Assembly: GCA_013151235.1 (NCBI GenBank)
Contig: JAADIO010000016.1
Location: forward strand, 62,001 to 100,552
Source: Deltaproteobacteria bacterium
GTDB lineage: Bacteria; CG2-30-53-67
DNA: 38,552 nt
Direction of reading: 5' to 3'
Shown here: piece after piece, positions 1 through 38,552 of the stretch
How the letters are laid out: the number at the start of each line of letters is the position of its first letter
Numbering within the stretch: position 1 is the stretch's first letter
Made by a program: the position numbers and the translations under genes
Notes under the pieces: generated by a model
Database searches by the model: none
The model's input: only the letters and a program-made list of their open reading frames with translations
What the model was told of the DNA's origin: nothing

Positions 1-152
1 AAAATGGCCGAGCCGCCGTCGATTTCGTAACAGCGGATCCCTTCGAAAACTCCCATGCCGTAATGGAGGGTGTGGGTCAGGACATGGACATTCGCCTCCG
101 ACCAAGAGATGAATTTCCCGTCCATCCAGATTTTTGATGCTTCCTGAATCAT
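1..152 (-). CDS. ilvE: Branched-chain amino acid aminotransferase, 5' part only (runs off the window)
   Basis: Manual translation gives [42 protein letters not shown], the classic IlvE N-terminus. AGGAGA RBS about 10 nt upstream. Alternative ATG at 161. Not in the ORF track. Confidence 0.93.
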
Positions 153-246
153 TGCTTTCATTCTCCTGCAGAGAGTTACAAGTAAAATAAGTTATAAGAT
201 TCTTTCGGGCCTGTCAATCATTTTCAGGTTTGTGCAAATGGATTGA

Positions 247-276
247 TTGACAGGTATTTATAACTCATTGTAAAAT
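247..276 (+). promoter_or_regulatory. Sigma70-type promoter for the HEAT-repeat gene
   Basis: TTGACA (247-252), 18 nt, TAAAAT (271-276). Confidence 0.55.
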
Positions 277-309
277 AATAAAAAGTAATAAATTTATTTC
301 GGATTTTTC

Positions 310-1245
310 ATGATTTCGATCGCATTATCATTCCTGGTTTTCCTTGCGGGGTTTCTTACCGGGATTCCGGCGGGGTACTGTGTCCCGCCCGGAGGAGTGA
401 GACTGCATCTTGATGAACACTACACCGGAGAGATTTCTCCTCCCGTAAAGTCCTTCCATTCAACGGTTCCGGTTGTCGAACGTCAGGGAACAGGCTCAGA
501 ACTGGATGGGTTTTCCCCGGAATTGCCCGTCCCATTTCATCCGGGTAGGACTCTTCTCGTCCTGGTCGGGATGACACTGTTCACGACCGTTTTTGTCCTG
601 CGCCGGAAGAGTGCCGAAAAGAAAACTTATACTCAAACGTCATCCGCCATGCATGAGCCGGCGTGCCCGAAAGATCCTTTCCCTGAACGTCCGGACATAC
701 CGGAGAATTACTTAACCCTTTCCATGATTCGCTGTGATGGCGCGAAAAGAGGGAAGGTTAACCGGGACCGCTTGATGGTTCTTCTGGAATCGGTTCGTGA
801 TTCTTACGATTATTCCCGGTTGATCTACCGGATGGGAAGGCTCGGAATGAAGGAGGCCCTGCCCCGGATTCTCGGGGAACTGGCCCATCCCGATGCATGC
901 GTCCGCAGGGCGGCTGCCGCAGCGCTGGTCCATTTGAAAAGTGATGGTGTTGAGGAGCGGATGATCAACATGGCCGGAGGAACCTCTCCCCATGTCCGCA
1001 GAGCGGCCCTGCTCGTCCTTTCCCGCATCGGTTCGGCACGATGTTATGAGGTTGTGCGTCAATCGAACTGGGATTTCGAACCGGAGGTACGAGAGGCTGC
1101 GGCCATTGCCCTGGGGCGGCTGCAGGTTCCCGATGCTGAATTTGATCTGCATCAGATCCTGGGCGATTTTGAAGAGTCGGTCAGAAAGCGGGCGGTCCGG
1201 GCTTCGGAACAGTTCTATGGGAGATTGCAGCAGAAAGGCGGATGA
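310..1245 (+). CDS. Membrane-anchored HEAT-repeat (PBS lyase-like) protein
   Basis: Hydrophobic N-terminus and a second TM (LLVLVGMTLFTTVFVL). C-terminal repeats VRRAAAAAL, VRRAALLVL, VREAAAIALG, VRKRAVRA. Confidence 0.75.
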   Translation: MISIALSFLVFLAGFLTGIPAGYCVPPGGVRLHLDEHYTGEISPPVKSFHSTVPVVERQGTGSELDGFSPELPVPFHPGRTLLVLVGMTLFTTVFVLRRKSAEKKTYTQTSSAMHEPACPKDPFPERPDIPENYLTLSMIRCDGAKRGKVNRDRLMVLLESVRDSYDYSRLIYRMGRLGMKEALPRILGELAHPDACVRRAAAAALVHLKSDGVEERMINMAGGTSPHVRRAALLVLSRIGSARCYEVVRQSNWDFEPEVREAAAIALGRLQVPDAEFDLHQILGDFEESVRKRAVRASEQFYGRLQQKGG

Positions 1246-1256
1246 CGGGAGTTCGG

Positions 1257-1406
1257 TTAGCGGCCGGATCGGTTTCCGGAATTCCGGATCTTCCGGAGTC
1301 CCTTCCGCAGCAGGATGATTACGATCCCGCCCAAGACGACGACCCGGGCAATTGTTCGTATCGCCACCCCGAACACCTCCCGATCAAGAATTTGCTCCAA
1401 CGCCAT
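1257..1406 (-). CDS. Small single-pass membrane protein, 49 aa (not in the ORF track)
   Basis: MALEQILDREVFGVAIRTIARVVVLGGIVIILLRKGLRKIRNSGNRSGR. AAGGAGGG RBS directly upstream. TM segment followed by a basic tail. Confidence 0.55.
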   Translation of the reverse strand: MALEQILDREVFGVAIRTIARVVVLGGIVIILLRKGLRKIRNSGNRSGR

Positions 1407-1438
1407 GTTCCCTCCTTTTGCAGTCTGCCGGAACGGCT

Positions 1439-1780
1439 CTATCGGCGGGCCGGTCCCTCTCGCGGCGTATTGTTCTGAGTACCCTCGTCCCGAACGATTC
1501 CTTCGATCTCAAAGATTTCTCCCCACATGTGAAAACCGACCCGGTCTTTCAAGACCTTTCCCCGGAACCGGACAGGAAGATTGTCTTTCCGGAAGGGAGC
1601 GGGGAGATTGACCGGATCATAGCGCCGGCCATCCTTGCTCACGATCCCGTAGAATCCACCCTCCAGAGAGATATACCGGATCGTCCCCGGGATCATCGTT
1701 TCTTCCCTGGGACAGGCAACCAGGAGAAAGGACAGAAGCCCGAAAAGGATCAGGGTCTTTTTGATGTTGTCGGCAATCAT
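1439..1780 (-). CDS. Hypothetical lipoprotein
   Basis: KKTLILFGLLSFLLVAC lipobox, then GTIRYISLEGGFYGI...YDPVNLP beta-rich domain. ATG at 1780 (track start 1789). Confidence 0.7.
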   Translation of the reverse strand: MIADNIKKTLILFGLLSFLLVACPREETMIPGTIRYISLEGGFYGIVSKDGRRYDPVNLPAPFRKDNLPVRFRGKVLKDRVGFHMWGEIFEIEGIVRDEGTQNNTPREGPARR

Positions 1781-1934
1781 TTCCGGCAATCTCTTTTTCC
1801 TTGATTTTTTCTTCCTGAATCATTCATGATATTTCTTCCATCAATAGCGCGTTCCGGAGTGGAAAGCAAGTTTTTTGCCGGGTCTGTCCCTATACGGAAC
1901 AGATTACGGAGTATCATGACAGGGAAGCGTAAGA

Positions 1935-2702
1935 ATGAATAAACGAAAAAAAGTGGGCAAAAACAATCCCCCTATGTCCCTTGCCGCTCTGAGTCTTGCG
2001 GTACTGCTTCTGCTGTCGATGCCGAGGATCCTTCTGGCGGGAGAGTCCCCGCAGGGGACCTGGGGCGGCAAGATGGAGTTCAGTCTCCTCACGGCCCAGG
2101 GGAATTCGAGTACCCAGACAGGAAGCCTCAAGGCGAAAGCGGCCAGGGAAACGAAAAAAGATAAATGGATCGCACGAACCGGCGGACTACTTTCGAACAG
2201 TGATGGAGCAAAAACAGCGGAATACTATTATCTCAACGGCGAATACAACTACCATCACAGTGAACTGACTTATAGTAGCTATTTTCTCGGTTGGCAAAAG
2301 GACACCCTGGCGGGTCTGAATACCCGGCTGACGGGCCGAGTCGGCCTTGGGCATACATGTTTCAAAAAGGAGCTTGATTCCCTGGTTACCGAGGCGGGAC
2401 TGGCCGTCGTTTATGAAAACAAAAAAAATGAAGCCTCGAACACCTTCCCCGAGGGACGTCTCTTCGGAAAATACGGCCATACCTTCCGGGAAGGGGTAAT
2501 TTTTACGCAGGAGGTAGAGGGGCTGCAGGATTTGACGATGCTCACCAAATACCGGATCAATTCCCTCTCGGCGCTGGAAGTGAGGCTCAACAACCACTGG
2601 GCCGTTAAGGTCTCCTTAACCGTGCAATATGACCATGACCCGGCCGAAGGGTTTCTGAAAACCGATACCTTCACGGAAACCTCTTTTGTCTATCAATTTT
2701 AG
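1935..2702 (+). CDS. DUF481/YdiY-family outer-membrane beta-barrel protein
   Basis: Signal peptide, W-G...QGNSST N-terminal motif, alternating beta strands, C-terminal YQF. Confidence 0.8.
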   Translation: MNKRKKVGKNNPPMSLAALSLAVLLLLSMPRILLAGESPQGTWGGKMEFSLLTAQGNSSTQTGSLKAKAARETKKDKWIARTGGLLSNSDGAKTAEYYYLNGEYNYHHSELTYSSYFLGWQKDTLAGLNTRLTGRVGLGHTCFKKELDSLVTEAGLAVVYENKKNEASNTFPEGRLFGKYGHTFREGVIFTQEVEGLQDLTMLTKYRINSLSALEVRLNNHWAVKVSLTVQYDHDPAEGFLKTDTFTETSFVYQF

Positions 2703-2810
2703 CAAGTTTTGTACACTCCGTGATTCCGTCTTGACAATATCCGGTCGGAGGCTGATACTTTACAAGTTTTTTTTCAATCGGTTTTGCTTCCTTATTCCCG
2801 GAGGTTTCTA

Positions 2811-5498
2811 ATGAGAAAGATTATTGTCAGAGGTAGTTCCCGATGTCTGTTTCCTGTATTGCTCGTTATTCCCGTTCTTCTGATCTCTTCTTTTGCTTTT
2901 GCGGCCTCCTACCGGACCGTTCTGCAGCAGGACAGTCTTACCAAAATCGTTCTCAAAAACGGCCTGACCGTGGTCCTCTCCGAGAATCATGCGGCGCCCG
3001 TCGTTGCCTTCCAGATGTGGGTCAATGTCGGAAGCCGGAACGAGAGCGATGCCCAGGCAGGGATCTCCCATGTCTTTGAGCACATGCTCTTCAAGGGGAC
3101 GGCGAAGCGGGGAGTGGGGGAGATTGCCCGTGAAGTCGAAGCGGCAGGCGGGAATATCAATGCCTACACCTCGAATGACCATACCGTCTACCACCTGGCT
3201 CTGGCGAGCCGGTACTTTGATGTGGGGCTTGATGTCTTGTCCGATGCCGTCCAGCACTCCGCTTTTGATCCGAAGGAACTGGCCAAAGAGGAGGAAGTCA
3301 TCCTTGAGGAGTTCAAACGTTCCGAAGACATGCCGAGCCGTGTGCTTTCCACAAAACTCTTTGAAACGGCTTACCGGGTCCACCCCTACCGGCGTCCGGT
3401 CATCGGTTATGTGAAGACCTTCAAGAAGCTCACCCGGAAGAATATTCTCGACTATTTCCATGAGTGGTATGTCCCCAACAACATGACCCTCGTGGTGGTC
3501 GGGGATTTTTCCACGCCGAAGGTTCTCCCTTCCATTGTTCGGTCCTTTCAGGGGTTTGTCCCCCGCAAGAATCTTTTCCTGAGCGTTCCCCGGGAACCTG
3601 CACAGAGCCGGACCCGGGCCGTTGTCATCCGGAAAGAATCGAAGCAGGTCCTGTTCAATTTCGGTTATCATATTCCCGGTCTTCATGATCCGAAGAATCC
3701 GGCCTACGATCTGCTGGCGGCCATTCTCGGGCAGGGGAAGACCTCAAGGCTCTATCAGGAAGTCAAACGGAAACGGGAACTGGTCCATGCCGTCTCCGCC
3801 TATGCCTATACCCCGAACGATCCGGGGCTCTTTGTCGTGGAAGCCCGTCTGGATGGGAAATATCTGAAGAAGACCCTCGGGGCGGTCCTGGACCAGATCG
3901 AACGAATCAAGCATGAGCCGGTCAGTGCCGAAGAACTCTACCGGGCACGGGTCGGGATCGAAAGCGATTTTATCTATAAGAAGGAGACGATGGAGGGGCA
4001 GGCGGGGAAATTCGGAGCCTTTGAATCCGATTTCGGTGATCCTCTGCACGAAAAAGTATATCTAAGCGAGCTTGCCTCCGTGACACCGGCCGATTTGACG
4101 GCGATCGCCCGGAAAATCTTCCGGCCGGAGAACCTGACCGTCTCCATTCTGATCGATCCGAAGGAGCAACCCGGTCTGGATGCCGGAAAGATCCGGAAAA
4201 TAGTACAGAAGTTGAACCGGGAAGCAGCAAGAGAATATGCGAAGCATAAAGAGACAAAACGGGGGGAGCCGGAGAAGATCGTCCTGTCCAACGGGATTCG
4301 ACTGATCGTGAAGGAGAATCATGCCGTGCCGACGGTTGCCGTCAAAATTGCCTTCCCCGGAGGTGAACGGTACGAGACGGAACCGACCAGCGGACTCTAT
4401 CACTTTATGGCTGCCATGCTGGATCGCGGGACGAAGAAACGGAGCGCGGATGAGATCGCCACCGAGATTGAAGAGATGGCCGGAAGCGTGAGCGGTTTTT
4501 CCGGCCGGAACAGTATTGGCGCGCAACTGTCGGTCTTGAGCCGGCATTTCGGGCAGGGTATGAACCTATTGGCTGATCTTGTACGCCATCCGGCCTTTGC
4601 CCCCGACGAGGTGGAAAAGACCCGAAAGGATATCCTTGCCGCCATTGTCCATGAAGATGACCAGTTGAGCCGCCGGGTGGGAAATCTCTTCCGTAAGACG
4701 TTGTACAAAACTCATCCCTACCGGATGCGGCTGATCGGAAAGATGGCGACGGTGAGCCGTTTTACACCGGCGGAGTTGCGGGAGACCTACCGGCATGTGC
4801 TGAACCCGGCGCAGATGGTGATCGCCGTGGTGGGGGACGTTTCCCGGGAGGAAGCCGAGGCGAAAGTCCGGGAACTTTTCGGGACGATGAAGAAGATCGC
4901 CCCGGTGCAGCCGCACATCCTCCAGGAGGTGCCCCAGGAAAAAATCCGGGAAAGCGTGGAGAGGGTCAACCGTCAGCAGGCACACATGATCCTCGGTTTT
5001 TTAGGGACCACGGTGACTTCCGGGGATCGTTACCCCCTGATGATTTTGAGCAATGTCCTGGCCGGTCAGGGGGGGAGGCTCTTCCGGGACCTTCGGGATA
5101 AAGAGAGCCTGGCCTATGTGGTCACCGCCTTTTCTCAGGAAGGAGTTGACCCCGGTTTCTTTGCCGCCTATATCGCATGCAGTCCGGAGAAGCTGGATGC
5201 CGCCCGTGCGGGAATCCTGAAGGAGCTGGCCCGGGTTCGGGATCAAAGGATCCCGGAGAATGAGATGAAACGGGCCCGGGAGAACCTGATCGGAAGTTTT
5301 GAAATTGGTTTGCAGACCAATGAGTCGATAGCTTCCACCATGGTCTTTGATGAACTCTATGGAAACGGCTTCGATGCCTACAAGGAATTTGCCCGGAAGA
5401 TCGAAAAGGTTACGGCGAAAGACGTGCAGAAGGTTGCGGAAAGATATCTTGACCTGACCCGCTATTCCGTGGCGCTTGTAAAACCGGGGGAGGAATAG
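2811..5498 (+). CDS. M16 family (pitrilysin-like) zinc protease, two-module, secreted
   Basis: Inverted zincin HVFEHMLFKG, NAYTS, HPY motifs. Second module is inactive (HFMAAM). Signal peptide. Track start is 2784. Confidence 0.92.
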   Translation: MRKIIVRGSSRCLFPVLLVIPVLLISSFAFAASYRTVLQQDSLTKIVLKNGLTVVLSENHAAPVVAFQMWVNVGSRNESDAQAGISHVFEHMLFKGTAKRGVGEIAREVEAAGGNINAYTSNDHTVYHLALASRYFDVGLDVLSDAVQHSAFDPKELAKEEEVILEEFKRSEDMPSRVLSTKLFETAYRVHPYRRPVIGYVKTFKKLTRKNILDYFHEWYVPNNMTLVVVGDFSTPKVLPSIVRSFQGFVPRKNLFLSVPREPAQSRTRAVVIRKESKQVLFNFGYHIPGLHDPKNPAYDLLAAILGQGKTSRLYQEVKRKRELVHAVSAYAYTPNDPGLFVVEARLDGKYLKKTLGAVLDQIERIKHEPVSAEELYRARVGIESDFIYKKETMEGQAGKFGAFESDFGDPLHEKVYLSELASVTPADLTAIARKIFRPENLTVSILIDPKEQPGLDAGKIRKIVQKLNREAAREYAKHKETKRGEPEKIVLSNGIRLIVKENHAVPTVAVKIAFPGGERYETEPTSGLYHFMAAMLDRGTKKRSADEIATEIEEMAGSVSGFSGRNSIGAQLSVLSRHFGQGMNLLADLVRHPAFAPDEVEKTRKDILAAIVHEDDQLSRRVGNLFRKTLYKTHPYRMRLIGKMATVSRFTPAELRETYRHVLNPAQMVIAVVGDVSREEAEAKVRELFGTMKKIAPVQPHILQEVPQEKIRESVERVNRQQAHMILGFLGTTVTSGDRYPLMILSNVLAGQGGRLFRDLRDKESLAYVVTAFSQEGVDPGFFAAYIACSPEKLDAARAGILKELARVRDQRIPENEMKRARENLIGSFEIGLQTNESIASTMVFDELYGNGFDAYKEFARKIEKVTAKDVQKVAERYLDLTRYSVALVKPGEE

Positions 5499-5579
5499 GG
5501 TTTGATCCGGAATGTGTGGGGCTATAATAGGCTGAATATCTTTGTAATTTGCTATAATAAAGAATTTTATTCTTTCTTG

Positions 5580-5609
5580 TTGACATAACAGGAGTATTGG
5601 TTCTATAAT
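5580..5609 (+). promoter_or_regulatory. Consensus sigma70 promoter upstream of the riboswitch
   Basis: TTGACA (5580-5585), 18 nt, TATAAT (5604-5609). Confidence 0.8.
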
Positions 5610-5627
5610 GTAAGAAATAACGAGATA

Positions 5628-5705
5628 ATCCACCGATAAAGGCGACCCTGCGGGGGAGCAAAGCCATGGGCTGAAAAATCAGCATTCATGGCTGCCGAAG
5701 TGGAT
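5628..5705 (+). ncRNA. c-di-GMP-I (GEMM-I)-like riboswitch aptamer, shortened variant
   Basis: P1 ATCCAC/GTGGAT; CGATAAAGGC junction; GCAAAGCC; P3 AGCCATG/CATGGCT; 3' TGCCGAA. These match the GEMM-I core, but P2 is reduced to CCCTGCGGGG. Confidence 0.7.
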
Positions 5706-5718
5706 AAGGTGAGACTTC

Positions 5719-5765
5719 AATCGCCTATCCATCTTTCTCTGGTGGATAGGCGATTTTCGTTATAT
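5719..5765 (+). terminator. Intrinsic terminator (riboswitch expression platform)
   Basis: AATCGCCTATCCA (5719-5731) pairs with TGGATAGGCGATT (5743-5755), followed by a T-rich tail. Confidence 0.75.
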
Positions 5766-5996
5766 TCTCGAGCTCCTCCTGACAGGTCGGCAGGAAGTAT
5801 TCTGCCGGCCTGTCACCCTCCTTTGCGGTGAATGATCTTTGCATTCGTCTTTCGGTTTTCCCCCATGTTCTCCTGTGTCAAGCCTGCCTGTGTGTGGTAT
5901 AGACTGAACAGGTGTTTGGACCTGCCTGGAAAACCGGGGGAAGTCCGAGCTTCTTTCCTCTTGACATGGATGTATATATGATGCATATTGATGCAT

Positions 5997-6194
5997 ATGA
6001 GAACAACATTAAACATTGATGACGACATCATTAAAAAAGCATCAAAGCTCACGGGTGTGAAGGAAAAAACATCTCTGGTGAGGTTGGGGCTTGAGGCTTT
6101 AATTGCTCGTGAAAGCGCCAAGAGGCTTGCTGAACTTGGCGGCTCGGAAAAATCCCTTAAGCCTGTTCCAAGAAGAAGAATATCCAGGAATTAA
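5997..6194 (+). CDS. vapB: Type II TA antitoxin, VapB family
   Basis: MRTTLNIDDDII...ALIARESAKRLAELGGSE. TTGACA at 5961 and repeated GATGCATAT upstream. Adjacent PIN gene. Confidence 0.85.
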   Translation: MRTTLNIDDDIIKKASKLTGVKEKTSLVRLGLEALIARESAKRLAELGGSEKSLKPVPRRRISRN

Positions 6195-6196
6195 GT

Positions 6197-6556
6197 ATGG
6201 TTCTGGTAGATACTTCAATTTGGATATCTCATTTCAGGGATAACAATCAGCGCCTCAAAAAGCTTTTGATAGATGAATCGGTAGCATGCCATCCTTTTGT
6301 CATTGGTGAGTTGGCCTGCGGTAACATGAAGAACAGAAAAGAAGTTATCTCCCTCCTCCAATCTCTTCCTCAGGCCCTTGTTGCAGAGCATGATGAAATT
6401 CTTGCATTGATTGAGCACAAGAAACTAATGGGCGCCGGAATAGGCCTTATTGACGTTCATATATTGGCATCCGCACTGTTGACAAATTTGCCTTTATGGA
6501 CAGCCGACAAAAGGTTGAGTGCATCTGCAATGAAATTGAATATTTTATATAGATAA
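6197..6556 (+). CDS. vapC: Type II TA toxin, VapC PIN-domain ribonuclease
   Basis: VLVDTSIW...GEL...IDVHILASA...LWTADKRL PIN motifs. Lower GC than the flanks. Confidence 0.9.
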   Translation: MVLVDTSIWISHFRDNNQRLKKLLIDESVACHPFVIGELACGNMKNRKEVISLLQSLPQALVAEHDEILALIEHKKLMGAGIGLIDVHILASALLTNLPLWTADKRLSASAMKLNILYR

Positions 6557-6577
6557 CCTATTCCCCTTTTTTTTCGC

Positions 6578-6605
6578 TTGACAAAATCGGTCGACTTATT
6601 ATAAT
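6578..6605 (+). promoter_or_regulatory. Sigma70 promoter with overlapping IscR type-1-like operator
   Basis: TTGACA (6578-6583), 16 nt, TATAAT (6600-6605). TTGAC-N7-GTCGA pseudo-palindrome covers the -35 box. Confidence 0.6.
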
Positions 6606-6647
6606 CAAGACGAAGAAGACATTTTTTATCCTGTTTTGGAGGGTTTG

Positions 6648-7067
6648 GTGAAACTGACGCGGGGCGGCGAATATGGAATTCGGGGAATGCTTTATCTGGC
6701 CATGCAGCCGGAGTCCGCAGTTACCCTTTTAAGTGAAATTTCTACGGTCGAAAAGATTCCCGAAAGTTATTTGGCGAAGATTTTTCAAACGCTGACGAAG
6801 GTCGGCCTGGTCCGTTCCCACCGTGGTTTCAAGGGGGGCTATTCATTAGGGCGGTCGTCCGGTGAGATTACCGTCAAGGATATCATTGAAGGGGTAGAAG
6901 GGCCGATTGTTCTGAATCATTGTCTCCAGAAGGTGAGTAACTGTTCCGAGGGATACCGATGCAAGATCCAGAATGTCTGGAAAGATGCACAGGATGCCAT
7001 GATCGGGGTCCTTGACGGAACGACCCTTGCAGATTTGGTGAAAGAGACCGCGGCGGGTCAGCCGTGA
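6648..7067 (+). CDS. Rrf2 family (IscR/NsrR-like) Fe-S transcriptional regulator
   Basis: KLTRGGEYGIRGM, YLAKIFQTL, SHRGFKGGYSL; three Cys (CLQKVSNCSEGYRC). GTG start after GGAGG. Confidence 0.9.
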   Translation: MKLTRGGEYGIRGMLYLAMQPESAVTLLSEISTVEKIPESYLAKIFQTLTKVGLVRSHRGFKGGYSLGRSSGEITVKDIIEGVEGPIVLNHCLQKVSNCSEGYRCKIQNVWKDAQDAMIGVLDGTTLADLVKETAAGQP

Positions 7068-7154
7068 AGGGAGTGTCCCGGCCCATAACCTTTCCGATGG
7101 AGAAGTGATGCCGGCAGTTTCGAGTGAATATTGTGATGAATCAAGGAGGGTGTT

Positions 7155-8330
7155 ATGAGCAGCAGAACAGTTTATCTCGATCATGCGGCGGCAACCCGTC
7201 CCTATCCCGAAGTGATCGAAGCGATGCAGCCTTACTTTCTGGAACATTTCGGGAATCCCATGAGCTTCCATAAATACGGCAGCGCTCCCCGGGCGGCACT
7301 GGAGGAGGCCCGGAGCGCCGTAGCCGGCCTGATCCATGCGAAATCCGAGGAGATCTTCTTCACCGCCTCCGGGACGGAGTCAAATAACTTTGCCGTCAAA
7401 GGGGTAGCCCTGGCCCTGCAGAAGAAGGGAAAGCATATAATTACCTCGGCCATCGAACATTACGGAATTCATCATTCCTGCAAGATGCTGGAGCGGATGG
7501 GGTTCGAGACGACCTATCTGCCGGTCGACGAATTCGGTCGGGTCGATCCGGAAGAGGTCGCAAAGGCACTCCGGGAGGATACGATCCTGGTCTCGATTAT
7601 GCTGGGGAACCACGAGGTCGGCACGCTCCAGCCGATCCGGGAGATCGCCAAGATCACCCGGGCGAGAAAGGTGACCCTCCATACCGATGCCCGGATGGCC
7701 GTTGGGCACATTCCCGTTGATGTGGAAGCATTGGGGGTGGATCTTTTGACCCTCTCCGGGCAGCACTTTTACGGCCCCAAGGGATCGGCCGCCCTTTATA
7801 TTAAGAAGGGGGTTCGCATTCAACCGTTAATCCACGGCGGGATCCAGGAACAGGGGCGCCGTGCGGGAACGGAGAACGTTCCGGCCATCGTTGGATTAGG
7901 CAAGGCGGCGGAGATCGCCTCGGAAAAGGTTGCCGGGGAACAGGCGAGGCTGGCGGCCCTTCGGGACAGGCTGGAGCAGGGTCTGACCGCAAAGATTGAT
8001 GCCGTGAAGGTGAACGGCCATCCTGAATATCGGCTTCCCCACCTGCTGAATATCTGTATCAATTACGTAGAGGGAGAGGGGATGATCATGATGATGGTTG
8101 CAAAGGGGATTATGGCGGCCAGCGGATCGGCCTGTTCCTCCAAGGCGCTCAAGGCCTCCCATGTACTCACGGCGATGGGGGTGGACCATGCCATGGCCCA
8201 GGGGTCGATTCTCTTCAGCCTGGGCCGGGAGACGGCGGAGGAGGAGATCGACTATGTCGTGGCGGAGATGCCGCCCATTGTCGAACGTCTCCGGATGATG
8301 TCGCCCATCTACCAGCAAAAAATGGGATAG
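7155..8330 (+). CDS. IscS/NifS-family cysteine desulfurase homologue lacking the PLP-binding Lys (probable pseudo-desulfurase)
   Basis: Group I fold motifs YLDHAA, FGNP, FTASGTESNN, RAGTENVP, SGSACSS. But SGQHFYGPKG replaces SGHKxYGPKG, and SILFSLG replaces SIRFSLG. Confidence 0.88.
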   Translation: MSSRTVYLDHAAATRPYPEVIEAMQPYFLEHFGNPMSFHKYGSAPRAALEEARSAVAGLIHAKSEEIFFTASGTESNNFAVKGVALALQKKGKHIITSAIEHYGIHHSCKMLERMGFETTYLPVDEFGRVDPEEVAKALREDTILVSIMLGNHEVGTLQPIREIAKITRARKVTLHTDARMAVGHIPVDVEALGVDLLTLSGQHFYGPKGSAALYIKKGVRIQPLIHGGIQEQGRRAGTENVPAIVGLGKAAEIASEKVAGEQARLAALRDRLEQGLTAKIDAVKVNGHPEYRLPHLLNICINYVEGEGMIMMMVAKGIMAASGSACSSKALKASHVLTAMGVDHAMAQGSILFSLGRETAEEEIDYVVAEMPPIVERLRMMSPIYQQKMG

Positions 8331-8381
8331 GGGTAATAATCGATTTTCATGAGGCCGTCCGGGAGAGGGGATGGGAAGAAT

Positions 8382-8777
8382 ATGACCGAAAAGATGGCGA
8401 TGGTGGTGTCGACCAACGAAATCGACAAGTTGATTACCATATTCAACCTGGCTTTGGGAGGGGCCTCCATGGGAATGGAGGTGATTCTCTTCTTCTCCTT
8501 TCACGGCCTGGAGCTTCTGAAAAAGGACAAATCCGGCGACAGCTATCAGAAACCGGATCGATCCCTGGAAAAGATGATGGCCCACCCCAAGTTCCCCTCG
8601 ATTGATCAGATGGTCATCATGTGCAAGGAAATGGGGGTCAAATTTATTGCCTGTTCCCAGTCGATGGAGTTCATGGGGCTCACCCGGGAGGATCTCCTTC
8701 CCGTGGTCGACCGTGTGGCCGGAGTGGCGACCTTTCTGGCCGATGCGGGGGATGCAAAGATTAATCTCATGCTGTGA
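8382..8777 (+). CDS. DsrE/DsrF/DrsH-like sulfur carrier
   Basis: GGASMGMEVILFFSFHGL and GVKFIACSQSMEFMG (conserved Cys), VAGVATFL. Confidence 0.85.
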   Translation: MTEKMAMVVSTNEIDKLITIFNLALGGASMGMEVILFFSFHGLELLKKDKSGDSYQKPDRSLEKMMAHPKFPSIDQMVIMCKEMGVKFIACSQSMEFMGLTREDLLPVVDRVAGVATFLADAGDAKINLML

Positions 8778-9073
8778 ATGAGGAGATGTCGATGAAGACC
8801 AATGCAATCAAGGCCGATGTCGTGCTGGACGCCTTCGGCCTGATCTGCCCGATGCCGATTGCCAAGACCTGTCAGGCGATCAAGAACATGGAGGTGGGAC
8901 AGGTGCTGGAAGTGATTGCCGATGATGAGGGGATCGTGGAGGATATGCCCAGCTGGTGCGACACAACAGGCAACGAATTCCTGGGCATTACCGAGGAGGA
9001 CGGTGAATTCCATGCCCTCGTTCGGAAGCGGGCCGATGAGAAGGAAAAGTGCGATCGTCCTCCCTGTAATTAG
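8774..9073 (+). CDS. tusA: TusA-family sulfur carrier protein
   Basis: LDAFGLICPMP (CPxP), GQVLEVIADD, DMPSWC. True start may be the ATG near 8792. Confidence 0.88.
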   Translation: MNEEMSMKTNAIKADVVLDAFGLICPMPIAKTCQAIKNMEVGQVLEVIADDEGIVEDMPSWCDTTGNEFLGITEEDGEFHALVRKRADEKEKCDRPPCN

Positions 9074-9110
9074 TTTGGAATGCCTTTAGGAGGAACGACC
9101 GGGAGAGTTG

Positions 9111-9443
9111 ATGGCCAATAAGAGAAGACATAAACGAAGAATCAATCGAAGTACGATCAAATTCGGAGAAGAGGTCTGCGACAAAACGGCCTTTACAAGT
9201 AATCTGACCCCTGAGGGTTTCTTCCTCCGGACCAATCGGGTCTATCCCCCCGGCAGGACCCTCCGCTTCGAGTTTCGCTCTCCTGCAGGGGAGATTGTGA
9301 ACGTTACGGGGAAGGTAGTCCATGCCACGCGTGTTCCCATCCATTTTGCCGGTTTGCGCAAGAACGGCATGGGGATTGAGATCGTTGGGGAGAATGAAGC
9401 CTACCGGAATCTCCTGGAGTCCCTGAAAATCGGCGGAAAGTAG
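9111..9443 (+). CDS. Stand-alone PilZ-domain protein
   Basis: KRRHKR (RxxxR), NLTPEGFF (D/NxSxxG-like), GKVVH, GMGIE. Confidence 0.82.
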   Translation: MANKRRHKRRINRSTIKFGEEVCDKTAFTSNLTPEGFFLRTNRVYPPGRTLRFEFRSPAGEIVNVTGKVVHATRVPIHFAGLRKNGMGIEIVGENEAYRNLLESLKIGGK

Positions 9444-9675
9444 TCTTTCAACCCGGAACTGTCGGAATCATAGCGGTTCCCCTGTTTCTGCATGCACTCC
9501 GTCATTCTTGCCTGATCCATAAAATCAGGTATTTAAAAAGCACGTATTTCTGCCTGTTTGTCATTCTTCCGTATAATTTAGATCATTTGCAAAAATAATG
9601 TGTGACTTTTGCCTTCCTCATTTCACTATACAGGTAAACAATGTGTTGGAACTCAATGGTTTCTGAGGGGGCGTC

Positions 9676-10038
9676 ATGAAATTTTCAGACAGGGTATTGA
9701 TTGAAGGGTTACGATCCAAAGATGAAAAAGCATTTTTGATTTTTTATGAAACCTTTTTTCCTCGGGTTTTTAACTATCTGAATGATTCTTTGGGGAAAAG
9801 GAAGAAAGCCGAAAAATTAACGGAGGCGGTCCTGACGGAAGTACTCCAGTCCCTGGATGAGAGACCCCGTCGGTTGACCCTGAACGAATGGTTCTTTCAG
9901 GTCACGCGGCGTCGTCTTGCGGAATACCGGTCGAAAAACGATTTTCATGCTGTTGACCGGATCCGTATCGGCGGTGAAGAGGTCGCCGACTTTTTCCGTT
10001 TTGAAGAGATGCTTTTACAGAGTGTTTCCCAAAGGTAG
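9676..10038 (+). CDS. ECF sigma factor region 2-only protein
   Basis: SDRVLIEGLRSKDEKAF..FYETFFPRVFNY...AEKLTEAVL...LNEWFFQVTRR. No region 4 HTH before the stop. Confidence 0.7.
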   Translation: MKFSDRVLIEGLRSKDEKAFLIFYETFFPRVFNYLNDSLGKRKKAEKLTEAVLTEVLQSLDERPRRLTLNEWFFQVTRRRLAEYRSKNDFHAVDRIRIGGEEVADFFRFEEMLLQSVSQR

Positions 10039-10060
10039 TATTAAGGGAGGTTGAGGATCC

Positions 10061-10285
10061 ATGGGAAAAAAGATGAACCGGAATGCTTGGATGTGCGATC
10101 CGAAAGTAAAAAGATTGCCCGACTGTTGCGAAGATCTGGACGAGTTCGAAAAATTCATTACTGCCGACCAGGCCCCCATCAAGGCCTCGCCGCAGTTCAA
10201 GAAAAACCTTCGGGAAAAACTCTGGTACATCCTGAAGAACAAGCACTATATCTTCTTTGCCTGCATGATGATTTTCTTCAGTTGA
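10061..10285 (+). CDS. Small hypothetical protein with C-terminal hydrophobic tail (possible anti-sigma or partner)
   Basis: GGAGG RBS. Three N-terminal Cys, ASPQFKKNLREKLW helix, hydrophobic YIFFACMMIFFS end. Confidence 0.6.
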   Translation: MGKKMNRNAWMCDPKVKRLPDCCEDLDEFEKFITADQAPIKASPQFKKNLREKLWYILKNKHYIFFACMMIFFS

Positions 10286-10344
10286 ACGGACCGGTTCCTC
10301 CTGCTCTCAAGGAGGAACCGGAGCCGGCGTTCTCCGTTGCCCTG

Positions 10345-11250
10345 TCAAGAGGGGGCAAAAAATGTGTACTCCCGGATAAAATCATAGAATGTCCTTGTTG
10401 CAAGGGAGAGATTTTCCTCCGCTCCACGGACCAGGAAGAAGTCTCTATGTAATTGTTTCCCGGAAGGGTTCAAGATCCGGAGGGTTCCCTCCCGCAATCC
10501 CGCTGCGGCGGACCATCTTGAGACGAAGGCGATCCCGATTCCGGATCTGACCATGCGGACAATAAGGCCGGGGCGGTCGAGAGTCATCAGGATCCTTATC
10601 TCGCCCGGTTCGATCCTGCGTTGATGGAAGAACCGGTCCGCGCAGCTTCGCATACCGGTCCCCACGGGGGGCAGGATGAAGGGTTGTGTGACCAAATCAC
10701 GGGAGGAGATCCGCTCTTCCCGGGCCAGCGGGTTTTCATCGGATGCGATGAGGACGATTTCATCCCGGGCCAGAAGGTCATAGCGGAGGGTGCGATGGGG
10801 GACCTGTCGATCCACGAAGCCGATATCGACCTTGCCGTCCAGCAGGTACCCGATGATTCGTTCCGTCCCGCCCGTTTGAAGGTGAAGGCTGACCTCCGGG
10901 TAGCTTAGGAGGAAGCGGTAGAGCACGGGTGTGAGGAGACTTCCTGCAATTGTCTGGTCGGCGCCGATCGGCAGGACACCCCGCACCTTCTCTGTTATCT
11001 GATCGACGGCCTCTTCCAGCTTCCGGAACTGGCCCAGGATCTTCCGGGCGTGTGCGTAAAAAACCCTTCCCGCCGATGTAGGAACGACGGACCTCCCCCT
11101 CCTGTTCAGCAGCCGGACCCCCATCTCCTCTTCCAGGTTCCGGATAAGATGGCTTACGGCGGACTGCGTGAGGAGTTGGGCTTCCGCCGCCTTCGAGAAG
11201 CTTCCGTGTTCCACGACCAGGCAGAAGGTCTGTAGCCGGTGATCATCCAT
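10345..11250 (-). CDS. LysR-family regulator (CysL-like)
   Basis: HTH GSFSKAAEAQLLTQSAVSHLIRNLE, 301 aa. Divergent from the tup operon. Confidence 0.92.
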   Translation of the reverse strand: MDDHRLQTFCLVVEHGSFSKAAEAQLLTQSAVSHLIRNLEEEMGVRLLNRRGRSVVPTSAGRVFYAHARKILGQFRKLEEAVDQITEKVRGVLPIGADQTIAGSLLTPVLYRFLLSYPEVSLHLQTGGTERIIGYLLDGKVDIGFVDRQVPHRTLRYDLLARDEIVLIASDENPLAREERISSRDLVTQPFILPPVGTGMRSCADRFFHQRRIEPGEIRILMTLDRPGLIVRMVRSGIGIAFVSRWSAAAGLREGTLRILNPSGKQLHRDFFLVRGAEENLSLATRTFYDFIREYTFFAPS

Positions 11251-11308
11251 AAGATTTCATGGTCCTTCGTTGACGTCCCTCTTGCCGCTGTCCTGGAAAA
11301 GGGAACAA

Positions 11309-11325
11309 GATGAACGGAATTCATC
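11309..11325. promoter_or_regulatory. Putative LysR binding site
   Basis: Inverted repeat GATGAA-CGGAA-TTCATC containing T-N11-A. A second ATGAATTCAT at 11337-11346. Confidence 0.55.
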
Positions 11326-11414
11326 CGGAAGGTGAGATGAATTCATTTGCTTTCCCGGTCTCTCCTATCATATATATCCCCATCTCGTTTTACAAAAGAA
11401 AAAAGGGGGGAGAG

Positions 11415-12206
11415 ATGGCAAAACCGGTCCGGATCATGATGGCGTCGACGAGCAGTGTCCAGAACTCGGGGCTGCTGGACCGCCTGATCCCCGCCTACGA
11501 GAAGGCCACCCCCTATCCTGTCCGCGTCGAGGTCCTGGCCGTCGGTACGGGGAAGGCCATCCGCCTGGCGAAACGGGGGAAGGCGGATCTTCTCCTGATC
11601 CATGACCCCTTCCGTGAAGAAAAGTTTGTCCGGGAGGGTTACGGGGTAAACCGGAGAGAGGTCATGCACAACGGGTTCGTGCTTCTCGGACCCGCGCGGG
11701 ACCCTGCCGGAGTACGGGAGGCGAAGAGCATCCGCGGGGCCTTCGAGAAGATCGCCCGGAGCCGTTCTCCCTTCGTCTCCCGCGGGGACGACTCGGGGAC
11801 GAACATGAAGGAGATGGACCTCTGGGAGGACTGCGGCATTCAGCCCGGGGGCAAGGGCTGGTACCTGGAGACGGGAGGGGGAATGGCGGAAACCCTCGCG
11901 GCCGCCGGCCGGGCCCGTGCCTACACCCTCTGTGACGAGGGAACCTATCTCAACCATAACAGCGGATCGGACCTGGAGATTCTGCATCGCGGAGATCCCT
12001 GCCTGGTCAACGTGTACAGTCTCGTGGTCGTTAACCCGGCCCGCTTCCCGGCCGTCCGCTACCGGGAGGCGATGGACTTCATCGCATTCTGTACCTCGCC
12101 GGAAGGCCGACATCTGATCGGAGCATACGTCAAGCACGGCTCCCGTCTCTTCGAACCTGAAGGGATGGACGCCCTGCCGCCTTTCCGGGAATCACCCCTT
12201 TCGTGA
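11415..12206 (+). CDS. TupA-like tungstate-binding protein without a signal peptide
   Basis: ASTSSVQNSGLL, VGTGKAI, FVSRGDDSGT. ATG at 11415 after a GGGGAGAG RBS starts directly at the mature domain. Confidence 0.85.
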   Translation: MAKPVRIMMASTSSVQNSGLLDRLIPAYEKATPYPVRVEVLAVGTGKAIRLAKRGKADLLLIHDPFREEKFVREGYGVNRREVMHNGFVLLGPARDPAGVREAKSIRGAFEKIARSRSPFVSRGDDSGTNMKEMDLWEDCGIQPGGKGWYLETGGGMAETLAAAGRARAYTLCDEGTYLNHNSGSDLEILHRGDPCLVNVYSLVVVNPARFPAVRYREAMDFIAFCTSPEGRHLIGAYVKHGSRLFEPEGMDALPPFRESPLS

Positions 12207-12219
12207 AGGAGGTTCGCCC

Positions 12220-13038
12220 ATGTCTCTTATGCGTCTTCTGCAGTGGTTCCTGGTCCTTTCGTTCCTCTTCCCGCCCGGCGTTTCCGCGGCCGTGCGGATC
12301 CGTTGTGCCTCGACGACAAGCACACAGAACTCGGGGCTTCTTGATTACCTGCTGCCGCTTTTCGAAAGGGAGAGCGGTATCCATGTCGATGTCGTGGCCG
12401 TCGGAACCGGGGCCGCCCTGGAGATCGGGAAAAGGGGGGATGCCGATGTGGTTCTCGTCCACGCGAAAGACCTGGAACTCAAGGCGCTGAAAGCGGGGTT
12501 CTTCGTCAAGCGCAGGGACGTTATGTACAACGATTTCGTGATCCTGGGACCTCCTGCCGACCCGGCCGGTATCCGTGGGGCGGCCACGGTTCCGAAGGCC
12601 TTTCGACTGATCGCTGCGAAGGGGGCTCCCTTTGTGTCGAGGGGGGACCGGTCGGGGACCCATCACCGGGAACTCTTCCTGTGGAAGAAAGCCGGGATCA
12701 GCCCGAAGGGGAGGCCCTGGTATATGGAGGTGGGGCAGGGGATGGCGAAGACGCTCCGGATCGCCTCGGAGAAGCAGGCTTACACATTGAGTGACCGGGG
12801 GACATGGCTTGCCGTGTCCGACCGTGACCGGCTTGCCCTTTCGATCCTTTACGAAGGGAGCCCTCTTCTCCGCAACCAGTATGGCGTCATGGCGGTCAAC
12901 CCTGCAAAACATCCCCATGTGAAATATCCGGAGGCCATGAAGCTGATCCGTTGGCTGACCTCCCCGGCGGGACAGAAGGCGATCGCCGCCTTCAAGGGGC
13001 CGGGTGGGCAGCAGCTCTTCTTCCCCGATGCCCGCTGA
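12220..13038 (+). CDS. tupA: Tungstate ABC transporter periplasmic binding protein
   Basis: Signal peptide (..GVSA-AVR), ASTTSTQNSGLL, VGTGAAL, MYNDF, SRGDRSGTH. Confidence 0.92.
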   Translation: MSLMRLLQWFLVLSFLFPPGVSAAVRIRCASTTSTQNSGLLDYLLPLFERESGIHVDVVAVGTGAALEIGKRGDADVVLVHAKDLELKALKAGFFVKRRDVMYNDFVILGPPADPAGIRGAATVPKAFRLIAAKGAPFVSRGDRSGTHHRELFLWKKAGISPKGRPWYMEVGQGMAKTLRIASEKQAYTLSDRGTWLAVSDRDRLALSILYEGSPLLRNQYGVMAVNPAKHPHVKYPEAMKLIRWLTSPAGQKAIAAFKGPGGQQLFFPDAR

Positions 13039-13073
13039 CCGGGCGGTGAGGAAGAGAAGGGAGAGGATGTGTG

Positions 13074-13769
13074 ATGGACGTTTTCCTGCAGGCCTTTGCG
13101 ATGATCCTCCAGCTCAAGCCGGAGCTGTTGCATATCATACTCCTTTCCCTCAGGGTATCCGGTCTTGCCCTCCTGGCGGCCACGCTTCTCGGGCTGCCCC
13201 TCGGTGCGGTTATGGGGATTGCCGTATTTCCAGGCCGGTCCCTTGCGATCACCCTGGCCAACACCTTTATGGGATTGCCTCCCGTTGTGGTCGGGCTTGT
13301 TCTCTATCTGCTCCTGTCCCGGAGCGGTTGCCTCGGTTTTCTCGGCCTGCTCTATACCCCTTCGGCCATGATCCTGGCCCAGACTATTCTCGCCCTGCCG
13401 ATCGTGGCTTCTCTCTGTCATTCGGCCATCGTCGGCGTAGATCCCCTGATCAGGCAGGCCGCTTCGACCCTCGGGGCGACCCCGTTGCAGCAGACGCTGA
13501 CCGTTGTGGGCGAGGCGCGCTACGGGATCCTCTCCGCGATCATTGCCGCCTTCGGCCGGGTGATGGCGGAGGTGGGGGCGATCCTGATCGTGGGTGGGAA
13601 CATCGCAGGTTATACCCGGGTGATGACGACGACGATTGCTTTGGAGACCGACCAGGGTGAATTTGAGCTGGCCCTGGCGCTGGGTATGGTCCTCCTTTCG
13701 ATCTCCCTTGTGATTAATCTCTTCCTGCATTACGTGCAGCAGCGCGGAAAGGTGCATTCCCCCCGATGA
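13074..13769 (+). CDS. tupB: Tungstate ABC transporter permease
   Basis: NTFMGLPPVVVGL, FGRVMAEVGA, GGNIAGYTRVMTTTIALE. Confidence 0.92.
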   Translation: MDVFLQAFAMILQLKPELLHIILLSLRVSGLALLAATLLGLPLGAVMGIAVFPGRSLAITLANTFMGLPPVVVGLVLYLLLSRSGCLGFLGLLYTPSAMILAQTILALPIVASLCHSAIVGVDPLIRQAASTLGATPLQQTLTVVGEARYGILSAIIAAFGRVMAEVGAILIVGGNIAGYTRVMTTTIALETDQGEFELALALGMVLLSISLVINLFLHYVQQRGKVHSPR

Positions 13770-14419
13770 AACTCACCTTCGGCATCGAGGATATTGCGAA
13801 ATCGTACCGGGGAATGCCGGTGCTGGCAGGCTGTTCCGCACGCTTCGACCGGCCCGGTGTTTACTGCCTGACGGGGCCGAACGGGAGCGGCAAGTCGACC
13901 CTTCTGCGCCTGTGCGCCCTGCTCGAAAGGCCGGACAGCGGCAGGGTCCGCTACCTTAATTCGGGGCATCTGTTGCCTGCGGACATATCCCTGATGCGGC
14001 GTATTACCCTGGTCCTGTCGAAGGTAGGCTTGTTCCGGGCCACGGTCGGCGGGAATGTCGCCTACGGGCTTAAGGTCCGGGGTGTTCCGTGGAGGGAGCG
14101 GAAGGAGCGGGTAAACAGGGTTCTCGCGCAGCTTGGCCTCTCCCACAAGGAGAAGGACCCGGTCTTCGCCCTTTCGAGCGGAGAGGCACAGCGGGTGGGG
14201 GTCGCCAGGGCACTGGTGCTCATGCCGGAAGTCCTGTTTCTCGATGAACCGACGGCCTTCGTAGACCGGGAGAGCAAGGGGATGATCGAGCGGACCATCA
14301 TGGACATGAAGGAGGAAGGGAAGTCGATCGTGGTCCTGGCCACCCATGACCGTTCCCAGGTGAAACGGCTGGCCGACCGGGTTTTCGTTATGGAGGATGG
14401 CAAGATTCTCGAAACTTGA
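13766..14419 (+). CDS. tupC: Tungstate ABC transporter ATP-binding protein
   Basis: Walker A GPNGSGKS, LSSGE signature, LFLDEPT. ATGA overlap with tupB. Confidence 0.9.
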   Translation: MKLTFGIEDIAKSYRGMPVLAGCSARFDRPGVYCLTGPNGSGKSTLLRLCALLERPDSGRVRYLNSGHLLPADISLMRRITLVLSKVGLFRATVGGNVAYGLKVRGVPWRERKERVNRVLAQLGLSHKEKDPVFALSSGEAQRVGVARALVLMPEVLFLDEPTAFVDRESKGMIERTIMDMKEEGKSIVVLATHDRSQVKRLADRVFVMEDGKILET

Positions 14420-14620
14420 TGAACTCGTAAAAAGTCATTTCCCGGATACCGTTCATGGTTCGACAGGCTTCCGAGCATGTGGTTCGGCAAGCTCACCATG
14501 CTCGGAAGCCGGTCGAACCACACGAACGGAATATCAATCACTTACACCGTTCGCCCTGAGCGTGTCGAAGGGTCGAACGGACTTTTTACGACTTCATCAA
14601 ACTTGATGAACTCGTAAAAA
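14416..14620. mobile_element. MITE-like element with 21-bp TIRs and nested REP hairpins, plus an extra orphan TIR
   Basis: TTGATGAACTCGTAAAAAGTC (14416-14436) and GACTTTTTACGACTTCATCAA (14580-14600) are 20/21 inverted. Internal 23-bp inverted repeat. Third TIR at 14603-14620. Homologous copy at ~36632-36785. Confidence 0.75.
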
Positions 14621-14651
14621 CAGGTTTTCTGCAGGCGAAAAGGAGGAGGAG

Positions 14652-15971
14652 ATGGGGAAAAGGATGTTTTGGAAGAAGGGATTGATCCTCTTGACGGGGG
14701 TCCTGATGGCGGGAGCGGTTCTCTTCCCCCGGCCGGTCTTTGCCCGCGGGTTCTTCAGCGGCGATACCGATACGGAGGAACTGATCCGGGTGCTGAAGGA
14801 GAAGGGGCTTCTGACGGATCAGGAGGTCGCCCGGATCAGGACACGGATTGAGCATGGGCGGAAGGCCGCTTCCCTGAAGATTCAGGGAAGGATCCAGGCC
14901 CGGTACACGAGTATAGAGGATCATGCCGGGACGACTGCGCAGGATGCGAACGGGTTCCGGCTCCAGCGGGTCCGGCTGATCTTCAGGGGGAATGTCGTGC
15001 CCCGTCTCGGCTATTTTATTCATCTGAATTTCGACCAGGGAACGGACGGCCACGTGTGGGATACCTACCTTCAGTACGATTTCGGTCCGGGAATCGGTCA
15101 TGTCCGCATCGGCCAGTTCAAGGTCCCCTTCGGCCGCCAGTGGCTGACATCATCCACGAAGTTCCTTTTCATGAACCGCAGCAATATCGGTGACAACCTC
15201 GGTTTCCGCCGGGATATCGGGATCATGTTTGAGCGTCACTCCGCTTACAACCAGGGTGCCTTCGCCCGGGAGAACATGAAGGAGCCGGTCTGGAATTATT
15301 CCGTCGGGATCTTCAACGGGAACCACAGGGCGAACGGCAACGGTTTCCTCTCCGGTTCCGACAGTTCCGCCCGGATCGGTAAGGGGAATGACAACGACCA
15401 GTATCTATACGTGGGCCGTCTCACCTGGACCCCCGTGAAAGGGGATCGGGGGCTCAAAAGGGTAAGCCTCGGCCTGAGCGCCGGATATCAGCGCAGCCCG
15501 ACGAACGGGGACAAGTTCGTTCTCGACGATTCGAAAAAGGCGGCCTTCGACGTCTCCTCGGGCGAACCCTGGAAGTTCTCCGATTACGAGGCGGCCTGGG
15601 GCGCGGACGGCCAGGTCATCATCGGGCCGGCCATCATCCAGGCCGAGTATATCCGTCGGAAGCTGAAGACCGACGATCTGCTTACCTTTGCCGACGGTGA
15701 CCGGGCCCGGTCGGTCACAGCCGACGGGTGGTATCTGCAGGGGGGGTATTACGTGATTCCCGGAAAACTTTCTCTGAACGCCCGTTACGAGACCTACGAC
15801 CCCAACCGTGCGGTCACCTCGCGAAATGATTACAGCCGTTATGCCCTGGGGTTCAACTATTACATCCGCAAGAACCGGTTCAAGCTCCAGGGAGATTACA
15901 CCTGGCAGGACGAGGCCGTGGAGGATCTGAGCAACAACTTCTGGGAGTTGCAGTTGCAGGCGCTGTTCTGA
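14652..15971 (+). CDS. Outer-membrane porin, OprO/OprP anion-selective-like
   Basis: Signal peptide, GRIQARY, FRLQRVRL, GQFKVPFG, RDIG, C-terminal QLQALF. Downstream of tupABC. Confidence 0.8.
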   Translation: MGKRMFWKKGLILLTGVLMAGAVLFPRPVFARGFFSGDTDTEELIRVLKEKGLLTDQEVARIRTRIEHGRKAASLKIQGRIQARYTSIEDHAGTTAQDANGFRLQRVRLIFRGNVVPRLGYFIHLNFDQGTDGHVWDTYLQYDFGPGIGHVRIGQFKVPFGRQWLTSSTKFLFMNRSNIGDNLGFRRDIGIMFERHSAYNQGAFARENMKEPVWNYSVGIFNGNHRANGNGFLSGSDSSARIGKGNDNDQYLYVGRLTWTPVKGDRGLKRVSLGLSAGYQRSPTNGDKFVLDDSKKAAFDVSSGEPWKFSDYEAAWGADGQVIIGPAIIQAEYIRRKLKTDDLLTFADGDRARSVTADGWYLQGGYYVIPGKLSLNARYETYDPNRAVTSRNDYSRYALGFNYYIRKNRFKLQGDYTWQDEAVEDLSNNFWELQLQALF

Positions 15972-15984
15972 AAGGCCTCTTAGG

Positions 15985-16006
15985 CAAAGGGGGGTAGGGG
16001 GGATTT
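15985..16006. repeat. Partial copy of the AAAGGGGGG-N-AGGGGGGATT repeat family
   Basis: CAAAGGGGGGTAGGGGGGATT matches 32363-32384 and ~37674-37695. Confidence 0.55.
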
Positions 16007-16017
16007 GAACTGAGACA

Positions 16018-19000
16018 CTATTCCATCTTCTCGATCAGTCCATCCTTGGACAGCCGGTAGGCGTGGTTTCCGGAGAGACCGGCAATCTCCGCCGGCGTAA
16101 AATGTCCGGGGTGGTAATAGCAGATCTGGATAACCGGTTTTTTGCATTGTCGAAGAAAGTGGTCCATCTTTTTCTCAAAATAGAAGATCTCTTCCTTACC
16201 GTTTTCGTCGGAGAGGAGTCTTGACATGTCCCGGACAACAATTAGCCCCTTCCATGCGGATTGTGTGATCTGATCATAGAAGTTCCTGACACAGTTGAAA
16301 AGGTGCTTCCCGTCGCATTGTCCCTGGTGCAGAAGCGCGGTCCTGGCCGAGCTGAAAATCAACTGTTCCTTTTCCATCAATTCATAGGTCGGCAGGTTCT
16401 CGCCGGAAAGAATTTCCTTGGTCCGGTCAATATCCTCCGGAGACCCGAAGAAAGCGCAGGCAAAGTCACGGGCCAGGTAGCTTTTCCAGAGGGGAACGAA
16501 TTTTCGGATCAGGACATCGGTCTCCTCATGGACCTCAATGACGTGCTGTACGGAGACGGCGTGACGATCCAGCGGCAGCGTGAAGAAGAAGGTGGCGCCT
16601 TTCCCCTTGCGGCTCTGTACCCAAATGTTCCCGCCGTAATGTTCCACGATGTTCTTTACGACGGAGAGCCCAAGACCGCTTCCCTGGTTTTTCCGGATCG
16701 ACTTGTCCATGACCCTTCCGAACTTTTTGAAGAGCATGTCCTGGAACTTTTTTTCGATCCCCGGTCCGGAGTCACGGACGGAAAAACGGAAGAGGCGTTC
16801 TTCCCGAATCGTTTCAGCCCGGACGGAAATTTTGCCTCCCCGGGGAGTAAATTTGATAGCGTTGTCCATGAGGTTTGAGATGACCTGTTTAAGGCGTCCT
16901 GTGTCGGCCGTAAAGCCGGGAAGGTTCTCCGCTATTTCCGTTTCGAGATGAATCTTCTTTTCGCGCAGCCGGGAATCGAAGGTCTGAAGCATGTCGAGAA
17001 TCAGCGTATGTAAGTCGATTTCGTCTTTCTTGAAATCGACAAAACCTGATTCCAGTTTCGAAAGATCCAGGTAATCGTTGATCAGCTGGGTCATGCGAAA
17101 GCTTTCCTGTGTGATAATGCCGAGGAATTCTTGGCGCGTCTCCGGAGGTTCATCGGGATACTTTTGAAGCAGATCGGCGTAGCTGACAATGGAGGTCAGT
17201 GGTGTGCGCAGGTCATGGACGGCAATATCAATGAATTCCGATTTCTCCAGGTTCAACTCTTTCAACCGTTCATTCGTCAGCCGGAGTTCCGCATTGGCTT
17301 CCCGCAATTCCTGTACCCGTCGTTCTACTTCCTGTTCCATTCTGCGGTTTACATCCTCCAACTGTTTCAGGTATTTTTTTCGTTCCTCCTCAAGGGTTTG
17401 CCGGTCCGTGACGTCCTGGCGAATCTGGATCATGGAACAGGACCCGTCGGGGTTTTTCAAGGGGACGGAGGTCATCCGGTAGTATCGACCGTCTTCGTTT
17501 CTTTTGGTAACCTCAAAGCGAGTCTTCTTTTTCCCCAGGATCTCCGTGAGAGAGCAGACTTCATCTTTGCAGGATTCGTCGAAGCCGCGAAAGACCTTGT
17601 AGCATTTTCGTCCCACAATCTCTCCGAAGTGCCGCCGGATCGGGTCGTTTACGAATTCGATCTCATAATCCTTGTTGATGACACAGACCCCTTCCCCCAT
17701 ATTCATGAGGATCGACTCCATCCGTTCCTTCTGGTCCATGAGAGCCTCGGTGAGAGTGGTGACCTCCGTGACGTCGTTGATCGTTTCAATGATCTGTTCC
17801 ACCTTACCGTCTTCTCCGAAGAGCGGGATCGCGCTCACTTCGGCGATGATCCGGTTTCCGTTGTTGCTCCTCAAGCGATGCTGATACCGGGAGGGGAGTC
17901 CGTTCCTGATGATCTCATCGGTCGGGCAGTGTGTACAGGGTTCCTCTTGCCCGCGGAAAATCTTGTGGCAGGTTTGTCCATTTAGCTCCGCTTCGGAATG
18001 ATGAAGCATCTTCTGCAGGGCATGATTGGTGGAACGGATCCTGTGATCCGGGGTGATCACACAGATCCCCATACTGGCATTGTTTAGGATGGTTTCCAGG
18101 TAGGTGTGGGCCTGTGCCAGTTCCTGGTTGTTCTTTTTCAGCAGTTTTCTGGAGGTCTCCAGTTCCTGTGTCTTTGTTTCCAGCTCCTGATTCGAGAGGT
18201 TGATCTCTTCGTTGGTCGATTCAAGTTCCTCATTGGAAATCTGTAACTCCTCATTGGCGGATTCCAATTCTTCATTGCTGAGCTGATACTTTTCGTTGAG
18301 TTCCTCCAATTCCCGGTTGGCCCGGATTAAAGAAAGATTTTTTTCCGCCACGTCCTCCTGCGAACGTTTGAGAGTGTTGAGCATGTAGTTGAAGGCCCTG
18401 TGCAGTCCGCCGAACTCGTCTTTCCGGTCTTCCTTCAGATGAAACGAAAAATCTCCCTCACTGATCTTCTTAACGGCTGTCATCAGGTTGCGAAGCGGGG
18501 AGGCGATCGTCCTGGAGAAATAAAAGAAGCTGAAAGGAATGAGGAACGCGAGAAAGAGAGCGGTCAAGATTAATGTGGTCAGGAGCCTTGCATTCATTCC
18601 GGCTTCGGCCTTGCCGGCAAGATTCCGGGATTTCCGGAGGTTGGAGGTGATGCTCTGTAGTTGTTGTGATGCCTCCGCAACGGATCGGTTCAGGTCATGT
18701 AGTAGGATATTCCCCCGGGGATTCCCGGTCGGAGGAGTGTGCATGCGGAGTTGCTCCCCCGTTTGAATGATTTTGTTGAGAACGGCTACCAGGGATTGGA
18801 TCGGGGCCTGGTTCTCAGCCGGCCATGAATCGGTTTTTAATTGCCTGATGGCTTTGTGAAGAGCTCCGAGGTTTTGTCGTAATGCGTTCCCGTTGTCCGG
18901 ATTCCTCGACAGGAGAAAATCCCGGCAGGCGAAATCTGTTTGATGCAGGGTGTTTTTGATCTCTTCAATTTTCGAGAGAGATGCCTCCATCCGGTGCGTT

Positions 19001-19113
19001 TTTTGCTCTGCATGGGAGCCTTCCTGGAAGAAATAGAACGCAAGGAGCAACGTAACGCTCAACATCATTCCCATCGCGGCCAGTTCCAGATAAATTTTGG
19101 TCCGGATCTTCAT
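16018..19113 (-). CDS. Membrane sensor histidine kinase: TM-periplasmic helical domain-TM-HAMP-NEEL coiled coil-PAS-PAS-HisKA-HATPase-MEDS-like
   Basis: HAMP PLRNL..DEFGGL..AFNYM; H-box HDLRTPL; N-box NLMDNAIKF; G boxes DSGPGI and GSGLGL; C-terminal ICYY..F...NH. Confidence 0.9.
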   Translation of the reverse strand: MKIRTKIYLELAAMGMMLSVTLLLAFYFFQEGSHAEQKTHRMEASLSKIEEIKNTLHQTDFACRDFLLSRNPDNGNALRQNLGALHKAIRQLKTDSWPAENQAPIQSLVAVLNKIIQTGEQLRMHTPPTGNPRGNILLHDLNRSVAEASQQLQSITSNLRKSRNLAGKAEAGMNARLLTTLILTALFLAFLIPFSFFYFSRTIASPLRNLMTAVKKISEGDFSFHLKEDRKDEFGGLHRAFNYMLNTLKRSQEDVAEKNLSLIRANRELEELNEKYQLSNEELESANEELQISNEELESTNEEINLSNQELETKTQELETSRKLLKKNNQELAQAHTYLETILNNASMGICVITPDHRIRSTNHALQKMLHHSEAELNGQTCHKIFRGQEEPCTHCPTDEIIRNGLPSRYQHRLRSNNGNRIIAEVSAIPLFGEDGKVEQIIETINDVTEVTTLTEALMDQKERMESILMNMGEGVCVINKDYEIEFVNDPIRRHFGEIVGRKCYKVFRGFDESCKDEVCSLTEILGKKKTRFEVTKRNEDGRYYRMTSVPLKNPDGSCSMIQIRQDVTDRQTLEEERKKYLKQLEDVNRRMEQEVERRVQELREANAELRLTNERLKELNLEKSEFIDIAVHDLRTPLTSIVSYADLLQKYPDEPPETRQEFLGIITQESFRMTQLINDYLDLSKLESGFVDFKKDEIDLHTLILDMLQTFDSRLREKKIHLETEIAENLPGFTADTGRLKQVISNLMDNAIKFTPRGGKISVRAETIREERLFRFSVRDSGPGIEKKFQDMLFKKFGRVMDKSIRKNQGSGLGLSVVKNIVEHYGGNIWVQSRKGKGATFFFTLPLDRHAVSVQHVIEVHEETDVLIRKFVPLWKSYLARDFACAFFGSPEDIDRTKEILSGENLPTYELMEKEQLIFSSARTALLHQGQCDGKHLFNCVRNFYDQITQSAWKGLIVVRDMSRLLSDENGKEEIFYFEKKMDHFLRQCKKPVIQICYYHPGHFTPAEIAGLSGNHAYRLSKDGLIEKME

Positions 19114-19982
19114 GGTTTTTTCCCTTGAGTTGCTTTCTGATAAATTCTGTTTCTGGAGGAGAGTGTGACCAATTTTTTCTGCCGGAAGTGAGGGGGAGGA
19201 GATTCAGCTTTTCCCAGGACCAGAATCCCTTCGGGATTCAGATTCTCGTAAAATTTGCGGTAGATCTCTTCCTGGGCGGCACTATTCAGAAAAATAAGGA
19301 CATTTCGGCAGAAGATCAAGTCAAGATGGTTGATGGAGGCACCCTGCAGCAGATCGTGACGACCGAAGATAATTTGTTTGCGTACTTCCGGAACAATCCG
19401 GGCAACCTTTCCGGGAAGAAAATATTTTTTTCGGATTTTCGTAGAAAGGTTTGCCAGTGCCTCCGGAGGGTATTCTCCTTTCCGGGCTTGTGCAATGACG
19501 ATCTCGTCCACATCGGTAGCGAAGATCCGGACCGGATGAGTCGACAGGTTCGGCCGGACGCTTTCAAGAAGGGAGATGGCCACGGAGTACGCCTCCTCTC
19601 CCGTGGAACATCCGGTAATCCAGATACGGAATTCACGTTTCCGGAAAGATCCGTGTTGTTTCCAGAGTAACGGCAGGACATGTTCCTGGAGGAAGACAAA
19701 GACCTCGGGATCGCGAAAAAACCGGGTGACATGAATCGTTAAGTTGTTGATCAGGTTTTGGGGTGTCCGGTCGTCCCGTTCAATCAGATCCGAGTATTCC
19801 CGGTGGTTTTTCAGCCGGTTTTTCGTCAATTGCCGCCGAATCTGTCTTTGCAGGTATCCTTCTTTGTAATGATGAAAATCAACGGAAGTTTTCAAAGAAA
19901 GGCGATGAACCAGCTCGGACAGGGAACTCCCGGGGGGAATAGGCGGTACTTTGACCGTACTTGTCTGGTCTGAAAAAGACAA
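19110..19982 (-). CDS. cheR: CheR-type protein-glutamate O-methyltransferase
   Basis: TIHVTRFFRD, RIWITGCSTGEEAYS, IFATDVD, DLIFCRNVLIF, LGKAE. Probable TTG start at 19982 after AGAGG (track start 20027). ATGA overlap with the kinase. Confidence 0.9.
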   Translation of the reverse strand: MSFSDQTSTVKVPPIPPGSSLSELVHRLSLKTSVDFHHYKEGYLQRQIRRQLTKNRLKNHREYSDLIERDDRTPQNLINNLTIHVTRFFRDPEVFVFLQEHVLPLLWKQHGSFRKREFRIWITGCSTGEEAYSVAISLLESVRPNLSTHPVRIFATDVDEIVIAQARKGEYPPEALANLSTKIRKKYFLPGKVARIVPEVRKQIIFGRHDLLQGASINHLDLIFCRNVLIFLNSAAQEEIYRKFYENLNPEGILVLGKAESPPPHFRQKKLVTLSSRNRIYQKATQGKKP

Positions 19983-20029
19983 TGGTTTTTTTCCTCTTTT
20001 GTACCATTCTGAGACGATAGATATCAAAA

Positions 20030-20058
20030 ATCATTATATTTTGCAAGAATATAATGAT
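20030..20058. promoter_or_regulatory. 29-bp near-perfect palindrome between divergent operons (putative operator)
   Basis: ATCATTATATT-TTGCAAG-AATATAATGAT, with perfect 11-bp arms. Confidence 0.55.
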
Positions 20059-20135
20059 GGTGCATGTTTGTGCATAAAGGATTGACAGTTCCGGGGCGTT
20101 CAACTATTTTAAGGGCGGATGTGGTGGAGGTAGGC

Positions 20136-20810
20136 ATGCCCGGGGATCTTGGAAAGCAGATCGAAACACTCAGCCGGAAGCTTCAGTTAAGCGGGGAATG
20201 TCGGCGTATTTTTAATATCGGTATTCCTGAAGAAGATCTTCTTCTGACCCTGCAACGGTTGTACAAATGGCGGATGACCGCATCCATGAGGAAATGGAAC
20301 TGCTATCGGGAGGTGATCAACACCATTCGCGGCAATTCGGTCTTTTTGACTAATTTCCTCTCCGTTGATCTGTCTGTGCGGAAAAAGATGCTTGCGGCCC
20401 TTCATGCTCTCTATCTCATTCCCGATCTGAATTACCGGGACCGCCTGATTCTTCTGACAAAATTCGTCCTGGCCCAGATCAATCCCCTGGGCAATCCGGA
20501 AATGCGCCAGCTGGCGATCAACATGGTTCGGGAGTTTGTCCTCCATAAAAACCGGGAGATCCGCAAGGCCACTTTCCGGGGAATTACCTTTGAAGTGGCC
20601 CGCCTCCGGTTGAAGGGGGGCGGGTGGTATGTTCAGCCGCTGGTCGATATGTTGGTCGAAACCCTGAGAGAGAATCCGGAAACAAGAGAATATATCCGCA
20701 GGGAGTCGATGGAAATTTACTACACCCGGGAACAGCGGGATGTCGTCGATGACATCCTGGTGGCCGTGACCTTGAGCCTGTCTCCCGACAGAAAGGAACG
20801 GAAGCATTGA
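20136..20810 (+). CDS. Hypothetical alpha-helical protein
   Basis: GGAGG RBS before ATG 20136. Stop overlaps the next start. No recognised motif. Confidence 0.7.
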   Translation: MPGDLGKQIETLSRKLQLSGECRRIFNIGIPEEDLLLTLQRLYKWRMTASMRKWNCYREVINTIRGNSVFLTNFLSVDLSVRKKMLAALHALYLIPDLNYRDRLILLTKFVLAQINPLGNPEMRQLAINMVREFVLHKNREIRKATFRGITFEVARLRLKGGGWYVQPLVDMLVETLRENPETREYIRRESMEIYYTREQRDVVDDILVAVTLSLSPDRKERKH

Positions 20811-21559
20811 AACTGACCATCCTCGGTTCCGGAACAGGCTTTCCCTCCTCCCTCCGGGGAGGACCCGGTTATCTTGTGCAATCGGATGAAGAGATGGTCC
20901 TGATGGATCTCGGGATGGGGACTCTGTCCAAACTCCATGGCCTGGAGATTCCTCTGGACCGACTCGGTCCGATTCTGATCAGCCATCTTCATCCGGATCA
21001 TATCGCCGAACTGGTTTCGCTCCTCTTTGCTCTGAAGAATATCGTTATTTCCCGGAAGGTTCCTCTCCGGTTGATCGGCGGCCCCGGTTTAAAGGAACTT
21101 GTCCGTCGGCTTCAGGAGGTTCATGGACGGTGGATCCGGCCGGAACGGTTTGAACTTGAGGTCCTGGAGGTTCCGGAAGGGGAGATCTCCCTGGGGGAAC
21201 TTACCCTTCGGACGGTGCCGGTTGTTCATACGGAGGGAAGCATCGGTTTCCGCCTTGCCGCTCCGACCGGTGAATCCCTGGCCTACTCCGGGGACTCCGC
21301 CTTCTGTCCCGCCCTGATGGATCTCGTGCGGAATGTTGATCTTGCCGTCATGGAGTGTTCCTTCCCCGATGAACAGAAGAAAAAAGGACACCTCATCCCC
21401 TCGGAAGTGGGGAAAATCGCCGCCGGAGGCGGAGCAAAAAGGGTGGTGTTGAGCCACCTCTACCCGGAATGTGACGCAGTTGACCTGGCCGTCCAATGCA
21501 GAAGCCATTACAAGGGTGAGGTGATCGTCGCCCGGGATGGGATGGTCCTAACGGTTTGA
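20807..21559 (+). CDS. MBL-fold metallo-hydrolase, RNase Z/BN-like
   Basis: ILGSGT, SHLHPDH (HxHxDH), YSGDS, GHL, LSHLYP. Confidence 0.88.
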   Translation: MKLTILGSGTGFPSSLRGGPGYLVQSDEEMVLMDLGMGTLSKLHGLEIPLDRLGPILISHLHPDHIAELVSLLFALKNIVISRKVPLRLIGGPGLKELVRRLQEVHGRWIRPERFELEVLEVPEGEISLGELTLRTVPVVHTEGSIGFRLAAPTGESLAYSGDSAFCPALMDLVRNVDLAVMECSFPDEQKKKGHLIPSEVGKIAAGGGAKRVVLSHLYPECDAVDLAVQCRSHYKGEVIVARDGMVLTV

Positions 21560-21595
21560 TTTGATTTCACAAAACCTTTCGCTTATAATAAGAAC

Positions 21596-21856
21596 ATGAG
21601 TCGCGAAGTTTTAATCTATACCACTCCGGTCTGCCCTTATTGTGTTCGGGCGAAGGCCTTGCTTACCCGAAAAGGGGTATCCTTCCGGGAGATTGACATC
21701 TCCCGTGACCGGGATCTGGAGGCGGAAATGATCCGTCTCACGAAAAAGATGACGGTTCCCCAGATCCTGGTCGATGGTAATCCGATCGGGGGGTGTGACG
21801 AGCTTCATGAGCTTGAGCACCGGGGAGTGCTGGACGAGCTTCTGCAGGGCGGGTAA
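21596..21856 (+). CDS. grxC: Glutaredoxin 3
   Basis: CPYC, TVPQI, IGGCDEL. Confidence 0.92.
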   Translation: MSREVLIYTTPVCPYCVRAKALLTRKGVSFREIDISRDRDLEAEMIRLTKKMTVPQILVDGNPIGGCDELHELEHRGVLDELLQGG

Positions 21857-21876
21857 TTCTTCTGCGGGGATGCCTT

Positions 21877-22440
21877 ATGGATGAAACGCAATATTGCCTT
21901 TGCTGCGACGAAGATGTGCCGATCAATACGGTCTATCGTGACGGGAAGAAAGAGATTACATGCCTGTATTGCGGTTTCGTCCTCGGTTTTCAGGAAGAGA
22001 AGAAAGGGGCGTCCGCAAGCTGTATCCTGACGGCGGATGATTCAAACCTCATACGTAATCTTTTAACGGATATCCTGACGAACAAAAGGCTTGCCGAAGA
22101 TGTCTTATCCTTTGAAAACGGGATGACCTTTCTTGCGGAATTCAACCAACGGATCATCCGTCCGGACGGAGTGAGCCTCGTCATCCTTGATCTTCAGATG
22201 CCGGTTATGGACGGACTTAAAACGGCGCTGACCTTGCGGGCCGTTGAGACCAAACTACAGCGGGACAAAAAGACACCGATTATCTTTTTTTCGGCCCGGA
22301 AGTGTGACGAGGCATTAAAAAAACAGCTTGCCCGGTGTGCGCCGGCCGTCTATTTCAATAAGGGAGACAGCCCGGATCCGGCCAATCTTGCCGATCGTGT
22401 CGACCGTCTGGTCAACTACATACTCACCCGGAAAAAGTGA
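21877..22440 (+). CDS. Response regulator receiver protein with N-terminal zinc ribbon
   Basis: CLCC...CLYCG, then REC motifs ADDS, ILDLQMPVMDG, FSA, NKG. Confidence 0.82.
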   Translation: MDETQYCLCCDEDVPINTVYRDGKKEITCLYCGFVLGFQEEKKGASASCILTADDSNLIRNLLTDILTNKRLAEDVLSFENGMTFLAEFNQRIIRPDGVSLVILDLQMPVMDGLKTALTLRAVETKLQRDKKTPIIFFSARKCDEALKKQLARCAPAVYFNKGDSPDPANLADRVDRLVNYILTRKK

Positions 22441-22572
22441 GAATTCCGGTAGGCGTGCGTGCCATCCGCCCAGGATTTCCGCACATCTGATCGCCACACT
22501 TCATGATGGAGGAACAGGACCGAAGGAGCGTAAAGCCCCTGAGTCTCATTATTGCACAGCAAACGTCCCTCC

Positions 22573-23091
22573 CTAACCTCCCTCGATCGGTCCTCCCTCT
22601 TCCCAAAGAAACCAGTCGCCCGTCTCTTCGAGATAGTTCAGAGCATTCTGCAGAATCTCGTGATGCCGGCTCTCCTCTTTCGCAAGCATCTCAAAGAGTC
22701 GTTTTTCGTCGGCATCCCCGGAGGTTCCGGCAGATCTTTTATAAAATTCGTACCCTTTGTTCTCCATCTCAAGGGCGAATTTCAGCGCCTCCACATCCCC
22801 CGACTGTGAACCGAGGCGGGATGCCATATTCTGTCCGGCTTCTTCAAAAACGGTTTTCATCCGTTCCGCCGGGCCGGTTTCTTTGAGCTGAGTGTCGATC
22901 TTCAAGCCATGGGATAAGGCCTCGATCATGTCGTAGTGGCGTTTTTCATCTTTTACAAAAGAGAGAAACATCTTTCTACCCAGTTCGTTTTCCGTTTTTT
23001 TGCTGGCCTCCCGATAGAATGCCATGCCGTCCTTTTCCATCTTTAAGGCCACACTTAAAGCCTTGGTCATTGCCTGTTCTCTTTCGCCCAT
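22573..23091 (-). CDS. Rubrerythrin-like ferritin-family di-iron protein
   Basis: Duplicated MEKDG..FY / DEKRH and MENKG..FY / EESRH motifs. Confidence 0.88.
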   Translation of the reverse strand: MGEREQAMTKALSVALKMEKDGMAFYREASKKTENELGRKMFLSFVKDEKRHYDMIEALSHGLKIDTQLKETGPAERMKTVFEEAGQNMASRLGSQSGDVEALKFALEMENKGYEFYKRSAGTSGDADEKRLFEMLAKEESRHHEILQNALNYLEETGDWFLWEEGGPIEGG

Positions 23092-23229
23092 GGATATGTC
23101 TCCTCTGCAAAATTGGTTTCTTCAAACCTACCATATCCGGGGGAAAATGCAACCGGTGCTCTTTCCTTGCCTCAAAGAGAAAAAAATTGTATACCGATGC
23201 TGCACCGTATTCAAAGGAGCCTGATTCAG

Positions 23230-24309
23230 ATGCCCGATATTGGAAAGATCCGGTCCGCTCTTCTGCGATGGTACAAGACATGCGGACGGGACCTTCCCTG
23301 GCGCAGGACGCGGGATCCGTACCGGATCTGGGTCTCAGAGGTCATGCTGCAACAGACCCGCGTTGAGACGGTGATCGACTATTACCACTGTTTCCTGGAG
23401 GCCTTCCCCGCCGTGACCGCCCTTGCGGTTGCGGACCTTGAAGCGGTACTGAAGATCTGGGAGGGGATGGGGTACTATGCCCGGGCCCGCAATCTCCATC
23501 GCGGGGCGCAGGCGGTTGTGGAGAAATGGGATGGGGAACTACCACGCAATTTGCCGGACCTCCTTCGCGTCCCCGGGATCGGCCGTTCCACGGCCGGGGC
23601 GATCCTGAGCCTGGCCTTTGAAATTCCCACTCCGGTTTTGGACGGGAATGTAAAACGTGTTGTCGCCCGGCTTTTTGCCCTCCGGGGAGACCTGAAAAGA
23701 CCCGCCCTGGAGAAAAAACTGTGGAGATATTCCGAGTTACTGACGCCGAAGGGAAGAGTCCATCACTATACCCAGGCCGTCATGGACCTGGGTGCCATAC
23801 TTTGTACTCCCCGCAGACCGAACTGCCCCCATTGCCCCCTTCAAAATGAATGCCGGGCCTTCCGGTTGCAGTTGCAGGAAAAGATACCGGCACCATCGAA
23901 GAAAAGGAGTCTGCCCCATCATCACGTAGCCCTGGGGGTGATTCGCAAACGGGGACGAATCCTGATCTACCGGCGGCCTGTTGAGGGGCTCTTAGGGGGA
24001 CTCTGGGGATTCCCGAATTACAGGAGCCGGACGAAGAAAGGATTGTCTGAGGCCCTGGGTCAGGGCGTGCGGAAAGATTACGGGATCCGGATTGAATCGG
24101 GAAAACCTGTGGGGAGCCTCTCCCACGGCTACACCCACTTCACCGTGACCTTTCATCTCTTTGATTGTTCCTGCAGGGATGGAGAAAAGATCGTGAAAAG
24201 GGCTTTCCCGACCAAGTGGGTCTATCCTCGGGATCTTCGGGATTATCCCCTTTCCGCAAGCGACCGGAAGGTGATTAGAAAGCTCTCAGCGATCAGCTAT
24301 CAGCAATAA
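23230..24309 (+). CDS. mutY: A/G-specific adenine DNA glycosylase
   Basis: RDLPWR, WVSEVMLQQT, GYYARARNL, PGIGRSTA, DGNVKRV, CX6CX2CX5C, C-terminal NUDIX-like domain. Confidence 0.95.
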   Translation: MPDIGKIRSALLRWYKTCGRDLPWRRTRDPYRIWVSEVMLQQTRVETVIDYYHCFLEAFPAVTALAVADLEAVLKIWEGMGYYARARNLHRGAQAVVEKWDGELPRNLPDLLRVPGIGRSTAGAILSLAFEIPTPVLDGNVKRVVARLFALRGDLKRPALEKKLWRYSELLTPKGRVHHYTQAVMDLGAILCTPRRPNCPHCPLQNECRAFRLQLQEKIPAPSKKRSLPHHHVALGVIRKRGRILIYRRPVEGLLGGLWGFPNYRSRTKKGLSEALGQGVRKDYGIRIESGKPVGSLSHGYTHFTVTFHLFDCSCRDGEKIVKRAFPTKWVYPRDLRDYPLSASDRKVIRKLSAISYQQ

Positions 24310-24330
24310 GCAGAAACATAGATCTCATAT

Positions 24331-24516
24331 TTACATATCGGAGAAGAGCTTTCCCCCTTTGCCCCAATTCTCCCGTTCCACCTCATCGATGACGATATAG
24401 GTGTGTTCGCTCGGCTTTCCGGCGACCCGCTCTAAAGTGTCTGAGAACTCCTTGACGATCGTCGATTTCTGCTCTTTCGTCAGTTTCCCGAGAAGCTTGA
24501 GATTGATGTAGGGCAT
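24331..24516 (-). CDS. 4-oxalocrotonate tautomerase family protein (DmpI-like)
   Basis: MPYINLKLLGKLTKEQK...IVIDEVERENWGKGG with catalytic Pro1. Encoded on the minus strand (24331 begins TTA, i.e. TAA), although the track says +. Confidence 0.9.
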   Translation of the reverse strand: MPYINLKLLGKLTKEQKSTIVKEFSDTLERVAGKPSEHTYIVIDEVERENWGKGGKLFSDM

Positions 24517-24555
24517 GGTGTGACTCCGCTGATTGATGATTGTGTAAGGATTAAA

Positions 24556-24705
24556 TGGTGCCGAAGGGGGGAGTCGAAAATGCGCCGGCGACACTGACCC
24601 GGCGGATTGTTCCCGGGTCAGTAAGCCGAGATCAATGACCCCTTCCTGTCATTTCGAAACTTCGTACGTTTGCCGTACGAAGTTTCAACCCCCACGGGAT
24701 TGCTC
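24556..24705 (-). repeat. Duplicate of the tRNA-Leu 3' 40 nt, interrupted in the T-loop by a ~110-nt structured insert
   Basis: 24556-24578 equals 24767-24789, and 24687-24705 equals 24788-24806. Three hairpins lie between the two matches. Confidence 0.85.
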
Positions 24706-24735
24706 TTCCGGATATTTCAACGCGTAAGCAGGCGG

Positions 24736-24764
24736 AATATACAATGCTCGACAGCACAAGTCAA
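24736..24764 (-). promoter_or_regulatory. Sigma70-type promoter immediately after the tRNA CCA
   Basis: Minus strand TTGACT (24764-24759), 17 nt, TATATT (24741-24736). Confidence 0.6.
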
Positions 24765-24766
24765 TA

Positions 24767-24853
24767 TGGTGCCGAAGGGGGGAGTCGAACCCCCACGGGA
24801 TTGCTCCCACTGGTCCCTGAAACCAGCGCGTCTACCAGTTCCACCACTTCGGC
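24767..24853 (-). tRNA. tRNA-Leu(CAG)
   Basis: GCCGAAG acceptor stem, anticodon arm CTGGT-TTCAGGG-ACCAG, long variable arm, GTTCGA T-loop, encoded CCA; 87 nt. Confidence 0.97.
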
Positions 24854-24931
24854 ACGATGAGGATGATTGTAAGTTTCATTCTGCAGTGCAACAGATCTTA
24901 CTGAAATGATAGAGGTTTTGTCAAGGCAAAT

Positions 24932-25492
24932 TCATCTCTCTTCTTCGCTGAAGACCTCCGCCCGGAAGATCCAGAAGCGTGTTCCTTCCCGCCAGGCGTC
25001 GGGGGGGAGCCCCGCCTTCATGCAGAGGTGCCGGAGGGTTTCTTCCCTGTCCCACCCCTGTTCCGGAGCGACCTGGGGCAGAAAGACCGCCCGCTTCCCC
25101 TCTTTTTCGAGGATGATCCCCTCTTCGCCGGGATGAAAACCGGAAGGTTCGGCGATCTCCTCCTTCGGGGTCAGTACGGAGATCTCGATTTTTATTCGGT
25201 CCAGTTCTTCCGGGGTTACGGGGAGAAAACGGTAATCCCTGGAGCAGGCGGAGACACTGTTTTCCATGACTGCCTGATAGAGCGGCCGAATCGGTTCAAT
25301 GTAACCGATGCATCCTCGTAGCTGATCTTCTTCTTCGAGGGTGACGAAAACTCCGGCCGGTTCGCGGAGCCGTTCCGTCAGTTCTATTTCCGAAGGAGCG
25401 GAGATACTTTTTTCTCTTGTTCGGACAAAATGTTCCAGGGAAAACCGTGCCAGTCTCAGCAGGGTTGTTCTTTCCGATGCATCCAGATACAT
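24932..25492 (-). CDS. amrA: AMMECR1 family / AmmeMemoRadiSam system protein A
   Basis: GVFVTL, LRGCIG, DYRF, EISVLT, FLPQVA, LCMKAGL. Confidence 0.9.
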   Translation of the reverse strand: MYLDASERTTLLRLARFSLEHFVRTREKSISAPSEIELTERLREPAGVFVTLEEEDQLRGCIGYIEPIRPLYQAVMENSVSACSRDYRFLPVTPEELDRIKIEISVLTPKEEIAEPSGFHPGEEGIILEKEGKRAVFLPQVAPEQGWDREETLRHLCMKAGLPPDAWREGTRFWIFRAEVFSEEER

Positions 25493-25510
25493 GAGTCGGA
25501 TCTTTCCGTT

Positions 25511-26011
25511 TCAGGTCGTTTGTGGAGGATCGTTTTGATCCCTGAAAAAATCTTCCGGCCGCAGTTGTTGAAGTTCGTTTTTAAATTTTTCCACTTCATC
25601 GTCGGTAATCGGCTTCCGGATGACGGGGCATTTGTCCATGACGGCATCGCTCACGAAAATCGGAGCGTCCGTCCGGACGGCCAGGGCGATGGCATCACTC
25701 GGCCGCGAATCGATGGAATAATGCTTTGTGCCGTTCCACAGGTCAATGACGGCATAATAGGTGTTATCCTTCAGGTCGGATACGGTGATCTTTTCCAGAT
25801 GCATGTCAATGGTCCGGATGATATTTGCCAGCAGGTCGTGGGTCATGGGACGGGGCGGTGGTTCGTCCTGGAGTTTGTAGACGATGGCATTTCCTTCATT
25901 GATGCCGATCCAGATCGGAATCAGCCGGGTACCTCCGACCTCTTCCAGGTAAATCACATACTGGGCCGGGATGGGAATCAACATGAGGGAGAAGATCTTG
26001 AACTCTTTCAT
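25511..26011 (-). CDS. Bifunctional nuclease (DUF151) family protein
   Basis: LIPIWIG..EG.AI, PRPMTHDL, IDSRPSDAIALA. Confidence 0.9.
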   Translation of the reverse strand: MKEFKIFSLMLIPIPAQYVIYLEEVGGTRLIPIWIGINEGNAIVYKLQDEPPPRPMTHDLLANIIRTIDMHLEKITVSDLKDNTYYAVIDLWNGTKHYSIDSRPSDAIALAVRTDAPIFVSDAVMDKCPVIRKPITDDEVEKFKNELQQLRPEDFFRDQNDPPQTT

Positions 26012-26168
26012 GGGGAAGCCCCTTCTGGAAATTTCTTTCATCATACCAGAGGGGCTTACGATTTACAAGGGGCGACGGACGTTCGGAAATCAGGGGCCGG
26101 GGGGAGATTGGAACATTAAAAACGATCAAGAGTTAATCGCTTTTCGTTCAAGGCATGCCGAAGGAGGA

Positions 26169-27125
26169 TCAGCCTAAACGGTGTTTCGGAGACGCTCCCG
26201 CTTCTTCCCTGTACAGAATGAGGCGGGTCAGGGTTCGATTGACGGGTGTCGGGATCCCCCGTGTTTCACCACGATGGGCCAGCGCCCCGTTCAAGGCATC
26301 GATTTCGGTCCTCTTCCCGCGTTGGATATCCCGCAGCATGGAGGGGAAGTGGGAAGCCGTGGGAGGGATGAGGCGGGAGAAGAGGATTTCACGATATTCC
26401 TCCGGGGTTTCCCAATCAAGCTCTATTCCCTCCGCATCGGCGACGGCGAAGGCCTCCCGTATTATGTCGTACATCAGTCCCCTCGCGGCTTCCGATTCGA
26501 GGAGCTTCCCGTAGTTGACCCCGAGGACGGCGGCCGGGGCGTTCAATGCGGCGTTATAGAGGACCTTGCCCCAGATGAAGCGTTCAATCTTGCGGACGGC
26601 CCGGCAGGGGATTCCCGCACGGTCGATTGACCGGGCGATCTCCTCCGCCCGGTCAAAGGGAAAGGCGCTTTCCCGGACCGGGCCTATGGCCACGGCGTCG
26701 GCAATGACCGTGACCCTGACCGTCCCCGGTGCGGGGGTTTCCGCACCGAAGATGACCCGTCCGCCCAGGGTACGGTCGGCGCCGACGGTTTCGGCGATCG
26801 TCTCGATGTTCCCCAGTCCGTTCTGGAGGGAAAGGACCGGCGTTCTGCCGGCGAGGGCGCGGATCTCCTCCATGGCGGCTGCCGTCTGGTAGGACTTTAC
26901 GGTCAGGAGGATGATGTCGAAGGAGTTCTCCTTCGGAAACGTAGTCAAGGCCTTCAGGTTCCGGACGGTATGATCTCCCCAGATGCCGGTGATCTCGAGT
27001 CCTGCCTTGTTGATGGTTTTCATGTGAGGGGGACGCCCGACGAGGGTGACTTGGTGCCCGGCACGGGCCAGGAAGCCGCCGAAAACGGATCCGATGGCGC
27101 CGGCGCCCATAACGAGGATTCGCAA
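26169..27125 (-). CDS. panE: 2-dehydropantoate 2-reductase
   Basis: GAGAIG, TVKSYQ, LQNGLG, WGKVLYN, SMLRD...TEIDALNG. Probable TTG start at 27125. Confidence 0.9.
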   Translation of the reverse strand: MRILVMGAGAIGSVFGGFLARAGHQVTLVGRPPHMKTINKAGLEITGIWGDHTVRNLKALTTFPKENSFDIILLTVKSYQTAAAMEEIRALAGRTPVLSLQNGLGNIETIAETVGADRTLGGRVIFGAETPAPGTVRVTVIADAVAIGPVRESAFPFDRAEEIARSIDRAGIPCRAVRKIERFIWGKVLYNAALNAPAAVLGVNYGKLLESEAARGLMYDIIREAFAVADAEGIELDWETPEEYREILFSRLIPPTASHFPSMLRDIQRGKRTEIDALNGALAHRGETRGIPTPVNRTLTRLILYREEAGASPKHRLG

Positions 27126-27206
27126 GATTTCCCCCTTCCTTTCTCGTGGGTGACGGTCTTTCACACGCAGGTGAGAGGTATTTCAAAAGGCGGCGGCCCG
27201 AAGGTT

Positions 27207-27575
27207 TCAGACAAAACGAATTTCTTTCATGGGATAGTGTTTCCGGTTCTTGGTCCAGAGGGCAAATCCGTAAAGCTTCGCTGTTGCGGCAATCAAGGCG
27301 TCGACAGTGTGTATGCCGTTGGACTTTGAATATTTCATCAGATAATGACCGGCCTGCTCGCCGATATCATCAGTGACCGGGACGGAAGTGAAGAGGTTGA
27401 AAAAGGCCGCTGTATTCTTTTCTTCACCCTTCCGGATTCCGGCGTAGACTTCCGCCTTGCTGAGCGGGGAATAGTGAATGAGTTTTCCTTTTTGGTAAAG
27501 TTTTTGCAGCTTGGAGACTATTTCTTTCCTGTTCCTGAGGTAATCTATGATTACATCCGTATCGAGCAAGAGCAT
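27207..27575 (-). CDS. vapC: Type II TA toxin, VapC PIN domain
   Basis: LLDTDVIIDYLR, AEVYAG, DALIAATA, WTKNRKHY. Confidence 0.9.
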   Translation of the reverse strand: MLLLDTDVIIDYLRNRKEIVSKLQKLYQKGKLIHYSPLSKAEVYAGIRKGEEKNTAAFFNLFTSVPVTDDIGEQAGHYLMKYSKSNGIHTVDALIAATAKLYGFALWTKNRKHYPMKEIRFV

Positions 27576-27577
27576 CT

Positions 27578-27814
27578 TTATCCTCTAACGCGGTCATCCT
27601 CCCGGAGTAAACGGACATACTGATCGGTCTCGAAGGTCCGGTCTTCCCAAAGGCCTGCTGCGTCTTTCAGTATTTGAAGTCCTTCCTTCGGGGTTCGAAA
27701 GGTGGTACGGATGGCGTAGCGAATCAGGGCCGAAACGGATTGACGGCGTTTTTCCCCTATTTTTTGCAGGATCTCGAAATCCTCTTCTTCCAGATAGATC
27801 TGCGTCCTTTTCAT
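27578..27814 (-). CDS. CopG/RHH antitoxin (VapB-like)
   Basis: MKRTQIYL...SVSALIRYAI...AAGLWEDR, upstream of the PIN gene. Confidence 0.85.
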   Translation of the reverse strand: MKRTQIYLEEEDFEILQKIGEKRRQSVSALIRYAIRTTFRTPKEGLQILKDAAGLWEDRTFETDQYVRLLREDDRVRG

Positions 27815-27826
27815 TATTCCCTCCGG

Positions 27827-27864
27827 TGATGTATATATAGTACATCATGGAACCGAAATGTCAA
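27827..27864 (-). promoter_or_regulatory. TA promoter with palindromic operator over the -10 box
   Basis: Minus strand TTGACA, 16 nt, TACTAT. Inverted repeat TGATGTA-N7-TACATCA at 27827-27847. Confidence 0.6.
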
Positions 27865-27931
27865 CCCGGAAGTCTAACGCAGACGTAAACGGAAGGAAAC
27901 GGTTTTGTGAAATGTTGAGACCTGACCCTGC

Positions 27932-28858
27932 CTATTGTTCTTCTGAAAGGAATTTCTCCGCGTCCATCGCGGCCTTGCATCCCATCCCGGCAGCAATGAC
28001 CGCCTGCTTGTAGACAGGGTCCGCCACGTCGCCGGCGGCGAAGACACCGGGAACGCTTGTGCGGCTTCCTCCGTGCAGGACGATGTACCCCTGTTTGTCC
28101 AGCTCAACCTGCCCCTCGAAGATCTTCGTGTTCGGTACATGCCCGATGGCGATGAAGACCCCTTCGCAGGGAAGGTCCGAGACCTCGCCGGTCTTGACGT
28201 TCTTCAGGCGTACGCCGGTGACCCGTCCTTCCTCTTCGCCTAAGATCTCTTCTACGACGGAGTCCCAGGCGAAGGCGATCTTGTCGTTTCTGAAGACCCG
28301 GTCCTGCATCGCCTTGCTCGCCCGCAGTTCATCGCGCCGATGGATGATCGTGACTTTCGTGGCGAAACGGGTGAGAAAGTCGGCTTCCTCGATGGCGGTG
28401 TCACCGCCTCCGACGACGGCGATCTCCTTGTCCCGGAAGAAAAACCCGTCGCAGGTCGCGCAGGCCGAGACACCCCGCCCCATCATTTTCTGTTCCGAAG
28501 GGATCCCTAAGAAACGGGCCGAGGCGCCGCCGGCGATGATGACCGTCCTTGCGGTAATGACTTCGCTGTTGTCGAGGTGGATCGAAAAGGGATGCTTCGA
28601 GAAATCGACGGATACGACCTGTGCGCCGAGGATCTCCGTCCCGAAACGGACAGCCTGTTTCTTCATCTCCTCCATCAGGGCCGGTCCCATGACGCCGTCC
28701 GGGAAACCGGGGAAATTTTCCACCTCGGTGGTGATGGTCAACTGTCCCCCGGGTTGATGTCCCTCTATGACGAGGGGGGAGAGGCCGCTCCGGGCGTTAT
28801 AGATGGCGGCGGTGAGACCGGCCGGTCCGGACCCTATTATGACGACATTTCTGGGCAT
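27932..28858 (-). CDS. trxB: Thioredoxin-disulfide reductase
   Basis: IGSGPAG, GGQL, CATCDG, GGGDTA, FAAGDV. ATG at 28858 after AGGAGG; the 566-aa track ORF is overextended. Confidence 0.96.
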   Translation of the reverse strand: MPRNVVIIGSGPAGLTAAIYNARSGLSPLVIEGHQPGGQLTITTEVENFPGFPDGVMGPALMEEMKKQAVRFGTEILGAQVVSVDFSKHPFSIHLDNSEVITARTVIIAGGASARFLGIPSEQKMMGRGVSACATCDGFFFRDKEIAVVGGGDTAIEEADFLTRFATKVTIIHRRDELRASKAMQDRVFRNDKIAFAWDSVVEEILGEEEGRVTGVRLKNVKTGEVSDLPCEGVFIAIGHVPNTKIFEGQVELDKQGYIVLHGGSRTSVPGVFAAGDVADPVYKQAVIAAGMGCKAAMDAEKFLSEEQ

Positions 28859-28914
28859 TTCGCACCTCCTTAATTTTCCTGTGTCTCGGGATTCAAGAAC
28901 CCGGATTTTAATCG

Positions 28915-30240
28915 TCATCGCGGGTTTTGTAAAGCCCTTTTCATGACGGCCTGGTTCAGGCGATTTGCCGCCTCTTTGACCTTCCGGTAACCTTCGGGGT
29001 TCCGGCAGCAACAGAGGTGCTTGTTGTGAAGCAGCGGCTCGGTCCGGATCGCCGGATATTTGCGGGCGGTTGTCTCGAAATCGGGGGTCCCCGGAACCGG
29101 GGAATAGGTGGCGAGATAAGAACGTATCCCGGCCTCGTGAACCATGTGCAGGGTCTCGATTACCGCCTCGTCCGGTTGACTCGGCACGCCGTATAGGACG
29201 TAGGCGCCCAATTCCTCCTGGGTGAAACCGGCGGAATGGAGGAGGCGCACGGCCCGCCGGAATGCGTCGTTTGAGACCTTTGCCGATGAATGCTTTTTCT
29301 GGAAGGAGGGACTGCTGCTCTCCAGACCGAGACGGATCGTTTTGAATCCGCTGCGGAAGAGAAGACCGGCTGTCTTTTTCGTGACCGCCCCGGCGTGGAT
29401 TGCGTTTGGAAGATGAAATCGCAGATTGAGCCCTGTCCGTATGATCCCCTCCAGGATCGGGTGGAGATGGGTCCCGACCCGGACCAGGAGGGCGTCGTCG
29501 AAGAAGGCGAAGTCCCGCACCTTGTGTTGTTTCACGTAGTCTGTAATGGCCGCGACGACCTTGTCGGGGTCTTCCTGTACAAACCGGGGGTAGAGCCGGG
29601 AAACAGCGCAGTAACTGCAGGCAAAAGGGCATCCCCGCGAGGTAATCAGGGGGATGCTGCGCACTTGTTCGTAGAAGGAGAAATCGGGAAAGGGGAGAAG
29701 AGCCGGCAGTGGACCGCTCCGGAGGATTCCCTGCAGCCTTGCCAGGATGTGTTCAGAATCTTTTTCGGGGAAGAAGAGATCGGCGCCCGAGTATTGCCGG
29801 GCATGGTCCGGGCAGAGGGTGACGTAATTGCCTCCCAGCCCGATCGGGACGCCGGGGTGGGTATCGCGGACGATTTCAATCACCCGGTGCGCTCCGGGAT
29901 ACCAGTAGGTCATGAGACAGGTGACGAGAACGAGGTCGGGGCGGCCGAAGCCGGTCAGCTCCGCCCGGAATCTTTCATCGTCCATGCCGAACCGCCTGAA
30001 GGAGCGGGGGATTCCGTGCAGCGGCGGCGGGGAGTCGACCGCCCGGCCGGGGATCTTCCCGGTGGCGAACCGTTTGTCCTGTGCCCCGAGGGCGGCCCGG
30101 TCCACGCAGTCGATCAGTCCGACCTCATGCCCCGCCCGCTTCAGCGCCGTCCCGATCATGAGGAGTCCCAGCGGCTTGATCCAGAAATCGTATGCGGCGA
30201 AGTCCGTGATCCATGGATGAATGAGGAGGATCTTCTTCAT
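28915..30240 (-). CDS. Cobalamin-binding-domain radical SAM protein
   Basis: MKKILLIHPWITDFAAYDFW.KPLGL, TSRGCPFACSYC (CxxxCxxC), FFDDAL, GLES. Confidence 0.87.
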   Translation of the reverse strand: MKKILLIHPWITDFAAYDFWIKPLGLLMIGTALKRAGHEVGLIDCVDRAALGAQDKRFATGKIPGRAVDSPPPLHGIPRSFRRFGMDDERFRAELTGFGRPDLVLVTCLMTYWYPGAHRVIEIVRDTHPGVPIGLGGNYVTLCPDHARQYSGADLFFPEKDSEHILARLQGILRSGPLPALLPFPDFSFYEQVRSIPLITSRGCPFACSYCAVSRLYPRFVQEDPDKVVAAITDYVKQHKVRDFAFFDDALLVRVGTHLHPILEGIIRTGLNLRFHLPNAIHAGAVTKKTAGLLFRSGFKTIRLGLESSSPSFQKKHSSAKVSNDAFRRAVRLLHSAGFTQEELGAYVLYGVPSQPDEAVIETLHMVHEAGIRSYLATYSPVPGTPDFETTARKYPAIRTEPLLHNKHLCCCRNPEGYRKVKEAANRLNQAVMKRALQNPR

Positions 30241-30355
30241 CTTGATTCCTTGCGGCCCTTCCGATAAGATGCCGTTGTCTTTCATAGGTGATTCCCGGCA
30301 GGGTCGGGGACCGCCTGTGCAAAACAGTGTAGAACGATCGATCAGGAGAATCAAC

Positions 30356-30907
30356 ATGGGAGTGCCGAAAGATCCGGGTCCGGTCATGCTCTTCGCCGGT
30401 ATGCTTTCCGGGGATCCCGGCCTCATGGACGACGTGGAAAAGAACTTGGCAGAGAAGTACGGTGGGATCCATTACCGGAGCGAGGATCTTCCATGGAACT
30501 ATACGACCTATTATCGTAAGGAACTGGGCGAAGGAATACGGCGGCGTTTCATCTTCTTCCGTGACCTGATCGTCCCGGACGAGATTGTCGGGATCAAGCT
30601 CGAAACCAACAGAATAGAGGGGCGTTATCTTCGTGACGAAGGGGGAGAACCCCTCCGGCGGATCAACCTCGATCCCGGTTACCTTGATCCCGCCAAGGTT
30701 GTCCTGGTCTCCACAAAGGATTTCTCACACAGGATCTATCTCGGATCCGGGATCTATGGCGAGCTGACCCTGACCAACATAGGCGGCGTATTCCGGCCGC
30801 TGCCCTATACCTACCCGGACTATCGTGCGGAGGAGACCCTCCGGATTTTCAATTCTATAAGGGGTGATTCGGTTTTGTTGCGCCGGAGAAGCAGGACTTC
30901 CGCCTGA
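30356..30907 (+). CDS. DUF4416 family protein
   Basis: YTTYYRKELG, IKLETN, RRINLDPGY, TKDFSHRIYL, YTYPDY. AGGAG RBS. Confidence 0.8.
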   Translation: MGVPKDPGPVMLFAGMLSGDPGLMDDVEKNLAEKYGGIHYRSEDLPWNYTTYYRKELGEGIRRRFIFFRDLIVPDEIVGIKLETNRIEGRYLRDEGGEPLRRINLDPGYLDPAKVVLVSTKDFSHRIYLGSGIYGELTLTNIGGVFRPLPYTYPDYRAEETLRIFNSIRGDSVLLRRRSRTSA

Positions 30908-31105
30908 ATTGCATTGATTTTTGTCCGGCAATATGCTAATTAACACTTTCATCCAGTCCATTGCCTTGCAGGGGGATAAACGGTTCGGTATATTCCGGTC
31001 GGATTGCCGATCCCACAACTGTTTTGGAATATGCCTGTTCACAATGGATATTAATCGCCGAATCGAAATATAAAGATTTCTCTTTCTATATAGAAAATCA
31101 TACTT

Positions 31106-32257
31106 ATGACTGTAATGAAAGTTCCGCTTCTGGATCTGAAGGAGCAGTATCGTTCCTGCAGGGATGAACTCCTGCCGGAACTGGAGCGGCTCTTCGATTC
31201 TCAGCTCTTCATCCTGGGGCAATCTGTCCGGGAGTTTGAAGATGAGATTGCCTCCTATTGTCATGTGCCCCATGGGATTGGTGTCGCCTCCGGCTCCGAT
31301 GCCCTGCTCCTCTCTCTCATGGCCCTGGAGGCCGGTCCGGGGGATGAGGTCATTACCACCCCCTATACCTTCTTCTCCACGGCAAGTGCAATCACGCGCC
31401 TCGGGGCGCGGCCTGTCTTTGTTGATATCGATCCCGTTACATACAATATCGACCCCGCTGCGATCGAGGATAAGGTCACTTCCAGGACACGGGGCATACT
31501 GCCGGTCCACCTCTACGGCCAGGTGGCAGGGATGGAGCGAATCAGTTCAATTGCGTCGAAGTATCATCTCTTCGTCGTTGAAGATGCCGCACAAGCAATC
31601 GGTGCGGAATACGGAGGGAAACGTGCCGGAGCGTTGGGGGATGCCGGGTGTCTGTCCTTCTTCCCTTCAAAGAACCTGGGTGGTTTCGGAGACGGGGGGA
31701 TGGTCGTGACCGACGATGCGGGACTGGCCGAAAAGATAAGTATCCTCCGCGTCCATGGTATGAAACCGAAATATGTACACAAATATGTCGGGATTAACAG
31801 CCGGCTCGATGCCCTCCAGGCGGTGGTGCTGTCGGTCAAGCTCAAGCGGCTGGATGCCTGCCATGAAGCGCGCCTGAGACATGCCGGGTATTACTTGGAA
31901 CTCTTCAAGAGTGCGGGACTGGTGCGAAGCGGCGATGTCGTGCCGCCGCAGGATCGTCACGGCGGTGATCCCGCCTTCCGTCATGTCTATAACCAGTATG
32001 TGATACGAGCCCGGAAGCGGGATGCCCTCCGAGAGTATCTCTTGCAAGGAGGGGTCGGCACGGAGGTCTACTACCCGATCCCGTTGCACCTACAGGAATG
32101 CTTCGCCGGTCTCGGCTATCGTGAGGGGGACTTTCCCGAGGCGGAGCGGGCGGCGCGGGAGACGCTGGCCCTTCCCGTCTACCCGGAACTGACGGGGGAG
32201 ATGCAGGAATACGTTGTCGAGCGGATCGCCTCATTTTATCGAGGGCGCCGTCCCTGA
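31106..32257 (+). CDS. DegT/DnrJ/EryC1/StrS family PLP sugar aminotransferase
   Basis: [30 protein letters not shown] (PLP Lys present), NSRLDALQA. Confidence 0.93.
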
Positions 32258-32289
32258 CGAAGGGGTAAGATTATTTCCCTTCCGACCTT

Positions 32290-32384
32290 CTCCCCTTTGC
32301 AAAGGGGAGCACGGATATTACTCCCTTTTCCAAAAGGGAGTGCACATATTCCCCCCCTTTTCCAAAGGGGGGCTAGGGGGGATT
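32290..32384. repeat. Three tandem CCCCTTT-N-AAAGGGG hairpins (REP-like)
   Basis: Hairpins at 32290-32309, 32320-32341 and 32352-32372; spacers end in ATATT; period about 31 nt. Confidence 0.75.
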
Positions 32385-32416
32385 CGGACCCCGCCGAACC
32401 ACGTACAGCAGGGGCT

Positions 32417-32441
32417 GTAGCGCCGGGGTTTATCCCCGGCG
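32417..32441 (+). repeat. GTAG-type REP sequence
   Basis: GTAG-CGCCGGGG-TTTAT-CCCCGGCG. Confidence 0.65.
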
Positions 32442-32547
32442 AAGAGAGATCCTCCCGGCGGGGCCGGGGGAGAAGAGCCAAGAGCAGACTTGACCCCTTT
32501 GCGGTGTGTAACCGAGAGGGCGGAGCTGTATCAACCGGCAGGCCGGA

Positions 32548-32970
32548 ATGAAGAGATCACGAATTCGGATACCCCCTGAGTCAGTGTTGCATCGAATCGG
32601 GGAGAAGTACGATCTCAAACTGATTCTCCTGTTCGGTTCTCAGGTTACCGGCAGGGTGCATGAGATGAGCGATATTGATATTGCCGTTCGAACCCGGTCA
32701 GGCAAGGGGGTCAAATTCGCCGATCTCCTCGATCTTACGGCCGATCTTACAGGACTCTTTGAGAAGGATGTGGACCTTTCCGTCCTGGATCATGCCGATC
32801 CGCTCTTCCTCTATAATGTTGTGGAAGGAGCGCGACTTTTGTGCGGAGAAGAGAAGGACTTTGACGCATTACGTTTGAAGGCCTTCAAAAAATACCAGGA
32901 TTTTCGTCCCATTCTTGAACTGGAACGGCAATTTCTCTTGAAGGAATATAACGCGGGAGTAATGCCATGA
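32548..32970 (+). CDS. Minimal nucleotidyltransferase antitoxin (MntA, type VII TA)
   Basis: LFGSQVTG...SDIDIAV (GSX10DXD), VDL. Confidence 0.88.
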   Translation: MKRSRIRIPPESVLHRIGEKYDLKLILLFGSQVTGRVHEMSDIDIAVRTRSGKGVKFADLLDLTADLTGLFEKDVDLSVLDHADPLFLYNVVEGARLLCGEEKDFDALRLKAFKKYQDFRPILELERQFLLKEYNAGVMP

Positions 32971-33416
32971 TTGATCCGGCAATGGTGCACCGGAAGCTTT
33001 CTCTGATTACCACGGACCTGAAGAGATTAAAGGATCTGGTCGCGAGAACCCGGGAGGCGCTTCTTTCGGACGAAATTGGTCTGGCCGCTGCAGAACGTTA
33101 TCTCGAAAGGGTCATCGGCCGGATGATCGATATCAACTATCACCTGATTACCTCGGAAGGGGAACCGCCGCCGAAGGACTATTATCTCTCATTTGTCCAG
33201 TTATCAATAAAACCCGCCATCCTTGACAAGCAATTTGCCGAAGAAATAGCAAACGCCGCGGGTCTTCGTAATCGCATCGTCCACGAGTATGACGATATCG
33301 ATCCCGGCCTCACCATTGAAGGGATGCGTGCGGCCGTGAGGGATATCCCGCTTTATGCCGGAGCGGTTCTGAAATATTTGGAAAAGCGGCGAAAGGATCG
33401 GGATCCGGCTGAATAA
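32967..33416 (+). CDS. HEPN (DUF86) RNase toxin (HepT, type VII TA)
   Basis: GLRNRIVHEYDDID (RX4HXY). ATGA overlap with the MNT gene. Confidence 0.88.
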   Translation: MIDPAMVHRKLSLITTDLKRLKDLVARTREALLSDEIGLAAAERYLERVIGRMIDINYHLITSEGEPPPKDYYLSFVQLSIKPAILDKQFAEEIANAAGLRNRIVHEYDDIDPGLTIEGMRAAVRDIPLYAGAVLKYLEKRRKDRDPAE

Positions 33417-33437
33417 TCATTGACGGGAAAGGGAACG

Positions 33438-34007
33438 ATGCTGACCATTAAGACACCCCTCGACGGTCTGTTGCTGATCGAACCGAAGGTCTTCGGTGAT
33501 GACCGGGGGTTCTTTCTCGAAACCTATGAAAAAAAACGCTATGGCGAAGCCGGTATCTCCGATGAATTTGTCCAGGACAACCTCTCTTTTTCGCAGCATG
33601 GAGTCCTCCGGGGACTCCACTATCAGAAACCGAACAGCCAGGGCAAGCTGGTCTATGTTCTGCGGGGCGAGGTCTTTGACGTGGCCGTCGATATCCGGGC
33701 CGGTTCTCCCACCTTCGGCCAATGGTACGGCGTCACCCTCTCCTCCGAAAACCGTCGGCAGCTATGGGTCCCGGCAGGATTCGCACACGGTTTCTGCGTT
33801 ACCGGGGAGGCGGCACTCTTCGCGTACAAATGCACGGACTATTATGCCCCGCAAAGCGAAGTGACGATCCGCTGGGACGATCCCGCAATCGGTATCGACT
33901 GGCCGGTGAAGGACCCAGTTATCTCGGAGAAGGATGCAAAGGGGATTCTGCTTGGGGAGATGGAAGAATCCCTTCTTTTTCGCGTGCAGGATTTAAGGAG
34001 AAGCTGA
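33438..34007 (+). CDS. rfbC: dTDP-4-dehydrorhamnose 3,5-epimerase
   Basis: FGDDRGFFLE, FVQDN.S.S..GVLRGLHYQ, FAHGF, YKCTDYY. Confidence 0.95.
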   Translation: MLTIKTPLDGLLLIEPKVFGDDRGFFLETYEKKRYGEAGISDEFVQDNLSFSQHGVLRGLHYQKPNSQGKLVYVLRGEVFDVAVDIRAGSPTFGQWYGVTLSSENRRQLWVPAGFAHGFCVTGEAALFAYKCTDYYAPQSEVTIRWDDPAIGIDWPVKDPVISEKDAKGILLGEMEESLLFRVQDLRRS

Positions 34008-35486
34008 ATGCCTGATCAGAAACCGGATTTGCACTCCGAACCGGTGGATGAAGTGGAGTTGATCGACTACATCCATGTTCTTTGCAAACGGAAAAAGCTG
34101 ATTCTTTTTGGGACGATTCTTTGCATGCTGATTGCGGGTGTGCTGAGTTATCGGTCGCCGGATCTTTATCGTGCGACCCTGATTTTCAGGCCCGGCATGA
34201 CCGGTCAGATTATCGACCAGAAAAGAGAAACCGTGGACGATGCGGACGCGATCGTAAGGAGGATCAGAAGCGGCGTCTATGACCGGGGCGTGGTTGAAAA
34301 AATCCACCCAGAAAAGGAAATTGGGAAGATTGCCTGGAAGGTTGGGCACAAGATTAACGACCACCAGATTATCGTCTCCCTCGAAGATCCGGACGGTGGT
34401 TTCGCTGCAAGGGAGTTGGAGGCGCTCTTCTCACAAATTGCGAAGGCCTACGAACCGAAAATCAGCGTTTACAAGGAACTTCTGAAGAACAGGCTCGAAC
34501 GTACGCGAATCAAGATTGAGGGGCTTGATCAGCAAAAGGCTTATTTGAAAGATAAAATCAGGCAGGAAAAACTCGGGCTGAAATTGAAATTGAGCAACTT
34601 GAAAGATGAGCGGACACTCAAAGAAAGATCCATCCCGGCTCGGGAAAGACAAATTGAAGAGAAAAAACGGGCAATTCAGCAGGTACAGGGGAAGATCAAG
34701 ACAGAAGAGGGGAAGATCAAGGTCAAAGAAGGTGATATTGTAACCCGACAGGGGGCGATCCGGGCCATTCAGGAGAAAATAAAGATCCTTGATGCGAAGA
34801 AGAAATCTCTTCTTTCCCGGCTTCCTCAGATCGAGAACAATTCCAAGGATCTTCTGCAGGGCAGGGATTCCCTGGCGGCGAGTCGCAAGGCGAAAAAAGA
34901 CGGTATTTCGTTCCTGTTGTTTTCCGACATTACCCAGAAGTCTATCGAGTATGCCAATAACCTGCGAAACAGCGCACTGAACCTGGATATCCAGAGGACG
35001 GACCTCAAGCAGCAGGTCCGGGTCGAGAATGCCGGCATTGAAAATGTAAGGGTACAGATCGCGAATATAAAGACCGGGATAGAGAACCTGAAACGGAGTA
35101 TAGAGGATATCCAGGGCGGGATTGCCGATATCAGGAACGAAATCAGCAACATCAGGACACAGATCGAAGGAATCGGGAGGCAGGAAAAGAAGATCAAAAA
35201 CGACTTTGAAAAATGGCTTTCCGGCACGCAGAAGGACCTGGCGAAACTTGACGAACAGAAACAGACCTTGACATTGAGCGCCGGGGATCTACATGAGCAA
35301 ATGAAACTGATCTCCCCCTTGCTGCGGATCGAAGGGCCAGTGGTATCGATGAAACCGGTTGGGCCGGAAAGATCTTCCCGGATTCTTCTTGCAGCGGTGG
35401 GAGGGATGACGGCATTGATCTTCCTGGCTTTTTTTCTGGAGTATCTTGCGAGCGTAAAAAAGAGAGAGATCAAGGCGCAGGTTTAA
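34008..35486 (+). CDS. Wzz/polysaccharide co-polymerase-like protein with very long coiled coil
   Basis: DEVELIDYIHVL, TM1, ~290-aa heptad region, PVGP motif, TM2 ending FLAFFLEY. Confidence 0.8.
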   Translation: MPDQKPDLHSEPVDEVELIDYIHVLCKRKKLILFGTILCMLIAGVLSYRSPDLYRATLIFRPGMTGQIIDQKRETVDDADAIVRRIRSGVYDRGVVEKIHPEKEIGKIAWKVGHKINDHQIIVSLEDPDGGFAARELEALFSQIAKAYEPKISVYKELLKNRLERTRIKIEGLDQQKAYLKDKIRQEKLGLKLKLSNLKDERTLKERSIPARERQIEEKKRAIQQVQGKIKTEEGKIKVKEGDIVTRQGAIRAIQEKIKILDAKKKSLLSRLPQIENNSKDLLQGRDSLAASRKAKKDGISFLLFSDITQKSIEYANNLRNSALNLDIQRTDLKQQVRVENAGIENVRVQIANIKTGIENLKRSIEDIQGGIADIRNEISNIRTQIEGIGRQEKKIKNDFEKWLSGTQKDLAKLDEQKQTLTLSAGDLHEQMKLISPLLRIEGPVVSMKPVGPERSSRILLAAVGGMTALIFLAFFLEYLASVKKREIKAQV

Positions 35487-35584
35487 CGCGATCCTTCATC
35501 ATCAGGTACCGGACCGTGGTCTGGTGAAAAACATGAAAATGGTGCCCTGTTCTTCCGGGTGCTTTCGGATCAAGGAGGGGGTGA

Positions 35585-36610
35585 ATGTCTGGGCAGGCGA
35601 CGGAAATACAGGCAAATGCAGATTCTGACGAAATCGAGCTGATCGACTACATTAACGTCCTTTGCCGCAGGAAGACGCTGGTCCTCGGAGGGACCATCCT
35701 GTGTGTTGTTCTTGCCGCGGCGGTAAGCTTCCTGCTTCCCCCGGTCTATCGTGTAGACACTGTCCTTCATATCGGGAAGACGAGCCGTGTTATCGAGAAA
35801 CCGGCGAATCTGCTGGCGAAGATCGAAAACGGTCTCTATGATGGGGCCGTCCGGGATAAAACCGGAATAGATATTCCTGGAGAGTTCCACCGAAAGATCA
35901 AAGCGGAACATTTGAAAAACACCTCGCTTGTCAGAATCTATATCGACTCCGCCCATAAAGTGGAGGCCGCCAAGGTTCTCGCTGCAATGGATGACCTGAT
36001 CCTTGCCGATCATATGCGGATGATCGATGTTGATGAGGCCGTGGTGAAAAGCAGGATCAGGGCCGTGGAGGAAGAGATCGTATCTCTGGAAAAAGAGAAG
36101 GCGCGTATTCAGAAAGATATCGATCTCACAAGAAGAGACAGGGTAGCGTCCGAAAAGGAACTGAAGGAGATCGGGGATCGTATCCGGAGACTCCAAAAGG
36201 AGGAACGGAAGATCAGCCGTAGCTCGGGCAAGGACAAGACTCTTCTCCTTTTGTTATTGAACAGCGAACTGCAATATGATCGTCTTTATTCCAACCGGTT
36301 GCATGATCGGCTTGACAGAGGGATCGAGAAAGACCTGCTGGAGTTCATGACACGATTTAACGTCAACAACAATTCCCTGAATTCGTTAGTTCGGAAAAAA
36401 ACGGAACTGGAATTGCAATTGAAAACCTTCCGGAAGACGAAGATCATTAAGGATGTAACGGTTTCCGAGAATCCGGTCAGTCCGAAAATCAGGCTGAACA
36501 TCCTCCTGACCGGGATAGCCGGTTTGTTCTTTTTTGTCTTTCTCGCCTTTTTCCTGGAGTATTTCAAGAGCGCAAAGGAGAGAGAGAACCTTGCCCATAT
36601 GGGAAATTGA
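35585..36610 (+). CDS. Wzz-like chain-length determinant protein
   Basis: DEIELIDYINVL, TM1, PPVY, PVSPK, TM2 ending FLAFFLEY. Confidence 0.82.
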   Translation: MSGQATEIQANADSDEIELIDYINVLCRRKTLVLGGTILCVVLAAAVSFLLPPVYRVDTVLHIGKTSRVIEKPANLLAKIENGLYDGAVRDKTGIDIPGEFHRKIKAEHLKNTSLVRIYIDSAHKVEAAKVLAAMDDLILADHMRMIDVDEAVVKSRIRAVEEEIVSLEKEKARIQKDIDLTRRDRVASEKELKEIGDRIRRLQKEERKISRSSGKDKTLLLLLLNSELQYDRLYSNRLHDRLDRGIEKDLLEFMTRFNVNNNSLNSLVRKKTELELQLKTFRKTKIIKDVTVSENPVSPKIRLNILLTGIAGLFFFVFLAFFLEYFKSAKERENLAHMGN

Positions 36611-36631
36611 TGCGCCTTTCCCCCGGAGAGT

Positions 36632-36785
36632 CGATGGTGTCGTAAAAAGTCGTTTTCCGGATTCCGTTCATGGTTCGACAGGCTTCCGAGCATGGTGAGC
36701 TTGCCGAACCGCATGCTCGGAAGCTGGTTGAACCACACGAACGGAATATCAATTACTTGCTCCGTTCGCCCTGAGCCGGTCGAAG
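36632..36785. mobile_element. Second, right-truncated copy of the MITE/REP element
   Basis: GATGGTGTCGTAAAAAGTC left end and a body colinear with 14416-14570. Central 17-nt loop is inverted. No right TIR. Confidence 0.75.
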
Positions 36786-36854
36786 AATGATTTTTTTTTG
36801 CATCTGGTCTACGTTAAGATATGCTAATCGTAGCTTAGTGTGTACCGAGATGTC

Positions 36855-37403
36855 ATGCAGCCTATCAAGCAACTGACGGAAATTTTGGAGAACCTGGCGG
36901 ACAGAGAGCATTACCTCTTTTCTCGGAGAGATCTGAGCGCCGTTATTCCCGGCCATCATTCGGTCGCAATGAAGGCAGTGATCGGCCGGGCAGTCAAGAA
37001 CGGTCTGCTCAGGCGCGTCTGCCGCAGTCTGTTTCTCTATCCGAAGGTTGATTATCCTTCCGGTCTTGTCTTGTATCATGCCGCCGCCCGCCTGAGAGCC
37101 GATGAATTTAATTACATCAGCCTGGAATCCGCTTTGAGTGATGCCGCCGTGATTTCACAAATCCCCATGAACTGGATCACGCTGATGTCTTCCGGACGTA
37201 GCTCTATTATCGACTGCGGATCTTTCGGCCATATTGAATTCGTCCATACAAAAAAATCTCCGGATCGTGTGGCCGACCAGGTTGTCTATGATCCCCGCTG
37301 CAGACTGTGGCGTGCATCCGTTGCCTTGGCGCTGCGGGACATGGCGCAGACCAGGCGAAGTACCGACCTGGTAGATTGGGAGGCGGCCCGTGAATTTGTT
37401 TGA
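36855..37403 (+). CDS. Type IV TA antitoxin, AbiEi family
   Basis: GLLRRVCRSLF winged HTH, YISLESALS...ISQIP; overlaps the AbiEii start. Confidence 0.8.
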   Translation: MQPIKQLTEILENLADREHYLFSRRDLSAVIPGHHSVAMKAVIGRAVKNGLLRRVCRSLFLYPKVDYPSGLVLYHAAARLRADEFNYISLESALSDAAVISQIPMNWITLMSSGRSSIIDCGSFGHIEFVHTKKSPDRVADQVVYDPRCRLWRASVALALRDMAQTRRSTDLVDWEAAREFV

Positions 37404-37635
37404 CCTTCTGGTTACCCAGGCCATGAAGCGCTGGGGCAAACTGGCTTCCTTGCGCAGTGTGGTGGAAAAAGAACTGCTGCACCATGACATTCTCCGTGAA
37501 ATGAGTGCTGCAGGTATGCTCAACGATTTGACCTTTATCGGCGGCACATGTCTGCGGGCCTGTTACGGCTCCCATCGTTTGAGTGAGGATCTGGATTTTA
37601 CCGGGGGGGTCGGCTTTCGTTGTGAGACCCTGCGC
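37390..37635 (+). pseudogene. Truncated AbiEii/AbiGii nucleotidyltransferase toxin
   Basis: VEKELLH, FIGGTCLRACYGSHRLSEDLDF. Similarity stops after ~80 aa and the frame runs on through a repeat to 37791. Confidence 0.75.
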
Positions 37636-37660
37636 TGTGACCAGATCCGCTCTCCGGGTT

Positions 37661-37696
37661 CCCCCCCGTTCGACAAAGGGGGGCCAGGGGGGATTC
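37661..37696. repeat. CCCCCC-N-AAAGGGGGG..AGGGGGGATT repeat
   Basis: Same family as 32351-32384 and 15985-16006. Confidence 0.65.
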
Positions 37697-37816
37697 GATC
37701 TTTCTATTTGTGGCGGTTGTTTCTTGTGGAATTGATATCCTGCACATGGTGTGTTATGGTCATAAAGCGAGAAATTATAATATTTCTATGAATGAATTGG
37801 ATTGCGAGGTGGAAAG

Positions 37817-37999
37817 ATGGGGACGATTACAATTCGGAAAAATGAAGATATCCAGGAAATAAGGAACAGGATACTGCATGGTGTCAGGAATGCAAAAGCG
37901 CTTTCCGTGAAGAAATACAGCGGAAGATTGAAGTTAAAGGAAGAACCGTTAGTCTATCAAAAGCGTATTCGGAAAGAGTGGGATGAACATACTCGTTGA
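37817..37999 (+). CDS. Probable antitoxin for the downstream PIN toxin
   Basis: GAGGTGG RBS; KKYSGRLKLKEEPLVYQKRIRKEW tail; overlaps the PIN gene. Confidence 0.65.
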   Translation: MGTITIRKNEDIQEIRNRILHGVRNAKALSVKKYSGRLKLKEEPLVYQKRIRKEWDEHTR

Positions 38000-38348
38000 C
38001 ACCAACATTGCACTCTATTTATTTGGCGGAGATCAACAAATTTCCGGAGTGCTTGATGGCCAAGTGGTCCATGCATCCTTTGTTACGGAACTTGAGTTGC
38101 TTGGATATCCAGGCATTACCATCGAGGAAGAAAAATTGATTCACCATTTTCTGGATGATTGCGTCGTGATTGATCTGAATGGGCAAATTAAGAGCAAAAC
38201 AATAAAACTTCGGCGGCAGTATGGATTAAAACTGCCGGACAGCATTATCGCGGCAACAGCATGCTATTTGGGCATACCTCTTTTCAGCGCCGACATGGAT
38301 TTCCGGGCAGTGAAAGAAATCGACTTGATGGCCTATGAACGAAGTTGA
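37983..38348 (+). CDS. vapC: Type II TA toxin, VapC PIN domain
   Basis: ILVDTNIALY, TELELL, LKLPDSIIAATA, FSAD. Confidence 0.9.
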   Translation: MNILVDTNIALYLFGGDQQISGVLDGQVVHASFVTELELLGYPGITIEEEKLIHHFLDDCVVIDLNGQIKSKTIKLRRQYGLKLPDSIIAATACYLGIPLFSADMDFRAVKEIDLMAYERS

Positions 38349-38415
38349 TTGCATAGTGGTTGTTATTCCATTAGGGTGATTCGGCAGGTTTCCCCTGCAC
38401 GTTAGCTTTTCAAAC

Positions 38416-38475
38416 CCGTTCGCCCTGAGCGGGCCTGTGCTGAGTTTATCGAAGCATCGAAGGGCCTGTCCTGAG
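38416..38475. repeat. Nested REP fragment (CCGTTCGCCCTGAGC...TCGAAGGG family)
   Basis: Matches 14547-14572 and 36762-36785, with a nested CCTGTGCTGAGTTTATCGAAG unit. Confidence 0.65.
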
Positions 38476-38552
38476 ACATAATGGCTGACAGTTGGCAAAA
38501 AAGTGCCTGCCCCTTGCCAACGTGGGTTATGCTGGAAATTATTAACCCCGGC

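Follow-up and report, generated by a model that had tools for sequence, protein, structure and literature searches.

It is still an open question how strict anaerobes that have no working cysteine desulfurase supply sulfur for Fe–S clusters and thio-cofactors. The SMS system was recently shown to use sulfide directly, and what the inactive IscS from Archaeoglobus fulgidus does is still unclear. The same question is raised by the 38.5-kb stretch of DNA analysed here (the window), which carries, on the plus strand at positions 6578–9073, a promoter followed by four genes in one order, encoding an Rrf2-family regulator, an IscS/NifS-fold protein (IscS*) and the sulfur carriers DsrE and TusA. According to an earlier note on this DNA, IscS* has lost residues needed for PLP and substrate but kept its persulfide cysteine, and may capture sulfide or persulfide, or provide a scaffold on which DsrE and TusA assemble.

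Residue losses and fold of IscS*

IscS* (391 amino acids; positions 7155–8330, plus strand) is encoded by an intact ORF with an ATG start and AGGAGG upstream. We aligned it to E. coli K-12 IscS, which serves as the reference for residue numbering. The alignment confirmed the four active-site changes that had been noted: Lys206, the Schiff-base position, is occupied by His204 (codon CAC, 7764–7766), Arg354 by Leu353 (CTC, 8211–8213), Asn155 by His153 and Gln183 by Met181. It also revealed a fifth, missing from the original list, with Gln203 at the position of His205. The cysteine that carries the persulfide or ligates a cluster, Cys328 in E. coli, is kept as Cys327 (motif SGSACSS, 8133–8135), as are Thr76, His104, Asp180, Ser203 and Thr243 (E. 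coli numbering). In canonical IscS/NifS genes sampled from genomes (n=45), Asn155, His205, Lys206 and Arg354 were present in 45/45 and Gln183 in 43/45, a near-invariance indicating that five simultaneous changes in IscS* are not chance variation. From the structural literature on IscS, we take Arg354 to be the arginine that binds the substrate carboxylate, and Asn155, Gln183 and His205 to be PLP contacts; likewise, His104 and Asp180 presumably contact the PLP ring, and Thr76 and Thr243 its phosphate. The lysine of the 'GPK' motif was considered as a compensating residue and rejected, because canonical enzymes have it too (for example, PDB chain 9wep).

Of the features of a class-I cysteine desulfurase (EC 2.8.1.7), the aminotransferase class-V fold and the loop cysteine are present in IscS*, and Lys206, Arg354, Asn155, Gln183 and His205 are absent. 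The protein matches Pfam Aminotran_5 (PF00266; 6.2e-73) and falls below the NCBIfam equivalog cut-offs for both NifS (TIGR03402, 515.1 versus 530.75 bits) and IscS (TIGR02006, 410 versus 643.2). Its AlphaFold2 model, built as a monomer, has a pLDDT of 88.6 and aligns with NFS1, IscS and A. fulgidus IscS at Foldseek TM scores of 0.91–0.95. Low model confidence in the Cys loop (residues 326–333) suggests that the loop may be flexible. Lys206 is described in an excerpt of PMC8300815 as the Schiff-base lysine for PLP; from this role, and by analogy with A. fulgidus IscS, we infer that IscS* would have no desulfurase activity.

A clade without Arg354 and its gene neighbourhood

All 24 close relatives of IscS* (74–92% identity) have lost Lys206 and Arg354 and kept the cysteine; the Lys206 position is His in 23 of them and Gln in one (P0019). 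In a wider set, the nearest 120 representatives of 90%-identity clusters, Arg354 is absent from 120/120 (replaced by Leu or Val), Lys206 is absent from 105/120 and the loop cysteine is present in every sequence. The residue at the Lys206 position varies across the clade between His, Gln, Ala, Arg, Glu, Pro, Met, Gly, Thr, Ser, Asp, Leu and Asn. The Arg354-less proteins are monophyletic in a FastTree tree of 72 rows (support 100) and in IQ-TREE LG+C20 trees of 37 rows (SH-aLRT 99) and 44 rows (SH-aLRT 100). IscS* and its close relatives (the 'H clade') are nested within this large, mostly Lys206-less clade, and 15 of the 96 relatives outside the H clade keep Lys206 and His205 but have no Arg354, and branch basally in the 37-row tree. 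An A. fulgidus-like representative, P0166, fell outside the clade in a free quick tree, yet an approximately unbiased (AU) test did not reject a tree constrained to place it inside (p-AU 0.996, better by 98 lnL). The tally and the trees bear out the expectation that substitution of the Lys by His/Gln and of the Arg by Leu marks out a clade. The IscS* gene is not a singular invention but comes from one sub-branch within a clade that is both large and widespread, whose hosts include Dehalococcoidia, anammox Planctomycetota, Nitrospirota and Smithella, among others.

His104 and Asp180 are invariant throughout the Arg354-less clade. This invariance is not accounted for by a role as relay alone, and suggests that the former PLP pocket may still bind something. 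Some clade members are annotated as 'cysteine desulfurase' or 'cysteine desulfurase NifS' despite having no Arg354 and, mostly, no catalytic lysine, which matters for gene naming.

We compared the neighbourhoods of 72 IscS-like genes for which the downstream flank was 1500 nt or longer. On the same strand, TusA is encoded no more than 2.5 kb away from 28 of 32 Lys-/Arg-less genes (the remaining 4 have none nearby), versus 1 of 39 canonical genes; the linkage is a clade trait with only two phylogenetically independent contrasts, and so lies beyond statistical testing. Among these 32 genes, 13 have DsrE as a neighbour and 24 have IscU, normally as the next gene. Canonical IscS genes in the sample do not usually keep this company of IscU, DsrE and TusA. 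In 27 of 28 IscU proteins encoded beside Lys-less genes, Cys37, Asp39, Cys63, Lys103, His105 and Cys106 are kept. Since IscU is normally the next gene in the clade, the family context is Fe–S assembly.

The window has no such neighbour. E. coli IscU gave no match at E ≤ 1e-3 to the six-frame ORFs of the 38.5 kb, and a Pfam scan of 47 ORFs in the window found no NifU/IscU, in agreement with the claim that iscU is missing. Likewise, no IscU was found in the 13 kb of the orthologous Nitrospirota locus L002, and two further Nitrospirota loci, L009 and L014, are also without it. Neither the window nor 89 neighbouring ORFs scanned in 20 related loci contained an IscU, a ferredoxin, a rhodanese, a sulfide:quinone reductase or a YeeE-type transporter, so that the gene content points to no particular sulfur source or electron donor. 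The missing iscU is a peculiarity of the Nitrospirota branch. The initial interpretation is partly supported: it stands as regards clade, gene order and selection, but the family context is IscU-linked Fe–S assembly, and the absence of iscU is specific to one branch. Conserved synteny had also been anticipated: TusA, and often DsrE, are indeed linked clade-wide, but rrf2 is linked in a few branches only.

The four-gene cassette, its carriers and its regulator

The four genes are under purifying selection. Compared with L002, dN/dS is 0.064 for IscS*, 0.041 for DsrE, 0.061 for TusA and 0.073 for Rrf2, so that the values below 1 proposed as a check were found across all four genes (0.04–0.07), versus 0.150 for the adjoining M16 peptidase. 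The flanks outside the cassette differ between the window and L002; the conserved unit is the four-gene cassette. The idea that the IscS* gene is a decaying pseudogene or a sequencing error is already refuted: its ORF is intact with a strong ribosome-binding site, the same residues occur in 24 relatives from separate contigs, and dN/dS is low at a dS of 0.85. Close homologues with canonical residues had been named as the sign of such decay or error, and Arg354 was found in 0 of the 120 nearest relatives.

Pfam matches and alignments upheld the proposed gene order, with a 3-Cys Rrf2 followed by IscS*, DsrE and TusA, both carriers having their cysteines intact. The DsrE-family carrier, DsrE2B-like and of 131 amino acids, occupies positions 8382–8777 on the plus strand (Pfam DrsE_2, 5.1e-29); the longest ORF begins at 8349, and ATG 8382 is probably the start. 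It scores 101.7 bits for its family (PF13686/PF02635) versus a cut-off of 25, and 54.8 versus 210 for the NCBIfam DsrE2 equivalog NF047629. Its cysteine (motif IACSQSM) is conserved in 12/12 homologues, the window's own counted, and aligns with that of the closest solved structure, the soluble DsrE2B protein 2qs7 (1.8e-20). TusA (93 amino acids; 8792–9073, plus strand; Pfam TusA, 5.5e-25) ends in a Cys-x4-Cys tail. Its longest ORF begins at GTG 8774, and the start is probably ATG 8792, which is preceded by GAGGAG. The protein scores 87.4 bits for PF01206 versus a gathering cut-off of 28.6, but 55.4 versus 78 for the NCBIfam TusA equivalog; its CPxP cysteine is conserved in 30/30 sequences (the window's own counted), and Asp45 and Asp51 are invariant among 28.

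In E. coli, Cys19 of TusA lies about 4 Å from Cys328 of IscS (PMC2854127). Of the residues in contact in that complex, Trp45 and Glu49 of IscS are lost in the H clade (to Ser/Thr and Lys/Ala, respectively), and the window TusA has Cys at the contact residue Arg27. The details of any contact between IscS* and TusA would thus differ from those in the solved E. coli complex.

Upstream of the genes lies a sigma-70-type promoter, TTGACA-16-TATAAT (6578–6605, plus strand), which matches the consensus at 12/12 positions, although promoter matches in the region are not more frequent than in shuffled sequence (5 found versus 3.9 ± 1.8). Both hexamers and the stretch from the −10 element to the ribosome-binding site are near-identical in L002, and the DNA upstream of them has diverged. 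A palindrome lies at 6585–6600, and the −10-to-ribosome-binding-site stretch is a candidate Rrf2 operator, judged by its conservation. The regulator ORF (6636–7067, plus strand; Pfam Rrf2, 1.5e-36) probably starts at GTG 6648, giving 139 amino acids; the L002 protein starts at an ATG aligned with this GTG. Its three cysteines align with Cys92, Cys98 and Cys104 of IscR, and Gln stands at the position of IscR His107. The protein scores below the NCBIfam equivalog cut-offs for IscR (TIGR02010, 96 versus 207.55), NsrR, RirA and CymR, which leaves it outside the IscR family so defined; the most fitting description is a 3-Cys Rrf2 with no assigned subtype.

A possible sulfur relay, its alternatives and known systems

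With the enzyme chemistry gone, sulfur, if it moves through IscS* at all, must enter from the carriers. The reading we prefer, at a probability of about 0.5, is that IscS* is non-catalytic and that persulfide sulfur is exchanged between its Cys loop and the carriers TusA and DsrE, supplying Fe–S or thio-cofactor synthesis without cysteine and under Rrf2 control. IscS* would form no PLP aldimine and bind no cysteine, so that it would take no sulfur from cysteine, and it would keep its dimeric fold and the mobile Cys327 loop. The DsrE2B-like protein would load sulfane sulfur from polysulfide, persulfide or another inorganic or low-molecular-weight compound and hand it to the CPxP cysteine of TusA, which would exchange sulfur with Cys327. 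IscS* might then pass the sulfur to an acceptor, or help to ligate a nascent cluster on it; in most relatives this acceptor would be the IscU of the neighbouring gene, and in the Nitrospirota branch it may be encoded elsewhere or be of another kind. Acting at the conserved promoter region, the 3-Cys Rrf2 would serve as repressor or activator of the operon, depending on the state of its own cluster. Such is the course we infer for the direction of sulfur flow, its source and its acceptor; the suggestion that IscS* itself captures sulfide or persulfide, or scaffolds the two carriers, is of the same kind.

An unlikely alternative is that IscS* is purely a structural and cluster-ligand partner, docking an IscU-type scaffold encoded elsewhere with Cys327 as the fourth ligand. 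Free sulfide would then be the source, and TusA and DsrE would serve another pathway (for instance tRNA or molybdenum-cofactor thiolation), merely sharing the operon. The reported A. fulgidus precedent, with the same substitution pattern (PMC7585200; PDB 4eb5, 4hvk and 4r5f), the frequency of an adjacent IscU with intact ligands and the AU test, which does not reject P0166 as a clade member, are all in its favour, but neither the window nor the L002 segment encodes IscU, and it would be odd for TusA to be retained more often than IscU (28 versus 24 of 32) if it were unrelated. The IscU-contact segments of IscS*, with a conservation of 0.62 versus a protein average of 0.66, are neutral either way. 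A reading drawn from sequence patterns, and distinctly less likely, is that the PLP pocket of the H clade has been rebuilt as a His/Cys-rich metal or Fe–S site, so that IscS* itself would stand in for the lost IscU as iron donor or assembly scaffold, with sulfur arriving via DsrE and TusA and not from cysteine. Residues fixed specifically in the H clade (in 22 or more of its 24 members, but in no more than 5 of the 96 other Arg-less proteins) include the new histidines His106, His153, His185 and His204, together with Cys109 and Arg180 (numbering of IscS*), beside the invariant His102, His107 and Asp178 and the mobile Cys327; candidate ligands would be His102, His106, His107, Cys109, His153, His185, His204 and Asp178, capped by Cys327. 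The adjacent iscU was lost on the same branch, but L009 and L014 are without IscU and yet without these histidines, P0019 of the H clade has Gln at 204, and the substitutions could simply fill an empty pocket.

It is very unlikely that the operon is instead a module for sensing or detoxifying reactive sulfur species, in which the carriers and IscS* would buffer persulfide and signal sulfur status to Rrf2, and not take part in biosynthesis. The 3-Cys Rrf2 directly upstream, the conserved promoter and leader, and the stress genes around the cassette in four Dehalococcoidia/Deltaproteobacteria loci (rubrerythrin, flavin-reductase-rubredoxin, ferritin-like, ODP-family beta-lactamase (PF19583), SOD and AhpC) would fit such a module. 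However, linkage to IscU dominates over the sparse linkage to rrf2, and no persulfide dioxygenase, sulfide:quinone reductase or rhodanese was found nearby in the window and 20 related loci. We regard it as highly improbable that IscS* is still an enzyme, acting on cysteine or a different sulfur compound with non-covalent PLP or another cofactor and His204 as base. All five residues lost from IscS* argue against this, as do the variety of residues at the Lys position, unlike that of a catalytic residue, and the inactivity reported for A. fulgidus IscS (PMC7585200), even though the clade as a whole retains His104, Asp180, Thr76 and Thr243, and the basal members with Lys206 and His205 but no Arg354 suggest that more than one step led to the loss of the pocket.

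The persulfide relay that we favour would feed an IscS–IscU-type machine from inorganic sulfur, a testable hypothesis. In anaerobes of environmental importance, namely Dehalococcoidia, anammox bacteria, Nitrospirota and syntrophs, IscS-like proteins without Lys206 and Arg354 make up a large clade under selection, whose genes nearly always lie with one for TusA and often with one for DsrE. The variant in the window, with no IscU, an Rrf2 and a His-rich pocket, represents the branch that allows what the dead enzyme does to be told apart from what IscU does.

Among known systems, SMS (minimal SUF, SmsCB) is likewise a desulfurase-independent Fe–S route in anaerobes, using sulfide directly (PMC12192291, PMC13066941); its proteins are unrelated to those described here, and no persulfide carriers are described for it in the excerpts of the literature compared. 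The DsrE–TusA relays of sulfur oxidisers, in the rDsr and sHdr systems (DsrE3A/B/C, DsrE2), share a DsrE-family protein with a single conserved cysteine and a TusA next door, and DsrE3-type proteins are reported to be persulfidated by polysulfide and to exchange sulfur with TusA (excerpt of PMC11094781). Those relays serve an oxidising complex, whereas here the pair is accompanied by an IscS-like protein, and no dsr or shdr genes were found in the window. E. coli IscS with TusA (PDB 3lvj) resembles the proteins of the window in fold (TM 0.93), in the Cys-loop motif and, in TusA, in the CPxP cysteine, Asp45 and Asp51; unlike IscS*, it is a PLP enzyme that supplies TusA with persulfide which it makes from cysteine. 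The IscS–IscU pair of ISC and of minimal MIS has its counterpart in the relatives of IscS*, with the IscU ligands kept (27/28).

The A. fulgidus comparison proposed earlier holds, and is closer than was noted. In A. fulgidus IscS, Asp replaces the lysine, desulfurase activity is reported to be absent and the cysteine is a ligand to a [2Fe–2S] cluster on IscU (excerpt of PMC7585200). The structures of this protein, IscS2 (PDB 4eb5, 4eb7 and 4hvk; D199K mutant, 4r5f), share the fold of IscS* (Foldseek TM 0.91–0.93, 44–46% identity). Chain 4eb5 has Asn, Ala and Leu at the positions of His205, Gln183 and Arg354, respectively, and keeps the loop cysteine, followed three residues later by a lysine, a pattern shared with the Arg-less clade. 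A. fulgidus IscS2 differs from IscS* in having Asp and not His at the Lys position and in keeping Asn155. In place of an adjacent IscU, IscS* has Rrf2 upstream and DsrE and TusA downstream.

The operon and the altered active site of IscS*

Pfam and NCBIfam scans identified five consecutive open reading frames on the plus strand, encoding an Rrf2 regulator (6636-7067), IscS* (7155-8330), which is a class-V aminotransferase/IscS-NifS homologue of 391 aa, a DsrE-family protein (8349-8777), TusA (8774-9073) and a PilZ-domain protein (9108-9443). Upstream of the operon lie an M16 peptidase gene and, directly adjacent, a VapB-VapC pair (5988-6556) that is absent from L002, the orthologous Nitrospirota locus. 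The true start of Rrf2 is likely GTG 6648, because the L002 orthologue begins at the aligned ATG; translation likely starts at ATG 7155 for IscS* (preceded by AGGAGG), at ATG 8382 for DsrE and at ATG 8792 for TusA (preceded by GAGGAG). A perfect TTGACA-16-TATAAT match is found at 6578-6605, in a region where promoter-like sites are no more numerous than in shuffled sequences. Both hexamers and the entire stretch from the -10 element to the ribosome-binding site are near-identical in L002, and the DNA further upstream differs.

Toxin-antitoxin modules are numerous in the window, which besides VapB-VapC carries a second PIN gene preceded by a small ORF, an MNT/HepT pair, an AbiEii fragment and a third PIN gene (27207-27848, 32548-33416, 37390-37791 and 37983-38348, respectively). 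It also encodes a glutaredoxin (21596-21856), a rubrerythrin (22573-23091) and, on the minus strand (27932-29632), a pyridine-nucleotide-disulfide oxidoreductase of 566 aa, in which residues 1 to ~260 have no Pfam match. Farther downstream, some 2 kb from the operon, a divergent LysR regulator has as its neighbours a PBP_like_2 substrate-binding protein (11310-12206) and an ABC ATPase (13766-14419). Their substrate may be an oxyanion, for example tungstate, molybdate or phosphate.

Alignment of IscS* to E. coli K-12 IscS (annotated MG1655 record) confirmed the four substitutions that the earlier note had read from the sequence, together with retention of the loop cysteine: Lys206 is replaced by His204 (CAC, 7764-7766), Arg354 by Leu353 (CTC, 8211-8213), Asn155 by His153 and Gln183 by Met181 (E. 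coli numbering for the original residues, window numbering for the new ones). That list was, however, incomplete, for His205 is also replaced, by Gln203. The same pattern is visible against PDB chain 9wep. Thr76, His104, Asp180, Ser203, Thr243 and Cys328 are unchanged. In a genome sample of 45 canonical IscS/NifS genes, Asn155, His205, Lys206 and Arg354 are present in every one and Gln183 in 43. The lysine of the nearby YGPKG motif, which the earlier note had named as a possible source of normal desulfurase activity, is not a replacement for the Schiff-base lysine, because canonical enzymes carry it too.

The NCBIfam score of IscS* falls just under the NifS cut-off (515.1 versus 530.75) and far under that for IscS. 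An AlphaFold2 model, built from an alignment of 65 relatives, is confident (pLDDT 88.6, pTM 0.89) and matches the structures of NFS1, E. coli IscS and Archaeoglobus fulgidus IscS at TM 0.91-0.95; low confidence at residues 326-333 suggests that the cysteine loop is flexible. The top PDB matches (9wep, 9wer, 9wew, 9wfe, 9wf8, 9wfb and 9wfy) all come from one 406-aa cysteine desulfurase, of which they are seven point variants; two carry Val where Arg354 would be, and the set resembles an engineered series.

Conservation and phylogeny of the Arg-less proteins

In a protein search, 24 clusters (one of them a 280-aa fragment) matched IscS* at 74-92% identity, and all further matches lay at or below 61%. 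These close relatives, which with IscS* make up what we call the H clade, share its altered residues. The Lys206 position is His in 23 and Gln in one (cluster representative P0019, at window position 204), the Asn155 position is His in all 24, and the Arg354 position is Leu in 23 and Val in one. The Gln183 position holds Met in 17, Leu in five, Ser in one and Pro in one, and the His205 position Gln in 20, Leu in three and Cys in one; the loop cysteine is present in 24 of 24. At least one of the fetched loci belongs to this clade, namely L002, from a Nitrospirota MAG, whose IscS* is 91% identical to that of the window and on which the taxonomy of the H clade rests. Its gene order is likewise Rrf2-IscS*-DsrE-TusA, flanked by an HD-domain gene and an MFS transporter in place of VapBC and PilZ.

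Between the window and L002 (Nei-Gojobori, dS 0.85-1.0), dN/dS is 0.073 for Rrf2, 0.064 for IscS*, 0.041 for DsrE and 0.061 for TusA, so that the four cassette genes fall within 0.041-0.073, below 1 as the earlier note had anticipated; the neighbouring M16 peptidase gives 0.150. IscS* is thus under selection and is not decaying. The alternative that its unusual residues reflect a pseudogene or a sequencing error is rejected by these low ratios and by the presence of the same residues in the relatives.

The next 96 matches (58-61% identity) lack Arg354 without exception, with Leu or Val in its place, and 81 of them also lack Lys206 (Gln in 75, Ala in three, Arg in two, Glu in one). The remaining 15 keep Lys206, and those with a source name are Nitrospirota proteins called NifS. 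These lysine-keepers (P0026-P0030, P0032, P0033, P0035-P0038, P0040, P0046, P0047 and P0058, to which a gene of locus L037, 5959-7173, can be added) retain both Lys206 and His205, with Arg354 replaced by Leu or Val and Gln183 often by Met; they may be transitional forms. In a library of 1.8 billion proteins clustered at 50% identity, the nearest 150 representatives comprise 131 canonical proteins, 14 without either Lys206 or Arg354, three without Arg354 only and two without Lys206 only.

Sequences without Arg354 were monophyletic in all three trees: FastTree (72 of 118 rows, support 100) and two IQ-TREE analyses under LG+C20 (PMSF) (37 of 64 rows, SH-aLRT 99; 44 of 78 rows, SH-aLRT 100). The proposal that the Lys and Arg changes mark out a clade is therefore borne out, and we refer to this larger group as the Arg-less clade. 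The H clade is nested within it (support 100), beside two proteins with Arg at the Lys position. The lysine-retaining lineages branch near the base of the Arg-less clade, which suggests, with the root assumed to lie on proteobacterial ISC-type IscS, that Arg354 was lost before Lys206.

His104, Asp180 and Cys328 do not vary within the Arg-less clade. The position three residues past the loop cysteine (Lys330 in the window, 8142-8144) is Lys or Arg in 11 of 12 H-clade sequences (ten Lys, one Arg) and in 57 of 60 other Arg-less ones, and in canonical enzymes it is most commonly Gly (28/45). The window's branch is distinguished by a cassette without IscU, by the added Rrf2 gene and by a distinctively remodelled pocket. 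Residues specific to the H clade, defined as fixed in at least 22 of the 24 members and found in no more than five of the 96 other Arg-less proteins, include new histidines at window positions 106, 153, 185 and 204, Cys109 and Arg180. All of these adjoin the invariant His102, His107 and Asp178, which is the ground for a more novel but less probable reading, in which the former PLP pocket of the H clade would have become a metal or Fe-S site.

Linkage to TusA, DsrE and IscU

To survey gene linkage, five queries (Rrf2, DsrE and TusA from the window, IscU and IscA from E. coli) were run against the six-frame ORFs of 80 fetched loci and of the window. Each IscS-like gene was classed by its residues, and the counts cover the 72 of 87 whose downstream flank extends for 1500 nt or more. 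A TusA gene on the same strand within 2.5 kb accompanies 28 of the 32 genes lacking both Lys and Arg, none of the one that retains Lys and lacks Arg, and one of the 39 canonical genes; this sole canonical case adjoins a Lys-less paralogue. IscU is found beside 24 and DsrE beside 13 of the 32, and the commonest orders are IscS*-IscU-TusA (12 loci) and IscS*-IscU-DsrE-TusA (10 loci). Of the conserved rrf2-dsrE-tusA synteny that had been envisaged, the tusA part thus stands, but dsrE is present in a minority, and rrf2 is an addition in the window's branch.

The linked genes come from Dehalococcoidia and other Chloroflexota, Brocadiaceae and other Planctomycetota, Nitrospirota, Smithella and other Deltaproteobacteria, Aminicenantes and Acidobacteriota. 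TusA linkage is nevertheless essentially a trait of one clade, with two phylogenetically independent contrasts (p = 1), and for this reason the Fisher value of 8e-14, which ignores relatedness, is not to be read as a probability. The IscU proteins encoded beside Lys-less genes keep Cys37, Asp39, Cys63, Lys103, His105 and Cys106 together in 27 of 28 cases.

At three loci a non-canonical copy lies close to a canonical IscS. In L008 (Chloroflexota) a canonical IscS-IscU pair precedes a copy lacking Lys and Arg; in L037 canonical IscS is directly followed by a Lys-retaining Arg-less copy and IscU; and in L069 (archaeal MAG, 4439-7913) the order is a very divergent copy without Lys and Arg, TusA, canonical IscS and IscU. 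The L069 paralogues form a long branch of unstable placement, falling together outside the Arg-less clade in two trees and inside it in the third. Because the canonical gene is close by, the non-canonical form in these three genomes is an addition and not a replacement.

Both carriers retain their reactive cysteines, the DsrE active-site Cys in 12 of 12 homologues and the TusA CPxP Cys in 30 of 30. The structure nearest to the window's DsrE is 2qs7 (1.8e-20), described as a DsrE2B-type homotrimer (PMC11094781). Asp45 and Asp51, reported to flank the acceptor cysteine of E. coli TusA (PMC2854127), are invariant in 28 aligned sequences. A C-terminal Cys-x4-Cys tail is found only in the TusA of the window (9047-9073) and of L002 (7870-7893), and is absent from the 28 other aligned homologues. 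The TusA of another locus, L009 (7338-7652), ends in an 8-residue Gly/Ser/Val-rich tail repeated three times; its neighbour is a Nitrospirota Lys-less IscS with Arg at the Lys206 position and Met at that of Arg354. Prediction of an IscS*-TusA complex, run without controls, gave scores of 0.29 and 0.24, the mark being 0.32, and counts neither for nor against binding. The segments that contact IscU and TusA in E. coli were uninformative, their conservation between the H clade and the rest being 0.61-0.72 against 0.66 overall.

No rhodanese, SQR, YeeE or SufBC was found among 89 of the 152 candidate neighbour ORFs of 20 related loci. A lineage-specific flavin-reductase-rubredoxin fusion directly follows TusA in three loci (L004, 8522-9211; L007, 7510-8196; L010, 8072-8761), and a rubrerythrin gene lies just upstream in L004 (4948-5992), L010 (5439-5975) and L015 (5439-5975), giving an oxidative-stress and iron-storage neighbourhood. 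These four loci, from Dehalococcoidia and Deltaproteobacteria, are closely related, with the cassette IscS*-IscU-(DsrE)-TusA, and farther out carry genes for ferritin-like proteins, an ODP-family beta-lactamase (Pfam PF19583), SOD, AhpC, ferritin and ZIP proteins. One possibility is that the fusion donates electrons; another is that these surroundings reflect a role in oxidative stress.

Possible function and relation to known IscS proteins

Read most simply, IscS* would have lost the ability to make persulfide from cysteine, and its mobile cysteine would still carry sulfur or a cluster. TusA, often with DsrE, would then be the entry route for sulfane sulfur, and the flow would be reversed, running from TusA to IscS*. 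DsrE3-type proteins are described as being persulfidated by polysulfide and swapping sulfur with TusA (PMC11094781), and TusA Cys19 is reported to dock ~4 Å from IscS Cys328 (PMC2854127). With the cluster ligation by the cysteine of an inactive IscS, described below, each proposed chemical step thus has a precedent; the novelty lies in their combination and in the reversal of flow that it implies. In the literature searched we found no account of a Lys-less IscS whose gene is linked to those of TusA and DsrE, though an earlier mention is possible.

The closest known counterpart is A. fulgidus IscS, described as having Asp in place of the essential Lys and as being without desulfurase activity, its cysteine serving in a solved complex as a ligand to the [2Fe-2S] cluster on IscU; Methanosarcina acetivorans IscS1 is reported likewise to lack the Lys (PMC7585200). 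Residues of the A. fulgidus chain 4eb5 were read from a PDB search with the cluster representative P0166 as query. This representative fell outside the Arg-less clade in an unconstrained quick tree, but an AU test did not reject its inclusion (p 0.996), the constrained tree being better by 98 log-likelihood units, a gain partly due to a longer search; common descent is thus possible. Chain 4eb5 has Ser-Ser-Asn-Asp where canonical enzymes have Ser-Gly-His-Lys. Its counterparts of Gln183 and Arg354 are Ala and Leu, respectively, and a Lys follows three residues past the loop cysteine, the same pattern of change as in the Arg-less clade. The likeness drawn in the earlier note to this Lys-less protein is therefore upheld, and extends to the Leu at the Arg354 position and to changes at Gln183 and His205. 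While the clade-wide association with TusA and DsrE seems undescribed, the finding itself seems to belong with the known inactive IscS-type proteins.

Follow-up and report, generated by a model that had tools for sequence, protein, structure and literature searches.

A cheR gene overlapping the gene of a histidine kinase with methyl-accepting-type heptads: a putative two-gene methyl-accepting system in a deltaproteobacterium

The cheR-kinase locus

The window, meaning the whole stretch of DNA that was analysed, is 38.5 kb (38,552 nt) of a 100,552-base contig from a deltaproteobacterium, and it holds a gene for a CheR methyltransferase that is followed by the gene for a membrane-bound sensor histidine kinase. 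The features of interest are as follows.

19110..19982, minus strand: cheR, protein-glutamate O-methyltransferase, 290 aa from TTG 19982 (Pfam CheR_N and CheR)
16018..19113, minus strand: sensor histidine kinase, 1031 aa (Pfam), start overlapping the cheR stop
19027-19095, minus strand: TM1, ~aa 8-29 (hydropathy peak)
18589..19026, minus strand: extracytoplasmic sensor, aa 30-175, predicted four-helix bundle between TM1 and TM2
18520-18588, minus strand: TM2, ~aa 177-198 (hydropathy peak)
18367..18519, minus strand: HAMP, aa 199-249 (Pfam E 9.5e-13), aligning to the HAMP of Tar and Tsr
18106..18336, minus strand: coiled coil of MAC (methyl-accepting coiled-coil) type, aa 260-336, 11 heptads in a single register without Gly or Pro
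17404..18102, minus strand: two PAS, ~aa 338-451 and ~460-570 (Pfam, second PAS from ~466)
16567..17244, minus strand: kinase core, HisKA aa 624-690 and HATPase_c aa 737-849 (Pfam E 8.5e-18 and 3.6e-31)
16063..16545, minus strand: C-terminal MEDS, aa 857-1017 (Pfam PF14417, E 3.3e-17, above cutoff)
21877..22440, plus strand: zinc-ribbon and receiver protein, 187 aa, candidate partner (Pfam Response_reg E 3.6e-12)

The genes lie in the order cheR then kinase, and the TGA stop of the one and the ATG of the other share the letters ATGA, a 4-base overlap that had been noticed in the preliminary description and is plain in the sequence; the pair is a translationally coupled two-gene operon. The cheR reading frame is open from a first TTG at 20027 (19110-20027), but the TTG at 19982 is the better start, as it has AGAGGA 9 nt upstream and as the relative P0122, which is 78% identical, begins at the equivalent aligned position, and the gene end first given at 19982 is therefore kept. 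The absence of MCP, CheA, CheW and CheB from the window that had been reported also holds, with no MCPsignal, CheA, CheW or CheB domain, and no sigB or PP2C domain, in the 41 window ORFs scanned; none of the window ORFs that reach 100 aa matches the CheB esterase. For the ORF at 20064-20810 the only lead is a HEAT-like one from an Atlas search.

It had further been said that there is no adjacent response regulator, which is true of the immediate neighbours but overlooks the receiver protein at 21877-22440, which is three genes distant and separated from cheR by 1.9 kb. Its residues C7, C10, C29, C32 and D105 do not vary among 13 sequences, with D54 kept in at least 90%, and its relatives occur on contigs of the same sizes as those of the kinase relatives (13450, 50284), although its family (84 matches) is much wider than that of the kinase; it is no more than a candidate partner of the kinase.

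The kinase runs in the order TM1, four-helix sensor, TM2, HAMP, acidic heptad coil, two PAS, HisKA/HATPase_c and MEDS, which agrees with the earlier reading of TM-sensor-TM-HAMP, two PAS domains and a kinase core, save that MEDS, found with Pfam PF14417, had been omitted. Pfam matches to the sensor domain are all sub-threshold (HBM 7e-4, CHASE3 0.015), and in the AF2 model of the kinase, a monomer built from 7 sequences, this region forms helices at 2-69, 73-94, 99-124 and 132-218 with a block pLDDT of mostly 72-88 (two of the 18 blocks are lower, at 53 and 61). Each PAS domain has a Cys triad (C382/C393/C396 and C504/C515/C520), the columns of which are kept in 6/6 close relatives and are missing from P0008. 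The translation shows the H-box HDLRTPL and the G-boxes, and a fold search with the full model matched histidine kinase cores only. MEDS, which has been classed as an inactive KaiC-like domain (PMC5847659), is found in all six close kinase relatives and has no sequence match in the PDB; the region has an alternating beta/alpha pattern in the AF2 model, and the domain modelled alone from its single sequence has a mean pLDDT of 48.

The heptad coil and the methylation helix of chemoreceptors

The NEEL-type heptads first placed after the HAMP domain at ~18170-18310 are confirmed and can be given more exactly as aa 279-313, nt 18175-18279, with the EE/QE pairs of the coil core spanning aa 281-317 (nt 18163-18273). 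The pattern [EQ]E[LIVMF] stays in register in 6/6 consecutive heptads of the kinase. This run far exceeds what chance would give. Amongst 2643 ORFs with a minimum length of 100 aa, taken from the window and the 80 loci described below, the best in-register heptad count was 0 in 2023, 1 in 524, 2 in 20, 3 in 3 and 4-6 in 73, and when aa 274-322 were shuffled with their composition preserved, 0/20000 shuffles had as many as 4 in-register heptads. The coil carries 15 acidic vs 2 basic residues in 48 aa, and its core has Leu at one position and Asn at the other in 8/11 heptads. Seven of seven aligned family members, one of them at only 25% overall identity, have E281/E282, E288/E289, E295/E296, E302/E303 and E310 invariant, whereas the sensor domain diverges; Q309 and Q316 are kept in the six closest members, with P0008 departing at aa 309 and having an insertion before aa 316. 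The helix is continuous over 228-345 in the monomer model, with pLDDT <50 over aa 279-320. The segment itself has no Pfam family match, and PF00015 (MCPsignal) is not found on the whole kinase (E up to 0.01) or on aa 241-345 (E up to 10).

The consensus for methylation sites in MCPs is [EQ][EQ]xx[ASTG][ASTG], which was checked on Tar and Tap. It has exactly 4 matches in Tar (294, 301, 308, 490) and occurs in the kinase at 281, 295 and 316 only, with 8 matches in the 9478 residues of the 36 other window proteins. By BLASTP the kinase aligns without gaps to residues 209-313 of E. coli Tar, over 105 residues (E 1e-9, pairwise), and E282, E289 and E296 fall on Tar 295, 302 and 309, which we take to be methylation sites. 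HMMER against the Tsr chains of the PDB gives a register identical to that of the Tar alignment and puts E296 on Q311, a residue named as a methylation site in PMC11291126. A true MCP, P0430, has its own [EQ][EQ] pairs aligned with the four positions of the kinase.

The kinase thus shares with Tar and Tsr a four-helix periplasmic sensor, TM2, HAMP and methylation helix 1, with an identical spacing from HAMP to the sites, yet it has no MCPsignal domain, hairpin, second methylation helix or C-terminal pentapeptide (the translation was inspected for such a tail), and its output is its own kinase core. Without the hairpin and the second methylation helix, a two-helix rather than a four-helix bundle is to be expected.

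The CheR lineage and its linkage to heptads

The methyltransferase has CheR_N at 39-85 and the SAM domain CheR at 100-280 (Pfam E 1.2e-49), it matches PDB entries 5FTW (5e-33) and 1AF7/1BC5 (6e-27), and its core motifs FFRD, GCSTGEE, ATDVD and FCRNVLIF align and are intact. Against the NCBIfam equivalog for E. coli-type CheR it scores 127 bits vs a cutoff of 435. Aligned to 1BC5, a 5-residue deletion spans the G188-G194 pentapeptide-binding loop, and by the list of pentapeptide-binding residues in PMC2577667 the window CheR lacks the beta-subdomain receptor-binding residues of the pentapeptide-dependent subtype. In the CheR trees it belongs to a clade of 11 rows (support 100/100, stem 1.14) lying outside the fused-MAC CheR clade and apart from the E. 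coli and chemotaxis-cluster CheRs, so the phylogeny gives no tie of this CheR to the MAC enzymes. Grouping with chemotaxis CheRs had been put forward as a test of the original idea; no such grouping is seen, but there is no nesting among the fused-MAC CheRs either.

Each of the 120 listed matches to kinase aa 190-345 has the heptad run, and in 104 of them the chain includes a CheR domain as well. A search of genome contigs with a CheR alignment gave 80 listed loci, whose CheRs are 33-41% identical, and in 70 of these an E-E-L-x-S/T-S/T-N heptad run is found within the CheR ORF itself and in 1 more in the ORF next to it; close relatives of the window CheR are absent from these listed contig matches. 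Judged on such comparisons of sequence, the association of heptad with CheR is near-obligate in the loci and listed matches. The heptads of the window family (43), of the fused proteins (437) and of the HAMP-coil kinases (155) all have the consensus E-E-L-Q/E-S/T/A-S/T/A-N. The tie is not always visible, since, of the 55 newly returned representative-library matches (out of 148) to the N-terminal 345 residues of the kinase that carry the heptad, 36 are kinases without a CheR domain. A tblastn search with CheR against plasmids gave mostly fusion genes among the 40 records listed, and one with the HAMP-coil matched HAMP only, perhaps with the coil masked as low complexity. Relatives of both kinase and CheR occur on contigs of equal size, 13450 (P0002/P0122) and 6785 (P0005/P0124, with the P0005 kinase call beginning inside HAMP), from which size alone their adjacency is inferred.

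Known systems and a possible mechanism

The preliminary description had been right that EE/QE heptads mark MAC proteins, but the novelty it implied was overstated as the class has already been named, as MAC1 and MAC2, by Wuichet & Zhulin 2010 according to MiST 3.0 (PMC6943060) and bioRxiv 10.1101/2022.05.07.491037. By the description of the class only, the kinase and its CheR match MAC2: receptor and kinase functions (HisKA, HATPase_c) are combined in one protein, the EE-heptad coil lies outside any MCPsignal domain, and CheR is encoded separately yet is associated by the 4-base overlap, with no CheA or CheW. The window family differs in its additional C-terminal MEDS and Cys-triad PAS, and there is no CheB in the window. 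MAC1 proteins, which carry the annotation 'two-component system CheB/CheR fusion protein' and were met in the literature search as annotation mentions only, have the identical heptad consensus and a coil after which come PAS and often a kinase; however, in these proteins the coil is preceded by fused CheB and CheR, and a membrane sensor and HAMP are lacking, whereas the window CheR has its own gene and falls in a clade of its own, and the kinase coil comes after a HAMP domain. The new elements of this locus are its MEDS tail, its PAS domains with Cys triads and the separate CheR lineage.

The only tested analogue of a MAC-type kinase found in the literature is RsbK/RsbM of Bacillus cereus, on which a further study was reportedly made by Chen et al. 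2012. As described in PMC4574943, RsbM is an orphan methyltransferase without a cognate esterase that methylates the signalling helix of RsbK in vitro and represses RsbK in vivo, with methylation holding the kinase off. The two systems share a transmembrane HAMP kinase, a helix before the DHp and a methyltransferase of the same operon, and in RsbK methylation sets kinase output. RsbK is CHASE3-HAMP-GAF-S-helix-HK-REC, whereas the window kinase has PAS in place of GAF and MEDS in place of REC, and its CHASE3 match is no better than E 0.015; rsbM lies downstream of rsbK, the window order being cheR then kinase, and their sigB cluster with the PP2C regulator RsbY has no counterpart of either kind in the window. 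The RsbK helix appears to carry the same heptad, judging from the RsbK-like architectures P0366, P0349 and P0357.

Taken together, the locus is probably a two-gene operon of the MAC2 or RsbK-RsbM kind, in which the co-translated CheR would methylate the EE heptads and so tune a class I kinase. The kinase may be regarded as the front half of a chemoreceptor set on PAS domains and a class I kinase core, which would replace the CheA-binding hairpin. CheR with SAM would form a methyl ester on the second Glu of the EE pairs, with E282, E289, E296 and E303 the likely sites and perhaps also E310 and E317 behind an encoded Q. As the kinase is a dimer, its helix is expected to form a parallel two-stranded coiled coil, and neutralisation of charge there should affect how this helix, which connects HAMP with PAS and DHp, packs or rotates; the on/off set-point of the kinase for a given sensor input would move in turn. 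This tuning had been proposed at the outset; it has good comparative support and the experimental precedent of RsbK/RsbM, and we infer the occurrence, the target residues and the sign of methylation.

It could instead be that the CheR serves chemoreceptors encoded elsewhere, that its position before the kinase merely couples expression and that the coil is not its substrate. Only 38.5 kb of the 100,552-base contig is visible, the CheR clade is not nested among the fused-MAC CheRs, and stand-alone CheRs of 36-40% identity exist, some called chemotaxis CheR by their source and one of which, L018, adjoins MCP-like genes. This is nevertheless very unlikely given the 4-base overlap of cheR with the kinase, the window without MCP, CheA or CheW, a CheR clade that is just as separate from the E. 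coli and chemotaxis-type side, and a kinase with exact copies of the MCP-site heptads, which in nearly all other cases come fused to CheR. The coil could also be a purely structural helix for dimerisation or signalling, with EE pairs that are kept for packing, for salt bridges or for the binding of a partner and that escape methylation altogether, as acidic coiled coils are common, the segment has no Pfam or MCPsignal match and many HAMP-coil kinases (36 of the 55 heptad-positive representatives) have no CheR domain in their chain. This is improbable too when set against the helix of RsbK, which is methylated at the equivalent place according to PMC4574943, and against a register reached in none of the 20000 shuffles. 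The exact positional match to the Tar and Tsr sites over 105 ungapped residues, the pairs of P0430 at the same four positions and the CheR fused in 104 of the 120 listed matches argue against it likewise.

If the coil is methylated, the mark may be reversible, with a CheB (or CheD) encoded beyond the window that demethylates and deamidates the coil to give true adaptation and not a one-way mark. Encoded Gln at such positions of MCPs are sites of deamidation by CheB/CheD, and Q309 and Q316 are kept in the six closest family members; the CheB esterase domain is moreover carried by 65 of the 70 fused CheR-coil proteins in the loci, with the esterase of 1 more in the adjacent ORF. Reversibility is rather unlikely all the same, as there is no CheB-like ORF in the window and 80 of the 104 CheR-bearing listed proteins are without a CheB domain, and deletion of the sole CheB had no effect on RsbK/RsbM, which the authors of PMC4574943 cite as data not shown. 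More doubtful still is a role for MEDS, which sits where RsbK has its inhibitory receiver and might sense whether the coil is methylated; docked on the methylated helix and the DHp, it would lock the kinase in the off state. Without an esterase, methylation by CheR would then be a one-way mark of maturation or memory that is reset only by protein turnover. Were this so, a kinase derived from a chemoreceptor would have acquired an autoinhibitory module of a new kind.

MAC proteins are widespread, yet the class has been described but barely tested. For specialists, methylation of the coil by its own CheR would be an expected outcome and not a surprising one. The locus offers a compact two-gene example in which the putative substrate helix aligns residue for residue with the methylation sites of E. 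coli receptors, and site-directed tests are therefore straightforward. If the proposed tuning of the kinase by CheR is true, the adaptation module of chemoreceptors would act outside of chemotaxis, on an ordinary two-component kinase.

The cheR and kinase gene pair

The cheR gene and the sensor histidine kinase gene lie together on the minus strand, with the following features.

19110-19982, minus: cheR, 290 aa from TTG 19982 (ORF open from TTG 20027)
16018-19113, minus: kinase ORF, 1031 aa
18175-18279, minus: heptad stretch beginning SNEELES, kinase aa 279-313
17404-18102, minus: two PAS domains of the kinase, with Cys triads C382/C393/C396 and C504/C515/C520
16063-16545, minus: MEDS domain at the kinase C-terminus, after the ATPase domain, where hybrid kinases have a receiver

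The start of cheR is taken as TTG 19982, as in the preliminary description, because AGAGGA is found 9 bases 5' of it and P0122, a CheR relative with 78% identity, starts at the same aligned position. The overlap of the cheR stop with the kinase start (ATGA) is likewise seen in the sequence, there is no terminator-like site between the two genes, and a consensus scan predicted no promoter for the pair. In the protein tables the relatives P0002 (kinase), P0122 (CheR) and P0242 (receiver) are each on a contig of 13450 bases, P0005, which is called from an internal Met, and P0124 are each on one of 6785 bases, and P0006 and the receiver relative P0255 are each on one of 50284 bases, with these equal sizes compatible with conserved linkage, though short of proving adjacency.

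The cheR product has CheR_N and CheR SAM domains (Pfam), and the kinase has HAMP, two PAS, HisKA, HATPase_c and C-terminal MEDS domains, the last (aa 857-1017, E 3.3e-17) being absent from the domains first listed for it. MEDS, to which the literature assigns a sensor role in kinases and regulators, is kept in 6/6 close relatives, as are the PAS Cys triads; the triads are absent in the distant P0008 and are possibly a site for a metal or redox cofactor. Two hydropathy peaks, near aa 8-29 and 177-198, mark membrane segments of the kinase. In an AlphaFold2 model of the kinase (monomer, 7-sequence alignment, mean pLDDT 67) aa 2-218 form four long helices, with block pLDDT mostly 72-88 and two blocks lower, and are predicted to be a four-helix-bundle sensor; HBM and CHASE3 matches to the sensor region are sub-threshold only (Pfam). 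In the same model aa 228-345 are a single unbroken helix joining HAMP, the heptads and PAS; its pLDDT is <50 over aa 279-320.

A candidate partner of the kinase is the receiver protein at 21877-22440 (plus strand), which combines a ribbon of four Cys with an intact Asp pocket. Its family, with 84 hits, is much broader than that of the kinase; several hits are named from Nitrospirota, a hint as to the phylum of the window. At 21596-22440 (plus) a glutaredoxin gene is followed by this 187-aa protein with its N-terminal ribbon and receiver, and the database relative P0244 is called as a single glutaredoxin-receiver protein. Divergent from cheR is an ORF at 20064-20810 (plus) with no Pfam match, for which the only lead is a HEAT-like solenoid (Atlas entry, from residue 25, TM 0.45-0.55), and which overlaps the start of a metallo-beta-lactamase-fold gene at 20807-21559. 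Convergent with the kinase gene, 10345-15971 looks like an oxyanion uptake cluster, with a LysR regulator, two PBP_like_2 binding proteins, an ABC permease and ATPase, and a phosphate-selective-type porin. A row of Rrf2 regulator, class-V aminotransferase (cysteine desulfurase-like), DsrE-like and TusA genes at 6636-9073 (plus) looks like a sulfur-relay cluster. Genes of toxin-antitoxin type are found at 6197-6556, 27207-27575 (minus), 32548-33416, 36840-37791 and 37983-38348, comprising three PIN-domain ORFs, a nucleotidyltransferase/HepT pair, and AbiEi with a short AbiEii fragment, whose 133 aa cover only the beginning of a profile of 238 positions. The sole RNA gene, according to ARAGORN and Rfam at gathering score, is a tRNA-Leu (CAG) at 24767-24853 (minus).

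The heptad coil and its relatives

Between HAMP and the PAS domains, aa 260-336 of the kinase consist of eleven heptads that share one register and contain neither Gly nor Pro, with Leu or another hydrophobic residue in column 3 and Asn in column 7 in 8/11, and with 15 acidic against 2 basic residues over aa 273-320. The heptads that the preliminary description picked out are well beyond chance. A detector counted how many of six positions, spaced seven residues apart, carry an [EQ]E[LIVMF] triplet, and kept the best count for each ORF. Over 2643 ORFs (>=100 aa, from the window and 80 loci) it gave scores of 0 in 2023, 1 in 524, 2 in 20, 3 in 3 and 4-6 in 73, with the kinase itself scoring 6; in composition-preserving shuffles of aa 274-322, 0/20000 reached 4. 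E281/E282, E288/E289, E295/E296, E302/E303 and E310 are invariant across seven aligned family members, of which one has an overall identity of only 25%, unlike the periplasmic part, which is divergent in the same alignment.

No Pfam family matched the kinase coil. The precomputed Pfam annotation of many relatives with the coil (P0005, P0011, P0019 and others) includes PF28019, PF28159, PF28175 and PF28256; these accessions are not on the window kinase and gave no match in the Pfam scans here, P0011 included, and may be newer models covering the coil.

The coil is closely associated with CheR. With kinase aa 190-345 as query, 900 proteins came up at E <=1e-3 among 8000 scored candidates. The 120 matches listed all have the heptad run, and in 104 of them CheR is a domain of the same protein; the other 16 include the window kinase and seven relatives. 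A genome scan with the alignment of the window's CheR clade listed 80 loci, all 33-41% identical, and in 70 of these the CheR-bearing ORF itself has the heptad run, with the run in the ORF next to CheR in one more (L029). Two of the remaining loci listed score 3, three run off the contig, two end without a heptad run, and two have stand-alone CheRs, one of which adjoins MCP-like genes. The fused proteins have the domain order CheB, CheR, coil, PAS_10, PAS, kinase, and the consensus E-E-L-Q/E-S/T/A-S/T/A-N is common to them, the window family and the HAMP-coil kinases.

The split, membrane-bound form of these kinases is also common. An exhaustive representative search with kinase aa 1-345 gave one protein at E <=1e-30, the family's own representative, and 61 at E <=1e-10, with the heptad run in 55/148 new matches. 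None of these 55 has a CheR domain; 36 have kinase domains, one is an MCP and the remainder are HAMP-only and mostly short. The sensors found among the 55 are 4HB_MCP, CHASE3, HBM or Cache. The top alignment spans HAMP into the coil in 49/59 pairwise comparisons, 9 of the 49 being ungapped, with [EQ][EQ] at all four pair positions in 30 and at three in 13.

The coil also resembles a part of chemoreceptors. Using kinase aa 186-345 as the BLASTP query against E. coli Tar (sequence from the K-12 record), kinase 196-300 aligns with Tar 209-313 over 105 ungapped residues at 25% identity (E 1e-9 for the pair). E282 is thereby paired with Tar 295, E289 with 302 and E296 with 309, and HMMER against PDB Tsr chains (E 2.4e-3) has the same register, pairing the three with Tsr 297, 304 and 311. 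These receptor positions are methylation sites. As an independent test, the methylation-site consensus [EQ][EQ]xx[ASTG][ASTG] was used: it has exactly four matches in Tar (294, 301, 308, 490), occurs in the kinase at 281, 295 and 316 only, and has 8 matches in the 36 remaining proteins compared from the window (9478 residues in all). In P0430, a true MCP (4HB_MCP, HAMP, MCPsignal), QE/EE/EE/EQ pairs align with the four EE pairs of the kinase. Two papers name Tsr Q311 as a methylation site (PMC11291126) and place Tar sites 1-3 on one helix (PMC10561060), respectively. From these alignments we infer that the heptad run is a chemoreceptor methylation helix.

Lineage of the CheR and known systems

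The window CheR matches B. subtilis CheR 5FTW (5e-33) and Salmonella CheR 1AF7/1BC5 (6e-27) with the core motifs aligned. It is of the pentapeptide-independent type, given a five-residue deletion at the receptor-pentapeptide-binding loop (binding residues as listed in PMC2577667), and the kinase is without a receptor-type pentapeptide tail. Ten relatives of 46-78% identity form a clade with it, the next matches being at about 40%. Two trees were built, a quick one with 140 rows and a careful one with 57 (including 22/69 fused and 22/48 stand-alone rows chosen at random). Both recover the clade as monophyletic (100/100) with a long stem, outside the fused-MAC (methyl-accepting coiled-coil) clade (98/89) and outside the side of E. 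coli CheR and the chemotaxis-cluster CheRs. A grouping with flagellar CheRs, which the preliminary description had held would count against it, is not what these trees show; the phylogeny gives no positive tie to the MAC enzymes either.

The MiST 3.0 paper (PMC6943060) credits Wuichet and Zhulin with the identification of MAC proteins and states that profiles were built for MAC1 (CheB/CheR fused with the coil) and MAC2 (CheR encoded separately); in a 2022 preprint MAC proteins are said to hold receptor and kinase functions (bioRxiv 10.1101/2022.05.07.491037). Literature searches turned up no other experiments on MAC proteins or on CheB/CheR fusions. An experimental precedent comes from a separate line of literature, on RsbM and the hybrid kinase RsbK of Bacillus cereus, encoded in one operon. 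As described in PMC4574943, RsbK has CHASE3, HAMP, GAF, S-helix, HK, CA and REC domains, and RsbM, called an orphan methyltransferase by the authors, methylates RsbK at the signalling helix in vitro and holds the kinase off in vivo; deletion of the sole CheB had no effect (data not shown by the authors), and 127 RsbK-like kinases in 10 phyla are cited. A genomic association of RsbK with CheR by de Been and colleagues is reported in PMC12848376. Among the 55 heptad-bearing matches of the aa 1-345 search, P0366, P0349 and P0357 have the CHASE3/HAMP/GAF/coil/kinase/receiver make-up described for RsbK.

Proposed tuning of the kinase by methylation

In the most likely mechanism, CheR would methylate the kinase at the second Glu in the EE pairs, which would lie on a dimeric coiled coil, rich in Asn and strongly acidic, between HAMP and PAS. 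Methylation there would shift the kinase set-point. The MEDS tail is at the position of the inhibitory receiver of RsbK, which suggests a bolder and improbable reading: MEDS would read coil methylation by docking on the methylated coil and DHp, latching the kinase off, with the CheR mark one-way for want of an esterase. There is no CheB in the window; CheB is carried by 65/70 fused relatives in the loci listed, and its domain is absent in 80/104 CheR-bearing proteins among the matches listed in the aa 190-345 search.

What the preliminary description observed in the sequence is confirmed. Its reading of the pair as a CheR-tuned kinase is supported by comparison but anticipated by the MAC2 class and by RsbK/RsbM, with the pair carrying some unusual accessory domains.
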